A DNA stretch of 64,000 bases, taken from an uncultured Leptospirales bacterium (lineage in GTDB: Bacteria > Spirochaetota > UBA4802 > UBA5550). Under the pieces are notes generated by a model. It was given only the letters and a program-made list of their open reading frames with translations, was not told where the DNA came from and made no database searches. The DNA lies in NCBI GenBank assembly GCA_964645775.1, contig CAZYBU010000004.1, positions 17,805 to 81,804 on the forward strand. Reading direction: 5' to 3'. Shown here in pieces: positions 1 to 64,000 of this stretch (positions within the stretch are counted from its first letter, which is position 1; each line of letters begins with the position of its first letter). A program made the position numbers and the translations under genes.

Positions 1-1
1 C

Positions 2-397
2 CTCTACCATAAGAACCAGAGTGACAAGAACCTGATTTACCATGATCCCTGTCACTCACCTCTTAAAGACTACGGTTACCGGAAGGCCTTTAACCGTATC
101 CTGGATAACGACCCGGCCATTACGCCGAACTGCTGCGGGGAGGGAGGAACACTGGCACTATCCACGCCCGGCATATCCGTATCTCTGCGTGCAAGAAAAG
201 CGTCCCTGATTGAAGACGGCATGCAGGATGTCATAACTACCTGCCCCAGTTGTGTCCAGGGACTTTCAAAAATCGAAGATATCAACGGGACACATCTTTC
301 TCAGTACCTGGCCCGTACTTTTCTGGGAGATTCATGGAAGAAGGATTATCTCCGTGACGTTAAAAGGAAGGAAGCCGTTGAACGAATAATTTTTTAG
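2..397 (+). CDS. C-terminal fragment of an Fe-S (CCG-domain) oxidoreductase, FAD-linked oxidase/GlcF-like; 5'-truncated by the window edge
   Basis: Not in the ORF track. Frame 2 is open from the edge to TAG at 395-397 and reads ...YHDPCHSPL...CCGEGG...TTCPSCVQGL..., the CCG cysteine-rich motifs. Confidence 0.85.
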   Translation, partial: LYHKNQSDKNLIYHDPCHSPLKDYGYRKAFNRILDNDPAITPNCCGEGGTLALSTPGISVSLRARKASLIEDGMQDVITTCPSCVQGLSKIEDINGTHLSQYLARTFLGDSWKKDYLRDVKRKEAVERIIF

Positions 398-456
398 TTC
401 AAAGCAACCGCGCAAAAGCCGAATTAGTAAGTAATACCGTACCATTGGGGACAGCT

Positions 457-1110
457 ATGCGAAAAGCATTCATACTCATATTCCTGATCCTGCTTCTTCC
501 CATGGTTCCTTTTGCCCAGGAAACCAGCACAAGTGAAGAGAAGAAGAACACGAGTGATTATCTGATTATCACGCCGGGCGCTCGATACAGTGACACATTT
601 GAGATCGATAAGATCTATTTCAATAAAACCATTGATCTGGGCGGAAGGGGAGAAGTTTTAAAGGTTGTTATGGTGATCAAAAACCTGACAGATGATCCCC
701 AGGATCTCTACATCTTTACCTTCGCCACATATGAAAAACCTCCCAAAGAGTTAACCAGTTTTGATCGCCCCATCAAGCAGAAAGACAAACTGAGGAACTT
801 TAAACCTTATCCCGATAATCCTGAGAATTTCAAGTATCCGAAGAAAGACAAATGGGGAAATACCATTAAGAATGAAGATGGCGAGACGGTAATGACCTTT
901 CATAAAAACCCCAAAGATCCGAAGGAAGGTATAAATCCCAGAACAGGGAAGCCCTATCATCTTGAGAATAAGCTCGTTGTCAGAACTCAGCACCTGAGTA
1001 AATACAAAACAGACTATACATTCTTCAACCATCTCACTGTCATTATCTTTAATAATAAACTGGAACCTGTTGCACGACAGATATGGCGTTTCAAGGGTTA
1101 CCGCAGGTAG
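457..1110 (+). CDS. Hypothetical exported protein
   Basis: ATG at 457 gives a signal peptide (MRKAFILIFLILLLPMVPFAQ). No family recognised. Confidence 0.75.
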   Translation: MRKAFILIFLILLLPMVPFAQETSTSEEKKNTSDYLIITPGARYSDTFEIDKIYFNKTIDLGGRGEVLKVVMVIKNLTDDPQDLYIFTFATYEKPPKELTSFDRPIKQKDKLRNFKPYPDNPENFKYPKKDKWGNTIKNEDGETVMTFHKNPKDPKEGINPRTGKPYHLENKLVVRTQHLSKYKTDYTFFNHLTVIIFNNKLEPVARQIWRFKGYRR

Positions 1111-1131
1111 AGGGTTATCCCGTTTTATCCA

Positions 1132-1160
1132 TTGACTTTTTCCTGTTAACTTCATATAAT
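1132..1160 (+). promoter_or_regulatory. Sigma70-type promoter
   Basis: TTGACT (1132-1137), 17 bp, TATAAT (1155-1160), upstream of ATG 1200. Confidence 0.75.
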
Positions 1161-1199
1161 ACTCGTATCAGGTGAGTGCCGGTCTCAGAAGAGTATAGT

Positions 1200-2264
1200 A
1201 TGAAAAATTTTGTTATCATTGCCATTCTTATGGTCAGCACTTCGCTCCTTGCTGATACTTCTTATACTACCGAAAGGAATAAAAGTATAAAAAGTGTAAA
1301 TGGAAGGTTATACGCTTATATCGTCCTTCTCTTTAATGAAAATCCCCATTTTGTTAACCTTATTCAGAAGGGAACGGTTCCCCTTAATGTAATCGGTAAT
1401 GAAGGCTTCCATGTACGGGAGTACAAGAGATATCTTCGAACGGTTCAAAGCTCCAAGATTCTTGAATTAGCACGGCTTATGCTATCCGTTTATCTTGAAC
1501 CGAAACGATATTCGTCCCAAGACCTGAATAAGATGGAGAAGAACCTTGAAGCCTATAATATTATTCTCCGTTTTTCCAAATACAACAATACAGGGCTTAA
1601 CCAGATAACGCTTGAATACTGCATCTTCGCGAGACGTGTCAGGCTGGAGATTACCCATCCTCTCATTAATATCCGAGAAGAGATATATAATATTCAGCCT
1701 TTCATATATTACGATGAGTTCTCCACAAGCAACTCAACCTTCTATTACGACATGATCTATATTAACCCGGACGAGGTAACTAATGACGCTATCATCGCAC
1801 ACCGGATTCAAAAAAACCAGAACGTACAATCCATGTTCTTTGTCGGATCCGTGGTCAATGATGACATCAAATACTGTCTTTCCAGGGCCTTTAACGATAC
1901 ATCCCGTATCCGGGACGAGATATGGAAGATGTTCGTTCTTCATGAAATGACACATAAAATCATTAACAATCGCTATAATCATTTCGATCAAATCACCGGA
2001 GAAGAACTCTCACTGAGCAGCACAATCTATGCCAACCCCTATCTCGGGATGTCCGTACTCTACAGCTACATGAACTACAACGCCATCAATCCCCACAGAG
2101 TCGCAGCCATAAATTTTTTACGTTTTGTATCAGAAGAGACCCAAAAAACAGAGATCATGGAAAATCCGGGATTGCTGAAATTCTTTCCCGAAGCTGAACT
2201 GAAACGACTGAGCAAACGTCACTTTCATCACATTTTGCAGAAACTCAAGATGGTTCAGAAGTAA
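1200..2264 (+). CDS. Exported protein with HExxH motif, putative zinc metallopeptidase
   Basis: Signal peptide MKNFVIIAILMVSTSLLA; VLHEMTH motif followed by GEE. Confidence 0.65.
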   Translation: MKNFVIIAILMVSTSLLADTSYTTERNKSIKSVNGRLYAYIVLLFNENPHFVNLIQKGTVPLNVIGNEGFHVREYKRYLRTVQSSKILELARLMLSVYLEPKRYSSQDLNKMEKNLEAYNIILRFSKYNNTGLNQITLEYCIFARRVRLEITHPLINIREEIYNIQPFIYYDEFSTSNSTFYYDMIYINPDEVTNDAIIAHRIQKNQNVQSMFFVGSVVNDDIKYCLSRAFNDTSRIRDEIWKMFVLHEMTHKIINNRYNHFDQITGEELSLSSTIYANPYLGMSVLYSYMNYNAINPHRVAAINFLRFVSEETQKTEIMENPGLLKFFPEAELKRLSKRHFHHILQKLKMVQK

Positions 2265-3295
2265 TACCGCACTTTTCTCGGTTCAGAAACCTTCAGATCA
2301 TCCTTTCTAATATTTTTCTCCCCGGTATACCAGTCCATCATGAGTTCCGTCGGATATTCCGGTCGATTCCCCTTTATAAGATCTTCTTCCATGGACTCCC
2401 ACGTTGCAAGGGTCAGATCAACGCATTTTTGAATCAGATTATCCACGGTCTCGTATCTGAGGCCGCCATTTCCGGAGGGATTTTTCCATCCTTCCCCATG
2501 ATGATTCAGTATATCTGAATTAATTCTCCGGGGGTCAGGATAAATAACGAACATTTCCAATCCGGTCTTCTGTTCCATAAAAAGGAGGAGTTTTCGTCCC
2601 CGATCACCCTTTACCCTTTTGAGAGACTGGATAAACACTTTTGCTCTCCCCGCAATTGCGAGAGGATCTGGGAACAATGACCACCTGCGGGACCTCTCTA
2701 CCCAGCGATGAATTGTTGAATCGGGAAAGGCATTTAACAGTCCCTCTTCGATGGTAAACGATACGGCAGGATGCATTTCCTGGATAGCCCTGCGGGGCTC
2801 ACAGAGGCTTTTCATCCCTTCCGGTGAACTGTACGCCAGGTAATTGTCGATCGTGTACATCATCAACAGGTTCTTCCTTCGTACGGAAGAAATGACCTTG
2901 CCTTTCCCCTGAAAAGGAATCCCGGACCAGTAATAGATAAAAGGGTGGAAGATGATATCCACTATTCCGTGACAAAGTAGACCGTAGAGATAGGCCCGGC
3001 TGTTCGCGGACCAGTTGTCCATTAAGTCGTTATTATTTCCAAGAAAATCAAGGACAGGTTCTAAGAATCTCTCCGCCGCAACCCCGTGAAGGTCCCGTTC
3101 AACTTTCTTTAAAATACCTGCCGGGGTATGATGAAACACATCCGGGCCCAGAGCCCCCACCATGCAGGAGCGCATCCTATCTTCCTCGGAAAAGAGAGAT
3201 TCCAGCGAACGAAGAAACAGGTTCTTCTGCCGGGTCCTCTTCAGAGTATCGATAATTCTTTCAATAATACAGGTATGAGTAATGGGTCCGGGCAT
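2255..3295 (-). CDS. Zinc-dependent phospholipase C family protein
   Basis: N-terminal MPGPITH, GALGPDVF and GLLCHGIVDIIFHPFIY motifs typical of Zn_dep_PLC-like proteins. Confidence 0.75.
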   Translation of the reverse strand: MPGPITHTCIIERIIDTLKRTRQKNLFLRSLESLFSEEDRMRSCMVGALGPDVFHHTPAGILKKVERDLHGVAAERFLEPVLDFLGNNNDLMDNWSANSRAYLYGLLCHGIVDIIFHPFIYYWSGIPFQGKGKVISSVRRKNLLMMYTIDNYLAYSSPEGMKSLCEPRRAIQEMHPAVSFTIEEGLLNAFPDSTIHRWVERSRRWSLFPDPLAIAGRAKVFIQSLKRVKGDRGRKLLLFMEQKTGLEMFVIYPDPRRINSDILNHHGEGWKNPSGNGGLRYETVDNLIQKCVDLTLATWESMEEDLIKGNRPEYPTELMMDWYTGEKNIRKDDLKVSEPRKVRYYF

Positions 3296-3380
3296 GATAT
3301 TTACCAGTCAACATGACAGCCATGATCGATTCTTAATCATCTGTCCAGCATTTATTATGACAAGGTGATCGCATTTGAAA

Positions 3381-3409
3381 TTGACGAAAAAATCCCCGGT
3401 TTTTATACT
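3381..3409 (+). promoter_or_regulatory. Sigma70-type promoter of the B12-sensor operon
   Basis: TTGACG (3381-3386), 17 bp, TATACT (3404-3409). AAGGAA RBS precedes ATG 3440. Confidence 0.7.
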
Positions 3410-3439
3410 TATAGCAAAATATACAAGGAAACGCATTTC

Positions 3440-4483
3440 ATGTCAGCATATATTCATGCGGCGACAGAGCTTCAAAAACAAGAACAGGACATCCTTTACG
3501 ATATCATATCTTCTTTCCAGGAAAAAGGCTTTTCTTTCAATATAACGAACGATAAGCTGATAGAATACATCCAGTACGATCTCGCATCTCTCCGTGAGGC
3601 TCTCCGGCGCCAGGATATCTCCTATTATAGCAGACAGCTTGGCTGGCTCTGGAGTATGCTTACCCGGCATGGTGTACCTGAATTCGCCATAAAAATGCGT
3701 TACGATCAAATGCAGAAAACCATATCAGGGCACTGTACACCGAATTCTTCCCGGTTAATCAGTGATTTTATTAACAATGCCCTCTACTCTGTAAAAGAAG
3801 AGGATTCAGAGCTCTCCCATATTTTACCGGACAATCCCCTGGCTAATGAAGCAGGGGAATACATGAACAAGCTGTTGAATTCAGATAAGGGTGGAGCCAT
3901 GGAGCTTATCTATTCCCTGGTAGAAAAGGGAGAACCGGTGAAATCAATATACATGGATATTTTCCAGCCGGTTCAGCTCGATATCGGTCGCCTCTGGCAG
4001 AATGATGAGATTTCCGTGGCCCAGGAACACTACTCAACGGCTTTGACCCAGCAATTGATGTCCATTCTCTTCCCCCATCTCTATACGGAAGAGAAAACCG
4101 GTAAAAAGATGGTAGCTACATGCCTCACCGGTGAACTCCATGAACTGGGACTTCGCATGGTTACGGACTTTTTCGAATCCGAGGGATGGGAGGCATTCTA
4201 CCTGGGAGCGAACATGCCCTATCCCGGAATCATTCAGACCATTAACCGCCACAGGGTCAATCTTCTTGCCCTGTCAGCCTCCATGCCGATTCAGGTTGAT
4301 CGAATAATCCAGTTCATAAGCAACGTCCGGGAACAGAGTGATCACTGGATATGCATCCTGGTGGGGGGATATCTTTTTAACCGTGATCCTGATTTATGGA
4401 AACGTGCAGGGGCGGATGGTTTTGCCCAAAACGCGTCCGAAGCCGTAACCCTGGCCACTGAGCTCTGCGATTCAATGTCATGA
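3440..4483 (+). CDS. Cobalamin-binding sensor protein: N-terminal globin-like helical domain plus CarH-type B12-binding domains
   Basis: W-x9-EH motif (WQNDEISVAQEH), ExHxxG (ELHELG), LGANMP, LSASM, LVGG. Start moved to ATG 3440 from promoter and RBS position. Confidence 0.88.
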   Translation: MSAYIHAATELQKQEQDILYDIISSFQEKGFSFNITNDKLIEYIQYDLASLREALRRQDISYYSRQLGWLWSMLTRHGVPEFAIKMRYDQMQKTISGHCTPNSSRLISDFINNALYSVKEEDSELSHILPDNPLANEAGEYMNKLLNSDKGGAMELIYSLVEKGEPVKSIYMDIFQPVQLDIGRLWQNDEISVAQEHYSTALTQQLMSILFPHLYTEEKTGKKMVATCLTGELHELGLRMVTDFFESEGWEAFYLGANMPYPGIIQTINRHRVNLLALSASMPIQVDRIIQFISNVREQSDHWICILVGGYLFNRDPDLWKRAGADGFAQNASEAVTLATELCDSMS

Positions 4484-5556
4484 ATATCATCGCCATCTGC
4501 AACCAAGAAAACCGTGTCCTTGAAATAATTGAGGATGAGACTGAAAGCATCAAACCCGGAATGATCATCCCCCTTGAAGAGGGGTTACCCCGGATTCAAT
4601 TGAATGACCAGGTATATTATGGCCGTCTTATCATTCTCGCGGGAGAGGATCGTATCCTCCTGGCTCCAGGAGGCAATCACTCTCTCGAAGAGGCTCTTAT
4701 CTCCATTACAAACCACTATCGTTTCCGCGTAACCGACATACAGCGAACCGTTGAAATGGAACACGCGGAACAAAAGAGTAAGGATGATGAGACCTATAAC
4801 AGGCTAACCGAGCTTAACAATGAACTCATAACAACCAGACGGGAACTCTCCCGCAAGAACATGAATCTCGACAGAATAAACCATGAACTGAACGAGGTTA
4901 ACCGGGAACTTGAATCTTTCAGCTATTCCGTATCACACGACCTGAGAGCTCCCCTGAGAGTCATCACAGGATACATACATCACCTTATGAATCCCGGGGA
5001 AAAAACATGCGAAGAGGAACGTTATTCCATCCTGAAAAGGATACATGCAAACGCAAAGCATATGCAGGAGATGATCAACGCTCTTCTCGATATATCAAGA
5101 CAGACCCGTAAGGAAATTGAACGGTCCCCTGTTGACATCTCATCTATTGCAGAATCAATCATCCATGACCTGAAGAAATATGAACCGGATCGAAGAGTCC
5201 AGACTGAGATTGAACCTGGAATAATTGTGAACGCTGATCATGACCTTACCCGTATCGTTCTGGTAAACCTCATCGGCAACGCCTGGAAGTACAGCGCAAA
5301 AAAAGAAATTGCAATTATTCGGCTTTACCTGGACTCTAATGGTCGTATCTGCCTGGAAGATAATGGTGCCGGTTTTTCAGAATCAATGAAAGAAGAACTG
5401 TTTACCGTTTTCCAGAGGGCCCATGACGAAAAAGAATTCTCCGGGCTGGGTGTGGGCCTTGCCACCGTAAAGCGTATCATACACAGACACAGGGGCAGTA
5501 TTGAAGCCCGGGGAGTACCGGGTGAGGGCGCGACATTCTGTTTTACTCTGGAGTGA
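4480..5556 (+). CDS. Cytoplasmic sensor histidine kinase
   Basis: H-box SYSVSHDLRAPLR, N-box NLIGNAWKYS, G1 EDNGAGF, G2 GLGVGLA. Coiled coil YNRLTELNNEL. ATGA overlap with the upstream gene. Confidence 0.93.
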   Translation: MNIIAICNQENRVLEIIEDETESIKPGMIIPLEEGLPRIQLNDQVYYGRLIILAGEDRILLAPGGNHSLEEALISITNHYRFRVTDIQRTVEMEHAEQKSKDDETYNRLTELNNELITTRRELSRKNMNLDRINHELNEVNRELESFSYSVSHDLRAPLRVITGYIHHLMNPGEKTCEEERYSILKRIHANAKHMQEMINALLDISRQTRKEIERSPVDISSIAESIIHDLKKYEPDRRVQTEIEPGIIVNADHDLTRIVLVNLIGNAWKYSAKKEIAIIRLYLDSNGRICLEDNGAGFSESMKEELFTVFQRAHDEKEFSGLGVGLATVKRIIHRHRGSIEARGVPGEGATFCFTLE

Positions 5557-6407
5557 CCATGCAATCTGTTTTTCCACCAAAAATCATGATCGTTGACGAT
5601 AATGAGGATGAGCTCTTTCTCATACAGAATCACCTGAAAAAACTAGATGCGGAAATCATCCCCATCCTTGAATCTGAGAAAGCCCTGGAACACGTTACAG
5701 ATGACAACCTTGCCCTTGTCATTCTCGATGTCGATATGCCCGGCATGGATGGATACTCCCTTGCGGAAGAGATCCGGAGTCGTCCTTCCTCCCGCTACGT
5801 CCCGATCATATTCTACACCGGAGCCTTTCGGAACGAAAGTCACTATTTCAAAGGATATGAGCATGGCGCTATTGATTATATTCTGAAAGACAGCAACCCG
5901 TCAATCCTGGTGGAAAAGGTAAAGATAATCCTTGAACTCTTTCTCTCCCGCAGGGAAATCCGTGACTCCGAGGTGCGATACCTGATTTTCAGGGAGGTTA
6001 ACCGTCTTGAAAATCATCAGACCAACCGGCAAAATCTTTACCATGATGACCAGGATTCCCTTAAAAAACAGCAACCGGAAACCTATGATGACCTCAAACA
6101 GAGGTATTTCGAACTTATGTATTCCATGGCCACCAAACAGAAAGGACGTGTCGATTCCACAATACCCCAGCGTCTGAACGAGATAACGACTACTCTTTCA
6201 AACCTTGACGGTCGAGGCTCTGATGCTATCTCTTTGCATCTTGATGCCATCAAGATGACCCTCTCAGACGTGAAACCGGAACTCAAGTCGAGTCTCCATG
6301 AAGCTGGCAGGATCATACTCCTGGGAATTATGGACCATCTCATTACCTTTTATAGAAGCCGGTATCTTATGAAAAGAGACCTCCCTTCTGGAGGCGCAGG
6401 CCGATGA
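5553..6407 (+). CDS. Response regulator: intact receiver plus helical C-terminal domain (KaiA-C/RsbU-N-like)
   Basis: VDDNE, LDVDMP, FYTG and YILK receiver residues. C-terminal LHLDAIK...GRIILLGIMDHLITFYR. Confidence 0.88.
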   Translation: MTMQSVFPPKIMIVDDNEDELFLIQNHLKKLDAEIIPILESEKALEHVTDDNLALVILDVDMPGMDGYSLAEEIRSRPSSRYVPIIFYTGAFRNESHYFKGYEHGAIDYILKDSNPSILVEKVKIILELFLSRREIRDSEVRYLIFREVNRLENHQTNRQNLYHDDQDSLKKQQPETYDDLKQRYFELMYSMATKQKGRVDSTIPQRLNEITTTLSNLDGRGSDAISLHLDAIKMTLSDVKPELKSSLHEAGRIILLGIMDHLITFYRSRYLMKRDLPSGGAGR

Positions 6408-8170
6408 AAAATTCGATCTTATTCCTTTTAATCATTATCGGTACCATCTCGGCTTCTGGTTCTGAATTCCCCAGCAGCGTATCATCCGTTCACCTCTATC
6501 AAGACCAGGCTCTCGTAACACGCCAGGCCCGCATTACTCTGAAAAAGGGCATAAATACCGTTACCCTTACCGGTCTTCCCCGTGGGATGAATGACATCTC
6601 TGTACGTGCCGGATTACCAGAATATTTTAATGGGACACTTCTCTCAGTTGAAGTGGAGAAAAACCCTCTTCTCACAGAAAGGAGAAAGGAGATTATCAGT
6701 ATCGAGGAGAAACTGGAAACCCTTCGTAACCGGGACAGAGAACTGATGGACAAACTAAAAATAATTGACCGGCAGGAACAGTTCCTGGATTCTCTTTCGG
6801 AATTTCATGCGAAGAAATCGGGAGATGATATCATAAAGGGTCAGGTATCCACTGGGGCCTGGGAAAAGGCCCTGAATTACACAGCCAGGAAATCGGCCTC
6901 CCTGAAGACCTCTAAACGATCTGTTATCAAGAAACGTGAAAAACTCGGAGAAGAGATACAGAAACATGAATTTCGTCTTCGACAGCTGACAGGGGAGCCT
7001 TATTTCCGGTATTATAACTCCATTAACCAGGACAGGAAGAAGAAGAGCAGCCAGTACGCTCTCCAGGAATATTCCGCCTCCGTTGATGCCTATCGTGAAA
7101 AACAGAATTTCCTGTATAATCCTGTTGGAAAGGTTGATTACGAAAAACGGATCATTCTCCGCATACACAGTCGCAGTGATCAGGCAATCTCCCTGAATGT
7201 GGAATACCTGATCCAGGGTACCAGCTGGGATATGACCTATACTCTCCGGGCAGATCACGCAGGACGAAAGGTGGAGCTTTCCGTAAATGGTGAGATATTC
7301 CAGAAGACAGGGGAAAACTGGAACAACATCCGAATCTCCCTCTCTACTGGTACTCCATCCTACACACTGAACCCCCCGTCTCTTCCTCCCTGGTACGTAA
7401 CTGTACGGGAGAATATTAGCCACATGAAAAAGAGTGGCTACCCACAAAAAATGGAACAACGAATGGATGACGTTTCACAGCAGGAATTAAAAAAAGAGAG
7501 AAGCCCTGCATTCTCCCGTCACGGGTCCAGGGTGGAAATCTCCTTCCCCCATCCCATAACGGTTATCTCTTCCAAAAGAAAGCAGAAAAAGAAGATCCAG
7601 AGCTATACCCTTTCCGGAACTGATATTGAAAAGTTCTATTACGAGGCCCTGGCGGGAGTGTCGGAGTCCTCCTATCTGACAGTCCAATTAAAGAATGGAA
7701 CTGACCTTCCATGGCTGCAGGGTAAAGCACAGGTCTTTCTCTCAGGAGAGTACACCGGAAGCCTGACTATCCCCTTCACGCCTCAGGGACAGAAACAGAC
7801 TCTCGTTCTGAGCAGTGAACCCTCACTTTCTGTGACCAAGACACTGATTAAGCGGTTCGAGGATTCTCCCGGTCTCTTTGACAAGAAAAAGCGGATATCA
7901 TACAGTTTTCTCCTGGAAGTGAAAAACGGACTCGACCATACGGCTCCTATTGAACTGAAGGACAGGTTTCCCGTATCCAGAAATGAGAAGATTGAGATAG
8001 AAGTTATCGATCTGTCCGAACCATTCGCAAAAGGGGAAACGGACTCAGCTGACTACCACTCCGGGATGCGTCTCTGGAGGTTCAATCTGGCAGCAGGTGC
8101 GACCCGAAAAATCACTTACAGAGTTACCATAACCTTCCCCAAAGATATAAACATTGAGGGACTGAGATGA
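6404..8170 (+). CDS. DUF4140/DUF4139 (MuiA-like) exported protein
   Basis: Signal peptide, VHLYQDQALVTR, long coiled coil, QKTGENWNNIRISLST, DRFPVS motifs. Confidence 0.85.
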   Translation: MKNSILFLLIIIGTISASGSEFPSSVSSVHLYQDQALVTRQARITLKKGINTVTLTGLPRGMNDISVRAGLPEYFNGTLLSVEVEKNPLLTERRKEIISIEEKLETLRNRDRELMDKLKIIDRQEQFLDSLSEFHAKKSGDDIIKGQVSTGAWEKALNYTARKSASLKTSKRSVIKKREKLGEEIQKHEFRLRQLTGEPYFRYYNSINQDRKKKSSQYALQEYSASVDAYREKQNFLYNPVGKVDYEKRIILRIHSRSDQAISLNVEYLIQGTSWDMTYTLRADHAGRKVELSVNGEIFQKTGENWNNIRISLSTGTPSYTLNPPSLPPWYVTVRENISHMKKSGYPQKMEQRMDDVSQQELKKERSPAFSRHGSRVEISFPHPITVISSKRKQKKKIQSYTLSGTDIEKFYYEALAGVSESSYLTVQLKNGTDLPWLQGKAQVFLSGEYTGSLTIPFTPQGQKQTLVLSSEPSLSVTKTLIKRFEDSPGLFDKKKRISYSFLLEVKNGLDHTAPIELKDRFPVSRNEKIEIEVIDLSEPFAKGETDSADYHSGMRLWRFNLAAGATRKITYRVTITFPKDINIEGLR

Positions 8171-9930
8171 GCGTACGCATTATTCCCAGAAGAACCAAGA
8201 TCGTCTGTACCCTGGGACCGGCCACGGACGACGAGAATCTCCTCAGGGAGCTGATCCTCGCGGGGATGGACGTGGCCCGACTGAATTTTTCCCATGGAAC
8301 CCACGATGAGCACCGGCAGCGCATTCAGACCCTCATGAAACTGAGAGAAGTACTGCGTCTTCCCGTGGCCATTCTCCTGGATACAAAAGGTCCGGAAGTG
8401 AGGATAGGGACATTCAGTGACGGGAAAACTATTCTGAAAACCGGTTCGACCTTCGTTCTTACAACAGATGAAATTGAGGGTGACGACACCCGGGTTTCCA
8501 TTACCTATCCCGATCTTCCTGAAGAGGTGGGCAGAGGAAACCGTATCCTTCTGGATGATGGTCTGATCGAGCTCTCTGTTATCTCCACCACAGCAAAGGA
8601 GATCGAATGCGAGGTCATTAACGGAGGGTCCTTGAGTAACCGCAAGGGAGTGAACATACCGGGGGTTTCCCTTAAGCTTCCCTTTATCAGCGAAAAGGAC
8701 AGAGAAGACATCGAATTCGGGATCCGGGAAGGGTTCGATTTTATAGCCGCGTCCTTTACTCGAAATGCCGGAGATATCCGGGACCTGAGAAGACTCCTGG
8801 ATTCCCTGGACGGCGGACATATGAAAATCATCTCAAAAATAGAAAACCATGAAGGATACAGCAACATTGAAGAGATCATACGGGTATCTGACGGAATCAT
8901 GGTCGCCCGAGGTGATATGGGAGTTGAAATTCCGTTCGAAGAGTTACCCGCCATTCAGAAGAACATCATCCAGAGATGTTACAGTGCGGGTAAACCGGTT
9001 ATAACGGCAACCCAGATGCTCGATTCCATGATACGTAATCCCAGACCCACACGAGCAGAACTTACAGACGTAGCCAACGCTGTCTACGATGGTACAAGTG
9101 CCCTCATGCTCTCAGGAGAAACATCAATCGGCAAGTACCCTGTTGAGTCCGTCCAAACCATGAACAAGATAGCCATGAAGACCGAGGGCAGCATCGATTA
9201 TATTCACCGTTTTAACAGCACCCATAACCAGGTCCCCAAAAATGTCACGGCCGCCATCGGCCACGCCACCTGTTCAACAGCCCACACACTGGGGGCCTCT
9301 GCCATCATTACGGTGACTAAGTCAGGCTATACGGGAAGAATTATATCCCGCTTTCGGCCCGCCGTTCCCATTATTGCCACAACCATAACAAAACGAGTAT
9401 ATCGCCAGCTGGCCCTGAACTGGGGCGTCCATCCCATTATGTCAATGGAGAAAGGTACAACGGACGAAGTCTTTGACCAGGCTATAGAGCGTTCCATGGA
9501 AACCGGAATTATCACAAATGGTGACCTTGTGGTTCTCACGGGCGGGATACCGGTAGGTATCAGCGGAACAACCAATACCATAAAGGTTCATATCGTGGGA
9601 GACGTAATCGCCCGGGGAGAGGGCATCAATAATTTCAGAGCCACAGGGAATCTCTGCGTTGTGAATAACAGCTACGACCACCTGGAAACCTTCAATGTTG
9701 GAGATGTTCTGGTAATATCGAATTCAACGGATGACATTCTTCCCATGATAAAGAACGCGGCCGCCCTGGTAACCGAAGAGGAATCGAACGATTCAAGAGC
9801 CGCCATCGTTGGAAAGGCTCTGGAGATACCTGTCATTACCGGAGTAAGCGGAGCCACGGGTATTCTAAAAAGCGGATCTCTTGTTACAGTTGATGCCGGT
9901 AAAGGATACATTTATAGCGGCATCCATTAA
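8167..9930 (+). CDS. pyk: Pyruvate kinase with C-terminal PEP-utiliser (swivel) domain
   Basis: RRTKIVCTLGPA, RLNFSHG, DTKGPE, MVARGDMGVE, TATQMLDSM, MLSGET. 587-aa long form. Confidence 0.97.
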   Translation: MSVRIIPRRTKIVCTLGPATDDENLLRELILAGMDVARLNFSHGTHDEHRQRIQTLMKLREVLRLPVAILLDTKGPEVRIGTFSDGKTILKTGSTFVLTTDEIEGDDTRVSITYPDLPEEVGRGNRILLDDGLIELSVISTTAKEIECEVINGGSLSNRKGVNIPGVSLKLPFISEKDREDIEFGIREGFDFIAASFTRNAGDIRDLRRLLDSLDGGHMKIISKIENHEGYSNIEEIIRVSDGIMVARGDMGVEIPFEELPAIQKNIIQRCYSAGKPVITATQMLDSMIRNPRPTRAELTDVANAVYDGTSALMLSGETSIGKYPVESVQTMNKIAMKTEGSIDYIHRFNSTHNQVPKNVTAAIGHATCSTAHTLGASAIITVTKSGYTGRIISRFRPAVPIIATTITKRVYRQLALNWGVHPIMSMEKGTTDEVFDQAIERSMETGIITNGDLVVLTGGIPVGISGTTNTIKVHIVGDVIARGEGINNFRATGNLCVVNNSYDHLETFNVGDVLVISNSTDDILPMIKNAAALVTEEESNDSRAAIVGKALEIPVITGVSGATGILKSGSLVTVDAGKGYIYSGIH

Positions 9931-10514
9931 GAGGAGAGTCTCTTAAGGGCCTCCTTTATAAGCTTCTCCAGGGAAATGCTCTTCATCTCATTAAGTATCC
10001 CATTTACGGTCTGCCTGGCCCCGGACTCGTCGAAACCGAGGGATACCAGGGCTTCAACCGCTTCAAGCATATCCCTTTCTTCTCCGGACCTTTCTTCGGC
10101 TTCAAAGCCTTCCAGTTTGCCTGATTTTCTTTTCAATTCAAAGATAAGTTTTTCCGCCTTGCTTTTACCAATACCGGGCACCTTTATAAGCCTGGAAATG
10201 TCATCATTCCGAACAGCATGAATCAGATCATTCGTTGAGAGACCTGAAAGGATAGAGAGAGCCATGGAGGGGCCGATGCCGCTGACTCGAAGAAGAAGAG
10301 AAAAAAGGTCCCTGTCCTGAGAATTCGTGAATCCAAAGAGACGAAACTGGTCTTCTCTGACGTAGGTATAAATGTTGAGAACCGCTTCCTTTCCCGCTTC
10401 GATCTGATTAAAAACCGTTAAAGGGATCTCAACCAGGTATCCTACCCCCGAGACATCAAGGATTACCTCTGTCGGCTTACAGGAGACTGCGATACCTTGA
10501 AGACGGGCAATCAT
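9927..10514 (-). CDS. ruvA: Holliday junction branch migration protein RuvA
   Basis: MIARLQG, GVGYLV, YVREDQFRLFGF, VSGIGP and VPGIGK HhH motifs, EALVSLGF. Confidence 0.95.
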   Translation of the reverse strand: MIARLQGIAVSCKPTEVILDVSGVGYLVEIPLTVFNQIEAGKEAVLNIYTYVREDQFRLFGFTNSQDRDLFSLLLRVSGIGPSMALSILSGLSTNDLIHAVRNDDISRLIKVPGIGKSKAEKLIFELKRKSGKLEGFEAEERSGEERDMLEAVEALVSLGFDESGARQTVNGILNEMKSISLEKLIKEALKRLSS

Positions 10515-10518
10515 GGTA

Positions 10519-10953
10519 TTATGAAACACTTATCAGTCTTCTGAGGAAAGCCTGGACCTTCTCTAATATTCCCGATTTTTCGATGAACTGGGCCTTCTGC
10601 AGAGCGAGGAAACCGTCTGAAATCCCAAAATCCCGGATAGCTCTGGTCAGAAAATGTATCCTATCGTCCCGGGAGCCGAGCCAGCTTGTCAACTGGTTGG
10701 CATAGATATCCGGTTCGATAAAGATATCCTTCTCCCGGCCGCCACTTTCCGCTATGGCAGAAAGGGAATCGTGGATGAACTGCATCGTCCAGTTATCGTT
10801 CATCCTGTGTTCGTTCATCTCCTGGATCATCTTCCTGAACTCATCGGATGCGCTGTCAGAAACGGCCCAGTATCTTTCATATTCATTTTCCCTGAGTTCA
10901 AGGTACTCAAGAAACTCCATACATTTCTCCTGCAATGACTGCTCAAGTTGCAT
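10519..10953 (-). CDS. Hypothetical alpha-helical protein, possibly phage-type/Ocr-like
   Basis: Intact 144-aa ORF tightly packed between the TPR gene and ruvA; motif EPDIY..QLTSWLGS. Confidence 0.65.
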   Translation of the reverse strand: MQLEQSLQEKCMEFLEYLELRENEYERYWAVSDSASDEFRKMIQEMNEHRMNDNWTMQFIHDSLSAIAESGGREKDIFIEPDIYANQLTSWLGSRDDRIHFLTRAIRDFGISDGFLALQKAQFIEKSGILEKVQAFLRRLISVS

Positions 10954-10963
10954 CAGGTATCCC

Positions 10964-11788
10964 TTAATTCAGACTGATTTTTCGCGCCTCGAAGAGACAG
11001 TCAAGGGCCCTGTCCGTTTCTCCCTTGAAGAGATGACAGAGGCTGAGGGAGATAAGGTTGTCACTGTCCTTCTCCGCCTCTTCGAGCATATTTATTTTTT
11101 CATCCAGTGTTCCATACCGGTCAGTATACACGGCAACGGGTACAGAAGCTATATATTCATCGAACATCCGAAATCCATCGGAGATACGACGGATCCTTTT
11201 CAGTTCCTTGACCGATTCATCGATTCTTCCGTTTCTGCGATGGAGTGAATAAATCAGTTTGCGGACGCGTCCATTATCGCTATCTACCACCACAAGGCGA
11301 TTCAGCATATCCATAGCTTCATCATCCCGGTTATGGTTATAAAACATGATAGCCAGCGCCGTCAGAGCCACCCGGTTCTCAGGCCAGATATTCAGAACTT
11401 CGTGAAAATTTGTTTCAGCCGCCTTCAGGTTATTTAAGCGGCTGTAGCAGAGCCCCATCACCTGAATAGAGAGAACAAACCGGCTGTTCAATCTTTTCGA
11501 TTTTTCCAGGTAGATAATTGCCTTCTTGAATTCTTTCTTTCGATAATAAATACTTCCAATATTAAAGAAGGTGATGTAATCAGATTTGAGGTGCAGGGCT
11601 CTTTCATAGGCTTCCAGTGCATCATTGAGGCGATTTAACCTGGAATAAAGGGAGCCCAGGTTTACATAGACATCCCTGTATGCGCTGTCCTGTTTAAGAA
11701 TGAAATTATATTCTTTTAGAGCCTCCGCAAAGTTACCCTGCTTTTCAAAACTCAGGGCCCGGCTCATGTGATCTATTATCGTATCCAT
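10964..11788 (-). CDS. Tetratricopeptide repeat protein
   Basis: Multiple TPR motifs (VYVNLGSLY, FFNIGSIYY, MGLCYSRL). Confidence 0.9.
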   Translation of the reverse strand: MDTIIDHMSRALSFEKQGNFAEALKEYNFILKQDSAYRDVYVNLGSLYSRLNRLNDALEAYERALHLKSDYITFFNIGSIYYRKKEFKKAIIYLEKSKRLNSRFVLSIQVMGLCYSRLNNLKAAETNFHEVLNIWPENRVALTALAIMFYNHNRDDEAMDMLNRLVVVDSDNGRVRKLIYSLHRRNGRIDESVKELKRIRRISDGFRMFDEYIASVPVAVYTDRYGTLDEKINMLEEAEKDSDNLISLSLCHLFKGETDRALDCLFEARKISLN

Positions 11789-11797
11789 GTAATAACC

Positions 11798-12979
11798 CTA
11801 TCTTGATCTGTGTGCTACCACCCGGTTCCTCCCGGTTTTCTTCGCCCGGTACAGGGCCGCATCGGCCCTTTTTATCAGATTCTTACTTTCTTTATCGGAA
11901 TCCGCGTGATACTGGGCTACCCCCAGACTGATGGTAACACTGAGAGATTTATCCTGACCGGAAAATTCATACTCTACGACGGATTTTCTAAGCCTTGTAG
12001 CTATCTCTATGGCATCCTCCATGCTGGTATCAGGAAGTATTACAGCAAATTCCTCTCCGCCATATCGTGCGGGAATATCCACACTTCGTACAAGTCCCTT
12101 GAATATCTGTGCAACCTCTTTGAGAACAATGTCTCCCTGCTGATGACCGTATGTATCATTAAAATCCTTGAAATGATCGATATCTGCCATGATCAATGAT
12201 AGGGGAATGTTCATCCTGTCCGACCGCTTGATCTCCTCCAGAAGTCGTTCCTGAAAGTAATGGTGTATATAAAGACGGGTCATCCTGTCCAGTGTTGCCA
12301 TAAGATAAAGACGGGAATTTTCTACAGCAATAGCCGCGAATTTTGCGAGGTCCACCAGAAATTCATGGTCACTTTTTTCAAAATCCTGACCTGTCAGTTT
12401 CTTTCCCAATATGATAAAACCATTCAAAAGATTTTTCGATTTCATGGGAACGACAAGATGGGGTTCCAGAATCTCAAGGTTATGGGCAACGCCTTTCAGT
12501 TCCGGAATGGTTTCAATCTCCGAAAATAAAGCAGCGTCCGGATGTTCAAGAAAATAGTGAATGATGGGAGAATCTTCACTGAATATTATATCCTTGGAAA
12601 ACCTGTCCTCATCATATCCCTTGGTCATATGGATATAAAAACTGGAGATATCAATATCTACCTGAAGAAGGATAGCCACTTTCTCCACGAACATCTGTCC
12701 GATGCAGCTGTAGAGAATCGATTCTACCAGGCTTTCGAAGTCAAGATTGGATGACAGACTAATACCCAGGCTGATAAGATTTTTGAGGTCATATATCTTT
12801 CGTTCCTGTGCCTCGATCTTCTTTTCGTACATCTGGAGGCCTGAATCGTTATTAAGCATGTTTTGGCTGTGAGCAGCTGTTTCGGACATTAACCGATTTT
12901 CCTGTATCAGTAGAAGGTCTGGTTTCTCTATATCAATCCTATCGGGATTTTCCTTTTCAGCAACAACTAATTTTATCAT
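11798..12979 (-). CDS. dgcA: GAF-GGDEF diguanylate cyclase (spirochaete DgcA-like)
   Basis: GAF-like domain, DIDHFKDFNDTYGH, RxxD I-site (RSVD), RYGGEEF. Confidence 0.88.
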   Translation of the reverse strand: MIKLVVAEKENPDRIDIEKPDLLLIQENRLMSETAAHSQNMLNNDSGLQMYEKKIEAQERKIYDLKNLISLGISLSSNLDFESLVESILYSCIGQMFVEKVAILLQVDIDISSFYIHMTKGYDEDRFSKDIIFSEDSPIIHYFLEHPDAALFSEIETIPELKGVAHNLEILEPHLVVPMKSKNLLNGFIILGKKLTGQDFEKSDHEFLVDLAKFAAIAVENSRLYLMATLDRMTRLYIHHYFQERLLEEIKRSDRMNIPLSLIMADIDHFKDFNDTYGHQQGDIVLKEVAQIFKGLVRSVDIPARYGGEEFAVILPDTSMEDAIEIATRLRKSVVEYEFSGQDKSLSVTISLGVAQYHADSDKESKNLIKRADAALYRAKKTGRNRVVAHRSR

Positions 12980-13075
12980 TATAACTCTTGATTTTTTCGT
13001 TTACATAGAAAGACTCTGACCCGTCATGTGTATCGGAATGTAATTCGGAACGTAACTACAGGTTTCTTCCCAATA

Positions 13076-13510
13076 ATGATTGATATTTCAGTTAGCCTGG
13101 ATGATAACGGCATCTGTCCTGCATACCAGAGTGAAGGTTCAGCGGGAGCGGATCTGTTCTCTTCTAACAGTGAGCCTATCAGAATTGAACCGGGTGAAAC
13201 AGTTCTTGTTCCCACCGGGATACGATTGGAAATTCCGGAAGGTTATGAGGGACAGATTCGTCCCAGGAGTGGACTTGCCCTGAAACACGGCATAACTCTC
13301 CTGAACTCACCAGGAACCATTGATTCGGATTACAGGGGAGAGCTCGGTATCATTATGACAAATCTCGGCAAGAAAACCTTTACCGTAACCCGTGGTATGC
13401 GTATCGCTCAGATTGTTTTCGGACAGGTCTACCGGGCAAGATTCAATGAAAAAGAGATACTTAATAATACAAAACGCAACGAAGGAGGATTCGGACATAC
13501 CGGATTATGA
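13076..13510 (+). CDS. dut: dUTP diphosphatase
   Basis: [36 protein letters not shown] motifs. Confidence 0.96.
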
Positions 13511-15168
13511 AAAAGCAAAAAAACCCAGTAATGAAAATTGTACCCCTGGGGGGTCTTGATGGGATCGGGAAGAACATAACCATATTCGAGATGAACGATG
13601 AGATACTCGTCGTTGATTGTGGCATCATGTTTCCTACCGACGAAATGCCGGGTATCGATTTTCTGATACCTGATTTCAACTATCTCGTTAAAAATAAGAA
13701 GAAAATAAAGGGAATCATTATTACTCACGGTCACGAGGACCACATTGGAGCTTTACCCTTTCTTCTGAATGAAATTCAGGCTCCTATTTACGCTACGCGA
13801 CTTACCATCGGTCTCATTCAAAAACGACTGGAAGAGCGTAAACCAAAGAATATACCTCAGTTCATCGAAATTGAGACCAGAAAGAAAATGATACTCGGAA
13901 GCTTTACCCTGGAATTTATATGCGTGAATCATTCCATCATTGACGGGGTAGGAATCTCCATCACGACAGAGCTGGGAACCATAATACACACAGGAGATTT
14001 TAAGGTCGACTTCACTCCCGTTGATTCAAAGGTTATCGATGTCAGCCGGTTCGGTGACTATGGCGAACAGGGAGTTCTGCTTCTAATGTCCGACAGCACA
14101 AACGCGGAAAGACCGGGATTCACCCGGTCGGAAGCTATTCTCGAGGGAAAACTCTCGAGTATTTTTTCAACCTCTAAGGGACGTATTATCACTGCTACTT
14201 TCGCCTCAAACATCCACAGAATCCAACATGTCATTGACGCGGCCGTAAAGTATAATCGCAAAGTTGCCATATCCGGTCTTACCATGCTGAAAAACATTGA
14301 GATAGCCCGTTCCCTTGGATATCTGAAGGTAAAAGATGACCTTATCGTCGATCTGGAGGAAGCAAAGTCTCTTCCGGATAAGAAACTTGTAATTATCGGA
14401 ACCGGTTCTCAGGGTGAACCCATGTCAGCCCTTTCAAGGATGGCAAATGGTACTCATCGTCACTTCAAGGCTAAGTCAGGAGACACTGTCATCATAACAG
14501 CCTCAGTGATCCCGGGAAACGAACGGACGGTTACTAAGATCGTAAACTCCCTCATGCGACTGGGAGCAGATGTCCACTATGACCGTGACCCGGATATTCA
14601 CGTATCCGGCCATGGGTCCCAGGAGGAGCTTAAGCTTATGCTGAGCCTTATCCGACCCAGATTCTTTATGCCGATCCATGGAGATTACAAGCACCTGAAA
14701 GCTCACACCCGACTTGCAGAGTCCCTGAATATCAAGCCTTCAAATATGATTACGGCTCAAAATGGCGATATACTTGAACTGCAGAAAAACAGTTTCAAGA
14801 AGATTGGATCCCTTGATCTGGTTCAGTACTACGTTGATGGAGACCATATAGGTAATTTAAACGATTCATTGATCAGTGACCGTCACTCGATGTCAAAAAA
14901 TGGAATCGTGCACGTGACCATTGTCACTTCAGAGGGTCAGCTTGTATCAGAACCGGTTATCTCCATCAGGGGATACTCCGGCATGAACGATCTCCAGCAT
15001 GTAAAACAGCTGGAGAAAAACGCTCGCACTTCAGCAGAGAAAGCTCTTCAGAAAGACCCATCAGAAAAAAGTCTTGAAGCGGGAGTACGTAAAAGCCTTC
15101 AGCACATAATCTATAAAAGATATAATCGTCAGAATCCTGTTCTTTCGGTTAACGTCATAACGGTCTAG
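13507..15168 (+). CDS. rnj: Ribonuclease J
   Basis: [42 protein letters not shown]. Confidence 0.96.
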
Positions 15169-15171
15169 GTC

Positions 15172-16014
15172 ATGAATCTCTTCATTGTTCTGATTATCCT
15201 TGGTATAGTACAGGGTGTCTCAGAATTTCTCCCCATCTCATCTTCCGGACACCTGGTTATTCTTGAACAGATGGAAAGCTTCCGGATCATTCTGGCAGAG
15301 ACAGGTGACATTAACCTCCTGATTAACGTAAGCCTGCATGTGGCAACCCTCATCGCTGTGATTATTTTCATGAAAAGTGATATATTCTGGATGATAACCG
15401 GCTTCTTCCGGGGGCTTAAGGAAAAAGACCCTTGGAACCCTGAGACCCGGACCATTGCCTTTATCCTTGTGGCTTCCATACCAGCCGTTATTGTTGGCCT
15501 GCTCCTAAGGGAGCAGATTGAAAACGTCTTCTCCTCTATGACCGCAGCCTTCGCAATGTTGATCATCAATGGTATCATCCTTATTTCCACTAAAAAGATA
15601 CCTCTCCGGGACCGACAATTAGAAGAGACAGGCCTTTTCAGGTCCTGTGTCATCGGTCTTTTTCAGGCGCTGGCCATCATGCCCGGAATATCGCGGTCCG
15701 GCATGACCATAGCGGGAGGACTTCTTAACGGATTGAAGCCGGCGGACTCAGCCCGGTTTTCCTTTCTCATGTCCGTACCCGTGATCGCCGGCGCCGGGAT
15801 GTTAGAGGGAACCAGGCTTTTAGGAGGGACTTATCCAGAGGAGATTTATGCGCCTCTTCTCTTTTCCATGGTCATAACGACCATCGTGGCGTTTTTCTCC
15901 ATCAAGCTTCTCTTCGTACTGGTAAAACGTCTAAGGCTGGATATCTTCGGGTACTACACAATAGCCCTTGGTATCCTGGGATTGACTATCCTCTACATCA
16001 CAGGGACACTTTGA
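15172..16014 (+). CDS. uppP: Undecaprenyl-diphosphate phosphatase
   Basis: QGVSEFLPISSSGH, PGISRSG, ARFSFLMSVP; multiple TM helices. Confidence 0.95.
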   Translation: MNLFIVLIILGIVQGVSEFLPISSSGHLVILEQMESFRIILAETGDINLLINVSLHVATLIAVIIFMKSDIFWMITGFFRGLKEKDPWNPETRTIAFILVASIPAVIVGLLLREQIENVFSSMTAAFAMLIINGIILISTKKIPLRDRQLEETGLFRSCVIGLFQALAIMPGISRSGMTIAGGLLNGLKPADSARFSFLMSVPVIAGAGMLEGTRLLGGTYPEEIYAPLLFSMVITTIVAFFSIKLLFVLVKRLRLDIFGYYTIALGILGLTILYITGTL

Positions 16015-16082
16015 CCTGAAGGCACAGTGGATAATCTGAGGCGCGACCCCACAGGGTCCCACGGAAGGCACGGTTCTGGTAA

Positions 16083-18116
16083 ATGTCACACCTTTTTGAT
16101 AAAATTTTCAATAAACAGGAAAGCTCTTCCCGGAATGATCTTCCCCTGATCACGATCACGGAACGGGAAAACCTCTCGGAGAAGCTTCCCTGGATCGTGA
16201 AAAAGACCATTACCATATACGAGGACGAAAAGGGTTCATCCCGAAGATTTAATTCAGAAGTAAAAACCGATGGAAAGGGAAGCATCCTTCTGGAGCAGTA
16301 CAGGATGAAGTATCTTCGTGAAAAGGGGAAGAATCATCCGGTCCCGAATGATTCAGGAGAAGAGACATCCAGTGTTTCATCCTCCATCACAGCTGTACCA
16401 TTAGACATGGAAGAATCATTTCCTTACGAAGAAATCGATCATCTGGAACCGGATCCAGACCCGCCGATAGAAAACTCATCTCCCCCCTGGGAGGAGGTGC
16501 AGAATGAGGAACTCATCGACATAACGGACACTATCCGCACTCTGGATGATGAACAACCCAGGGAAATTCTCGACGCTCTTCCCGGAGAAAAAGATGGTAA
16601 CAGGGTCACGAATGACCCGGTTCAGACAGAGTCCAAAGCATTAATCGCAGATGATTCCGTTTCGTCAGAAGAAGATAATATAACAGAAAACACTGTATTC
16701 GATACTATCAAGATTAATCAGGATTATATCATTCCGACATCTTTCCTTTCCAATTCCGTCCCTATCGATCCTGAGAGCCAGAGAGCGGAGATAGAACGTA
16801 ATTCAAAGCTTCTGGTAAATACCCTGGCCGATTTCAGCATCGAAGCCCGGGTCGTAAACGTGAATCGGGGGCCTGTTGTTACTCTTTACGAAGTTCAGAT
16901 CGCTTCCGGTATCAAGGTCAGCAAGATCGTGGGCCTTTCAGACGACATCGCCATGGCCCTGGCCGCCTACAGAGTCCGCATCGTGGCACCCATTCCCGGA
17001 AAATCGGCCATAGGCGTTGAGATACCGAACCGGGAACGGGAAGACGTAACCATTGGCGACATACTTTCATCTGATGAATATAGCAGGTATCAAGCCCTGC
17101 TGAAAGTGGCCCTGGGGAAAGACGTTCTGGGTAATCCTATCATGCTTGATCTAAAAAAACTTCCGCATCTCCTTATCGCCGGTTCTACCGGTTCCGGAAA
17201 ATCTGTCTGTGTGAACTCCATTATTACAAGCCTGGTTTATAACTATGACCCAAATTATGTCCGATTTATAATGGTCGATCCCAAGATGGTGGAACTCCAG
17301 CTCTATAACGGCCTTCCCCATCTTTTGACACCGGTCATTATCGAGCCTCACGCAGCACCAATAGCCCTGAAGTGGGCCACGTATGAAATGGAAAGAAGAT
17401 ACAGGCTCCTCTCCGGAATGAATACCCGGGACATAGACCGGTATAACACTAAGATTCGATCCAGCAGCACTCCTCCCAGCGAGGAGCTCCCCTATATTAT
17501 CATCATGATCGATGAGCTGGCAGACCTGATGATGGTTGCCCCAAAAGAGATTGAAGGATATATTACCCGCATCGCTCAGAAGGCTCGTGCCGTAGGTATC
17601 CACCTGGTACTGGCCACCCAGAGACCCTCCGTTGATGTAATCACCGGTATTATCAAGGCGAACTTTCCGGCACGTATAGCCTTCCAGGTGGCTCAGAAAA
17701 CCGATTCCAGAACCATCATTGACCAGAACGGAGCAGAGAAGCTTCTCGGAAAGGGGGACATGCTCTACCAGTCACCCGTCAGCTCATACCCGGAACGGAT
17801 ACAGGGCGCCTTCGTGAGCGAAGAGGAGATACTTGATGTTGTAAGCCACCTGAAATCAATCTCCGAGCCGAACTACATCGACCTGGACGCCACTATCTTT
17901 GAAGCGGAAGATGAACTTGTTCTGGAGGACAATGGGGACGAACTCTTTAACGAGGCGGTGAAAATCATCGAGGAGACCCGCAAAGCTTCCGCATCCTACC
18001 TTCAGCGCAGGCTCAGCATCGGATACAACAGGGCGGCTCGCATTATCGAGCTCATGGAAGATAGGGGATACGTGGGACCCCAGCAGGGAAGTAAACCGAG
18101 GGATGTCCTTATTTAA
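16083..18116 (+). CDS. ftsK: DNA translocase FtsK/SpoIIIE family, no N-terminal TM domain
   Basis: PHLLIAGSTGSGKS, IDELADLMM, ATQRPS, GAEKLLGKGDML, gamma domain LQRRLSIGYNRAAR. Confidence 0.93.
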   Translation: MSHLFDKIFNKQESSSRNDLPLITITERENLSEKLPWIVKKTITIYEDEKGSSRRFNSEVKTDGKGSILLEQYRMKYLREKGKNHPVPNDSGEETSSVSSSITAVPLDMEESFPYEEIDHLEPDPDPPIENSSPPWEEVQNEELIDITDTIRTLDDEQPREILDALPGEKDGNRVTNDPVQTESKALIADDSVSSEEDNITENTVFDTIKINQDYIIPTSFLSNSVPIDPESQRAEIERNSKLLVNTLADFSIEARVVNVNRGPVVTLYEVQIASGIKVSKIVGLSDDIAMALAAYRVRIVAPIPGKSAIGVEIPNREREDVTIGDILSSDEYSRYQALLKVALGKDVLGNPIMLDLKKLPHLLIAGSTGSGKSVCVNSIITSLVYNYDPNYVRFIMVDPKMVELQLYNGLPHLLTPVIIEPHAAPIALKWATYEMERRYRLLSGMNTRDIDRYNTKIRSSSTPPSEELPYIIIMIDELADLMMVAPKEIEGYITRIAQKARAVGIHLVLATQRPSVDVITGIIKANFPARIAFQVAQKTDSRTIIDQNGAEKLLGKGDMLYQSPVSSYPERIQGAFVSEEEILDVVSHLKSISEPNYIDLDATIFEAEDELVLEDNGDELFNEAVKIIEETRKASASYLQRRLSIGYNRAARIIELMEDRGYVGPQQGSKPRDVLI

Positions 18117-18915
18117 GGGCATATACCTCCACCGTATCCGAAAAAACCGCCCTCTTTGCCCAAAAACCATAGATTCTTTTAAACAGCCAAAAAAATGGAC
18201 TCCCAGAATCCATTACCCTATCAGGATGAATACCTCCCGGCCGGATTACAACCTTCTTGAAACCTTTCGCAAGAAGATACTTTTTAAAAAGAACCGGGTC
18301 GATATCTATACGATGATCGGCAGGATGGCTCTTCTTCCAACGGTCAGAATCAAACCTGAATAAAGGACCCCTGACTGATGGAAGACTCAGGGCAAGTACA
18401 CCGCCCGGTTTCAGCATTAATTCAAGTTTTTCCAGAGCCTCCCCCGGCTTCTCGAAATGCTCCAGCACGAACCAGGCAGCCACCACATCATAGTTTTCAT
18501 TCTCCCGATATTCTTCAAAAGACCCTTCCCGGACATCGAGTCCCATGGTCTGACAATATCCCGCGGCCCAGGAGGATATCTCAAGACCCCTGACCCGTGA
18601 CGCGCCCCTGTTGCGTGCGCAGGTTAAAAAGGTCCCCAGGGCGCTTCCGATTTCAAAGACATAAGGGTCTTTTCTTTTATCCGGAAGCATTTTCAGAATA
18701 CGATCCATTCGGCGGCAGGATAGCTCGTAAATAACCGGAAAGTCTTCCTCGTAACTCCGTCCGTACTGCTGCTCATATTCCCGAAAGAAATAATCCTTTC
18801 CATAACCGCCTCTAAAATATATGGGGTTCGACACGGAACCACAGATATCACACTGATAGTAGCCTGTCCGTTTTTCTTCCCTCAGATTATTCCCGCATAA
18901 AGGGCAGGGCCCCAT
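18109..18915 (-). CDS. Class I SAM-dependent methyltransferase with N-terminal zinc ribbon
   Basis: CPLC...CDIC; FEIGSALG motif I; WFVLEH; LKPGG. Confidence 0.88.
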   Translation of the reverse strand: MGPCPLCGNNLREEKRTGYYQCDICGSVSNPIYFRGGYGKDYFFREYEQQYGRSYEEDFPVIYELSCRRMDRILKMLPDKRKDPYVFEIGSALGTFLTCARNRGASRVRGLEISSWAAGYCQTMGLDVREGSFEEYRENENYDVVAAWFVLEHFEKPGEALEKLELMLKPGGVLALSLPSVRGPLFRFDSDRWKKSHPADHRIDIDPVLFKKYLLAKGFKKVVIRPGGIHPDRVMDSGSPFFWLFKRIYGFWAKRAVFSDTVEVYALK

Positions 18916-18919
18916 TACC

Positions 18920-19411
18920 TCATGACTCCTGTTTTCGCTTCTTAGCCGGTTCAACTACGACCGGGACACCCTTTAATCGAGCGTCTTCAAAGGAATGGTA
19001 CACGATTTCCGCATAGGATTCCGGAACCTCAAAAAAGGAATAGGTCTGATGAATATCGATCTTGCCTATCTGCTTACCGTCTACTCCGGAACGCCTGACG
19101 ATCTCCCTGATAAGATCACCGGTGGAGATTCTATGGTTCTTGCCTATGTTAATGAAAAGTCGGGCCCGGCCATCTTTAACATCTTCAAAAACGATTTTAC
19201 CGGATGCTTCTCCCCCAAACATATCTTTACGATTCATGTCAAGGTGGGCAATACTACCCAGGTATTCATAGAGCAGGGCTGCAGCAAGGCGCTTTGTTCC
19301 CCCCAGGAGGGGAAGTTTTTTCTTAAGAACTTTTAACAGTTCCAGCTGATCGGTCAGGTCCTCGTTCATGGCAATGTCTAGGATTCGGTCAATTTTCTTT
19401 TGAACATTCAT
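18920..19411 (-). CDS. Stand-alone DbpA-type RNA-binding domain protein
   Basis: RLFINIGK...IGKIDIHQTYSFFEVP...VVVEPA. ATG 19411 with GAGGA RBS. Confidence 0.85.
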   Translation of the reverse strand: MNVQKKIDRILDIAMNEDLTDQLELLKVLKKKLPLLGGTKRLAAALLYEYLGSIAHLDMNRKDMFGGEASGKIVFEDVKDGRARLFINIGKNHRISTGDLIREIVRRSGVDGKQIGKIDIHQTYSFFEVPESYAEIVYHSFEDARLKGVPVVVEPAKKRKQES

Positions 19412-19464
19412 GGAGATCCTCACTTGAAGGTTATCCGTACGGATAATGAAATCAGAAGTGATCA

Positions 19465-19492
19465 ATTATAGTAGAAAATATGGGGATATCAA
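19465..19492 (-). promoter_or_regulatory. Sigma70-type promoter
   Basis: Minus strand TTGATA, 16 bp, TATAAT upstream of the DbpA-domain gene. Confidence 0.55.
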
Positions 19493-19501
19493 GAAATTTT
19501 C

Positions 19502-20161
19502 TCAACTATCTTCCCTGCAGCGGTATCCGACGTTCCTGACAGTCTCAATGATTGAGTTAAATTCATCTCCCAGTTTGGCTCTCAGTCTGCGTATATGGAC
19601 ATCCACGGTTCGCGTACCTCCAATATATTCCATTCCCCAGATCCTGTTAAGCAGTTCCTTTCTCGAGAAAACGGTCCCCCGGTTCTGGGCAAAGAGACGC
19701 ATTAGTTCAAATTCCTTGTAGGTCAGCTCAAGTTTCTCCTGGTTCATATAGACCGCGTACTCAGCCGTGTTTATTTTCAGATTTCCCAGTGTCAGGGTAT
19801 CTTCATCACCCGCCACCCAGAGTACCCTTTCAATCCTACTAAGCAATTCACCTTTCCGGAAGGGATAAAGTATATAATCATTGATAAACCAGTCAGGCCG
19901 TATCTCATCGAGGAGATTAATTCTGAGTATCAATATCACAGGAACATCATGAACCTTTTTACGGATCTTTGACAGAATAAACTGCCCATCTTCCATGCTT
20001 TCAAAAAACTGAGCGTCCACCAGGAGCAAACGATATTCATCATTACGGATTGGATCTATACTCTTGTAAGTATGGAGGGAATAATCTTGCAAAAAGGAGG
20101 CGATATCATTTATGATCTCATGGTCTCGCGTAAGTATTCCAGCCGATTTCATAGAAAGCAT
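19502..20161 (-). CDS. OmpR/GlnR-like winged-helix regulator with atypical receiver
   Basis: LTYKEFELM, RTVDVHIRRLRAKLG, IETVRNVGY. Receiver lacks the conserved Lys (YILYP). Confidence 0.9.
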   Translation of the reverse strand: MLSMKSAGILTRDHEIINDIASFLQDYSLHTYKSIDPIRNDEYRLLLVDAQFFESMEDGQFILSKIRKKVHDVPVILILRINLLDEIRPDWFINDYILYPFRKGELLSRIERVLWVAGDEDTLTLGNLKINTAEYAVYMNQEKLELTYKEFELMRLFAQNRGTVFSRKELLNRIWGMEYIGGTRTVDVHIRRLRAKLGDEFNSIIETVRNVGYRCREDS

Positions 20162-20259
20162 CCAGTATCCGATAGAAATATGGGAATTCGGATTATTTGA
20201 AACAATATATTTAAAGTACCATGTCTATAAAGCCTCTGAAACTGATGATCAACACTTTT

Positions 20260-22227
20260 TTATTCCGGCCTTGCCATTTCCCTGTATCGTTCACGTAGAC
20301 ATGAGATGTTTTTTAGCAGGGGACTCTCCGGTATAGATTTCATGAAATGTGTACCGTAGCGTCTATTGACGATCCTGTTGTCCATAATGGCAACGATTCC
20401 TCTATCACTTTTACCCCTGATTAACCGACCAAATCCCTGCTTCAATCGAATCACAGCCTGGGGCATTGCATAACTCAGGAATGGGTTCAATCCCATCTTC
20501 TCGAGTCTCTCCATTCTTGCCTGATGTACAGGATTATCCGGCACTTCAAAGGGAAACCTCATTATAATGACACCCCTGAGCTGATCACCCGGGAGATCGA
20601 TACCCTGCCACATGGCATGGGTTCCCAGAAGCAACCCTCCACTGAGGGATCGGAAGCGTTCTATGGCACCAGATGCCTCCATTTCACCCTGGGCAACGAC
20701 CGGCCTTTCGGTTCTCTCTTTCAATGCGTCGGCAAAGGCCTTGAGGGAGATGTGGGATGTAAAGAGCAGAAGACAGTTTCCGTCCAGGATCTCAACTATT
20801 CCGGAAATCTCTTGAAGTGAACGTTCCATATATTCATCTTCATCAGGATCAGGCATGTTTTCCGGTATATAGAGCAGGGTCTGTTCCTGGTAATTGAAAG
20901 GTGATGGAACAGAGAGGATATCATGATTTTCGATACCGAGTCTTCGTTCAATAAAAGTAAAACGATTGCTTACGGAGAGTGTGGCCGAAACAAAGAGTAC
21001 AGAGGAATGATCATCCATGACCTCCCGTTTCATCAGTCCGGAGACGTCAACTGGCTGGGCGTGGCACGCTATCCCGGCGAATAGATCGCTACCTGTTCTC
21101 TCTACCCAGTAGACATACCCTTCCATCTCCTGACGAATAAACCTTCTCAATCCGGTGAACCATTGGTAGAGGCCGTTACTAACCCTCTCCAGTATTATAT
21201 TCATCGACTCATGGCTGTCATAATCATTTAGCCTGCTATTGACGGCATCCAGAAGTCTTTTCAGGACACCGATAATGTCCTCTTCCGGATTAAGTGGTGA
21301 ACGGAGAGTCAGGCTGCTGCTTCCCGATGGAATCATGGAACCCAGGTTCTCGAAAAAGCGATGAGATGATTTCCAGACCTCCCTGCTCAACTGTTCAATT
21401 TCCTCCTTCTCCTTACTCGGAAAGAGAAGAGCGACCTGGAATCTGGTCGAACTCCCTTCAATAACGTGCAGTATCTCCCGCAGTTCTATCGCTTCCAGAT
21501 GCAAACCCAGCTGACGGGAGCATATATCCTCCAAAGAATGGGCCTCGTCGAAGATCATAACGTCGATGTGAGGCAGGATACGCCGGATCCCCGCATACCC
21601 GGAAAAATAGAGGTAATGATTCATGACCAGGAGGTCCGCGTCGAACCAGCGCTTCCTTGCCAGCTGGAAACTACAGCCTCCAAACCAGGGACAGCGATTA
21701 CCCTGGCACATATCATACTGGCGATTGATCCGGTTCCATGAGGTTTCACTCACATCAAGATCAAAGCGGGTAATGACATTTTTCTGCTGGAAGGCCTTTT
21801 CAAGCATATCCATTATTTCCCGGTTTTCTCTTCCAGACTTCATGAGAAGTTCCCACCTGAGACGGCAGGGATAATTGTTTCCTCCCAGGCAGAGTTCCCA
21901 CTTCAGATCCCGGTCCATGGAGTCCTGTAAGATTCGGACCGCCAGTGGAATATCTCCATCGATAAGCTGTCGCTGAAGAGCCCGGGTTTCTGTACTGACA
22001 GCAACACGTTTTTTTTCATATAATGAATATCCGGCAAGGGGAATGACATAGGATAAACTCTTACCCGTACCGGTTCCCGCCTCCATGATTCCATTCTTTT
22101 TCGTGAAACAGACCTCTTCAACGAATTCAGCCATCTGGATCTGCTCTTCTCTGCTTTCATAGCCATCGAAATACTTCTGAAGAAGACCCTCTCCACGGAA
22201 AACTGATTGCATGGTTGGTGGGAACAT
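20260..22227 (-). CDS. dinG: DinG/YoaA family ATP-dependent DNA helicase
   Basis: EAGTGTGKS, Fe-S cysteines, FDEAH, SATL, WQGID, KQGFGRLIR. Confidence 0.92.
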   Translation of the reverse strand: MFPPTMQSVFRGEGLLQKYFDGYESREEQIQMAEFVEEVCFTKKNGIMEAGTGTGKSLSYVIPLAGYSLYEKKRVAVSTETRALQRQLIDGDIPLAVRILQDSMDRDLKWELCLGGNNYPCRLRWELLMKSGRENREIMDMLEKAFQQKNVITRFDLDVSETSWNRINRQYDMCQGNRCPWFGGCSFQLARKRWFDADLLVMNHYLYFSGYAGIRRILPHIDVMIFDEAHSLEDICSRQLGLHLEAIELREILHVIEGSSTRFQVALLFPSKEKEEIEQLSREVWKSSHRFFENLGSMIPSGSSSLTLRSPLNPEEDIIGVLKRLLDAVNSRLNDYDSHESMNIILERVSNGLYQWFTGLRRFIRQEMEGYVYWVERTGSDLFAGIACHAQPVDVSGLMKREVMDDHSSVLFVSATLSVSNRFTFIERRLGIENHDILSVPSPFNYQEQTLLYIPENMPDPDEDEYMERSLQEISGIVEILDGNCLLLFTSHISLKAFADALKERTERPVVAQGEMEASGAIERFRSLSGGLLLGTHAMWQGIDLPGDQLRGVIIMRFPFEVPDNPVHQARMERLEKMGLNPFLSYAMPQAVIRLKQGFGRLIRGKSDRGIVAIMDNRIVNRRYGTHFMKSIPESPLLKNISCLRERYREMARPE

Positions 22228-22283
22228 GATAGAAATTATTCCTTAAAGAACAGTATCCAAAAAATCTCGGGAGTCATTCTTTC

Positions 22284-22679
22284 ATGCAGACCCTAACAGT
22301 GCAATCAAGATCAAAAGATGAACTCATAGATATTACTTCCCGTGTCCAGGACGCTGTCAGGGAAGAAGGCATCGATACAGGCATATGTCTTGTCTACACT
22401 CCCCATACCACGGCGGGAATAACCGTTAATGAAAACGCAGATCCGGATGTCAAAGACGACATCATTCTCGGACTCAGCCATCTTGATCTTGAAAAGGTCC
22501 CCTTCCGTCATGCTGAGGGAAACTCACCGGCGCACTGCAAATCATCCCTGGTCGGATGCTCCGAAACCTTTATAGTCGAAGGAGGAAGTCTGATGCTGGG
22601 AACCTGGCAGGGGATCTACTTCTGCGAGTTTGATGGTCCCAGACGCAGAAAGGTTCATGTGAGAACCCTTCAGGCCTGA
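22284..22679 (+). CDS. yjbQ: YjbQ/UPF0047 family protein
   Basis: HTTAGITVNENADPDV, HAEGNSPAH, LGTWQGIYFCEFDGPR. Confidence 0.93.
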   Translation: MQTLTVQSRSKDELIDITSRVQDAVREEGIDTGICLVYTPHTTAGITVNENADPDVKDDIILGLSHLDLEKVPFRHAEGNSPAHCKSSLVGCSETFIVEGGSLMLGTWQGIYFCEFDGPRRRKVHVRTLQA

Positions 22680-25567
22680 TCATTATCTCGTAAACTGAAG
22701 ACTGCTCCTTCGACGTTACCTTCTTCATCGAAGATCGGATTTCCCTGAATAATCAGGTTCACTACGGTTCCATCAGGCCGTTTGACCGCGTGAACAAAAT
22801 TATCAACAGCTTTTCTGGTATCTGCAATCTGCCTGAAGGGAAGCTTATTGTCATCCAGGGGCTGGCCATCGGTGTCCATAATCTGAAACCGGCTCGAATT
22901 GTAATCCAGTGTAATCAGTTCTTTTTCTGACATTCCCAGAATCTTTTCAGCCTCATGGTTTACCATTACGATTTTACCTTCATTGTCCACCATGGTTATG
23001 GCAATGGGAGCAGATTTCAATACCCTCATGAGAAGGTCCTGTTCCCTTTTCAGGGCACTCTCCATTTTTTTACGTCCTGTTATATCCACAAAGGAGAGCA
23101 CAATACCGGAGATCTGGTCCCCTGCTGCTCGATATGGCTGAATTTTCATCAGGAGCCACTGATCATTTACAGTCTGGACTTCGGTCTCCCTGGGATTAAG
23201 AGTTCGTATCACCTCGTTGATGTCATCAATAAAGGTGTCATATTTCAGGTTATGGGAAAAATTACTGATAGATCTACCAATATCTGATTTAATTATGTTT
23301 ATCTGGTTTGTTGACTGAGGGGTAAACTTCCTTATTGTCAGGTCCTTATCCAGGAAGATGGTACCGATATCCGTGCTGTTCAACAGGTTGTTCATATCAT
23401 CGTTCAATTCAGTCAGTTCTTCAATTTTCTTCTGGTACTCTGAATTGACGGTGATGAGCTCCTCATTTACAGACTGTAGTTCCTCGTTTGTACTCTGGAG
23501 CTCTTCGTTAGATGATATGAGCTCTTCATTCGTGGCCTGAAGTTCCTCGTTTGATGTCTCAAGCTCTTCAATTGTTGAGCGAAGGTTATCTCTGGTGTAC
23601 TGTAGTTCCCTTTCCAATTCATCGATATGGTCCTTTACGCTTTCATCCATATTGAAAGATTGAGCTGCAACTTCATCTGTAATATTATCTTCAACGGTCT
23701 GGAAAGTTATGACAAAATACCGGGTACCCTTAAGACCCTGGAAAACCCGGATACTCATATTTATCATCCGGTTTCCTTTGCTCCCCTGGAAAATGATGTC
23801 CCTGTAATGGACGTCCCGGTTTTCCTCCTGGACGGTTTTCAGTCCCTGGCTCATGGGTACCGTAAGATTAGAATTCGCCATCTTAAGTATATCCAGGTTC
23901 ATCTTCCCGAAAGGAAGCTGCAGGTATTCATTCACGTCACCGAAGATGTGAATCACCTGTCTCTCCTCGTTTACCAGTACGGAAGGAGGGATAAACTGTT
24001 CCAGAAGCCGTTCATAGAGACTTAGGTCACGTTTACCCATCTGACTCTGTTCAATATACTGTCCTTTCTGAACATTTCTTCCCACGATTGGAGCGGTATT
24101 CCTGGATGCGGGTATCTCCTGGTAATCGAGGTTGATATCCTTTGGCTTGACGCTACCAATATATGAATAGATTTTCCATTTGGAATCGTAGATGGAAAAA
24201 TAATTACTGAACTCGCCCACGGTTTCGCTACTGCCGAGAAACAGGAAAGCGACAGGATTGAGAGAAAATTGAAAATTAGTAAGGACCTTCTTCTGGAGAA
24301 CATTTTGAAAATAGATCAGCATGTTCCGGCAGCTGATCAAATCTATCTTGCCGAAGGGAGGGTCCTTGAAAACATTATGGTAGGCGAAGATGACCTTCTC
24401 CCTTATCTTTGGGATAATCTGATAGCTGTCACCCTTCTTGTAAAAGAATTTGTTCAGCCTTTCAATATTCGCGTCAGCGGCAATACTCTCCGGATAGATC
24501 CCGTAAGAAGCGATCTCCAGAGCGTCCCTGTCAATGTCCGTGGCAAAAACCTTAACGTCGTTATTCAGTTCATTCTCTTCCAGAAACTCAAGAATCATGA
24601 TTGCCAGACTGTAGGCCTCCTCTCCGGTTGAACACCCCGCGACCCACACCCGTATCTGATCAAAGGGACTCTTGCTGTTTGCAATCTCCGGAAGCACCTT
24701 TTCCTTGATTATCTCGTAGGCTTCCGGGTCGCGGAAGAAACTGGTCACGCCGATCAAAATTTCCTTGTACAGGATCTGGATCTCATTAGGCGATTCTTCC
24801 AGGTAACGGACATAATCGGAAAGCTTTTCAAACTGGTTGATTCCCATTCGTCGTTCAATTCGTCGGATGACAGTGTTTTCCTTGTAGAAGGAGAGATCAA
24901 TACCTGTCTTTTTCTTAATGAGAGCCAGAGTCTTGGAAAGGCTGTTTCTCTCCGCAGAAATCGCGTGCTGCTGTGTCGTTGAAATAGAAAGCTTCCCTGT
25001 TGTGTAATTCTCCAGCTCCCCTGACATCTGATCGGGAGACAGAATATAATCGACAATTCCGGTCAGGATGGCGCTTCTGGGCATACCATCGAATTTAGCC
25101 GTCTCTTCGTCCTGGACCATTACCATTCCGCCGGCTTCCTTTATCGCGCGTACACCCCGGGTACCATCACTTCCGGTCCCTGAAAGTATGATCCCGATGG
25201 CATGCTCCCCCTGCTCCTCGGCCAGGGAACGAAAGAAAATATCTATGGGCAGGTTGAGTCCATGTTCCCGTTCATGAAGGAAGAGCTTTCCATGAAACAG
25301 GGTCATGTTCTTTTTCCTGGGGATCAGATAAATACTCCCCGCTTCCACCTCCATCCCGTCCTCTGCGCCGAAAATTTTCATTTCCGTATGCCTGTTCAGG
25401 AGTTCACCCATAAGACTTTTATAATCAGGAGAGAGATGCTGAACCACTACAAAAGCCATGTTACGGCTCTGTTTCATGTTATCAAAGAAGTCCTCAAGAG
25501 CCTCAAGTCCACCGGCTGAGGCGCCTACTCCGACTATATAAAAAGGATATGTATGTTCGTCGCTCAT
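22670..25567 (-). CDS. CheB-CheR fusion with coiled coil and PAS domains
   Basis: GASAGG, VQHL, GTGSDG (CheB); VTSFFRD, WVAGCSTGEEAYS, ISCRN (CheR); NEELQ heptads; C-terminal PAS domains. Confidence 0.94.
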   Translation of the reverse strand: MSDEHTYPFYIVGVGASAGGLEALEDFFDNMKQSRNMAFVVVQHLSPDYKSLMGELLNRHTEMKIFGAEDGMEVEAGSIYLIPRKKNMTLFHGKLFLHEREHGLNLPIDIFFRSLAEEQGEHAIGIILSGTGSDGTRGVRAIKEAGGMVMVQDEETAKFDGMPRSAILTGIVDYILSPDQMSGELENYTTGKLSISTTQQHAISAERNSLSKTLALIKKKTGIDLSFYKENTVIRRIERRMGINQFEKLSDYVRYLEESPNEIQILYKEILIGVTSFFRDPEAYEIIKEKVLPEIANSKSPFDQIRVWVAGCSTGEEAYSLAIMILEFLEENELNNDVKVFATDIDRDALEIASYGIYPESIAADANIERLNKFFYKKGDSYQIIPKIREKVIFAYHNVFKDPPFGKIDLISCRNMLIYFQNVLQKKVLTNFQFSLNPVAFLFLGSSETVGEFSNYFSIYDSKWKIYSYIGSVKPKDINLDYQEIPASRNTAPIVGRNVQKGQYIEQSQMGKRDLSLYERLLEQFIPPSVLVNEERQVIHIFGDVNEYLQLPFGKMNLDILKMANSNLTVPMSQGLKTVQEENRDVHYRDIIFQGSKGNRMINMSIRVFQGLKGTRYFVITFQTVEDNITDEVAAQSFNMDESVKDHIDELERELQYTRDNLRSTIEELETSNEELQATNEELISSNEELQSTNEELQSVNEELITVNSEYQKKIEELTELNDDMNNLLNSTDIGTIFLDKDLTIRKFTPQSTNQINIIKSDIGRSISNFSHNLKYDTFIDDINEVIRTLNPRETEVQTVNDQWLLMKIQPYRAAGDQISGIVLSFVDITGRKKMESALKREQDLLMRVLKSAPIAITMVDNEGKIVMVNHEAEKILGMSEKELITLDYNSSRFQIMDTDGQPLDDNKLPFRQIADTRKAVDNFVHAVKRPDGTVVNLIIQGNPIFDEEGNVEGAVFSLRDNDQA

Positions 25568-25594
25568 CGCTATCGTCCTTGTTCAGGGCTTCAT

Positions 25595-26130
25595 TTACGC
25601 ATTCTGCGTCTCGCAGAGAATACTGAAATGAATAGAAGAACCTCTTATTTCGTTATTCTCTATCCAGAGCCATCCTCCCAGGAGTTCTACCAGACGGCTT
25701 GCCAGAGTGAGACCGAGTCCCAGACCCCCGTACTTTCTTGTCAACCCCTCATCTCCCTGTGATAAGGGCTGAATCATCCTGTCCCGTTCCTTTTGATCGA
25801 AACCGATTCCGGTATCACTGATGATAAAATGGAGCTCTTCCTGTCCATAAATAATTTTTGTCCTTTCCAGGGATATTCGTATCTCCCGTCCTCAGTGAAC
25901 TTTATGACGTTCGAAATGAACTTCATTAATATCGACTCAACCTTATCGGCATCACAAAGGAGAGCGGGGGTATCCTGTCATCAATGGAAATCGACATTTC
26001 AACTCCCTTGTCATCTGCGGCTTCTTTAAAGATAGAGACCATGTTTCGGGTCATCTCTGCAAGAGATACCGGACTTCTTTTCACGGGAGTCTGATTCAAC
26101 ATCAGGTCCGTGGTATCGAGAATATATACT
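25595..26130 (-). pseudogene. Histidine kinase remnant (HATPase) with two frameshifts and no H-box
   Basis: Joined reading: ILDTTDLM...KGVEMSISIDDRIP / ALLCDADKVESILMKFISNVIKFTEDG / EIRISL...IISDTGIGF...TRKYGGLGLGL. Shifts at about 25966-25970 and 25885-25887; in-frame TGA near 26130. Confidence 0.8.
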
Positions 26131-26181
26131 CATTCACCATCAATTACCGCTAAATGATAGTACGCAATGATCGCAGATGCG

Positions 26182-27888
26182 TCAAGACTTATGATTTGTA
26201 TCCATTTCATTTTTTTTGAACAAATCTTTCTGGGCCTTTCGCCCCCTTTCGCTCTTTTCAACATACAAGGAATTCCCCTGCAGGTCCCTGCCGGTCAGAT
26301 ACATCATGGTAGAATGGGTTGAAGGTGAAGGGGTAAATACCTGTATGGAACGTGGCTGGATACCGAGCATTTTACGGCAATAATGTTTCAATTCTTTCAT
26401 CTCTTTCAGTGTTGTGCCAGGATGGGCGGCTATAAAGTAATAGGTCAAAAACACCTTTTTACCCGTTTCTTCTTTAATGCTTTCAAAAAGTTCAATAAAA
26501 TCCTCCATCTGTTTTATGGATGGCTTGTTCATGAGGGAAAGTATGGTATCCGATACATGTTCTGGCGCGAGACGAAGTTGGCCTGAAACGTGATGCAGAA
26601 CCAACTCCCGCAGGTACTCCTTTCCACGTTTCTTATCCTTTAATACAAGATCATGCCGTAAACCTGAACGGACAAAGACGTTTTTTATTCCGGGACGAGA
26701 CCTTACGGTTCTCATAAGATCTATGAGAGGACCATGATCAACCCGAAGGGTTTCACATGCTCTGACTCCCATACACCTGCTATCCCTGCAGGCGCCGGAA
26801 GAAATCATTTTCCCGCATTCCATCCCATACATGTTGGCCGTAGCACCCCCCAGGTCATCAATATTTCCCCTGAATTTCGGATGGCATGCTATTCTGTCCA
26901 CCTCATCCACTATGGAATCCACGCTTCGGGAGATGACCCTCCTCCCCTGATGGATGGCGATGGAGCAGAAAGAGCACTCGCCGTAGCATCCTCTGTGGGT
27001 TGTGACGGAAAAACGTACCGTCTCCAGGGCGCGAACCTTACCCATTTTCTCATAAAAAGGATGTACAATCCTTTCGAAATTAGAAGCGTAGTAATCGTCC
27101 AGTTCAGAGGAGTCAGGCCACTCGGGAGGAGGATTATGAACACAGAAACGGGTATCCTGCTTCTGGGCAAGACCGGTCGCTGTCACCGGGTCCTGGCCGG
27201 CGTAAAGTTCCCTGTGCATTCGAATAAATTCATCCATGGAACAGGCCGTCTCTTCCCAGGAAGGAAGAACCTGGTATCCTTCCGGAACCACATCGGAAAG
27301 GTAACAGATTCCCCGTATTCTCTTACCGTCTCTACCGGAGGCCAGGCACCGGGACAGCTCCAGGGTAGTTTTTTCTCCCATTCCGTAGATCAGGTAATCG
27401 GCCCGACTGTCAGTAAGGATCGATCTTCTGATGGAATCGGAATGATAATCGTAGTGAGAAAAACGTCTGAGGCTGGCCTCGATCCCTCCAATGACAACCG
27501 GTTTTCCGCTCCTGGAAAACCGGCGAATGGAATTACAGTATCTAATCACGCTCCTGTTGGGCCTCAGGCCGTTCATTCCCCCCGGCGTAAGATCGTCTTC
27601 CCTACGCGGTTTTCCCAGGGATGTATAATTGGAGATCATAGAATCGACGCTTCCGCCGGTTACGGCCCAGAAAAGTTCCGGTTCTCCCAGCCGCATAATA
27701 TGATCCCTGGACTCGGGATCTGGCTGGGCGATAATACCTGTTCGAAACCCCTTCCGCTCCAGGTAACGGGCCACCAGAACCATACCGTCCGTGGGCACGT
27801 CAATATAGGTATCTCCGCTTATAAAAATGATATCAAGGGAATCCCACCCCCGCTCCCTCATCTCCTCGGGCAGTGTGGGCAGCAGCAT
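26182..27888 (-). CDS. YgiQ/UPF0313 family radical SAM protein
   Basis: ISGDTYID, GGIEASLRR, HRGCYGECSFC (CxxxCxxC), LAPEH, YFIAAHPG. Confidence 0.93.
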   Translation of the reverse strand: MLLPTLPEEMRERGWDSLDIIFISGDTYIDVPTDGMVLVARYLERKGFRTGIIAQPDPESRDHIMRLGEPELFWAVTGGSVDSMISNYTSLGKPRREDDLTPGGMNGLRPNRSVIRYCNSIRRFSRSGKPVVIGGIEASLRRFSHYDYHSDSIRRSILTDSRADYLIYGMGEKTTLELSRCLASGRDGKRIRGICYLSDVVPEGYQVLPSWEETACSMDEFIRMHRELYAGQDPVTATGLAQKQDTRFCVHNPPPEWPDSSELDDYYASNFERIVHPFYEKMGKVRALETVRFSVTTHRGCYGECSFCSIAIHQGRRVISRSVDSIVDEVDRIACHPKFRGNIDDLGGATANMYGMECGKMISSGACRDSRCMGVRACETLRVDHGPLIDLMRTVRSRPGIKNVFVRSGLRHDLVLKDKKRGKEYLRELVLHHVSGQLRLAPEHVSDTILSLMNKPSIKQMEDFIELFESIKEETGKKVFLTYYFIAAHPGTTLKEMKELKHYCRKMLGIQPRSIQVFTPSPSTHSTMMYLTGRDLQGNSLYVEKSERGRKAQKDLFKKNEMDTNHKS

Positions 27889-27907
27889 GGAGGTATCCAG
27901 CTTCCAG

Positions 27908-30256
27908 CTACAGTCTGAAAGGAGGATAGGTGTCTGTCAGGCCGGTAAGAAAAGCCATAAGACGTGTATTATAACGGAACAGACTGATTGTATACTCAAA
28001 CAGGTAGTGGGGCCACCGACCCATAATGAGCACAGAGATCTGGCCTGCCAGGTATACAACGGGGATAGTCAATGTTAAAGCTGAAGCTACCATTATGTGA
28101 GGCAGAGCCGGCACGAATATACCGATACCGGTTATCCTCAGGAAAGCTAACAGCCTGGAATGTTTTAACGGATATGTAACGTCGAACTGGAGAGGATAGT
28201 CAAGATCCGGTTTTCCGGTAAAAACCGGATACTCTTCGACTATACCGAGAGTGTAGGCCATGATCGTAGACTGGTAACGGAGCGTATTCTCCAGAATAGC
28301 TGAGAAGTCCTCCATGGTCTCTCCCCGGCCAATGACGATTAACTGGTTCAGAAAACCGAGGATGGCCGAGAGTATATTATACACGAATGCAACAATAAAA
28401 TGAGGAACCAGGAGTGTCTGCACGATAGGTATGACACGAAACAGGGCACCGAGACGTGAATTTTTCAGGGAATAATCGATAGAGAAAAAGGTTGTTCCTC
28501 TCTCTCCGGTTGTACCTGAGGCTGAAAGCCGATCATCCACTGGTTCCAGATCAAGATCTTCATAGCTTCGAGAACCAGAATATTCCACCGATTCTACGAC
28601 TCTATCCATCTCCATCCCCGGAACAACAATATCCTCTTTATCTTCATCATAGACGGCCAGTTCATCAACATCTTCACCAAGATCTATCTCAGGCAGCTCA
28701 TCGACTTCATCTATGATAAGATGATCATCTTCTTCACCGGTACTGTTCAGTATCTCTTCTGCTTCATCAATCTCAGAAGTAAGTTGATCCATATCGATGG
28801 AGGGATCCAGTTCCTCAATCGTCAGCTTAAGATCTTCCTCATCCTCTTCATCCGGCTCTTCGCTTTTGGAGTAAATCAGATGTTCATCAATATCATCCAT
28901 GGTCAGGCCGGCGTCTTCAAGGGTGAGGTTAAGTTTTTCATCCTCTTCATCCAGATCTTCACCCTGCTTTATCTCTTCATCCTCTTCCAGATCGATGTCC
29001 AGGGATTCAAGATCAAGGGTTATGTCTTCTTCATCGGATGATTCCCATGGTTCCGCTTTTTCCGGTTGTTCGCTATCTTCATCCGGTTGTTCACCCATCC
29101 TGATCTCTTCGTCCTCTTCAAGGTCTATATCCAGGGAATCGAGATCAAGGGTTACGTCCTCTTCCTCTTCAATGGGGAGATCTATCTCTTCAACCTCCTG
29201 GCTTTCCTCTATTCCATCCAGGTCCTCTTCATGGGCTTCACCGACCTTGGGGGTATCGTCCTCCTCCAGGTCTATATCCAGGGAATCAAGATCGATCGTT
29301 ATATCATCTTCCGTTTTGGAATCGTATCCTTCCACATTTTCATGACTGACGGTTTCATCTTCATAGTCATCACTTATAACTGTTTCACTTTCATCTTCCG
29401 TAAGTTCCACGTCATCACCGGAATCATAGACAGGTACATCCTCAAAGCTCTCTTCTTCCAGCTCGTCTATAATTGGGGAATCATCCGCCATCAGGCCGCT
29501 TTCATCTTCCCTTTTGGCCCTTACCTGCTTCTCTATCTTCCCGCTTTCATCATTCTCGAAAACCTCATCAATATCAATCTCATCGGGAAGATCAAAATCC
29601 TCTTCGGACGTTTCTGCTTTATGTACTGACTCTTTTTCCTCTGTTTCCGGCTCTTCTGCCTCCCCGGGGGCTTCGTCAATGTCCAGATTCAGATCATCAA
29701 CATCGACATCGAAAAGCTCTTCTTCCCCGAAAGTCTCTTCTCCAGCCTCAGCATCCAGATCCTCATCATCCTTTACAGGAAGGGTTTCTTCCTCTTCTGA
29801 AAAATCCGTTTCCAGGTCAGCTTCCGACAGGTCTTCTTCAGGTTCTAACTCTCCGGTAACCGGTTCCTCGGCTTCAGGTGAAAATTCCTCCTCTTCATAT
29901 TTTTCAAACGCCTCATCACCTGGTTCTTCATCTTCCATAAGGCTTTGATCACCGAGAAGATCACCTATCTCCTCACCTGATACCTCTTCATTAACGGGTT
30001 CTTCTGCTTCCTGTTCTACCATTTGATCGGAAGGTGTCTCGCGGAATTGAAGAGCATGGCTTTCGGCAGGATATCCCTCCGCTTTTCCATACTCTCCCTT
30101 TTCCAACGATTCAACATGAACAGGTTCACCTTCTCGGCGATTGTCTATTATGTTTTCATGCTCGCATTTTGGACAATTAAAGGCAAATTTCTTATCTTGA
30201 ACCTTTTCATCATCTACGGCGAACGCTGCGCTACAGTTCGAGCATCTGACAATCAT
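27908..30256 (-). CDS. Zinc-ribbon protein with long acidic linker and C-terminal DUF4389-like membrane domains
   Basis: MIVRCSNC...CPKC (MJ0042-like finger); about 550-aa D/E-rich region; two SRL..R..PH..Y....YP units. Confidence 0.82.
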   Translation of the reverse strand: MIVRCSNCSAAFAVDDEKVQDKKFAFNCPKCEHENIIDNRREGEPVHVESLEKGEYGKAEGYPAESHALQFRETPSDQMVEQEAEEPVNEEVSGEEIGDLLGDQSLMEDEEPGDEAFEKYEEEEFSPEAEEPVTGELEPEEDLSEADLETDFSEEEETLPVKDDEDLDAEAGEETFGEEELFDVDVDDLNLDIDEAPGEAEEPETEEKESVHKAETSEEDFDLPDEIDIDEVFENDESGKIEKQVRAKREDESGLMADDSPIIDELEEESFEDVPVYDSGDDVELTEDESETVISDDYEDETVSHENVEGYDSKTEDDITIDLDSLDIDLEEDDTPKVGEAHEEDLDGIEESQEVEEIDLPIEEEEDVTLDLDSLDIDLEEDEEIRMGEQPDEDSEQPEKAEPWESSDEEDITLDLESLDIDLEEDEEIKQGEDLDEEDEKLNLTLEDAGLTMDDIDEHLIYSKSEEPDEEDEEDLKLTIEELDPSIDMDQLTSEIDEAEEILNSTGEEDDHLIIDEVDELPEIDLGEDVDELAVYDEDKEDIVVPGMEMDRVVESVEYSGSRSYEDLDLEPVDDRLSASGTTGERGTTFFSIDYSLKNSRLGALFRVIPIVQTLLVPHFIVAFVYNILSAILGFLNQLIVIGRGETMEDFSAILENTLRYQSTIMAYTLGIVEEYPVFTGKPDLDYPLQFDVTYPLKHSRLLAFLRITGIGIFVPALPHIMVASALTLTIPVVYLAGQISVLIMGRWPHYLFEYTISLFRYNTRLMAFLTGLTDTYPPFRL
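28975..29312 (-). repeat. Three intragenic imperfect repeats encoding E[DE]D[IV]T[IL]DL[DE]SLDIDLEED
   Basis: Visible in the protein and as related DNA blocks around TCCAGGGA near 28998, 29130 and 29277. Confidence 0.85.
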
Positions 30257-30272
30257 TCAGAACTCCTGATTT

Positions 30273-30587
30273 TTATGACCGCCCCGGATAGTATTTTTCA
30301 TTTATGTTATGCTGGATAATCAGTGGCGCTATAAGCACAAAGAGGATCATGTACCACTTGACGTCTCTCCCGTTTATCATCTCTGATTTCTGCAGGTATT
30401 TAAGATTAAGGTACAGTCCCCATATTCCCAGGGTAAAAACGGTCAATAGAATATTTATAACAGGATCGTCACCAAACAGAGAACTTGTTCGCGTAAGCCA
30501 CCAGAGATAGTAGATTCCCCCTGTAATAATCAGCAGTAATAACAGCACTACCAGATTATTTTCTGGAATGTACTCATGCATTATCAA
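30273..30587 (-). CDS. DUF4234-like small membrane protein
   Basis: LLLIITGGIYYLWW, LLTVFTLGIW, IIQHNIN. Confidence 0.75.
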   Translation of the reverse strand: MIMHEYIPENNLVVLLLLLIITGGIYYLWWLTRTSSLFGDDPVINILLTVFTLGIWGLYLNLKYLQKSEMINGRDVKWYMILFVLIAPLIIQHNINEKYYPGRS

Positions 30588-30634
30588 ATTCCTCTCCAGA
30601 CAGATTGTATTGTCTCATCTATATTAACGGCCCG

Positions 30635-30745
30635 ATTTTATTACAATCTTGACTACTTTTCAATCCTGGCAAAGAAAATCTTCTTTCCAATATCATGATA
30701 TTGCTTCATGATCATCATTGAGTCCGATTCTCTGTCCATTATAAC
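30635..30745. promoter_or_regulatory. Divergent promoter region with 16-bp palindrome
   Basis: Minus strand TTGAAA-17-TAAAAT (30663-30635); plus strand TTGAGT-16-TATAAC (30718-30745); CAATATCATGATATTG at 30688-30703. Confidence 0.55.
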
Positions 30746-30780
30746 ATAAACCGGTCCTGTACGACAACAGATAATTTGTC

Positions 30781-31764
30781 ATGGTTGAACATCAATTCCT
30801 TAATGAAGACCCCACAGACTGGATCCTGAACTCAGAAGACCCATCCCTTCGTCTCAGGGTCCACCGCGACCTCCTTGAAAACACCACGCCGGCTTCCCTG
30901 AGGGAGGAGACTGAAGCCTTTCTGGGAATGACGGGAGGGATACCACCCGGTAAAGAGAGTGAACCGGATCTGCTTTATATTGGACGTATATGGACTTTTG
31001 CTGAGGGAGTTTACTGCGGACTCGACATCAATAATGAAAGTATACACTTCGCAGGTAACTGGATATGTGAAAAATTGCAGAATTCCGGGGGTGGTTTTAC
31101 CTTCAACTGGGATCCACCCCTGGCCGATGCTCAGAGAACCGGTGAACTGGCCTGGTACCTGATAAAAGGCGGCTTCCGGGACAGCAGGGTTGAAACGGCC
31201 ATTCAATGGATTCTCAGCCACCAGAGGAAAGACGGAGGCTGGCTCCATGCCCCCAATGCCTCCTGGAGGGATCTCCTCGGCCTTATTCTTTTCAAGAAGC
31301 CCGGGAAAGGCCTTGATCTTGAATTCGAAAGGGGAACAGGTAGCTGTCCCTACGCCACTCTTGCATGTCTGAAGGCTCTCATGGCCCACGACCATTTCTC
31401 CCATGGGCGGCAAATTGAGAGGGGCATCAATTTCATGCTTGAACAGGGTCTCCTGCCGGGAAAAAAGTTTCCCACGGTACCGGCCCGCAGGTACTGGAAC
31501 CGCAGACCCCTTCTTCCCGGGGTTCCGGTTCTTACCCAGCTTGACAGTATCTCGCTTCTTGAAACATGCATACAAACCGGCCACATGAAACACCCTGCAT
31601 ATACGGATATATTCAACTACCTGATGTCTCTCCAGGGCAATGAAGGCAGATGGCATTGCCTGAACCGCTCTGACGGTATGCTTCATCGACCGAAGATAGA
31701 ACTGGACAGATGGGTGACCTTTCGGGTCTGTCTGATGTTAAAAAATCTTTCGATCAATTCTTAA
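30781..31764 (+). CDS. Prenyltransferase/squalene-oxidase repeat (alpha/alpha toroid) protein
   Basis: QW-like repeats: LQNSGGGF, WILSHQRKDGGW, LQGNEGRW; C-terminal RWVT. Confidence 0.75.
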   Translation: MVEHQFLNEDPTDWILNSEDPSLRLRVHRDLLENTTPASLREETEAFLGMTGGIPPGKESEPDLLYIGRIWTFAEGVYCGLDINNESIHFAGNWICEKLQNSGGGFTFNWDPPLADAQRTGELAWYLIKGGFRDSRVETAIQWILSHQRKDGGWLHAPNASWRDLLGLILFKKPGKGLDLEFERGTGSCPYATLACLKALMAHDHFSHGRQIERGINFMLEQGLLPGKKFPTVPARRYWNRRPLLPGVPVLTQLDSISLLETCIQTGHMKHPAYTDIFNYLMSLQGNEGRWHCLNRSDGMLHRPKIELDRWVTFRVCLMLKNLSINS

Positions 31765-32524
31765 AGGCATATCCTACAGATAGGATGAAACTGAGATTAT
31801 GAAAACTGGATTTTTTTTCTGCGGGGTATGACCGTCCGTTCTGATTATTATTCAGAGTAAAGGGGGTTTTCTGGTTTATAAGGTACATGTTCCAGTCAAA
31901 CCCCAAAGAGAGAAAAAAACCGCCGCTGAAAAATATTGAAAAATTCAGTTCCGCCCCGAAAGTAAGCATATGGAGAAGCTGTTCATCGACTGAACCAGTC
32001 AGGTCAGAATTAATAAGTTCCCGGGCTATCGGGGCCGCCTGATATCCTCCGAAGGAATACCCGATGACCGGATTCAGGGTAACATCCCACCGTTTTCTGT
32101 TTGTCAGGTGGCCAACAGGCCCCACTGCCACAGTCATACCGCGATAAAGGCTCAAACTCCAGTTTTCAAAATCAGATCCGAAACGGGTCCTCTGCTGAAC
32201 AAAGTCCCCTTTGAGTTTAATCTTAACACCCAGGTGATTGATGGGCATATATTCGAAGGCTACACCGGCGCTGAAGTGAAGATGGGAAAGCCAGAGTTTC
32301 TTGTATGTATCTGTTACAACTTCATATACGGATGATTCAACGAAATCCTTTTCCCGGGCTATACCTGGACCAACGACGCCTCCTACAGATATTATGGCAG
32401 TAAGAATCATTTGCCCCTTATGGGCGCCCTCAGGTTCTTTCTCCAGTTCATCGAAACGGGATTTCGCAGACAGATGAGCAGTCAAAAACAGGAGAATCAT
32501 GATTAATAGAAGTCGTTGTTTCAT
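31754..32524 (-). CDS. Putative outer-membrane beta-barrel protein
   Basis: Signal peptide, alternating amphipathic strands, C-terminal LSVGYAF. Confidence 0.7.
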   Translation of the reverse strand: MKQRLLLIMILLFLTAHLSAKSRFDELEKEPEGAHKGQMILTAIISVGGVVGPGIAREKDFVESSVYEVVTDTYKKLWLSHLHFSAGVAFEYMPINHLGVKIKLKGDFVQQRTRFGSDFENWSLSLYRGMTVAVGPVGHLTNRKRWDVTLNPVIGYSFGGYQAAPIARELINSDLTGSVDEQLLHMLTFGAELNFSIFFSGGFFLSLGFDWNMYLINQKTPFTLNNNQNGRSYPAEKKSSFHNLSFILSVGYAFKN

Positions 32525-32581
32525 GCAGTATTGTTCGTTTCAAGGGATTTACACGAAAATACCAAAAGGGGCCGCAGGAAT

Positions 32582-34723
32582 CTACTTAATTTTCATAGCC
32601 AACAGAGTAATATCATCATGTGGTTCCGTGCCTTTCATAAACCGTTTTACATCCTTTTCTACAGTTTCCACAAATGCATCCGGCTCAAGCTTCTCCAATC
32701 CCCTTATCAGATCAATGAACCGTTCTTCTCCATACTCATTACCCTCTTTGCTCATGGCTTCGACAACACCATCCGTATAAAGAACAAGCATACTGCCTGA
32801 TGGGAACGTTTTTCTATGAGACGAAACCAGACGAGTGAAGGTTTCCCGTCCAGCAGCTCCCAGGGCGATTCCGCCTCCCTTAAGTTCCTTAACATCTCCA
32901 GACTCAAGGAGATAAGCGGGATTATGTCCCGATGACACGTATTCCAGAGAACCCTGCTTCGGATCGAATATACCGTACCAGATAGTGACAAAAAAGTTAC
33001 TTTCAGTATGAAGATAGAGATAATCGTTGATCTCTTCCATAAGATACTTGATGGAATCACCTCTCCGGGTATGGGAATAGACCAGTGTGCGAGTCATGGC
33101 CATGACAAGCCCCGATCCCACACCATGTCCTGAAACGTCCGCTATAACAAGTGCCAGTTTTCCGTCTTCCAGAGAAATAACATCATAGTAATCCCCTCCC
33201 GCCTCGGTCTGGGCCTGGTAAAGGGCTCCGAAATAGACATTCTCTATCTCAGGAAAGATATCTGGCAGAAGAGTCTTCTGAATGGCCTCGGCGGTTTTCA
33301 GCTCATTTTCCATCCGCTCCTTGATGATCATCTCTTTTTGTGCCTTCTCCAGATTCCCGGCCATGTTGTTCATGGAGTCCGCCAGCTGTCCCAGTTCATC
33401 GCTACCACCCATGTCAATCCGGGTATCCAGTTTACCCTGACCAATGGAACGGGCCGCCTCATTTACCCTTGTAATGGATCGAACAAGAAATGTGGGAAAA
33501 AATATAGCCAGGATCGCCACACGAATACCAATACTCAGTATGAGGTTGATCAGTTCCTTCCGGTTTTCCATCAAGCGGGCATGAAAGGATTTCCGCAGAA
33601 TATACAGCCCGGCAATTCCCGCAAGATCGCTCCTGAAGGCAAGCAGGTTAAGTTCATGGACGTTCTTATCAGAATCGATTCGGATGCCTCCCTGTTTTTC
33701 CAGATAGTAATAGAAGTTTTTCCAGATATCCTCATCATTCTTTTTTATCCGGGGAGTAATTCTAAACTTGTCCATGGTACGATCGGAGATCTCTTTTACG
33801 TCTGAAAGAAAAAGGCCCTGTTCATTTATCTTTCCATTGAGGCTGGCAAGGTAGAAGTCACGTATATCCCTGTACTGTTCGTTACCGATTCTTCGGGGGC
33901 GATAATGAAACCAGAAGAAACTGAAGATTTTCCCGGTAAGTTCCGGTTTATCTAAAACAATACGGTAGGTAAACTCTACCTGATTGTTAACCAGCTTCCG
34001 GATACTGATTTTTCGCAGTTTTTGTCGTTCCTTCTCCAGGGTTTCTGTATCCCCGCTAATGGATCTGGATTGATTTTTATACACAAGATATCTGTTGTAA
34101 TAAGCCCTGTCTCCCTTTCTCTCAAATAGAGGGTATCCTACGATGACAAATTCATCTTCAGACTCTTCTCTTCCCCTGGAGAAGACCAGATGAGTATCAA
34201 CATTGACGTTATTCATAAAATAATTCAGGATAGTCGGCTTTAGAAAAGGATCCACTGGATAGGTATCCAGGATACCTTCGGTAGTTCGGTTAAAGTATAT
34301 GAAATTAGACTGGTGTTTGCCTTCCCATCCGAGATTTATATCACGGATGTTCAGATCAATAAGAAAGGCGATATCATAGTTCTTTTCCGAACCGATGATA
34401 CGCGCGAGGTATTCCGTGGCCTCTTTCAGATGACGGGCCTTTGCCCTGTAAAGATATCGCCTTCTGGCCTGGGAGAGCTTCCCGGCATCCTTCTCCTTCA
34501 GTTCTTTATCTATGGCCAGATAGGATACAAGGTTTTCATCACATCCCTTGATGACAGGACCGGCCATCCTGTGCATGGTCTCTCGCATTTTCGATTCATG
34601 CTGATTAAAAACCGCAAGGGCAATGACAGCTGCCACAACGGATGTTGCCCCGATCATTACCAGTGCTATTTTAAACCGGATACTAAACCTGATGGGGCGG
34701 GTTTTTCCGCTCTTAAGTTTCAT
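32582..34723 (-). CDS. Membrane HAMP-SpoIIE (PP2C) serine phosphatase
   Basis: Two TM segments flanking a large extracytoplasmic domain; DELGQLA HAMP; GGDYYD, ADVSGHG, YTDGV, DDITL. Confidence 0.93.
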   Translation of the reverse strand: MKLKSGKTRPIRFSIRFKIALVMIGATSVVAAVIALAVFNQHESKMRETMHRMAGPVIKGCDENLVSYLAIDKELKEKDAGKLSQARRRYLYRAKARHLKEATEYLARIIGSEKNYDIAFLIDLNIRDINLGWEGKHQSNFIYFNRTTEGILDTYPVDPFLKPTILNYFMNNVNVDTHLVFSRGREESEDEFVIVGYPLFERKGDRAYYNRYLVYKNQSRSISGDTETLEKERQKLRKISIRKLVNNQVEFTYRIVLDKPELTGKIFSFFWFHYRPRRIGNEQYRDIRDFYLASLNGKINEQGLFLSDVKEISDRTMDKFRITPRIKKNDEDIWKNFYYYLEKQGGIRIDSDKNVHELNLLAFRSDLAGIAGLYILRKSFHARLMENRKELINLILSIGIRVAILAIFFPTFLVRSITRVNEAARSIGQGKLDTRIDMGGSDELGQLADSMNNMAGNLEKAQKEMIIKERMENELKTAEAIQKTLLPDIFPEIENVYFGALYQAQTEAGGDYYDVISLEDGKLALVIADVSGHGVGSGLVMAMTRTLVYSHTRRGDSIKYLMEEINDYLYLHTESNFFVTIWYGIFDPKQGSLEYVSSGHNPAYLLESGDVKELKGGGIALGAAGRETFTRLVSSHRKTFPSGSMLVLYTDGVVEAMSKEGNEYGEERFIDLIRGLEKLEPDAFVETVEKDVKRFMKGTEPHDDITLLAMKIK

Positions 34724-35019
34724 TTGCCCCTGTTCTTCTCCCCGCGAGAGACCATAAAGTTATAGAGAGCAGAGAAAGCAGCTCCCAGGATAAAACTGTC
34801 TATGATCACATAGATGGTATTTATTCCAACAGCCAGAAGACGTCCGCCGCTTGACAGTTCGCCTGACAGAATGGAAAAACCGGAAGGGTGTATACTCTCA
34901 AAAAGCTTTACGACTTCGGCCCCGAATCCGTTGAAGAAACACCAGATAAATAGACCCAGCATGGGTACGGCAGAGACAACCACCACCGAAAAAGTAAACC
35001 ATTTGATATTAAGTTTCAT
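34720..35019 (-). CDS. Small two-TM membrane protein
   Basis: MKLNIKWF, two hydrophobic segments, FSALYN; ATGA-coupled on both sides. Confidence 0.75.
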   Translation of the reverse strand: MKLNIKWFTFSVVVVSAVPMLGLFIWCFFNGFGAEVVKLFESIHPSGFSILSGELSSGGRLLAVGINTIYVIIDSFILGAAFSALYNFMVSRGEKNRGK

Positions 35020-35444
35020 AGCTTCTCCTCTGATTCCTTCAGGGTAAACCGTAATTCAATTGTATTATTACCATTCCAGAATCTCTGGATAAGAGAATCT
35101 GTCAGTTTTCGCACCATGTATATACCCAATCCTCTATCCGCACCCTTTTTCATATGTTCTTCCGGATCAACCTCAGGGGCATGATCCGGGTTAAAATTAT
35201 GCCCCTCTCCTGATACAGCAATGACCAGTTCTTCTCCGTTAATACCGGCACTGCAACTAATCGGGCTTCTGTTAAACTCCACTTCATGATCTATCCGGTT
35301 GATGATAATCTCGTAGACGGCCAGTTCTGCACGGTCCCTCAAGTCCTCTGATAAACCCTGTCTAACCATCCACTCATTCAACCGTTCTCTGAATTCATCG
35401 GCCTGACTGTACTGACGGCGGATAGTCTGATTAAAGGTTTGCAT
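35016..35444 (-). CDS. RsbW/SpoIIAB-like anti-sigma factor kinase
   Basis: ELAVYEIIINRIDH, FNP, RGLGIYMVRKLTD. Confidence 0.88.
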   Translation of the reverse strand: MQTFNQTIRRQYSQADEFRERLNEWMVRQGLSEDLRDRAELAVYEIIINRIDHEVEFNRSPISCSAGINGEELVIAVSGEGHNFNPDHAPEVDPEEHMKKGADRGLGIYMVRKLTDSLIQRFWNGNNTIELRFTLKESEEKL

Positions 35445-35452
35445 CCAGAGCG

Positions 35453-35794
35453 TCAGATTGCGTTAATAGCGGATTTTTCATCACTGTATGATTCAAAGAG
35501 ATTATCAAAACCGAGCAGTTTGAAAATCTTTTTAACCTTGTCATTCATGGAAGCCATGACCATCTTGCCCCCTTTCCGGTTCAGTTCTTCATTTGTGCTG
35601 ATCAATACGCCCATACCGGCACTGGCTATGTAATCAAGATCCGGCATAACACATATAATTTTTTTAGCCCCCTTGTCGATTTCGGTTTTCAGCCGAGAGG
35701 CGAAACCGGGAGCAGTCTCCGCGTCTAAACTGCCGCTGATGCGCACGATCACAATTTCGTTCTTACGTTCAGATGAATATTGCAGTTTACCCAT
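35453..35794 (-). CDS. STAS anti-sigma factor antagonist
   Basis: ISGSLDAETAP, LDYIASAGMG, KIFKLLGF. Confidence 0.92.
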   Translation of the reverse strand: MGKLQYSSERKNEIVIVRISGSLDAETAPGFASRLKTEIDKGAKKIICVMPDLDYIASAGMGVLISTNEELNRKGGKMVMASMNDKVKKIFKLLGFDNLFESYSDEKSAINAI

Positions 35795-35808
35795 ATACTA
35801 TCTCCGAA

Positions 35809-37392
35809 TTAATCTTCTAATTTTGCAGGATACCCGGTGATATCCCGGATTTCATCATAGAGAGGTTTCAGACGTTCGTAAAGCCTCAGGTAGACCTTTT
35901 CATAGAGGTCGTTATACATTTGACGGCTTTCACTGTCTGGTTCAAATATCCTGCCCACCCGTGTCATCTCCGAAACTGCCTGTTCAAAGTTAGGATGAAT
36001 TTTAAGTCCCACCATCGCATCCATGGCTGCACCCAGAGTGGATGTCTCATAAGTATGGGGCCGTTCCGCGGAAAGTCCAAAGATGTCAGCGGTTATCTGC
36101 ATGGCCACATCGCTCTGGGAACCGCCACCGGATACCCGCAGTTTTTCAACAGGGATCTTGTTCCTCTTTTCCGTTTTTTCAAGGCCCTCTCTCAGGGCAT
36201 AGGCCAATCCCTCCAGAATTGACCGGTAAATATGAGCCCTGGAATGAACATCTCCAAAGCCGATAATGGCTCCCTTTGCCTCCAGGCCCGGGACTTTGAC
36301 CCCGGGAGACCAGTAAGGCTGCAGAGTTAACCCCATGGATCCCGGGGGAATGTCACGAATCATCTCATCAAAAAGTTTCTCAGGGGCGATACCCCGCTTA
36401 TCAGCAATCCTCTGTTCCTTCTCGCCGAATTCCCGCTTGAACCAGCTCACCATCCAGTATCCACGGTAGATCTGTATCTCTGTGCTGTACCATCCGGGTA
36501 CTGCACTGGGATAAGGCGGAATAAAGGGTATAATCTCCACGTATTCTTTTGTGGTTGTGTTAACCGTGGCTGTCGTACCGTAACTGAGACAACCGATTTC
36601 AGGCGAGAGGCAGCCGGAACCGAGCACCTCGCAGGCCTTATCCGTGGCTGCCGCAAGCAGGGGGAGTCCTTTCGGGATACCTGTTTCACGGGCTGCGGAT
36701 GGACTAATGTATCCCATTATTTCCGTTGGCTTCACAAGGGCTGAAAGCTTTTCAGGCTCAATAGGAAACATCTTCCAGTACATATTGTTTCTCGGGGCCC
36801 ATGCCTGATTCTTGAAATCGAAGGGAACGTAGCCTACCTGACTGCCCGAGGAATCAATAAATTCATCCGTAAGTTTATAGACAAAATAACCGGAGAGAAA
36901 AAGAAACTTGTGAGTTTTTTTCCAGATATCCGGCTGGTTTTGACGTATCCAGTTAGCCTCACTCTCCCGTATGCTGTACTTAACTGATTCCAGCATGTTT
37001 ACGGCTTTCAAAGCCAGGGAGAGGGGAAAAGATGGCCAAGATTCCACTTTCGCGCTTCGTCGGTCAAGCCATACGATGGCGGGCCGCAGAGGTTTCCCCT
37101 TCTCATCCAGGTTCACCATGGTGTTTCTCTGCGTAGTCAGGGTTACTCCCTTAATGGAATTCTTGCTGATCTTTGTTTCGCTAAAGAAACGTTTGCAGGT
37201 TTTCTTTAAAATTTTCCAGTAATACTCAGGGTCCTGTTCAGCCCATCCAGGATGATCAGAAACATAGGGTTCAATGGGGGTCTTAATCATATCACGAATC
37301 TTCCCCCGGGGATCAACTGTAGAAACACGTATCGACTGGGTACCTGCATCGATTACAAGAATCTGTTCATTTGCGGATTTGCGGGTAGCCAT
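35809..37392 (-). CDS. FGGY family carbohydrate kinase
   Basis: IDAGTQSIR, WAEQDP, AIVWLDRR, SYGTT, SGGGSQSD. ATG 37392 with GAGGAG RBS. Confidence 0.93.
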   Translation of the reverse strand: MATRKSANEQILVIDAGTQSIRVSTVDPRGKIRDMIKTPIEPYVSDHPGWAEQDPEYYWKILKKTCKRFFSETKISKNSIKGVTLTTQRNTMVNLDEKGKPLRPAIVWLDRRSAKVESWPSFPLSLALKAVNMLESVKYSIRESEANWIRQNQPDIWKKTHKFLFLSGYFVYKLTDEFIDSSGSQVGYVPFDFKNQAWAPRNNMYWKMFPIEPEKLSALVKPTEIMGYISPSAARETGIPKGLPLLAAATDKACEVLGSGCLSPEIGCLSYGTTATVNTTTKEYVEIIPFIPPYPSAVPGWYSTEIQIYRGYWMVSWFKREFGEKEQRIADKRGIAPEKLFDEMIRDIPPGSMGLTLQPYWSPGVKVPGLEAKGAIIGFGDVHSRAHIYRSILEGLAYALREGLEKTEKRNKIPVEKLRVSGGGSQSDVAMQITADIFGLSAERPHTYETSTLGAAMDAMVGLKIHPNFEQAVSEMTRVGRIFEPDSESRQMYNDLYEKVYLRLYERLKPLYDEIRDITGYPAKLED

Positions 37393-37471
37393 CCACTTCT
37401 CCTCAAAAGAGATACCTTCAGAATAGCATAGAGCCTCTCTGAAGAACAAGGATTCGTAATCTGGACAGGGC

Positions 37472-37828
37472 TCAGGATCCCTTGATAGCAGACAGAGCTT
37501 CTTCGTTGGTCTTCATTATCTGAACAAAATCAGATATACCAACAATTTCCATTACCTTCTCAAAATGATCTGTCATCCCTACGAAAAAAACCTTACCGTT
37601 CCTTTCATTGAGATCCTGAATAATATTGATTAATGTGGCTATGCCGGATGAATTGATATACTTCGTCTTTTCAAAATTGATGATCATTGCGTCGAGCGAA
37701 TATTCAGACTTAATATTTGCGTAATGCTTCTTCACTTCTACGTCAGCATCCGAAGTCATATCCCCTTCAATCAATAGTAAGGGTATACCCTGTATCTCGT
37801 CCGTGGTAACTGCGCATTGATACTTCAT
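37472..37828 (-). CDS. STAS domain protein
   Basis: IEGDMT, YINSSGIA, KVMEIVGI. Confidence 0.9.
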   Translation of the reverse strand: MKYQCAVTTDEIQGIPLLLIEGDMTSDADVEVKKHYANIKSEYSLDAMIINFEKTKYINSSGIATLINIIQDLNERNGKVFFVGMTDHFEKVMEIVGISDFVQIMKTNEEALSAIKGS

Positions 37829-37882
37829 GTTTTATCTCCACAAACTGATTCAGCCAATGATCCTATCGTATAGTAACAAATG

Positions 37883-38584
37883 TCAAGAAGTAAAACGATC
37901 CTGTAGTTCCTTCTGGTGCTCCATAATCTCCTCTTCAAAAGGCGCCATTTCCCTTGCTTTCTCCAGAACCTTTTTCGCGTTCTCGTAATCTTTCCGTTTC
38001 AGCAAAATATATCCGAGAGTGTCAAGGTAAGCGGGATTAGCCGGATTATTCTTAAGGACCCGCTTAATAAGGTCCTGTGACTCAACGGTCTCTCCCTTCT
38101 CGCTTGCAAGAAGGTACGCAAGCGAATTAGCAGCGGTTGCGTTATCAGGCTCCCTGACCAGTATTCGCCGATACTGATCAATGGCTTCATCAATCTTTTT
38201 CTGCTGGTACAGACCATAAGCCTTGAGGTTACGTGCCGCTCGATGGGTCCTATCCACGGAAAGCACCTGGTCCAGATGTTCTTCCGCGGTATCGTATTCT
38301 CCCAGGTGAATCAGCGTCAGGGACAGGACAGTTCGGACCGTGAGGTCTTCCACGAAATCAAAAGGGAGGCCCAGTACCCGGTAGAGATACTCCCGGGCCG
38401 ATTTGTAAAGTCCAAGACGACTGTACGCAAGTCCCAAATTATAGAGTGTCTCCGGGTTCTGCGAATCAAGGACTTCGGCCGACTTCAGGTCCCGTATCGC
38501 TTCCGTATAATCTCCTGTAAGATAGTTCTGGAGACCGGAATCCAGAAGGCTTCTCAGTTTATTTACTCGTTCTTTTTCATCCAT
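37883..38584 (-). CDS. Tetratricopeptide repeat protein
   Basis: LYNLGLAY, NSLAYLLA, AYLDTLGY. Confidence 0.9.
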   Translation of the reverse strand: MDEKERVNKLRSLLDSGLQNYLTGDYTEAIRDLKSAEVLDSQNPETLYNLGLAYSRLGLYKSAREYLYRVLGLPFDFVEDLTVRTVLSLTLIHLGEYDTAEEHLDQVLSVDRTHRAARNLKAYGLYQQKKIDEAIDQYRRILVREPDNATAANSLAYLLASEKGETVESQDLIKRVLKNNPANPAYLDTLGYILLKRKDYENAKKVLEKAREMAPFEEEIMEHQKELQDRFTS

Positions 38585-39327
38585 GAGCGGCTTTTCCCGG
38601 TAAGGGTATCCAGAAGAGCATAATCCGTACAGTCCACCATCATGGGAGTAATTGAGACACCTCCCTTTTCAATAACAGTCACATCTGTCCCCTGAGAATG
38701 TATGGATATGGGTTTTCCGTTCAGGGTCATGGTTATATCACCGTTTGCCCTGTCACTTCGGAGGTAGGAATCGACGTATTTACGGTGTCCAATCCCTGTA
38801 AATTCCACAAAGGAATATTCGGAGGCGGGAACATCAGGAAAATTAATATTAAAGAGAAATGGTTTCTCAGCTTCCCGGCAATACTTATCGATAAAGGAGA
38901 GAATAAACTCCGATGCGTCATCGAAATTTTTTGATGGTGCATGATAACTATCAAGCGAGACAGCCAGTCCACTTACCCCGAAGATATAAGCCGTTCGAGC
39001 ACCGGCAACTGTACCGGAAAAGAAGATATCATCCCCGATATTCAGTCCATGATTGATACCTGAAACAACCAAGTCAATATCCGGAATAACATCTCCCTGA
39101 ATTCCGATATTGACACAATCCGCCGGATATCCGTCCACCTGGTAATGACGGTTATCATCCCGTGATTGTACCGTCAGCGGACGTCTTACCGTAATGGCGT
39201 TTGAACATGCGCTCTGTTCGCCTGAAGGCGCAATGACGTATACATCATGCTCGCTGGTGAGGACCTTTTTCAGGGAAGCTATACCTTCTGCGTTTATCCC
39301 ATCATCATTTGTGAGCAAGATCTTCAT
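38563..39327 (-). CDS. surE: 5'/3'-nucleotidase SurE
   Basis: ILLTNDDG, GYPADC, VSGINHG, SGTVAGA, SITP. Confidence 0.96.
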   Translation of the reverse strand: MKILLTNDDGINAEGIASLKKVLTSEHDVYVIAPSGEQSACSNAITVRRPLTVQSRDDNRHYQVDGYPADCVNIGIQGDVIPDIDLVVSGINHGLNIGDDIFFSGTVAGARTAYIFGVSGLAVSLDSYHAPSKNFDDASEFILSFIDKYCREAEKPFLFNINFPDVPASEYSFVEFTGIGHRKYVDSYLRSDRANGDITMTLNGKPISIHSQGTDVTVIEKGGVSITPMMVDCTDYALLDTLTGKSRSWMKKNE

Positions 39328-39529
39328 GTATTTATCTCCATGATTCGATATTTCCCGGTTAGTACAGAAAGGGTCAATAAATAATTATCCAAAACAGAAC
39401 GTATGATCTGGCTGTTTACTGATAATTGACATTTGAATGACCCGTTGGATTAATCTAACCCTGTTGACAATATGGATGCTTCATTTTTACTTGAATTTAT
39501 AGAGATAATAATGAAGCAGGGAGCGGCCT

Positions 39530-40243
39530 ATGAACCTCTGTGTTGCCTGTATTACGGATAGACCCATCGACATTGAGCCTTTTATCGAAAGACTGGAACC
39601 CTTTTTTTCAGGTGAGATTTGTATTATTGCGGATGGAGATGAAGCGTCGGTCACCGTTCCGAATGAAAATCCCTTTTCTGTTACCGTTATTCATCATGAC
39701 TCACCTCTGGGATACGGGTCTTCTCTCTCTTCAGCACTGACCCTTGCCAGAGACCGGGGATACTCTCATCTTATTACCCTTGCCGACAATGATCTTGATC
39801 ACTTCAAGATTATGCCGGAGATGATTGAAAACCTTTCCTATGGCTATGACCTTGTAATAGCCAGCCGGATTCTTGAAAACACTGCCTTCACACAGATAGG
39901 AGAAGCGATCCTCCGGGAAAGGGAGACCATTGCATCCCTGGTCCATGATTATACGGGATTTGAACTGACAGATCCCCTCTCCCAGATCAACGGATTCAAG
40001 GTGGAATCGACTGAGAATATGGAGCTGGTTGAATCCAGCCGTGGAATTCATATTCAGATAATCCTCCAGGCTGTATATACGGGCATGACTATTCAGGAGA
40101 TACCTCTCGGTTCTCTTCTTGATTTTGGACAACCTCTCGATGAAAAGGGGATGGATTTTGAATCTCTTCACGCACTGGCAGAAACAGAGCGATACCTCTA
40201 TAAAGAGGGTATAGTTCACGGGGAGAATTCAGATATTTCTTAA
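39530..40243 (+). CDS. Divergent glycosyltransferase family 2-like protein
   Basis: IIADG, GYGSSL, YDLVIASR, LTDPLS.INGFK, IQEIP resemble DPM-synthase-like GT2; DxD motif degenerate. Confidence 0.7.
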   Translation: MNLCVACITDRPIDIEPFIERLEPFFSGEICIIADGDEASVTVPNENPFSVTVIHHDSPLGYGSSLSSALTLARDRGYSHLITLADNDLDHFKIMPEMIENLSYGYDLVIASRILENTAFTQIGEAILRERETIASLVHDYTGFELTDPLSQINGFKVESTENMELVESSRGIHIQIILQAVYTGMTIQEIPLGSLLDFGQPLDEKGMDFESLHALAETERYLYKEGIVHGENSDIS

Positions 40244-40299
40244 TTGACAAAGAGACATGGATTTGAAAAATCGGTTGCATTTATCATCAGGAATCATCC

Positions 40300-41994
40300 A
40301 TGTCTGAAAGACCTGTAATTATCCAGAGCGACAACACCCTTCTTGTTGAAGTTAACAATCCGGATTTCGAAAATGCGAGAGATGCCATATCTCCATTCGC
40401 AGAACTTGAGAAGAGCCCGGAGCATATCCACACTTACCGCATTACCCCTCTCTCCCTCTGGAACGCGGCCGCCTCCGGCATGACCTATAACACGATTCTG
40501 GAACGCCTGAACCAGTATTCCAGGTACGACATCCCGGATATTGTCATTACGACCATACAGGAACAGATGCAGAGGTACGGTCTGATCAAACTGTTTCGTA
40601 AGGGAGAAAACCTGATCCTGGAATGTAATGACCCAATCCTGCTTCGTGAGATTCTTAATGACCGTAAAGTCAGTCAATTTATCGATGATCAGATCGACAA
40701 AACATCCGCGCGGGTATTACCCAATTACAGGGGGCATATCAAACAGGCCCTGATTAAGATAGGGTTTCCCGTGGAAGATCTCGCCGGTTACGAAAAGGGA
40801 GATCCTTTCCCCCTGGAGCTTTCCGAAACTACATCTCAGGGGCACTCTTTCCATATACGCGATTATCAGCAAAGCGCAATCAGGGCTTTCTACAGGGGTG
40901 GTGGTCCGGAAGGAGGCAGCGGAGTCATCGTTCTACCCTGCGGCGCCGGAAAAACCATCGTGGCCATAGGAATCATGGAGTTCATGCAATCGGAGACACT
41001 GATACTGGTGACCAACACTGTTGCCCTCCGTCAGTGGAAGCAGGAACTTTTGGATAAAACCGACATCAACGAAGAACAAATAGGCGAATTTTCCGGTGAC
41101 CGTAAGGAGATCCGGTCCATTACCATAGCGACCTATAACATTCTTACGTATCGCAAGAATAAAAAAGAAGATTTCACTCACTTTGACATATTCCAGAAGA
41201 AGAACTGGGGACTCATCATATACGACGAGGTTCATCTGCTTCCTGCGCCTGTTTTCAGGATGACATCAGAGATCCAGTCTAAACGAAGACTCGGTCTTAC
41301 GGCGACTCTTATCCGTGAAGATGGCCTGGAAACCGATGTTTTCAGTCTCATAGGTCCGAAGAAGTTCGACATGCCCTGGAAGGCCCTGGAGAAATCACAG
41401 TGGATCGCGGAAGCCATCTGCACGGAGGTACGGGTGGCACTTCCGGATGACCTCAGGTATCAGTATTCCGTTGCCCGGGACAGGGACAAATTCAGGATCG
41501 CTTCAGAAAACCGCCGTAAGATGGATTTTGTCCGAAAAATCATCAAACGTCACTCCAGCGGGAACATACTGATCATAGGACAATATATCTCCCAGCTGGA
41601 GGAATTTCAGCGGGAATTTTCCTTTCCCATGATAACGGGAAGCACACCTGTTAATGAACGGGAAGAACTTTACAACAGGTTCCGTAACGGGGAGATTACC
41701 TCACTAATTGTTTCAAAAGTTGCAAATTTTTCCATTGACCTCCCGGACGCCAATGTAGCTATCCAGATTTCCGGAACCTTCGGTTCCCGCCAGGAAGAAG
41801 CCCAGCGTCTTGGACGGATTCTGCGACCGAAGGAAGACGACAACTCTGCCCGCTTTTATACCATCGTAACAGCCAATACCGTGGAAGAGAAGTTCTCCCA
41901 TAACCGGCAACTTTTCCTTACAGAACAGGGGTACACCTACATTATTCTGAATGAAGATATGTTCGAGGACGCCTGCCAGGGAGGAAACCTCTAA
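40300..41994 (+). CDS. DNA repair helicase XPB
   Basis: IIQSDNTLLVE, ELEKSPEHIHTYRIT, LPCGAGKT, YDEVH, GLTAT, QEEAQRLGRILR. Confidence 0.95.
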   Translation: MSERPVIIQSDNTLLVEVNNPDFENARDAISPFAELEKSPEHIHTYRITPLSLWNAAASGMTYNTILERLNQYSRYDIPDIVITTIQEQMQRYGLIKLFRKGENLILECNDPILLREILNDRKVSQFIDDQIDKTSARVLPNYRGHIKQALIKIGFPVEDLAGYEKGDPFPLELSETTSQGHSFHIRDYQQSAIRAFYRGGGPEGGSGVIVLPCGAGKTIVAIGIMEFMQSETLILVTNTVALRQWKQELLDKTDINEEQIGEFSGDRKEIRSITIATYNILTYRKNKKEDFTHFDIFQKKNWGLIIYDEVHLLPAPVFRMTSEIQSKRRLGLTATLIREDGLETDVFSLIGPKKFDMPWKALEKSQWIAEAICTEVRVALPDDLRYQYSVARDRDKFRIASENRRKMDFVRKIIKRHSSGNILIIGQYISQLEEFQREFSFPMITGSTPVNEREELYNRFRNGEITSLIVSKVANFSIDLPDANVAIQISGTFGSRQEEAQRLGRILRPKEDDNSARFYTIVTANTVEEKFSHNRQLFLTEQGYTYIILNEDMFEDACQGGNL

Positions 41995-43934
41995 TGAGAA
42001 GAACAATCACGAATCATTTTTTTCCGGTCATTATGCTTTTTCTCCTGCCCCTGTTTCTTATCACTCTCCCATCCTGCACCGGCGAGGCTCATTCGCCTTC
42101 AGGGAATCTGATTATCGATTCTTCAGGACAAGTTCTTCTGGAAGGAGATGCCGGAGGTACCCGAAGGTTCGACAAAGGTTTGCCGGATGAGTACACAGCC
42201 CGTCTTCTTGCAGGCAGGCAGGATACCCGTATCTGCGCCCTTGAAAAAAAGGGTGTTTATGTACAGAGAGATGGAGAGTGGAAATCCATTTCTCACTCCC
42301 TTTTCAGAGTCCGTTCAAACTATGAGAATACACGTCGGAAATACAGGCCGGTATCAGCCCTGGCTGTTGATGAAAACAATATGGGAAGAATTATGCTGGC
42401 CACCAAACACGACCTCTACAGAAGTAAAGACTTGGGCCAAAACTGGGAAAGGATTTCTCCCAGAGGTTTAACCAGAAAAACCTATATTACTTCCCTTGCT
42501 TATTCAGGTGAAGATGTCTGGATCGGTACCGCCTACCGGGGAGTCTTCAGGGGAAAGAACAATCGTTTTTATCCTGTCAGGCGGGGCCTGCCTGGCAGAT
42601 ACTATTCCCGTGAAGTGGTCTTCCATGAAACAATTGAATCCCTGGCCGAAACAGGCAAGGATCGGTATCCCATGGCGGCTGGTCTCGCCTTTGGAGGTGG
42701 AGTTTTCCTTCTTGATGAGAAATCAGAAAAATGGATAAAAGTTAAAGGGGAACCCGCTCAATACAGTCATGTCGCTCTGTCCCACGATTCCGATGAACTC
42801 TATGTATCCCTTGATTCCTCTCTTTTTCGCCTTAATGACGACCTTTCACTTGAAAAGGTTAAAGATATGAAAGGTAAAAAGGGGAACTTCCGTCTCGTAT
42901 CCTTACCGGGTGGATCTACAATTGCGGTCAGGAACGCTTTTGCAGGCTCTCCCGATTTTAAAGGAAATCAGGCCGCAAATCGAAGGGCGATATATACCAA
43001 CGTCTCTGTTATTAATAGAAAATTTGATTACGTCATTAAAACACTTAAGTCGATAGATGGTAATGCTGTTGTAATCGACATGAAAGACGATACGGGATAT
43101 CTCTATTATTCAACGAAACTGAAGCTCGCCAGGGACATCGGCGCCATACGATCCCCTTTGCCGGTTAAGGAAATACTGAAAAAGCTGCATGATCATGACA
43201 TTTATACCATAGCCCGTGTCGTTGTATTCAAGGATCGCCAGCTTTACCGGGCGTGGAACTATAAATACGCCATCCGTAACAGGAACACGGGTGGTCCCTG
43301 GAAAGGCCTCGAGCATGAATACTGGGTCGATCCACATTCCCCTGAAGTACAGAAATACAATGTTAGCGTGGCCAGAGAACTGGAAGAGCTTGGCTTTGAT
43401 GAGATACAGTTCGATTATATCCGGTTTCCCAATGATGGTCCCATATGGCTCTGCCGTTTTCCTTATCGAAAAGAGCATGATACCTACCGGTCCGAGGCCC
43501 TTATCGACTTTCTGGAAAGGGCCAAAGACCATCTTGAGATTCCGGTATCCGTGGATATTTACGGATTCAATTCATGGTATAACTTCGGGAACTGGATCGG
43601 GCAGGACATTGAGGCTTTCTCCCGCGTGGTGGATGCCATCTGTCCCATGGTCTATCCTTCTCACTTCGGGACCACTTTCTACGTTGATGGAGACTGGAAA
43701 ACCCGATCATATCGCCTCATCCGGGACGGAGGTATTCGTGGCCGCTATCTTTCCCGGGACCGGGTACCCATTCGCCCCTATCTTCAGTCTTTCAAGCTCC
43801 TTTCACCTACCTATGGTCCCGGATACATCAAGAACCAGGTAAAGGGCGCCCTGGAAAGCGGTTGCAGCGGATACACCTTCTGGAACGCCGGGGGCAATTA
43901 CGGCATGCTTCTCAGGGCCCTATCACGGCCCTGA
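41994..43934 (+). CDS. Lipoprotein, putative glycoside hydrolase (DUF4015-like) with N-terminal beta-propeller-like region
   Basis: Lipobox ...LITLPSC; YRSKDLGQNW; VIDMKDD, IARVVVFKD, FDEIQFDYIRFP, PMVYPSH. Confidence 0.85.
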   Translation: MRRTITNHFFPVIMLFLLPLFLITLPSCTGEAHSPSGNLIIDSSGQVLLEGDAGGTRRFDKGLPDEYTARLLAGRQDTRICALEKKGVYVQRDGEWKSISHSLFRVRSNYENTRRKYRPVSALAVDENNMGRIMLATKHDLYRSKDLGQNWERISPRGLTRKTYITSLAYSGEDVWIGTAYRGVFRGKNNRFYPVRRGLPGRYYSREVVFHETIESLAETGKDRYPMAAGLAFGGGVFLLDEKSEKWIKVKGEPAQYSHVALSHDSDELYVSLDSSLFRLNDDLSLEKVKDMKGKKGNFRLVSLPGGSTIAVRNAFAGSPDFKGNQAANRRAIYTNVSVINRKFDYVIKTLKSIDGNAVVIDMKDDTGYLYYSTKLKLARDIGAIRSPLPVKEILKKLHDHDIYTIARVVVFKDRQLYRAWNYKYAIRNRNTGGPWKGLEHEYWVDPHSPEVQKYNVSVARELEELGFDEIQFDYIRFPNDGPIWLCRFPYRKEHDTYRSEALIDFLERAKDHLEIPVSVDIYGFNSWYNFGNWIGQDIEAFSRVVDAICPMVYPSHFGTTFYVDGDWKTRSYRLIRDGGIRGRYLSRDRVPIRPYLQSFKLLSPTYGPGYIKNQVKGALESGCSGYTFWNAGGNYGMLLRALSRP

Positions 43935-46394
43935 CAACGGATCCTCCACGGAAAGAACGGCAAAGTCAGATACCTCATCCTCTTCACCTACATTCAGGAG
44001 GCGGACCCCGGCCGTGATTCTTCCCTGGGTCGAGATGTCGCCGGCCAAAAGACGGATCGTCATACCGCTTTTGGAGGTAATGATTATTTCATCATTATCG
44101 AATACGGAACGTACTCCCTTGGCAGGACCATTTTTACTGGATATCTTGATATAGGTCATCCCCTTACCACCCCTTCCCTTGGTGGAAAAATTTTGGTAAT
44201 TAATCCTTTTACCAAAACCTTTTTTTGTTATTACGAACAGGGATGAATTTTTCATGACAACATCAAGATCAACGATCTCATCATCCGCATCAAGACGCAT
44301 ACCTATGATCCCTGAAGCGGCTCTTCCCATGGAACGCATCTTTTCCAGATTTGTCCGTAGAATAAGACCTTTCATGGAAGCAAGAACCACATCATCGTCC
44401 TTCTTCACAAGGCGTACATCCACGAGCTCATCGTCTTTCTTAAGGCTGATAGCGATTATTCCGCCCTTTCTCGCGTTTCCAAAATCCCCAATGACGGTTT
44501 TTTTAAGGATACCTTTTTTTGTCACCATACAAAGATAGAGCTCTTCTTCGAAACTGACAGTGGAGCATATGGCAGTTATACGTTCACCACTTGCCAGATT
44601 AATTATCCCCTTCAGCGATTTTCCCCTGCTGTTTTTCGTTGCCTGCGGAATCTCGTAAGCCTTCAGGGCAAACAGTTTACCTTTATTTGAAAAGAGTAGG
44701 ATTATATCATGAGTAGAGGCAATGGTCATCATACGGATAAAGTCTTCTTTCTTCGAGCTGAATCCTGTGACACCTTTCCCCCCCCTTCTCTGCTTCTTGA
44801 AACTATCTACCGGTAATCGTCTGATAAAACCATCGTTCGTTATGGAGATAACCATATCCTCTTCAGCGATGAGGTCTTCCATTTCAAAATCCGTGGATGT
44901 CTCGCCACCTTTAACAATTTCGGTTTTGCGTTCCGTGTTGTATTTTTTCTTAACATCTATCAGCTCATCCTGCACTATACCGAGTATCTTCTTTTCGCTG
45001 GCCAGGATAGCCTTAAGCTCTTTAATGCGCTTTTTGAGTTCCTTCAGTTCATCGACTATCTTTTGTACCTCAAGACTTGTAAGTCTCTGCAGTCTCATTT
45101 CCAAAATCGCCTTTGCCTGAATTTCAGTAAGCTCAAAGGTCTTCATCAGTTTATCGCCTGCTTCAGAGGCGTCTTTTGATGCCCGGATAATGGCGATAAC
45201 CTCATCAATATTATCCAGGGCAATTTTAAGTCCTTCCAGGATGTGTGCCCGTTCTTCTGCCTTCCTGAGTTCAAACCGGGTCCTTCTGGTTATTACATTC
45301 TTTCTGTGATCAACATAATGCTGGATAAGACCCTTAAGATCGAGTATTCGAGGAACTGAATCTACCAGCGAAAGAAGAATAACCCCGTAGGAAGTCTGAA
45401 CAGAAGTATGTTTATATAGCTGGTTGATTATAATGTTTGCGTTAGCATCTTTTTTAAGTCCGATAACAATTCTCAGACCACTTCTGTCCGATTCATCCCT
45501 CAGTTCAGAAATCCCCTCTATCATCTTGTTATTAACAAGATCAGCTATACGGGCGATAAGGGAAGCTTTGTTTACCTGGTAAGGTATCTCATTGATAATG
45601 ATCTGATCTTTTCCCCGAAGTCCTTCTTCAATTTCTATCTTACCCCGTACAGTTATACTACCCCGACCGGTGGTATAAGCCTTGATTATTCCCTCGGTCC
45701 CCATAATAGAAGCTCCAGTTGGAAAATCAGGACCCTTGATATGTTTCATAAGCTGGCGGACCTTGATAGAAGGGTCTTCAATATACGCGATAACACCGTC
45801 AATTACCTCTCCGAGATTGTGAGGTGGAATCTTGGTAGCCATTCCCACGGCAATACCATCCGATCCATTAACGAGCAAATTCGGAATAGCCGCCGGAAGA
45901 ACCTGAGGTTCTTTTCTGGTATCATCAAAATTCGATAGGAAATCGACGGTCTCTTTATCAATATCACGTAGAAGTTCTTCTGCCGCTTTGTCAAGACGCG
46001 CCTCGGTATACCTGTACGCTGCAGGCGGGTCCCCGTCCACAGAGCCAAAATTTCCCTGGCCATCTATAAGAGGAACACGGAGTGAAAACTCCTGGGCCAT
46101 ACGCACCATGGTATCGTAAACAGCGCTATCTCCGTGAGGATGAAAGTTACCAATAACCTCACCTACGATCTTGGCTGATTTTACATAGGGACGGTCACTT
46201 CTCCAGGCACGCTCATTCATGGCATGAAGAATCCGTCTATGAACAGGTTTCAGTCCATCCCGAACATCAGGAAGAGCTCGACCTACGATTACACTCATCG
46301 CATAATCCAGGTAAGCTCCTTTCATCTGGTCTTCAATTTCAACATCAATAATACGGTCCGCGATTTTGTTAGCAGGGATTTTCTTTTTTGGCAC
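43923..46394 (-). CDS. gyrA: DNA gyrase subunit A
   Basis: YLDYAMSVI, HPHGDSAVY, AAYRYTEAR, GyrA-box QRRGGKG. Confidence 0.98.
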   Translation of the reverse strand: MPKKKIPANKIADRIIDVEIEDQMKGAYLDYAMSVIVGRALPDVRDGLKPVHRRILHAMNERAWRSDRPYVKSAKIVGEVIGNFHPHGDSAVYDTMVRMAQEFSLRVPLIDGQGNFGSVDGDPPAAYRYTEARLDKAAEELLRDIDKETVDFLSNFDDTRKEPQVLPAAIPNLLVNGSDGIAVGMATKIPPHNLGEVIDGVIAYIEDPSIKVRQLMKHIKGPDFPTGASIMGTEGIIKAYTTGRGSITVRGKIEIEEGLRGKDQIIINEIPYQVNKASLIARIADLVNNKMIEGISELRDESDRSGLRIVIGLKKDANANIIINQLYKHTSVQTSYGVILLSLVDSVPRILDLKGLIQHYVDHRKNVITRRTRFELRKAEERAHILEGLKIALDNIDEVIAIIRASKDASEAGDKLMKTFELTEIQAKAILEMRLQRLTSLEVQKIVDELKELKKRIKELKAILASEKKILGIVQDELIDVKKKYNTERKTEIVKGGETSTDFEMEDLIAEEDMVISITNDGFIRRLPVDSFKKQRRGGKGVTGFSSKKEDFIRMMTIASTHDIILLFSNKGKLFALKAYEIPQATKNSRGKSLKGIINLASGERITAICSTVSFEEELYLCMVTKKGILKKTVIGDFGNARKGGIIAISLKKDDELVDVRLVKKDDDVVLASMKGLILRTNLEKMRSMGRAASGIIGMRLDADDEIVDLDVVMKNSSLFVITKKGFGKRINYQNFSTKGRGGKGMTYIKISSKNGPAKGVRSVFDNDEIIITSKSGMTIRLLAGDISTQGRITAGVRLLNVGEEDEVSDFAVLSVEDPLSGP

Positions 46395-46413
46395 GGTTTA
46401 CTACTCCATCATA

Positions 46414-48544
<2,131 letters not shown>

Positions 48545-48545
<1 letters not shown>

Positions 48546-48877
48546 TACTTTTTTCTTTTACCTTTTATATTAACCCGGATTCCTTTTATACTTTTTCCGG
48601 GAAATTGCTTTTTTATTACATCAATAATACTGTCTTTCATAAGCATTATCTCATTAGAATAAACCTGGTGATCAGTTATTACATGAAGATAACCATGAGA
48701 CACTTTTTCAGGCTTACTATGCGTTGATATTATGTCGCCTGTGATGGTTCGCCATCTTCCCTTCAATGATTCAATGAAAAGGGAATCATCAAGCTCAAGA
48801 TCCCTTGTCACTTCCGGAAGAATCTGAGAAAAGGACCGCAATGATCCCTTTCTAGTACGACCTAACCTGAATTTCAT
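48545..48877 (-). CDS. DUF721/DciA family helicase-loading protein
   Basis: W..ITGDIISTHSKPEKV..GYLHVIT; located downstream of recF. Confidence 0.82.
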
Positions 48878-49983
48878 ATTTTTTTCACACCCCGCAGGCT
48901 ATCAACAATAAAACATCTCTCTCCTGAAAAATTGATTCCTCCAACGGTATCTCTGTCAACCATGGTCATGAGGACCTGGTTTTTCTTTCCTATCCCCTTT
49001 ATGAGATTCTTTCTCCTCTTCATATCAAGTTCAGAAAAAATATCATCCACAAGAATAACCACTTTTCTTCCGCTATTCCGTTCAACAATCTGCATTTCAG
49101 TCATTTTCAATGCCAGTGCAGCAGTTCGAATCTGCCCCTGAGATGCAGCTGCCGTATAATCTTTACCCATGGAATTAACAATTCGTATGCCATCCCTGTG
49201 AATACCACGAGTTGTTGTCCCAGCATATATGTCACGTTCCCGTGTTTTTAGTAAGACTTCCATAATCGCATAACTATCATCAGCATATATATTTCTGCTA
49301 TACTCAATTGACGGTTCTTCCTGTTCTCCCGAGATAATAGAGCATTGTTCCATGAAAAGAGGATTAAATTCATTAAGGAAAAAAGTCCTGGTTGCAGTAA
49401 TATTTCGTCCCCTCTCAGCCAGCATCTCATCCCAGATATCCAGTTCACCATTTTTTCTAATACCATCCCGAATATCTTTCAGAATAGTGTTTCTGGAATG
49501 AAGAATTCGCCTGTAATCGCTCAAATAAGAGATATAATCACTGTCATATTTCGATATTGCACTATCAAAAAAGTTTCTTCTCAATTCCGGAGGACCGGTA
49601 ACTATCTCATAATCCCCGGGATGAATAACGACCGTGAGAAATCTTCCGTAGTATTCCCTGATAGGTGAAATCTCCCTGTCGTTGACCTTCACCTTTCGGC
49701 GTCTATCCCCATCCTGCAGACTCCACCCAACACTGTATGTATCGTTCTTCCCATCCTCTTCGACCTGGCCATGTAGATAATACCAATCCTTCTCCCACTG
49801 AACGAGTGAACTATCCGATACTCTGCGAAATGATCGTATACCTGATAAAACAGCGACCCCCTCGAGAATACCAGTCTTGCCACTCCCGTTATCACCTGTA
49901 AGGATATTTATTCCATCAGAAAACTTCAGGTCGGTGTTCACATGGTTTCGAAAATTTTTCAGAATAATTTCATTGAGGACCAT
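48874..49983 (-). CDS. recF: DNA replication and repair protein RecF
   Basis: NFRN, GDNGSGKT, PELRRNFFD, SQGQ, LVDDIFSELD. Confidence 0.95.
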   Translation of the reverse strand: MVLNEIILKNFRNHVNTDLKFSDGINILTGDNGSGKTGILEGVAVLSGIRSFRRVSDSSLVQWEKDWYYLHGQVEEDGKNDTYSVGWSLQDGDRRRKVKVNDREISPIREYYGRFLTVVIHPGDYEIVTGPPELRRNFFDSAISKYDSDYISYLSDYRRILHSRNTILKDIRDGIRKNGELDIWDEMLAERGRNITATRTFFLNEFNPLFMEQCSIISGEQEEPSIEYSRNIYADDSYAIMEVLLKTRERDIYAGTTTRGIHRDGIRIVNSMGKDYTAAASQGQIRTAALALKMTEMQIVERNSGRKVVILVDDIFSELDMKRRKNLIKGIGKKNQVLMTMVDRDTVGGINFSGERCFIVDSLRGVKKI

Positions 49984-49993
49984 TAGGAACTTA

Positions 49994-51112
49994 TTATTTT
50001 ATCTGTATAGGCATTACAACAGCCGTTTGATTATCGTCATCCATGGGTCTGAGTGTTATGGGACTCATCTGCCCGGTTATAGTACAACGGACAAATTCTG
50101 AGTCGATCTCCTTAAGGGCATCAATCATGAAAACAGCATTTACTCCTATGAAAATCTCTTCCTCACTGTTACTCACAAGGGGAAGCTCCTCCTCTCCGAT
50201 ACCCACTTCCGGCGTTTGAGCCTCAATATTCAACCGATTACCTGAAAACCTCATGACTATCTTATTGGCTGGTTCTCTTGTTACCACAAGTAAACGCCTG
50301 AGTGTCTCAATGAATCTCTTCGTTTCAACTTCTGCGCTTATTATATATTCCTTTGGAATAACCTGACTGTAATTTGGAAACTGTCCTTCAACCAGTCGGG
50401 ATATAACCTCGGTATCATCAACCCTGACAAAGCACTGGTTTTCCTTCACTGATAGTAAACATGAACCCCTGGAATCAAGCAGTTTGGCTATTTCATTAAC
50501 TGTCTTTAAAGGCATTATTATTCCTTCTTCCATATCTATAACATTGTCCATACTCCTGGAAATCATTGAAAGTCTTCTGGAATCGGTGGCTACAGCCACG
50601 AGCATATTGCCTTTTTCCGTGTGAAAATGAATTCCGTTAAAGACAGGCTTAATGGTATCATGAGAAGCAGCGTAGTTAATCTTTCGAATTATATCTTTGA
50701 GAACCGATTGATCCATCTCCATTGCACTATCCATTTGAAATTCCGGGATCTCCGGATACTCTTCTTCCCCCATACCAATCAGTTCATAGTGCCCTTTCAC
50801 CTTCCCCGAAGTACCTTCGATTCGTATATTGAACATTTCATTAACAGTGATATGAAGTTCTTCGCTGGGAAATTCCTTGAGGATACCGGAAAATTTTTTC
50901 GCGTTAACAGTAAAAGCACCCGTGCCCTTATTGACTGATGATACTCGTGTCCGAACGGCAATCTCATTATCAGTTGAAAGGATGGCGAGTTCATTCTCCC
51001 TGACCTGTACCAGGCAACTGGAGAGGATCGTGTTTACATTTTTTGATGATATCACTGATTCAGCAATTGAAAGAGCTCTTTGGAGAATGTCCTTTTCGAT
51101 TGTTATTATCAT
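49994..51112 (-). CDS. dnaN: DNA polymerase III beta clamp
   Basis: STDNE, VATDSRRL, SRLVEGQFPNY, VVMPI; downstream of dnaA. Confidence 0.97.
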   Translation of the reverse strand: MIITIEKDILQRALSIAESVISSKNVNTILSSCLVQVRENELAILSTDNEIAVRTRVSSVNKGTGAFTVNAKKFSGILKEFPSEELHITVNEMFNIRIEGTSGKVKGHYELIGMGEEEYPEIPEFQMDSAMEMDQSVLKDIIRKINYAASHDTIKPVFNGIHFHTEKGNMLVAVATDSRRLSMISRSMDNVIDMEEGIIMPLKTVNEIAKLLDSRGSCLLSVKENQCFVRVDDTEVISRLVEGQFPNYSQVIPKEYIISAEVETKRFIETLRRLLVVTREPANKIVMRFSGNRLNIEAQTPEVGIGEEELPLVSNSEEEIFIGVNAVFMIDALKEIDSEFVRCTITGQMSPITLRPMDDDNQTAVVMPIQIK

Positions 51113-51125
51113 TTCCCCTTACTCC

Positions 51126-51191
51126 TATTATTATATTAATAAATATATATTTATAAAGTAGTAGTTGTAGAAAGCATGGATAAGTGGATAA
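51126..51191 (-). other. oriC unwinding region: DnaA-box pair, DnaA-trios, AT-rich tract
   Basis: Minus strand TTATCCACTTATCCATG CTTT CTACAACTACTACT TTATAAATATATATTTATTAATATAATAAT, between dnaA and dnaN. Confidence 0.85.
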
Positions 51192-51366
51192 AAAGGATAC
51201 TACCTGAAAATATCAATGGTTATTCCTTTATTTCATTGTTAACAATAGTATCGTAATTTGTTTATGAAATGGATTTTTCCAACGGTTTTTGTTATTTTCC
51301 CTGTATCTCTCAAATTATAAACATTTCTTCATGCAGGATAAACAGTCAATACACAGTCAGTAAACA

Positions 51367-52689
51367 TCACTGACGGAGTTCCATTACAATTTCATCAATG
51401 ATTTCCTGCATTTCAGGATTGCTGGAAATGTCTTCTTCAATCTTGTTAATTGCGTTTACAACGGTTGAGTGATCTCTATCTCCAAATGCCGCTCCGATTT
51501 CAGTGGTTGTCAAACCTGTCAGCTTACGGGCCGCATACATGGCAATAAACCTGGGATGGACAACACGACTCTGCCGGCTTTTAGATTTAAGATCATCAAC
51601 GGATATGTTATATATTTTACTTACGCGGGTCATAACATCATGGATGCTGACTTTTCTGCTTTCATTCTCATCAAAAAGCTCCCTGAGATGCTGTTTTGCA
51701 TGATTGATTGTTATCGGCTCGTCAATCATTGAGGATACCATTTTCAAGCGGGTAAGTGCCGCTTCCAGGGCACGAATATTTGAGCGAATCCGTTTCGCGA
51801 TGTAATAGATAACATCATCAGAAAAATCTATGTTTTCCTTCCTGGCTTTGTTTCGTAATATTGCTTCTCTGGTTTCCAGGTTGGGAGGCTGCAGGTCCGT
51901 TATCATCCCCCATTCAAATCGTGTACGAAGCCTGTCTTCCAGTGCTCGTATCTCTCTTGGGGGTCTGTCACTTGAAATAACTATTTGTTTCTTATTTTCA
52001 TAGAGTGAGTTGAAGGTATGAAAAAATTCTATCTGGGTCTCTTCTTTCCCTTCAAGGAACTGTATATCATCTATTAACAGGATGTCCACATTTCTGTATT
52101 TGATTTTAAAGCTTTCCTGTGTTCTGGTCTGAATGGAAGAAATGAATTCATTAAGAAAGTCTTCACTGGTCACGTACATTACCTTTAAATAAGGTTTATT
52201 GTCTTTGATGTCGTTTCCAATAGCCTGCATGAGATGGGTTTTACCCAGTCCTGTATTACCATAGAAGAAAAGAGGATTAATCTGGGTTGCCGGTGCCTTT
52301 GCCACGGAATGGGCAGCAGCATGAGCCAGTTGATTGTTGGGACCCACAACAAAGTTTTCAAATGTGTATTGATCATTCATCATGGCCCTTGATTCCGTAT
52401 CCAGAACCGGTTTATCAGGAGAGAAATCAGCAGAACTTATGTTGAAATCGTTTTCTGTAATAAATTCACACGATAGAGAAGATCCAGTATATTTCTGGAG
52501 CAGATTTTCGATTTTTTGACAGTAATTTTGTGTTATATGGCGTGAAGCAACATCATCTGCAACCAGAATGCGTGCTTGATTGTCACTCAGTGAATAAAGC
52601 TGAGTGTCTTTTAACCAGAGATCAAAAGATTGCTTGTTAATCTGCCCCCGGAGAGTCTCCAGAACTGAGCCCCAGATAGAACTATTCAC
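51367..52689 (-). CDS. dnaA: Chromosomal replication initiator DnaA
   Basis: YTFENFVVG, YGNTGLGKTHL, LLIDDIQF, RFEWG, RDHSTV. Probable GTG start at 52689 after GAGGTG; the ORF track starts at 52713. Confidence 0.97.
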   Translation of the reverse strand: MNSSIWGSVLETLRGQINKQSFDLWLKDTQLYSLSDNQARILVADDVASRHITQNYCQKIENLLQKYTGSSLSCEFITENDFNISSADFSPDKPVLDTESRAMMNDQYTFENFVVGPNNQLAHAAAHSVAKAPATQINPLFFYGNTGLGKTHLMQAIGNDIKDNKPYLKVMYVTSEDFLNEFISSIQTRTQESFKIKYRNVDILLIDDIQFLEGKEETQIEFFHTFNSLYENKKQIVISSDRPPREIRALEDRLRTRFEWGMITDLQPPNLETREAILRNKARKENIDFSDDVIYYIAKRIRSNIRALEAALTRLKMVSSMIDEPITINHAKQHLRELFDENESRKVSIHDVMTRVSKIYNISVDDLKSKSRQSRVVHPRFIAMYAARKLTGLTTTEIGAAFGDRDHSTVVNAINKIEEDISSNPEMQEIIDEIVMELRQ

Positions 52690-52703
52690 GGGATTCACCT
52701 CAT

Positions 52704-52977
52704 TTGTCCACAATTGTTGATAACTATGTGTATAAATACATTAATGTTCAGTACAATGCTGACAGTTTTAATAGAAATTGATGAAAAGGATTCTTGCCTA
52801 AAAATTCAGGAGAACCGATAACGTACCTAATGGACGCCATTAATTGCGGTTTTTATCAAGAAATTAATTCCCTAGCCAACGCTTAAAAAAAAAAAAATGA
52901 AAATGTGAGGATAATGTATGGAAAACCTGTGGATAACCGTACATTCTTGTGGATAAGGATGTCTTAATTGTGGGCAA
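52704..52977. other. Upstream oriC/dnaA regulatory DnaA-box cluster
   Basis: Consensus boxes TGTGTATAA (52727) and TGTGGATAA (52928, 52948); near matches TTGTCCACA (52704), TGTTGATAA (52715), TGAGGATAA (52906), TATGGAAAA (52917), TGTGGGCAA (52969). Confidence 0.85.
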
Positions 52978-52987
52978 TTGGTGGAAT

Positions 52988-53017
52988 AAAAAAGACATCC
53001 CGGAGGATGTCTTTTTT
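52988..53017. terminator. Bidirectional intrinsic terminator
   Basis: AAAAAA GACATCC CGGA GGATGTC TTTTTT, just downstream of the minus-strand gene ending at 53044. Confidence 0.88.
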
Positions 53018-53043
53018 ATACTCGTTGATTTTTGAAAAGAAGC

Positions 53044-54114
53044 TTATTCTGTTACTGCTTCAATCGTTGTTTCAGGGGGGATGGTATCCACTACGACCTT
53101 AAGAATGGTAACATTGGAAATATTACCCACATTGTCTACAGCCTGGGCCTCGATAACATGCTCACCGTTCGTGGTAAAGGAGATAGGGCTTGTGTAAGGT
53201 ACGAACTTTCCTTTACCATCGATACGATAGTGAATCGCATGTACGCCTGAACCCTGGTCTTCAGCGGAAAGGGTGTATTTAACGTCTGTCTTTGCGACAG
53301 GAGTTAAATCAGATTCCTTCAGCTCTTTATCCGGGGTGATCGTAACAGTGGGAGCCGTATTATCAGCCGTGAGTTTAAGCGATGTCACCTTGGCGGTTGT
53401 TTCAGTATTATCCTTGTCAACCGTGGTGATAGCGAATTCGTTGTTCCTGTTGGCCACATTATCAACAGCCTGAACGGTAAGTTCCACGCTGTCCTCTGTT
53501 TTAATGCTGAAAGGGGAAGCGTAAACTTTGGTGTCTTCTCCACTGACAGTATATCCGATCCTGTAGACACCAGAAAGTTTGTCTTCGGCCATGATCGAAA
53601 ACTTGTTTGAATTGGTGAAGTATACTACGTCACCGGTTTTGAAAAGTGGGTGAGTGCTATCAAGAGTTACTTCAGGTCCTGTTGCGTCAATAATGACCGT
53701 GAAGGTTTTCTCAATCTCAGTATTATCATTAAGGTCAACCCCATAATAGGTAATGGTGTGTTTGCCCTCTTCCTCGACACTGAAAGGTTTTTCGTATTTC
53801 TGCGCTTCACCACCATCCATCTTGTAAAAAATTTCACCCATGGATATATTATCAATGGATTTTAGCTGAAATTTTACCTTTGTGTTTGCGTAGATGGAAT
53901 CGACAGAGGTATATACCTTACCGGCTTTGCTCTCTTTCGTTTCCAATTCTGTCTTTTCAGTCATAGCACTTTCATCTGTGTCTGACTTCTCGTCTCTGGC
54001 TTCATCGACAACTCTGTCTTCAGTATTGACTGGCTCATCCTGAGAAAAGGCCTGGACCGAAAAGAAGATCCCGACCAGGAGACAGAATGAAAAAATTTGA
54101 ATTCTCCTGTGCAT
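53044..54114 (-). CDS. OmpL47-like exported protein with tandem Ig-like beta domains
   Basis: Signal peptide; repeated Y..DG...Y..P......G.H......D..N units; D.T.P linkers. Confidence 0.8.
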   Translation of the reverse strand: MHRRIQIFSFCLLVGIFFSVQAFSQDEPVNTEDRVVDEARDEKSDTDESAMTEKTELETKESKAGKVYTSVDSIYANTKVKFQLKSIDNISMGEIFYKMDGGEAQKYEKPFSVEEEGKHTITYYGVDLNDNTEIEKTFTVIIDATGPEVTLDSTHPLFKTGDVVYFTNSNKFSIMAEDKLSGVYRIGYTVSGEDTKVYASPFSIKTEDSVELTVQAVDNVANRNNEFAITTVDKDNTETTAKVTSLKLTADNTAPTVTITPDKELKESDLTPVAKTDVKYTLSAEDQGSGVHAIHYRIDGKGKFVPYTSPISFTTNGEHVIEAQAVDNVGNISNVTILKVVVDTIPPETTIEAVTE

Positions 54115-54132
54115 AAATTACCTCCAAACCTG

Positions 54133-54194
54133 TTGGAATATTATTCCAATATCTCTGAGATTGAAAATTATGGATGTATATACAGTTATGTCAA
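54133..54194 (-). promoter_or_regulatory. Promoter with downstream inverted repeat
   Basis: Minus strand TTGACA (54194-54189), 16 bp, CATAAT (54172-54167); TTGGAATA-T-TATTCCAA at 54133-54149; GGAGG RBS at 54121-54125. Confidence 0.6.
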
Positions 54195-54247
54195 ATCATT
54201 TACCCCTACTTATGATGAAAATATTATAAAACAGAGTCTTTTAGCTT

Positions 54248-55882
54248 TTATTGATTGCTTAATGAATTCACCTGTTTTCTGTAATAATTGTTGCCTGGTT
54301 CACGTTTCAGCGCTTCCCTGTACCATCTAAGGGCTTCACCCCGGTTATCAAGTTTATACTGATAGATGTATGCAAGTCTTCCCGCAGGAAAACTGTAATC
54401 ACTATGATACATGGCGGCCCTTTTCAGGTAAAGAATTGCCTGACTGTACTCCCCCTTATTCTGGTATGCAATACCAATATTAACATTACTGTATTTATGT
54501 TTTGGATTATACTGCAGTGATTTGTTGTAATACTTGATAGCGGAGTCGTATTCACCCCGTTTTAGATGGATATAGGCTATCTCTCCCCAGCCGGGGGCGT
54601 AGTCCGGTTTGATACGAACGGTCTTCCAGAAATAAATGAGAGCCTTGTCGTATTCTTCGAGGTGTCTATATCCGATACCCAGGTTATTGAGTCCTTTCAG
54701 GTAATTTGGATACTTCTCAACGATCGTCTTGTACATCTCCAGGGCTTCCTGGTATTTCTTCTGCCTGGAATATACAACTCCGATATTCATGTAAGCTGTC
54801 CTGTATTCCGGATCTACCTCGATGGCTTTGCGGAAATATTTCTCCGCAAGGTCATATTTTTTCTGATTCAGGTAAATAATACCCAGATTGTTATTGGCAT
54901 CTGCCATGAACGAATTCAGGTGAAGAGCTTTTCGTAAATATTTTTCTTCAAGGGTGTCATTATATCCGAATATCCGGCTCATGAGAAACCAGGCCTCGGC
55001 ATTGTTCTGATTGATGTCTATAGCCTTGCGGGTGTAGGTTTCACATTTTTTCCATTTGTCTTTTACCCTGTTCTGGTCTACATTCTGGTAATACTTCGCC
55101 AGAGCAAGAACCGCTTCATCCAGACGGGGACTTATCTTCAGGGCAATACGGCTGTTTTCCGATGATTCTTCAAGGAGTTCAGGGTCAATAATGTTCTTAT
55201 AATTTTTTTGCTGCCAGTAAAGACCGGCATAGGACTTGGCCAGACCCGCGTAAGCCAGGCTGTACTTATCATCAATTGTTATGGCTTTCTTGAACATGGA
55301 GATAGCTTCGGTATATCTGGTCTGGAAATAAAAAGTCTGGGCCCGGGAGTAGAACTCATAGGCTGAGACGTTCTTTGTAAAGTTTTGGGTTACACGATTT
55401 TTTACTTCCCGGGTAAGTTCAATATTACTTTCATTAATGATTTTGAGCGCGATCTCATCTTCTAAAGAAAATATGTTATCAATGATACCGGTCGTCTGAA
55501 CGTGGCGGAGTACCCTGTGGCTTTCGACATCAACGATCTTGGCAGAAATTCGAACATTCTTTCCATATATCTGGAAATTGCCAACGACCAGAAGATCAGC
55601 ATTCATGGCCTTACCGGCCTGTTTAGCCGAGTTTTCATCGATAAGGCCGGACTGGCCCAGCTGAATCTCTTTCATTACCTTATCGATATTGGTCCGGTCA
55701 ATAACAATATACTCCTGAACATTTCGGAGCTTCTGGGAGATAGATTCAGCGATACCGATCTCAAGCCATACGAAGTCGCTGTTATTGCTCAGGTTCCTGA
55801 AAGCCGTTACCCCAATGACCTTCTCTGCGTGAAGAGGAAGAGCAAAAAGTGACAGGAGGAACAGAACCAGAAAAGTTCGCAT
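54248..55882 (-). CDS. Exported CsgG/FlgO(TolB-N)-like domain plus TPR protein
   Basis: Signal peptide from ATG 55882; VIDRTNIDKVMKEIQLGQSGLID...ADLLVVGNF; many TPR motifs. Confidence 0.87.
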   Translation of the reverse strand: MRTFLVLFLLSLFALPLHAEKVIGVTAFRNLSNNSDFVWLEIGIAESISQKLRNVQEYIVIDRTNIDKVMKEIQLGQSGLIDENSAKQAGKAMNADLLVVGNFQIYGKNVRISAKIVDVESHRVLRHVQTTGIIDNIFSLEDEIALKIINESNIELTREVKNRVTQNFTKNVSAYEFYSRAQTFYFQTRYTEAISMFKKAITIDDKYSLAYAGLAKSYAGLYWQQKNYKNIIDPELLEESSENSRIALKISPRLDEAVLALAKYYQNVDQNRVKDKWKKCETYTRKAIDINQNNAEAWFLMSRIFGYNDTLEEKYLRKALHLNSFMADANNNLGIIYLNQKKYDLAEKYFRKAIEVDPEYRTAYMNIGVVYSRQKKYQEALEMYKTIVEKYPNYLKGLNNLGIGYRHLEEYDKALIYFWKTVRIKPDYAPGWGEIAYIHLKRGEYDSAIKYYNKSLQYNPKHKYSNVNIGIAYQNKGEYSQAILYLKRAAMYHSDYSFPAGRLAYIYQYKLDNRGEALRWYREALKREPGNNYYRKQVNSLSNQ

Positions 55883-56080
55883 CGGTTTACCTCTCAGAGA
55901 TATTGTAGTGTATAAAACGTGGAAATTAGGCAAAGGCAAGTCCTTTTTTTGATTGATGGAAAGAGGATGAAGGAACTATTCGGACTTGTGCCTGGAGGTA
56001 TATGTGGTTGAATTTTTTTCTGCCTGTATTAGATTGATTCATCAGGTACGTATTTAGAATATCCGGTAAGGAGGATTGGG

Positions 56081-56410
56081 ATGAGTGTTCTGATTAAAGA
56101 CATTCAGAGGAATAACAAGGAGATTATCCGTATAGAAGTTTCCGAATTCAAGGGACGGGAGCTTATCAATATTCGGATATGGTATCAGTCGATAGACGAA
56201 AACGGTCAGATAACCTATAAACCCACACAGAAGGGTGTGGCTCTGAATATTAAGGAATTTCAGGAACTGAAGGACGGAATTGTGCGACTTGAACAATATA
56301 TCATGGATAGATCTGATGGAGCTGTACCCGAGCAACCTGTCGATATTGTCAGTGAAGAGACCATTGAAGAACCGGATGATGAAGAAGAAAAAAAAGAGAC
56401 GGAAGAATAA
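56081..56410 (+). CDS. PC4/YdbC-like ssDNA-binding protein with acidic tail
   Basis: RIEVSEFKGRELINIRIWY...YKPTQKGVAL; GGAGG RBS. Confidence 0.88.
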   Translation: MSVLIKDIQRNNKEIIRIEVSEFKGRELINIRIWYQSIDENGQITYKPTQKGVALNIKEFQELKDGIVRLEQYIMDRSDGAVPEQPVDIVSEETIEEPDDEEEKKETEE

Positions 56411-57829
56411 TCAGGTAAGCGTGATAACCCCCTGGCGATTGAGTTCAAGAATGAACCCGGTCACTTTCTGGCGGGCTTTTTCTATCTGCATTTCGTCCTG
56501 AAGTATGTCCGGGTTTACCCTGCCGGAAACCGCGTCCTCGACAAGGCTCCCGGCTCCGGCTGGAAGGGAGGATGATATAGACTGTACAAGCGCTTTTGAG
56601 CAACCCTTCAGTGCCGTGGACAGAAGAAACCATCCTGCTTCATCAAGCAGATGATGAAATCCCTCCCTGTCTTCAATGGATCGCATAAGGACTTCGAAGT
56701 TTTTCAGGTACCCCCTGAATCTTCTGACGTCCAGCTCCCGATAGTTTAGAAGAAATCGGGCCTGAGCCTCCATCCCCGAGATCAGCATCTCCGGCCTTTC
56801 AAGATACACGGAAATATCTTCCATTCGGTTATCAGAGATATAGGGCAGGAGTCTCTTTTCTATGTCTTTGGAACTCCGAATAATGGAAGCAAGGTCTTTC
56901 TCTCCTGTGCGAGCAAGGCTCTGGTTAATCAGGTTCTTTTCAATACATTCATCCAGCCACTGATCAAAGGGTTTACGAAGTAGAAGTCGAATAGACCGCA
57001 ACAGTACGATTATTCTGGATACATCCTGCCATTCATGAAATTCATTAAAAGGACCGCCTTTTCTTAGCATGGATGAGAGAGCCTCTTCCACTGAGTAGAC
57101 GCCCTGCTGCACGTCCCGCTTATTTATGCCTTCTCTTCTGTATCGTTTTCGAAGGGAAGTGAGATCGTTCTGCCGGTTGCGCGACAGCATGCCTCGAATG
57201 TCCAGGGCTCGTCCTGGAAAGGCATATATCAGGAGCAGAACCTGATAGAGAGAAATCGAGGATGAGGAAAGAAGATTGCGCAACAGTCCGTGCAGGGAAG
57301 GACGGCCAAGGTCTTCCATGAGAACTGGAAGGGAGGGCCTGAGTATACCTGGATTCAGATAGAACTCCTCGACCTGACGTTCAATCTCCTCTCCAGGCTT
57401 GAAATGCATGAATCTCTTGAAGAACAATTCAGGCAGGACAAGGGTGACCTGTCTCTCAACCTTCCCAGGAAAAAGAATATCCAGCTCGTATCCTTCCCCA
57501 GGTATCTTTTCTGCAATATCGTACCGTGGATGGATGGTTCGATTGAATAACACGGGTCCGCAAAGTATAATTCCGGGGAGAGAGTTTTCAATCATTTCAC
57601 CGAGCTTATCTTCAGGGACCGGTTTCTCACTGTCCTGTTCCAGGTATATACTGCATTTTCTACTGAGCGTGATGGAAAATCCCGGTGTCTGCCGGGATAC
57701 CCATCGCTTTCTGACAGGACCCACGGCATGAAATGGAAACGTGCGATCTCCTTCCAGGTTTAAAAGAGATAGTTTCAGGAGATGAGAAGAAAGATTAATC
57801 ATGGAGAGGGTGGGCGGGCCTGTCTTCAT
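56411..57829 (-). CDS. Hypothetical protein with FliG C-terminal-like repeats
   Basis: C-terminus LLSTALKGCS...IEKARQKVTGFILELNRQGVI resembles FliG-C. Confidence 0.6.
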   Translation of the reverse strand: MKTGPPTLSMINLSSHLLKLSLLNLEGDRTFPFHAVGPVRKRWVSRQTPGFSITLSRKCSIYLEQDSEKPVPEDKLGEMIENSLPGIILCGPVLFNRTIHPRYDIAEKIPGEGYELDILFPGKVERQVTLVLPELFFKRFMHFKPGEEIERQVEEFYLNPGILRPSLPVLMEDLGRPSLHGLLRNLLSSSSISLYQVLLLIYAFPGRALDIRGMLSRNRQNDLTSLRKRYRREGINKRDVQQGVYSVEEALSSMLRKGGPFNEFHEWQDVSRIIVLLRSIRLLLRKPFDQWLDECIEKNLINQSLARTGEKDLASIIRSSKDIEKRLLPYISDNRMEDISVYLERPEMLISGMEAQARFLLNYRELDVRRFRGYLKNFEVLMRSIEDREGFHHLLDEAGWFLLSTALKGCSKALVQSISSSLPAGAGSLVEDAVSGRVNPDILQDEMQIEKARQKVTGFILELNRQGVITLT

Positions 57830-59945
57830 TTAAACCGGAAAAGTATTTACCGGAGAAGAACTGGATATCAAGATCAATGAGGACCTGATATTCTTCTTCA
57901 GATTCAATATTTTTTGCTCCTGCGGGGATGGCAAGCTGGTCCAGGAAAAGCTTCATTGAACTGAGAAGTTTGATCCGTTCCTTGAAGAGGTGTATATTGC
58001 GAATCATCTCTTCGGAGAAGATACATATCTCTATATCATGGTTCGCTGCGAATAAGAGAATCGAACTGTTAATATAACAGTTGTCGATGCCGATTCTCTG
58101 AGCCTTCCCCTTAATGGTTCTGCTGAAGGTTTCCAAATCGGATGCGTTAAGAAGGCATATTACCCGCTCCGGGTTCAGGTGCCTGTATAGTGTTTCTAGA
58201 TAAACAGGGGTCTGCTCTGAGCAGGGAATCGGGATCAATATATCATTATTTGTAGAGAAGCCATCCAGTTCAGGTATCATGGCAACGATCTCAAGAAACC
58301 GTTCATGCTGGCAGGTGGCTGTGTGAAGAAGCATATTCAACAGATCGGGGTTATGGTCATGGTAAGAGAACCGGATAAAGGTATAGGGACCGGGTTTCCC
58401 CTCCCTGTCGGCAAGATGCTGAATACGTAAGTTATTCTTTAGAATCTTCCGGTTTTGGTTGTCCCGAAGATTCACAAGCAAATCCATATATGATTTCCCG
58501 TGATCCGTCAGGGGTATTTTGCTCTGACGAATGGTTTGGAGTGACCTGTACTGATGACGAGGATTCTCCATGTCCAGTTCAAAGACTCCGCTTGCGAATT
58601 TAATATCCATGTAATGGGACCCGATCTGCTGAATAATTTCATTTACGATCTCCTGACAGATCTCCTGGAAACGACTGATATTTATGGAGAAATCGACCAC
58701 ACTGGGAAAAAGAACGATGAATTCATATTCAAAAAAATCGGATATTCCAATATAAGTATCTGAGGGAAATGTCATCTGGCAGCTGCGGGCAAGGATACGG
58801 TTCAGGTTTTCGATACTGTAACGGTAGTTATCATAGCCGGTCTGTTCTTCTCGGTCGAATATGGAGAGTGCCTCAACAATCAAGACACCGATGCTGCGAA
58901 CCTGGAAATCGAGAGAAAAAATCTGGTCAAGAACAACAGGGAGGAAAGGTCTTCCTGTAACCGCTTCCCTCCTGGCGTCATCCGTAAATATCCCGGATGA
59001 AGGTTTCAGGTATTCCCAGAATCGATCCTTTCGAAGCATCATTGAGTTGAAGATGTATATCCTGTTTCTGCCGTCCTCTTTTGCGTGATAGAGGGCCTGG
59101 TCTGCCCTTGACAGCAGCTCAGAAACATTGCCGGCCATGAGAGGATAGGTGGCAATACCGGCGCTGAAGGATACGGTGAAGGTCCTCGACTCATGTTCAA
59201 AGGCCAGGGATGAGAAATAATAAAGGAGCACGCGTATTTTTTCACGAGACTGGTCTGCGTCCATACCTGTTAGAAGGACAACAAACTCTTCTCCTCCGAA
59301 TCGGGCAGGGAAGAATGAAGGGGATGTAATTTCTTTTAATATTTCCGCCAGTTTCATCAGAACCCTGTCACCGGTCTGGTGGCCGAAGGTATCGTTTACA
59401 TACTTGAAATGATCGATGTCGAGAATAACAAGGCTAATGGTCATATCCGGTCGGTTAATGATAAGTTGTCTGAATTTATGTATGAATTCTTTACGGTTGT
59501 AGAGACGGGTAAGTTCGTCCGTTATGGTTAAAAGGTAGAATTCCTGGTATTTGCTGATACTGGTCGTTACGGATGCACGGAATTCATCCATTTCATCAGG
59601 ATAATTAAGATAGATATCAGCGCCTTCTTCATAAGCCTTTAATTTGGGAACGTTCCCATTTTGTGGAGATAGAATGATAAAAGGGATCAGTTTTGTCTTT
59701 ATACTGTGGCGTATCGTTTTCAGGAGTTTAATGCTGTCAAAGCCTTCAGGATTGTCGTAGGTAATGATCAGTGTGGGAAGGTTGTAGGTTATGGAACTCA
59801 GCGCGTCGTAGATGTTATCAATTACCTGAATCTGAAGAGTATCATCCAGGTGGCGTATAACATGTTTTGAAACGTCCGGTTTATCACAGACAAGAAGGAT
59901 TCTGGAACCGGAAGACTCAGGAGACATAATTTGCCGCAGCTTCAT
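57795..59945 (-). CDS. Atypical receiver-GGDEF diguanylate cyclase with degenerate GGDEF/EAL C-terminus
   Basis: DELTRLYNR, DIDHFKYVNDTFGH, RFGGEEF; C-terminal GIDNC...AKNIESEEEY...FFSGKYF EAL remnant. Confidence 0.88.
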   Translation of the reverse strand: MKLRQIMSPESSGSRILLVCDKPDVSKHVIRHLDDTLQIQVIDNIYDALSSITYNLPTLIITYDNPEGFDSIKLLKTIRHSIKTKLIPFIILSPQNGNVPKLKAYEEGADIYLNYPDEMDEFRASVTTSISKYQEFYLLTITDELTRLYNRKEFIHKFRQLIINRPDMTISLVILDIDHFKYVNDTFGHQTGDRVLMKLAEILKEITSPSFFPARFGGEEFVVLLTGMDADQSREKIRVLLYYFSSLAFEHESRTFTVSFSAGIATYPLMAGNVSELLSRADQALYHAKEDGRNRIYIFNSMMLRKDRFWEYLKPSSGIFTDDARREAVTGRPFLPVVLDQIFSLDFQVRSIGVLIVEALSIFDREEQTGYDNYRYSIENLNRILARSCQMTFPSDTYIGISDFFEYEFIVLFPSVVDFSINISRFQEICQEIVNEIIQQIGSHYMDIKFASGVFELDMENPRHQYRSLQTIRQSKIPLTDHGKSYMDLLVNLRDNQNRKILKNNLRIQHLADREGKPGPYTFIRFSYHDHNPDLLNMLLHTATCQHERFLEIVAMIPELDGFSTNNDILIPIPCSEQTPVYLETLYRHLNPERVICLLNASDLETFSRTIKGKAQRIGIDNCYINSSILLFAANHDIEICIFSEEMIRNIHLFKERIKLLSSMKLFLDQLAIPAGAKNIESEEEYQVLIDLDIQFFSGKYFSGLNEDRPAHPLHD

Positions 59946-60759
59946 TTAATTCAGCAAGAGCGGTCACAGCCGCTTCTGCGTAATGCATCCCTGTATGTTC
60001 ACGATAAGCGTAATTTATTCCGCTGGATGAGTTTATTCTGTGACAGGAGGTAGTTCCATGATCGGCTAAAATTCCAAGGACAGTGGTAAGGTCTCCACCC
60101 TGAGACCCGACACCCGGTATCAGAAGGGGTATGGTCAGGGAAGCGTCACTGAAACAATCAAGAATATCTGAAAGCTCTGAAGGGGCCGTTGCTCCAACAA
60201 CGGATCCCAGACCGGGCCGATACCATGTTACAATCCGTTCCGCTATTCTCAGATATAAGGGTTTACCCTCTGAATCAATGTTCTGGACTTCGGCAGCTCC
60301 GGGATTCGAGGTCCTTGTAAGAAGGTAGTATCCCCTTTCAGGAAATATTTCCATGTACGGTTCGATGGAATCGAATCCCATATAGGGAGAAAGAGTGACG
60401 GCATCGGAGTTAAAGAAATCGAAGGACTCCATGGCATAAGCCCGGGCTGTCTTGCCAATATCACCCCGCTTAACATCAAGGATAACGGGAATCTTTTCCG
60501 AGCGATACAGTTCACAGAGCCTGCGCAGGGTCTCTATTCCTTCCAGGCCATACTGGGCATAAAAGGCATAGTTTGGTTTTACCGCTCCTGGGAAATGGCC
60601 ACGTTTACGTATCTTTGAGAGTATATTCTCATAGAACCTGAAGATACGATCTCCGGTGGACCCTTCTTCCGGTATGAGTTCCAGGAGAGGGTCCATTCCC
60701 ATGCATATTATACTTCCCGTTCGGCGGGTGGCCTCACTCAGATATTCAGGATAATTCAT
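59917..60759 (-). CDS. pyrF: Orotidine-5'-phosphate decarboxylase
   Basis: CMGMDP, KPNYAFY, ILDVKRGDIGKT, RTSNPG, VVGAT, LIPGVGSQGG, NSSSGI. Confidence 0.95.
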   Translation of the reverse strand: MNYPEYLSEATRRTGSIICMGMDPLLELIPEEGSTGDRIFRFYENILSKIRKRGHFPGAVKPNYAFYAQYGLEGIETLRRLCELYRSEKIPVILDVKRGDIGKTARAYAMESFDFFNSDAVTLSPYMGFDSIEPYMEIFPERGYYLLTRTSNPGAAEVQNIDSEGKPLYLRIAERIVTWYRPGLGSVVGATAPSELSDILDCFSDASLTIPLLIPGVGSQGGDLTTVLGILADHGTTSCHRINSSSGINYAYREHTGMHYAEAAVTALAELNEAAANYVS

Positions 60760-61123
60760 ATTTATTCCTTAGCTGTTTCAGTACATTTTGATAGATATCA
60801 TGGTTCTGGTTTTCAAAAAGGAGAAAACGGACTTTTTTGTTTTTGCCGTTTTTGCCTCCCCGGCAGACGGGTCCGGGAGTGTGGATGACAAAGTTCGCTT
60901 TCAGGTCGAAACCTGGTGTTATCCTGGCTTCTCCTGCCTGGCATCCTCCCAGTTTGGAGGTAGCATTTAGTAGCTCCGGACAGGCGGCCCTGTGGATGGC
61001 GTCATCCACCCCGCTCCCTCCAGGAAGTGAAGGAATGACGGCATTGACAATGCCGTCGGTCACCTCACGTGTGATGTCTCCTTTTGCGATCTCAATCTGG
61101 TTGAATATCATTTCCCAATTCAT
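60746..61123 (-). pseudogene. Macro-domain (YmdB-like) gene with internal deletion
   Basis: GDIT, DGIVNA, GGSGVDDAIHRAA, VIHTPGPV are present. The LASCY...FPAISTG segment is missing and NAAN has become NAVI. Confidence 0.7.
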
Positions 61124-61141
61124 AACAAAACACCTGTTATG

Positions 61142-61936
61142 CTAAAATGAAACGTAAGCGTCGTTGATCCGGGTTTCGGTTACCGGCAAATCCCAGGGGC
61201 CATGAGAGATCTGTACCCGCGCAATAAAGGCAGGCAATCCTTTCTCTTCTCTTTGACCCGAAGTGAAATCAATTGCGCTTTTGGTATGATCGAGGTCCAT
61301 TCCGTGGATGAGTCTGTAACAGAGTTGATAGGAGAAGGGAAGGGACACCTTGTAGAGTGATGCTGTTTTGCTTCCCAGGGCCAGGACCGTGGATGATGCA
61401 ACCGATGCCAGATGAGTAAAGGGTGTCCAGCTGTTCCAGGAATGGGGATAGTTGCCTATAATGGCTTCCGGTAGAGTGGGAAATGCCATGCCGGCGATCA
61501 TGTCATAATCTGCCAAAAGTAGATGCGTGGGGAAAGAAAGAGAGTGGAAACGTTTCAGGTGATCCTTGCGAAGATTTGTAAATGAATTCTTATCGACGTC
61601 TCTGAGTTTTAAGTCCATAATCCAGGCACCTTCAATAACTTCGCCGTCATGGTACCGAATTGTGAAGATGAATCCAACGAGACCTGGATGGTTAGGTTCC
61701 TGATCGAGTTTGAGAGATTCCCATTTTATTAGTATCTCCCGATCCAGGGAGTGGATGGTAGAATCATGAAAAAGAGAGGTTAGACCTTCCATGAGGCCAT
61801 CGAGATAAATACCTGTGTCCCAACCTTCCCGGAAGGAGTCGGCAGTCAAATCAGATATCATGCTTTCCATGCGCTGCATGACGCTCTTCACATTTTCGAC
61901 TTTCATAGAGGGTTTCTGAATATATTTCATGAGCAA
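61142..61936 (-). CDS. Hypothetical protein
   Basis: Intact 264-aa ORF heading the macro-pyrF-DGC run; no confident family. Confidence 0.7.
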   Translation of the reverse strand: MLMKYIQKPSMKVENVKSVMQRMESMISDLTADSFREGWDTGIYLDGLMEGLTSLFHDSTIHSLDREILIKWESLKLDQEPNHPGLVGFIFTIRYHDGEVIEGAWIMDLKLRDVDKNSFTNLRKDHLKRFHSLSFPTHLLLADYDMIAGMAFPTLPEAIIGNYPHSWNSWTPFTHLASVASSTVLALGSKTASLYKVSLPFSYQLCYRLIHGMDLDHTKSAIDFTSGQREEKGLPAFIARVQISHGPWDLPVTETRINDAYVSF

Positions 61937-62088
61937 CCTTTAATCGTATAGTATACCATAAATAAGGTTATGAAAGAGGAGACGTGTCAAGATAGATTTG
62001 TAAAGATGAAAGATTCATATTAATATTGACGGTTCCTTCTGTTGAATCGGTGTATGAATTGATATCCATAAGGCAAACGGGGAATTAG

Positions 62089-63969
62089 ATGAAGTATGAC
62101 ATACTTGTAGTGGGTGCCGGTCACGCGGGAGTTGAGGCTGCCATGGTTTCAGCCCGTTCAGGAATGAAAACAGCTCTGGTCACAGGTAACCTTGATACTA
62201 TAGCTCAGATGAGCTGCAACCCCGCCATCGGCGGTCTGGCAAAGGGACATATGGTAAGAGAGATAGATGCCCTGGGCGGCGTTATGGCCCGTGTCATTGA
62301 TGATACAGGCATCCACTTCAAGATGCTTAACCGAAGCAAGGGGCCGGCTGTCTGGGCACCGAGGGCTCAGGCTGACAAGAAAGCGTACCAGAACAGTATG
62401 AAGTGTATTCTGGAATCTCAGAAAGACCTTCATATTATACAGGATATTGTCTCAGAACTGATAACTGAAGATGGAAAAATAGATGGTGTTCGCACGGTTC
62501 GCAGGATGGAGTATGAAACAGAGAAGGTAATTCTCTGCACCGGAACCTTTCTGAAGGGTCTCATTCACATTGGAGAATACAACGAGAAATGCGGACGGCT
62601 CGGGGACTTTTCAGCAGAAAATCTCAGTGAATCACTGGCACGGCTCGGTTTCCCTATACTGAGGCTTAAAACCGGTACCCCGCAGCGTGTAAACGGGGAT
62701 ACCATCGATTTCAGCCAATGTGAACGCCAGGACCCCGATGAACCGCCATCGCCCTTTTCCTTCTCCACGAGAGAGATCGTAAGAAAACAGGTTCCATGTT
62801 GGATAGCCTATACCAATAGACGGACGCATGAAATAATTCAGAGAAATATTAATCGGTCCCCACTATTCGGAGGAGTGATCAAGGGAACTGGTGCCCGCTA
62901 CTGCCCTTCCATCGAGGACAAGGTTGTACGGTTTTCCGAAAAGCCAAGGCACCAGCTTTTCCTTGAACCTGAGGGCCTGGAGACAAGAGAGTTTTACATC
63001 AACGGTCTTTCAAGTTCTCTCCCGGAGGAGGTGCAGCTCGAGATGGTAAGAACCGTTCCCGGGCTTGAAGATGTACAGGTGATGAGACCTGCCTATGCGG
63101 TGGAATACGACTATATCCCTCCCACAGAGTTAAAGTCTACTCTTGAAACAAAAAGAATCGAAGGTCTTTACCACGCCGGACAGATAAATGGAACCTCCGG
63201 TTATGAAGAGGCGGCAGCCCAGGGACTCATGGCCTCCCTTAACGCCGTGAGGTCCCTGCAAGGCATGGAAGGTTTTGTGCTGAAAAGGTCTGAGGCCTAC
63301 ACGGGTGTTCTCATTGACGATCTGATTACAAAAGGGACGAACGAGCCTTACAGAATGTTCACGTCAAGAGCGGAGTACCGACTTCTTCTCAGACAGGATA
63401 ACGCGGACAGGAGACTCATGAAATACGGCTGGGAGAGCGGGTTGATCTCTGAGGAACGATACAGAGAGATGGAAGCGAAATATACCCGGATTTACGCATC
63501 CATGCATTCCGTAAGAAATGTCTCTATACGTATGGACCGCGAGGCCCTGCAGGTCCTTGAGGGACGAGGAGCCAGCTCAAAAACCAATGAAACGTTGTCC
63601 GGAGAACAGCTTCTAAAACGGCCGGGAGTTACAATTCAGGACATTGAGATGCTTTCCGGGTTCAACGTTGACCCGGATATACGGTTCATTGTGGAGATGG
63701 AGATAAAGTACGAAGGATATATTAACCGTGAACTGGACAGAGCGGGAAGGCTGGAAAAGCTGGAGAACGAAAAAATTCCGGAGGACTTTGACTACGATTC
63801 CGCACCTGGATTAAAAAATGAAGCAAAGGAGAAGCTAAAAACTCACAGACCGGGGACTCTCGGCCAGGCTTCCAGGATTTCTGGGATTGATCCATCCCAT
63901 ATATCTATCCTTGCGGTAATGATAGAACGAATGAAGAGGGGAGGCAATGTTCCACGTGGAACAGAATAA
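62089..63969 (+). CDS. mnmG: tRNA uridine 5-carboxymethylaminomethyl modification enzyme MnmG/GidA
   Basis: [54 protein letters not shown]. Confidence 0.98.
63948..63963. promoter_or_regulatory. parS centromere-like site
   Basis: Perfect palindrome TGTTCCACGTGGAACA matching the bacterial parS consensus, about 11 kb from oriC. Confidence 0.9.
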
Positions 63970-64000
63970 AGAATTGAGTGGCAGAATCCTGAATTCCCGC

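Follow-up and report, generated by a model that had tools for sequence, protein, structure and literature searches.

A candidate cytoplasmic two-component system with a photoglobin-B12 sensor in an uncultured Leptospirales bacterium

Gene organization of the locus

The window, a stretch of 64,000 nt from an uncultured Leptospirales bacterium (assembly GCA_964645775.1, contig CAZYBU010000004.1, positions 17,805 to 81,804), carries genes for a B12-binding sensor, a histidine kinase (HK), and a response regulator (RR), here called the cassette, followed by two further genes in the same orientation. The features are listed below in coordinates of the window.

3381 to 3409, plus strand: sigma-70-like promoter candidate (TTGACG, 17 nt, TATACT), 31 nt 5' of the sensor start
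3387 to 5133, no strand: stretch missing from contigs of the microbial mat runs X2, X3, and X7 (two studies), which have 15 other letters instead
3440 to 4483, plus strand: sensor gene, 347 aa (AF2 model, Pfam, family alignment)
3557 to 3568, plus strand: bilin-site position, codons Leu40-Ile41-Glu42-Tyr43, with both key motif residues replaced
4480 to 5556, plus strand: histidine kinase gene, 358 aa (Pfam, alignment, hydropathy)
5559 to 6407, plus strand: response regulator gene, within the open reading frame (ORF) 5553 to 6407, alternative starts GTG 5553 and ATG 5586
6404 to 8170, plus strand: gene for a MuiA-family protein (DUF4140/DUF4139) that begins with a hydrophobic leader; the gene start overlaps the RR stop
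8167 to 9930, plus strand: pyruvate kinase gene, its start overlapping the preceding stop, the final gene of the co-oriented chain

The sensor ORF spans positions 3365 to 4483, AAGGA is located 5' of ATG 3440, and translation likely starts at this codon to give the 347-aa product. A near-consensus promoter had been proposed upstream, and a match to 10 of 12 consensus positions is indeed present (TTGACG-17-TATACT), but similar sites occur near chance frequency, with 14 promoter-like sites this good in 7.6 kb (3000 to 10600) versus 9.2 ± 3.3 in shuffled sequences. Because equally good matches are common in the region, the site, with a consensus match no better than chance, is a plausible rather than a demonstrated promoter. 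No cobalamin riboswitch was recognized in the window, since Rfam at gathering thresholds gave no match anywhere in it.

The ATGA and GTGA sequences described in the original prediction as gene overlaps are both present. The sensor and HK genes share ATGA at 4480 to 4483; GTGA exists at the HK/RR junction (5553 to 5556), but the RR may begin at ATG 5559, preceded at 6 nt by GGAG, or at ATG 5586, and the latter start gives the 273-aa version listed in the protein collection. The overlap chain extends past the RR gene, through ATGA at 6404 to 6407 into the DUF4140/DUF4139 gene and through ATGA at 8167 to 8170 into the pyruvate kinase gene, on which ruvA (9927 to 10529) converges; the names pyruvate kinase and ruvA were read from the translations and not taken from a family search. 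The DUF4140/DUF4139 gene is probably co-transcribed with the cassette. Its product had no match in 80 related loci (phmmer, E ≤ 1e-4) and is thus not conserved with the system, and pyruvate kinase likewise had no match in these loci.

B12 module and globin domain of the sensor

In the sensor, Pfam detected only B12-binding_2 and B12-binding and no DNA-binding domain, as had been predicted. The B12-binding_2 cap (residues 135 to 213) consists of four helices and carries W186-x9-E196-H197, and the Rossmann B12-binding domain (residues 223 to 344) carries E232-x-H234-x-x-G237, in which His234 occupies the lower ligand position. Both motifs, W-x9-EH and ExHxxG, had been named in the original prediction; residues W186, E196, H197, H234, and G237 were invariant in 201/201 aligned family members, and position 232 was Glu in 167 and Asp in 34 of them. 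W-x9-EH is the Ado-capping motif that marks light-responsive B12 domains (PMC11796333). Sequence and fold comparison assigned the B12 module to the CarH/photocobilin type (AF2 model with mean pLDDT 89.4 and pTM 0.77), and CarH was the top NCBIfam match of the sensor.

The N-terminal helical domain, predicted at about 115 aa, was recovered as six helices over about 118 aa in the AF2 model, and the fold search returned a globin fold with phycobiliproteins as the nearest structures. The family profile matched the biliverdin (BV)-binding globin of the photocobilin SasPcob (i-E 2.4e-4) and allophycocyanins (E 3e-5), and PF00502 was detected in 29 of 38 aligned homologs and not in the window's sensor. 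This photoglobin domain (residues 1 to 119, nt 3440 to 3796), a phycobiliprotein-related globin of six helices without the two N-terminal phycobiliprotein helices, is fused to the B12 module, and the sensor is a photoglobin-B12 protein, a domain-permuted relative of photocobilins (PDB 8J2W/8J2Y).

The proposed bilin ligands of photoglobins are a conserved helix-3 Asp and a distal Cys/Ser/Thr residue (PMC8717448), and the family bilin-site motif is Cys/Ser/Thr-x-x-Asp (PMC8717448, PMC10151467). With the alignment register at this site fixed by Y46, L48, L51, and W69, the Asp column held Asp in 184 of 201 family members and Tyr43 in the window's sensor, and the distal column held Ser/Cys/Thr in 140 of 201 and Leu40 in the sensor. 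The Asp column corresponds to Asp270 of SasPcob and is His in the low-affinity AbPcob, for which a BV occupancy of about 20% is given (PMC10979010). Trp69 aligns with Trp296 of SasPcob. Judged by these residues, bilin binding has probably been lost by the globin of the window's sensor, and the loss of Asp/Cys could point to decay of the globin rather than to a new use. The analogy with photocobilins drawn in the original prediction holds for the homology of the globin with that of SasPcob, but its bilin part is doubtful, with Tyr43 and Leu40 replacing Asp and Cys/Ser/Thr.

The bacterium's own genome (96.8% complete) encodes a CobA/BtuR adenosyltransferase, and neither heme oxygenase (PF01126) nor FDBR (PF05996) was found in it. 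The missing heme oxygenase carries little weight because PF01126 was present in just 6 of 35 family-bearing genomes, though most family members keep the Asp. Because of Tyr43 and Leu40, the missing heme oxygenase, and the presence of the CobA adenosyltransferase, sensing by adenosylcobalamin (AdoCbl) only is favored for the window's sensor on the basis of sequence.

Conserved pairing of the sensor with a histidine kinase

At least 583 photoglobin-B12 loci were found in species-representative genomes, and 80 of them were examined. In 63 of these, across many phyla, the sensor gene was followed directly by a co-oriented HK gene, two loci had fused sensor-HK genes, and in 7 further loci the ORF 3' of the sensor carried the N-terminal domain of partner kinases described below. 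The earlier proposal that the B12 protein is a sensor detached from the kinase it serves is strongly supported by this conserved gene pairing and by the fusions. The family also occurs in Methanotrichaceae, Syntrophaceae, Cloacimonadota, and Desulfomonilaceae, as taken from record titles, and many members come from anaerobic lineages where exposure to light is unlikely. No full-length ortholog was found among 40 relatives; the kinase-flanked B12 protein of L008, a relative of the same family, was rejected as an ortholog, its N-terminal part being unrelated to the window's globin. The original statement that such a system is not established in spirochaetes holds for experiments, but computation had already described the photoglobin-B12 architecture and its two-component neighborhoods, with one spirochaete species among the aligned taxa; there, the photoglobin can precede or follow the B12 module (Schneider et al. 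2022, PMC8717448).

The HK of the window consists of a short degenerate N-terminal region (residues 1 to ~95), a coiled coil, HisKA (residues 145 to 208, with H153), and HATPase_c (residues 254 to 357), and H153, N263/N267, and D294/G296 sit in invariant alignment columns. Pfam detected no domain in the HK beyond HisKA and HATPase_c. Because Kyte-Doolittle means stayed at or below 1.25 in every 19-residue window of the sensor, HK, and RR, all three proteins are considered free of transmembrane segments, and the kinase matches its earlier description as lacking both a transmembrane segment and a clear sensor domain.

Partner kinases share an unannotated N-terminal domain of about 110 aa. A profile built from 27 partner kinases detected this partner N-domain in 55 of 64 adjacent HK ORFs (28 of 37 when the profile-building sequences were excluded) and in 1 of 33 other HKs of the same loci; the domain was absent from the fused sensor-HK proteins. 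In about 62 of the 80 loci, it forms the start of a kinase or diguanylate cyclase encoded immediately 3' of the sensor gene. The profile gave no match on the window's HK except for residues 2 to 22 at 4.4 bits, and the MAFFT alignment has a gap of about 36 residues, which may mean that this kinase has an impaired version of the usual docking module. Searches of the ESM Atlas with the HK N-terminal region yielded weak leads (unnamed clusters 0.89, HNOBA 0.86, and PAS 0.75), and calling this region PAS-like is a guess. The predicted complex of the sensor with HK residues 1 to 140 (alignments A1 and A2; score 0.02, mark 0.32) counts neither way.

It is conceivable, if doubtful, that the partner N-domain is a dedicated docking and receiver module for photoglobin-B12 sensors and that a bilin-less, AdoCbl-only version of the sensor here feeds a true-receiver, KaiA-like regulator that switches a partner protein and not transcription. 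Were this so, a two-protein photoreceptor input would exist across many phyla.

Response regulator and its output domain

The RR is composed of a receiver domain (Response_reg, E 3e-20), a long linker helix, and a C-terminal domain (about nt 6075 to 6377) with four helices in the RR model. The acidic pocket, phospho-Asp, Thr, and Lys of the receiver were read from the sequence, and with these residues and the HK boxes intact and the genes adjacent, HK and RR have the composition of a two-component system. The predicted output without DNA binding agrees with Pfam, by which no recognizable DNA-binding domain, and no family at E ≤ 0.1, was found in the ~160 aa after the receiver.

Several methods pointed, with marginal scores, to similarity of this output domain to KaiA. 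The output profile matched KaiA in PDB at E 0.016 (5-sequence profile) and E 1.3 (21-sequence profile, A5), Pfam KaiA gave E 0.03 against the domain, and ESM Atlas scores against KaiA clusters were 0.93, 0.93, and 0.91. Among 48 members of the output-domain family, three matched RsbU_N (best 2.7e-4) and three matched KaiA (best 1.4e-3); RsbU N-domain structures were not among the PDB matches of either output-domain profile, and in a fold search using the full RR model all matches were to receiver domains. The family is unannotated and comprises 1750 cluster representatives at E ≤ 1e-3. These results weakly suggest a widespread domain resembling KaiA-C/RsbU-N (PF07688/PF08673); no report linking RsbU_N with KaiA was found in the literature. 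A KaiA3-KaiB3-KaiC3 clock module was rejected, as the own genome has no KaiB (PF07689) in its 96.8%-complete sequence and no clear KaiC, the unspecific search with PF06745 giving partial matches that reached 46.3 bits per stretch at most, or 67.5 bits as the sum of two stretches in a 449-aa frame.

Variants in environmental sequences

The public runs with this DNA or close relatives were labeled microbial mat or tidal flat, a possible source run being excluded. In the contigs of the three mat runs, the deletion spans the entire sensor gene along with the -10 box and the first 218 codons of the HK, and the HK remnant has a 1-nt deletion at 5201. The module is regarded as dispensable in close relatives because these three runs lack the sensor and half of the kinase. 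The whole cassette was found at about 91% identity in the tidal-flat run X6. Protein identities were 92 to 94%, which as a rough sequence-based estimate suggests purifying selection. The X6 contig diverges from the window just outside 3315 to 6411. The idea of the cassette as a mobile unit was dropped, since the letters past 6411 in X6 still read as a similar hydrophobic leader, and the X6 flanks are probably only more diverged than the 88% threshold.

Proposed mechanism and alternative explanations

On balance, the evidence leans toward the cassette being a two-component system of the photoglobin-B12 family that senses through B12 in the cytoplasm. AdoCbl would be bound base-off/His-on via His234 beneath the CarH-type W-x9-EH cap, and the N-terminal globin would pack on the B12 module with Trp69 in a place similar to that of SasPcob Trp296. 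Cleavage of the Co-C bond by near-UV to green light would alter the four-helix cap or the oligomerization of the sensor, following the precedent of CarH and photocobilins, and this change may be relayed by protein-protein contact to the neighboring soluble kinase. The kinase would in turn phosphorylate the adjacent receiver protein, whose KaiA-C/RsbU-N-like four-helix output is expected to act on a partner protein and not on DNA.

Two other readings of the input were considered, both of them unlikely. In one, the sensor is a dual-chromophore, photocobilin-type protein that holds biliverdin or another bilin beside AdoCbl and responds into the red. The homology of its globin with the BV-binding domain of SasPcob, the Trp69/Trp296 correspondence, and the heme oxygenase genes divergently adjacent to the sensor gene in L019 and L025 agree with this, and neighbors in a mat community could supply the bilin; against it stand Tyr43 in the place of the key Asp, where His in AbPcob goes with the low BV occupancy (PMC10979010), Leu40 in the place of the distal Cys/Ser/Thr, the genome without a PF01126 or PF05996 gene, and the failure of PF00502 to detect the sensor. 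In the other, of about the same low probability, the protein works in the dark as a sensor of cobalamin availability or redox, and the bound form (Ado-, hydroxo-, or cob(II)alamin) sets kinase activity in an AerR-like manner. The family occurs in many anaerobic, non-phototrophic lineages, those listed above among them, as this would have it, but the Ado-capping W-x9-EH motif is invariant and is a mark of light-responsive B12 domains (PMC11796333), and the runs with this DNA or its relatives come from lit habitats.

Less probable still is a decaying or uncoupled remnant, in which sensor and kinase are neighbors by descent and the former no longer controls the latter in this lineage. The degenerate partner N-domain, the lost bilin residues, the mat deletion variant with the 1-nt deletion in its kinase remnant, and the missing full-length ortholog among the 40 relatives speak for such decay; three intact frames with complete catalytic motifs and the preservation of the whole cassette in run X6, at the DNA and protein identities given above, speak against it. 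A role as the corrinoid methyl carrier of a methyltransferase system is highly improbable, even though the name "methanogenic corrinoid protein MtbC1" is given by one source to many family members, the 94%-identical homolog included. That label is at odds with the W-x9-EH cap and the globin fusion, the neighbors are the kinase, the receiver, and unrelated genes, with no methyltransferase gene adjoining, and CarH ranks first in NCBIfam. The MtbC/MtmC/MtgC identity was rejected, the weak NCBIfam MtgC/MtbC matches reaching 49 bits (49 versus 370; cut-offs 215 to 370) and no cognate methyltransferase being adjacent.

The cassette is compact and fully soluble (347-aa sensor, 358-aa kinase, and ~280-aa regulator), and its reconstitution in vitro should be possible. 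As a natural variant without the bilin ligands, the sensor helps to tell the contributions of the two chromophores apart. The partner N-domain, as a candidate interface, and the recurrent KaiA-C/RsbU-N-like output domain are leads for the whole family, and such modules are of interest as green-light optogenetic parts.

Comparison with known systems

Photoreception by B12 proteins has been established in transcription factors (CarH) and in a single diguanylate cyclase fusion (photocobilins). In the literature searched, no test of a B12 photoreceptor controlling a histidine kinase was found, and the photoglobin-B12 family probably represents widespread light sensors, described to date only computationally.

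AerR controls a partner protein by means of cobalamin. AerR (PDB 7TE2) and the AppA SCHIC domain are, like the window's sensor, B12-fold sensors without a DNA-binding domain and are among its structural neighbors, but their partners are the CrtJ or PpsR repressors, a globin is missing from them, and they are only distantly similar in sequence (E 0.034); by analogy, they may illustrate a possible working mode and not family membership. CarH/LitR (Thermus thermophilus, PDB 5C8D, 3WHP) shares the AdoCbl-type light-sensing B12 domain with W-x9-EH and the His-on ligand, whereas the window's sensor has a globin in place of the MerR DNA-binding domain and would signal to a kinase. KaiA3 (Koebler et al. 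2024, PMC11372060) resembles the RR in having a true receiver followed by a four-helix domain, which in the RR is putatively KaiA-like; it differs in that the window's genome has no KaiB or clear KaiC, the scores are marginal, and the unannotated output family is much larger.

The photocobilins SasPcob and AbPcob (Zhang et al. 2024, PMC10979010; 8J2W/8J2X/8J2Y) are the closest solved B12 modules and share the homologous globin, the W-x9-EH cap, and the corrin-contacting Trp. In contrast, their globin is C-terminal and that of the window's sensor N-terminal, the Asp270 equivalent is Tyr here, and output would pass through a separate kinase here and through a fused diguanylate cyclase or a stand-alone protein there. 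The photoglobin-B12 proteins (PMC8717448) agree with the sensor in the globin without two N-terminal helices, fused to B12-binding_2 and B12-binding, and in operons with HKs and receivers, whereas in the window's sensor both the conserved Asp and the distal Cys/Ser/Thr are replaced. The main text of Schneider et al. (PMC8717448), in the parts drawn on here, makes no mention of a partner-kinase N-domain or a KaiA-C/RsbU-N-like output. Added here are the probable loss of the bilin site, the N-domain shared by partner kinases, the putative KaiA-C/RsbU-N-like output, and the deletion variant in microbial mats.

Gene organization of the cassette

The sensor, kinase and regulator genes lie in one orientation in the window:
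3365-4483, +, sensor ORF, start taken as ATG 3440 (347 aa)
4480-5556, +, histidine kinase, ATGA overlap with the sensor stop
opening at GTG 5553, +, receiver ORF, GTGA overlap with the kinase stop

The sensor start was placed at ATG 3440 because the family alignment begins with the Met encoded there and AAGGA precedes it. The predicted overlaps between the three genes were recovered, the GTGA via GTG 5553, though ATG 5559 (GGAG 6 nt upstream) and ATG 5586 (273-aa form in the protein collection) are equally possible regulator starts. The proposed near-consensus promoter, TTGACG-17-TATACT (3381-3409, within the sensor ORF as first delimited), stands as a 10/12 match but is hardly distinctive, with 14 such sites in 7.6 kb versus 9.2 ± 3.3 in shuffles. 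No hydrophobic segment was found in sensor, kinase or regulator (highest 19-residue Kyte-Doolittle mean, 1.25), in agreement with a kinase lacking a transmembrane segment.

Start-stop overlaps continue past 6407, with ATGA 6404 opening a gene for a secreted-looking DUF4140/DUF4139 (MuiA-family) protein and ATGA 8167 opening the pyruvate kinase gene (together 6404-9930). Co-transcription of the two with the sensory genes is possible; 80 related loci contained neither.

Sensor architecture and bilin site

[quoted passage not shown] The closest solved sequences were photocobilins (8J2X/8J2W/8J2Y, E 6e-23 to 1e-18), and corrinoid proteins and CarH came after them. In the AlphaFold2 model of the sensor, built from 38 homologs (mean pLDDT 89.4, pTM 0.77), residues 2-118 form six helices, and a linker leads on to a four-helix bundle (135-213) and then a Rossmann domain (223-344). 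Compared with 48,161 PDB representatives, the N-terminal domain has a globin fold nearest to the phycobiliproteins. The family profile matched the C-terminal globin of the photocobilin SasPcob by sequence (i-E 2.4e-4) and allophycocyanins at E 3e-5 and weaker; the N-terminal globin assignment was upheld. PF00502 was present in 29 of the 38 aligned homologs and did not detect the window protein. The architecture is that named photoglobin + B12 (PMC8717448), and the family is large: of the candidate proteins scored, 1145 matched at E ≤ 1e-3, and one-genome-per-species contigs gave at least 583 loci.

The bilin site is the Cys/Ser/Thr-x-x-Asp motif of the globin. In the profile alignment the conserved Asp paired with the Asp of SasPcob and with a His in the photocobilin AbPcob, in agreement with the published replacement of Asp270 by His in AbPcob, which binds biliverdin weakly (PMC10979010). 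Of 201 members aligned with MAFFT (121 proteins plus 80 loci, possibly with some redundancy), 184 had Asp in this column and five had Tyr, among them the window protein (Tyr43) and its 94%-identical relative. Three residues earlier, Ser (72), Phe (39), Cys (63) and Thr (5) were found among the 201, and Leu40 in the window. The register was anchored by Y46, L48, L51 and the invariant Trp69, which aligned with the corrin-contacting Trp of SasPcob. The photoglobin motif CXQD (Rockwell et al. 2023, PMC10151467) corresponds in position to LIEY in the window.

Partner kinase and its N-terminal domain

The neighborhood survey strongly supported the predicted kinase partnership.

Downstream context of the sensor gene in the best 80 of at least 583 loci
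Histidine kinase gene next in line, same orientation (product usually ~400 aa; spacing usually -8 to +25 nt): 63
Sensor-kinase fusion by Pfam (L015, L045): 2
Contig end too near: 2
Sensor gene broken (L082): 1
Adjacent kinase absent by the downstream test: 12

An N-terminal region of ~110 aa, followed by an INNEQ-type helix and coiled coil, was common to 27 partner kinases aligned with that of the window, and no Pfam family matched this region in any member. A profile of this N-domain, built without the window sequence, matched 55 of 64 adjacent kinase ORFs (28 of 37 outside the training set) and 1 of 33 other kinases of the same loci, and neither fused sensor-kinase protein. Because of this distribution, the N-domain is the best candidate for the part receiving the sensor's signal. 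Seven of the 12 loci without an adjacent kinase also gave a profile match in the ORF that follows the sensor gene; to these ORFs Pfam assigned PAS-HisKA-HATPase (L026), the start of a HisKA_2 (L028) or HisKA (L092) domain, PAS alone (L087), GGDEF cyclases (L069, L077) and no family (L052). Directly after the sensor gene, the N-domain heads diguanylate cyclases at L069:6930-8672 and L077:6939-8189 and a HisKA_2-type kinase at L028:2645-3397. The window kinase is an outlier, with a match limited to residues 2-22 (4.4 bits) and an alignment gap of ~36 residues.

A relative of the same family (G011) encodes at locus L008, flanked by two histidine kinase genes, another B12 protein, whose 405-aa frame has an unrelated N-terminal part. 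The pairing of a B12 sensor with kinases is thus seen again in the family, there with a different N-terminal domain.

Output domain of the regulator

The regulator has an ordinary receiver domain (E 3e-20), and no Pfam family was found in its last ~110 residues (X). Five of the 80 loci carried relatives of X: REC-X immediately following the kinase (L071), REC-PAS-X (L036, L065), PAS x3-X (L026) and an X fragment (L082). With the X profile, 1750 cluster representatives reached E ≤ 1e-3, and 1429 of these ≤ 1e-10; among the 150 matches listed (proteins of 143-1002 aa) X was always C-terminal. Within the phylum X was rare, present in 3 of 301 genomes including the window's own; the two remaining copies come after kinases of different types, and no B12 sensor is encoded close by.

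The regulator model has a long linker helix and then four helices (164-264). KaiA C-terminal structures were matched at E 0.016 with a 5-sequence X profile but at E 1.3 with 21 sequences, and Pfam KaiA matched the window copy at E 0.03. Among 48 REC-X and related proteins, three matched RsbU_N (best 2.7e-4) and three KaiA (best 1.4e-3), and the ESM Atlas ranked KaiA clusters highest (0.93, 0.93, 0.91), followed by an RsbU_N cluster (0.84). A KaiA-C/RsbU-N-like domain is a lead for X. Partner-switching systems, in which RsbU-N-like domains function, include SpoIIE/PP2C-type phosphatases; a 713-aa protein with such a phosphatase as its C-terminal half is encoded at 32582-34723 (-).

Organism and genomic setting

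The window GyrA was 73-76% identical to proteins from named organisms, and the 10 named rows comprised eight Spirochaetota/Spirochaetes, one Smithella and one 'bacterium'. No full-length sensor ortholog was found in 40 relatives, 16 of which had matches to the B12 module only. Leaving out the full-length match X1, possibly the source run, public runs with window DNA were labelled microbial mat or tidal flat.

Other features of the window were as follows:
22670-25567, -, 965-aa protein with CheB-like, CheR-like and PAS regions, an unusual fusion
40300-41994, +, bacterial XPB-type DNA repair helicase (NF045503, E 2.7e-260, above cut-off)
43923-46394, gyrA
The cumulative GC skew minimum lies near 50-52 kb (about 48000-53000), and the window may contain the replication origin.

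Candidate mechanism and alternatives

We infer the cofactor, light response, sensor-kinase contact and phosphotransfer of the cassette. The favoured reading, to which we give somewhat better than even chances, is that an AdoCbl-only sensor would respond to light and control the neighboring kinase through contact, with a regulator output that would bind protein. A true two-chromophore sensor is unlikely. The genome (3.41 Mb, 96.8% complete) encodes a CobA/BtuR adenosyltransferase and has one further B12-domain match, within a 1232-aa frame, and no PduO-type transferase, heme oxygenase or FDBR was found in it; the absence of heme oxygenase is weak evidence, since PF01126 occurred in just 6 of 35 family-bearing genomes examined from the 80 loci. 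At two of these 35 loci, of Desulfobacterota type, a divergent heme oxygenase gene adjoins the sensor gene (L019:5087-5677, -; L025:4982-5611, -), preceded by an MFS transporter gene, a gene arrangement that supports a tie between canonical members and bilin supply.

A dark B12 or redox sensor is about as improbable. Somewhat lower still is the probability of a decaying module. The HisKA and ATPase motifs of the window kinase are complete, and among contigs of four runs compared with the window (X2, X3, X6, X7), the tidal-flat contig of X6 spans 3315-6411 with 278 differences. Contigs of X2, X3 and X7, three microbial-mat runs from two studies, have 15 different letters in place of 3387-5133, a deletion that takes away the -10 box, the entire sensor gene and the first 218 codons of the kinase. 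On the upstream side 87 bases are identical, on the downstream side 1367 bases have 73 differences, and X2 has an additional 1-nt deletion at 5201. A corrinoid methyl carrier is very improbable.

Comparison with known systems

The original prediction held such a system not to be established in a spirochaete. This stands for the biochemistry, which is known only for the domain-permuted photocobilins, binding AdoCbl and biliverdin (PMC10979010). It does not stand for the architecture: Schneider et al. 2022 (PMC8717448) described B12 domains before or after the globin and photoglobin operons rich in two-component genes, with Candidatus Marispirochaeta associata among the species aligned. Three features may be new: the window copy's loss of the bilin-ligand residues, the N-domain conserved among partner kinases, and an output resembling KaiA-C/RsbU-N. 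None is mentioned in the main text of that paper or of those found by literature search.

Unlike the photocobilins, the window sensor has its globin ahead of the B12 domains, and in place of its LIEY a PF00502-positive, 35% identical photoglobin of an uncultured member of the Spirochaetales (L091) has CFED. Apart from KaiA3, Koebler et al. 2024 (PMC11372060) state, the KaiA-like fold is known in KaiA and the N-domain of RsbU only. In contrast to the KaiA3 system, the genome of the window has no KaiB and no clear KaiC, while KaiA3 itself combines a true receiver with a KaiA-like domain, a plan that the window regulator, with its receiver and X, may share.
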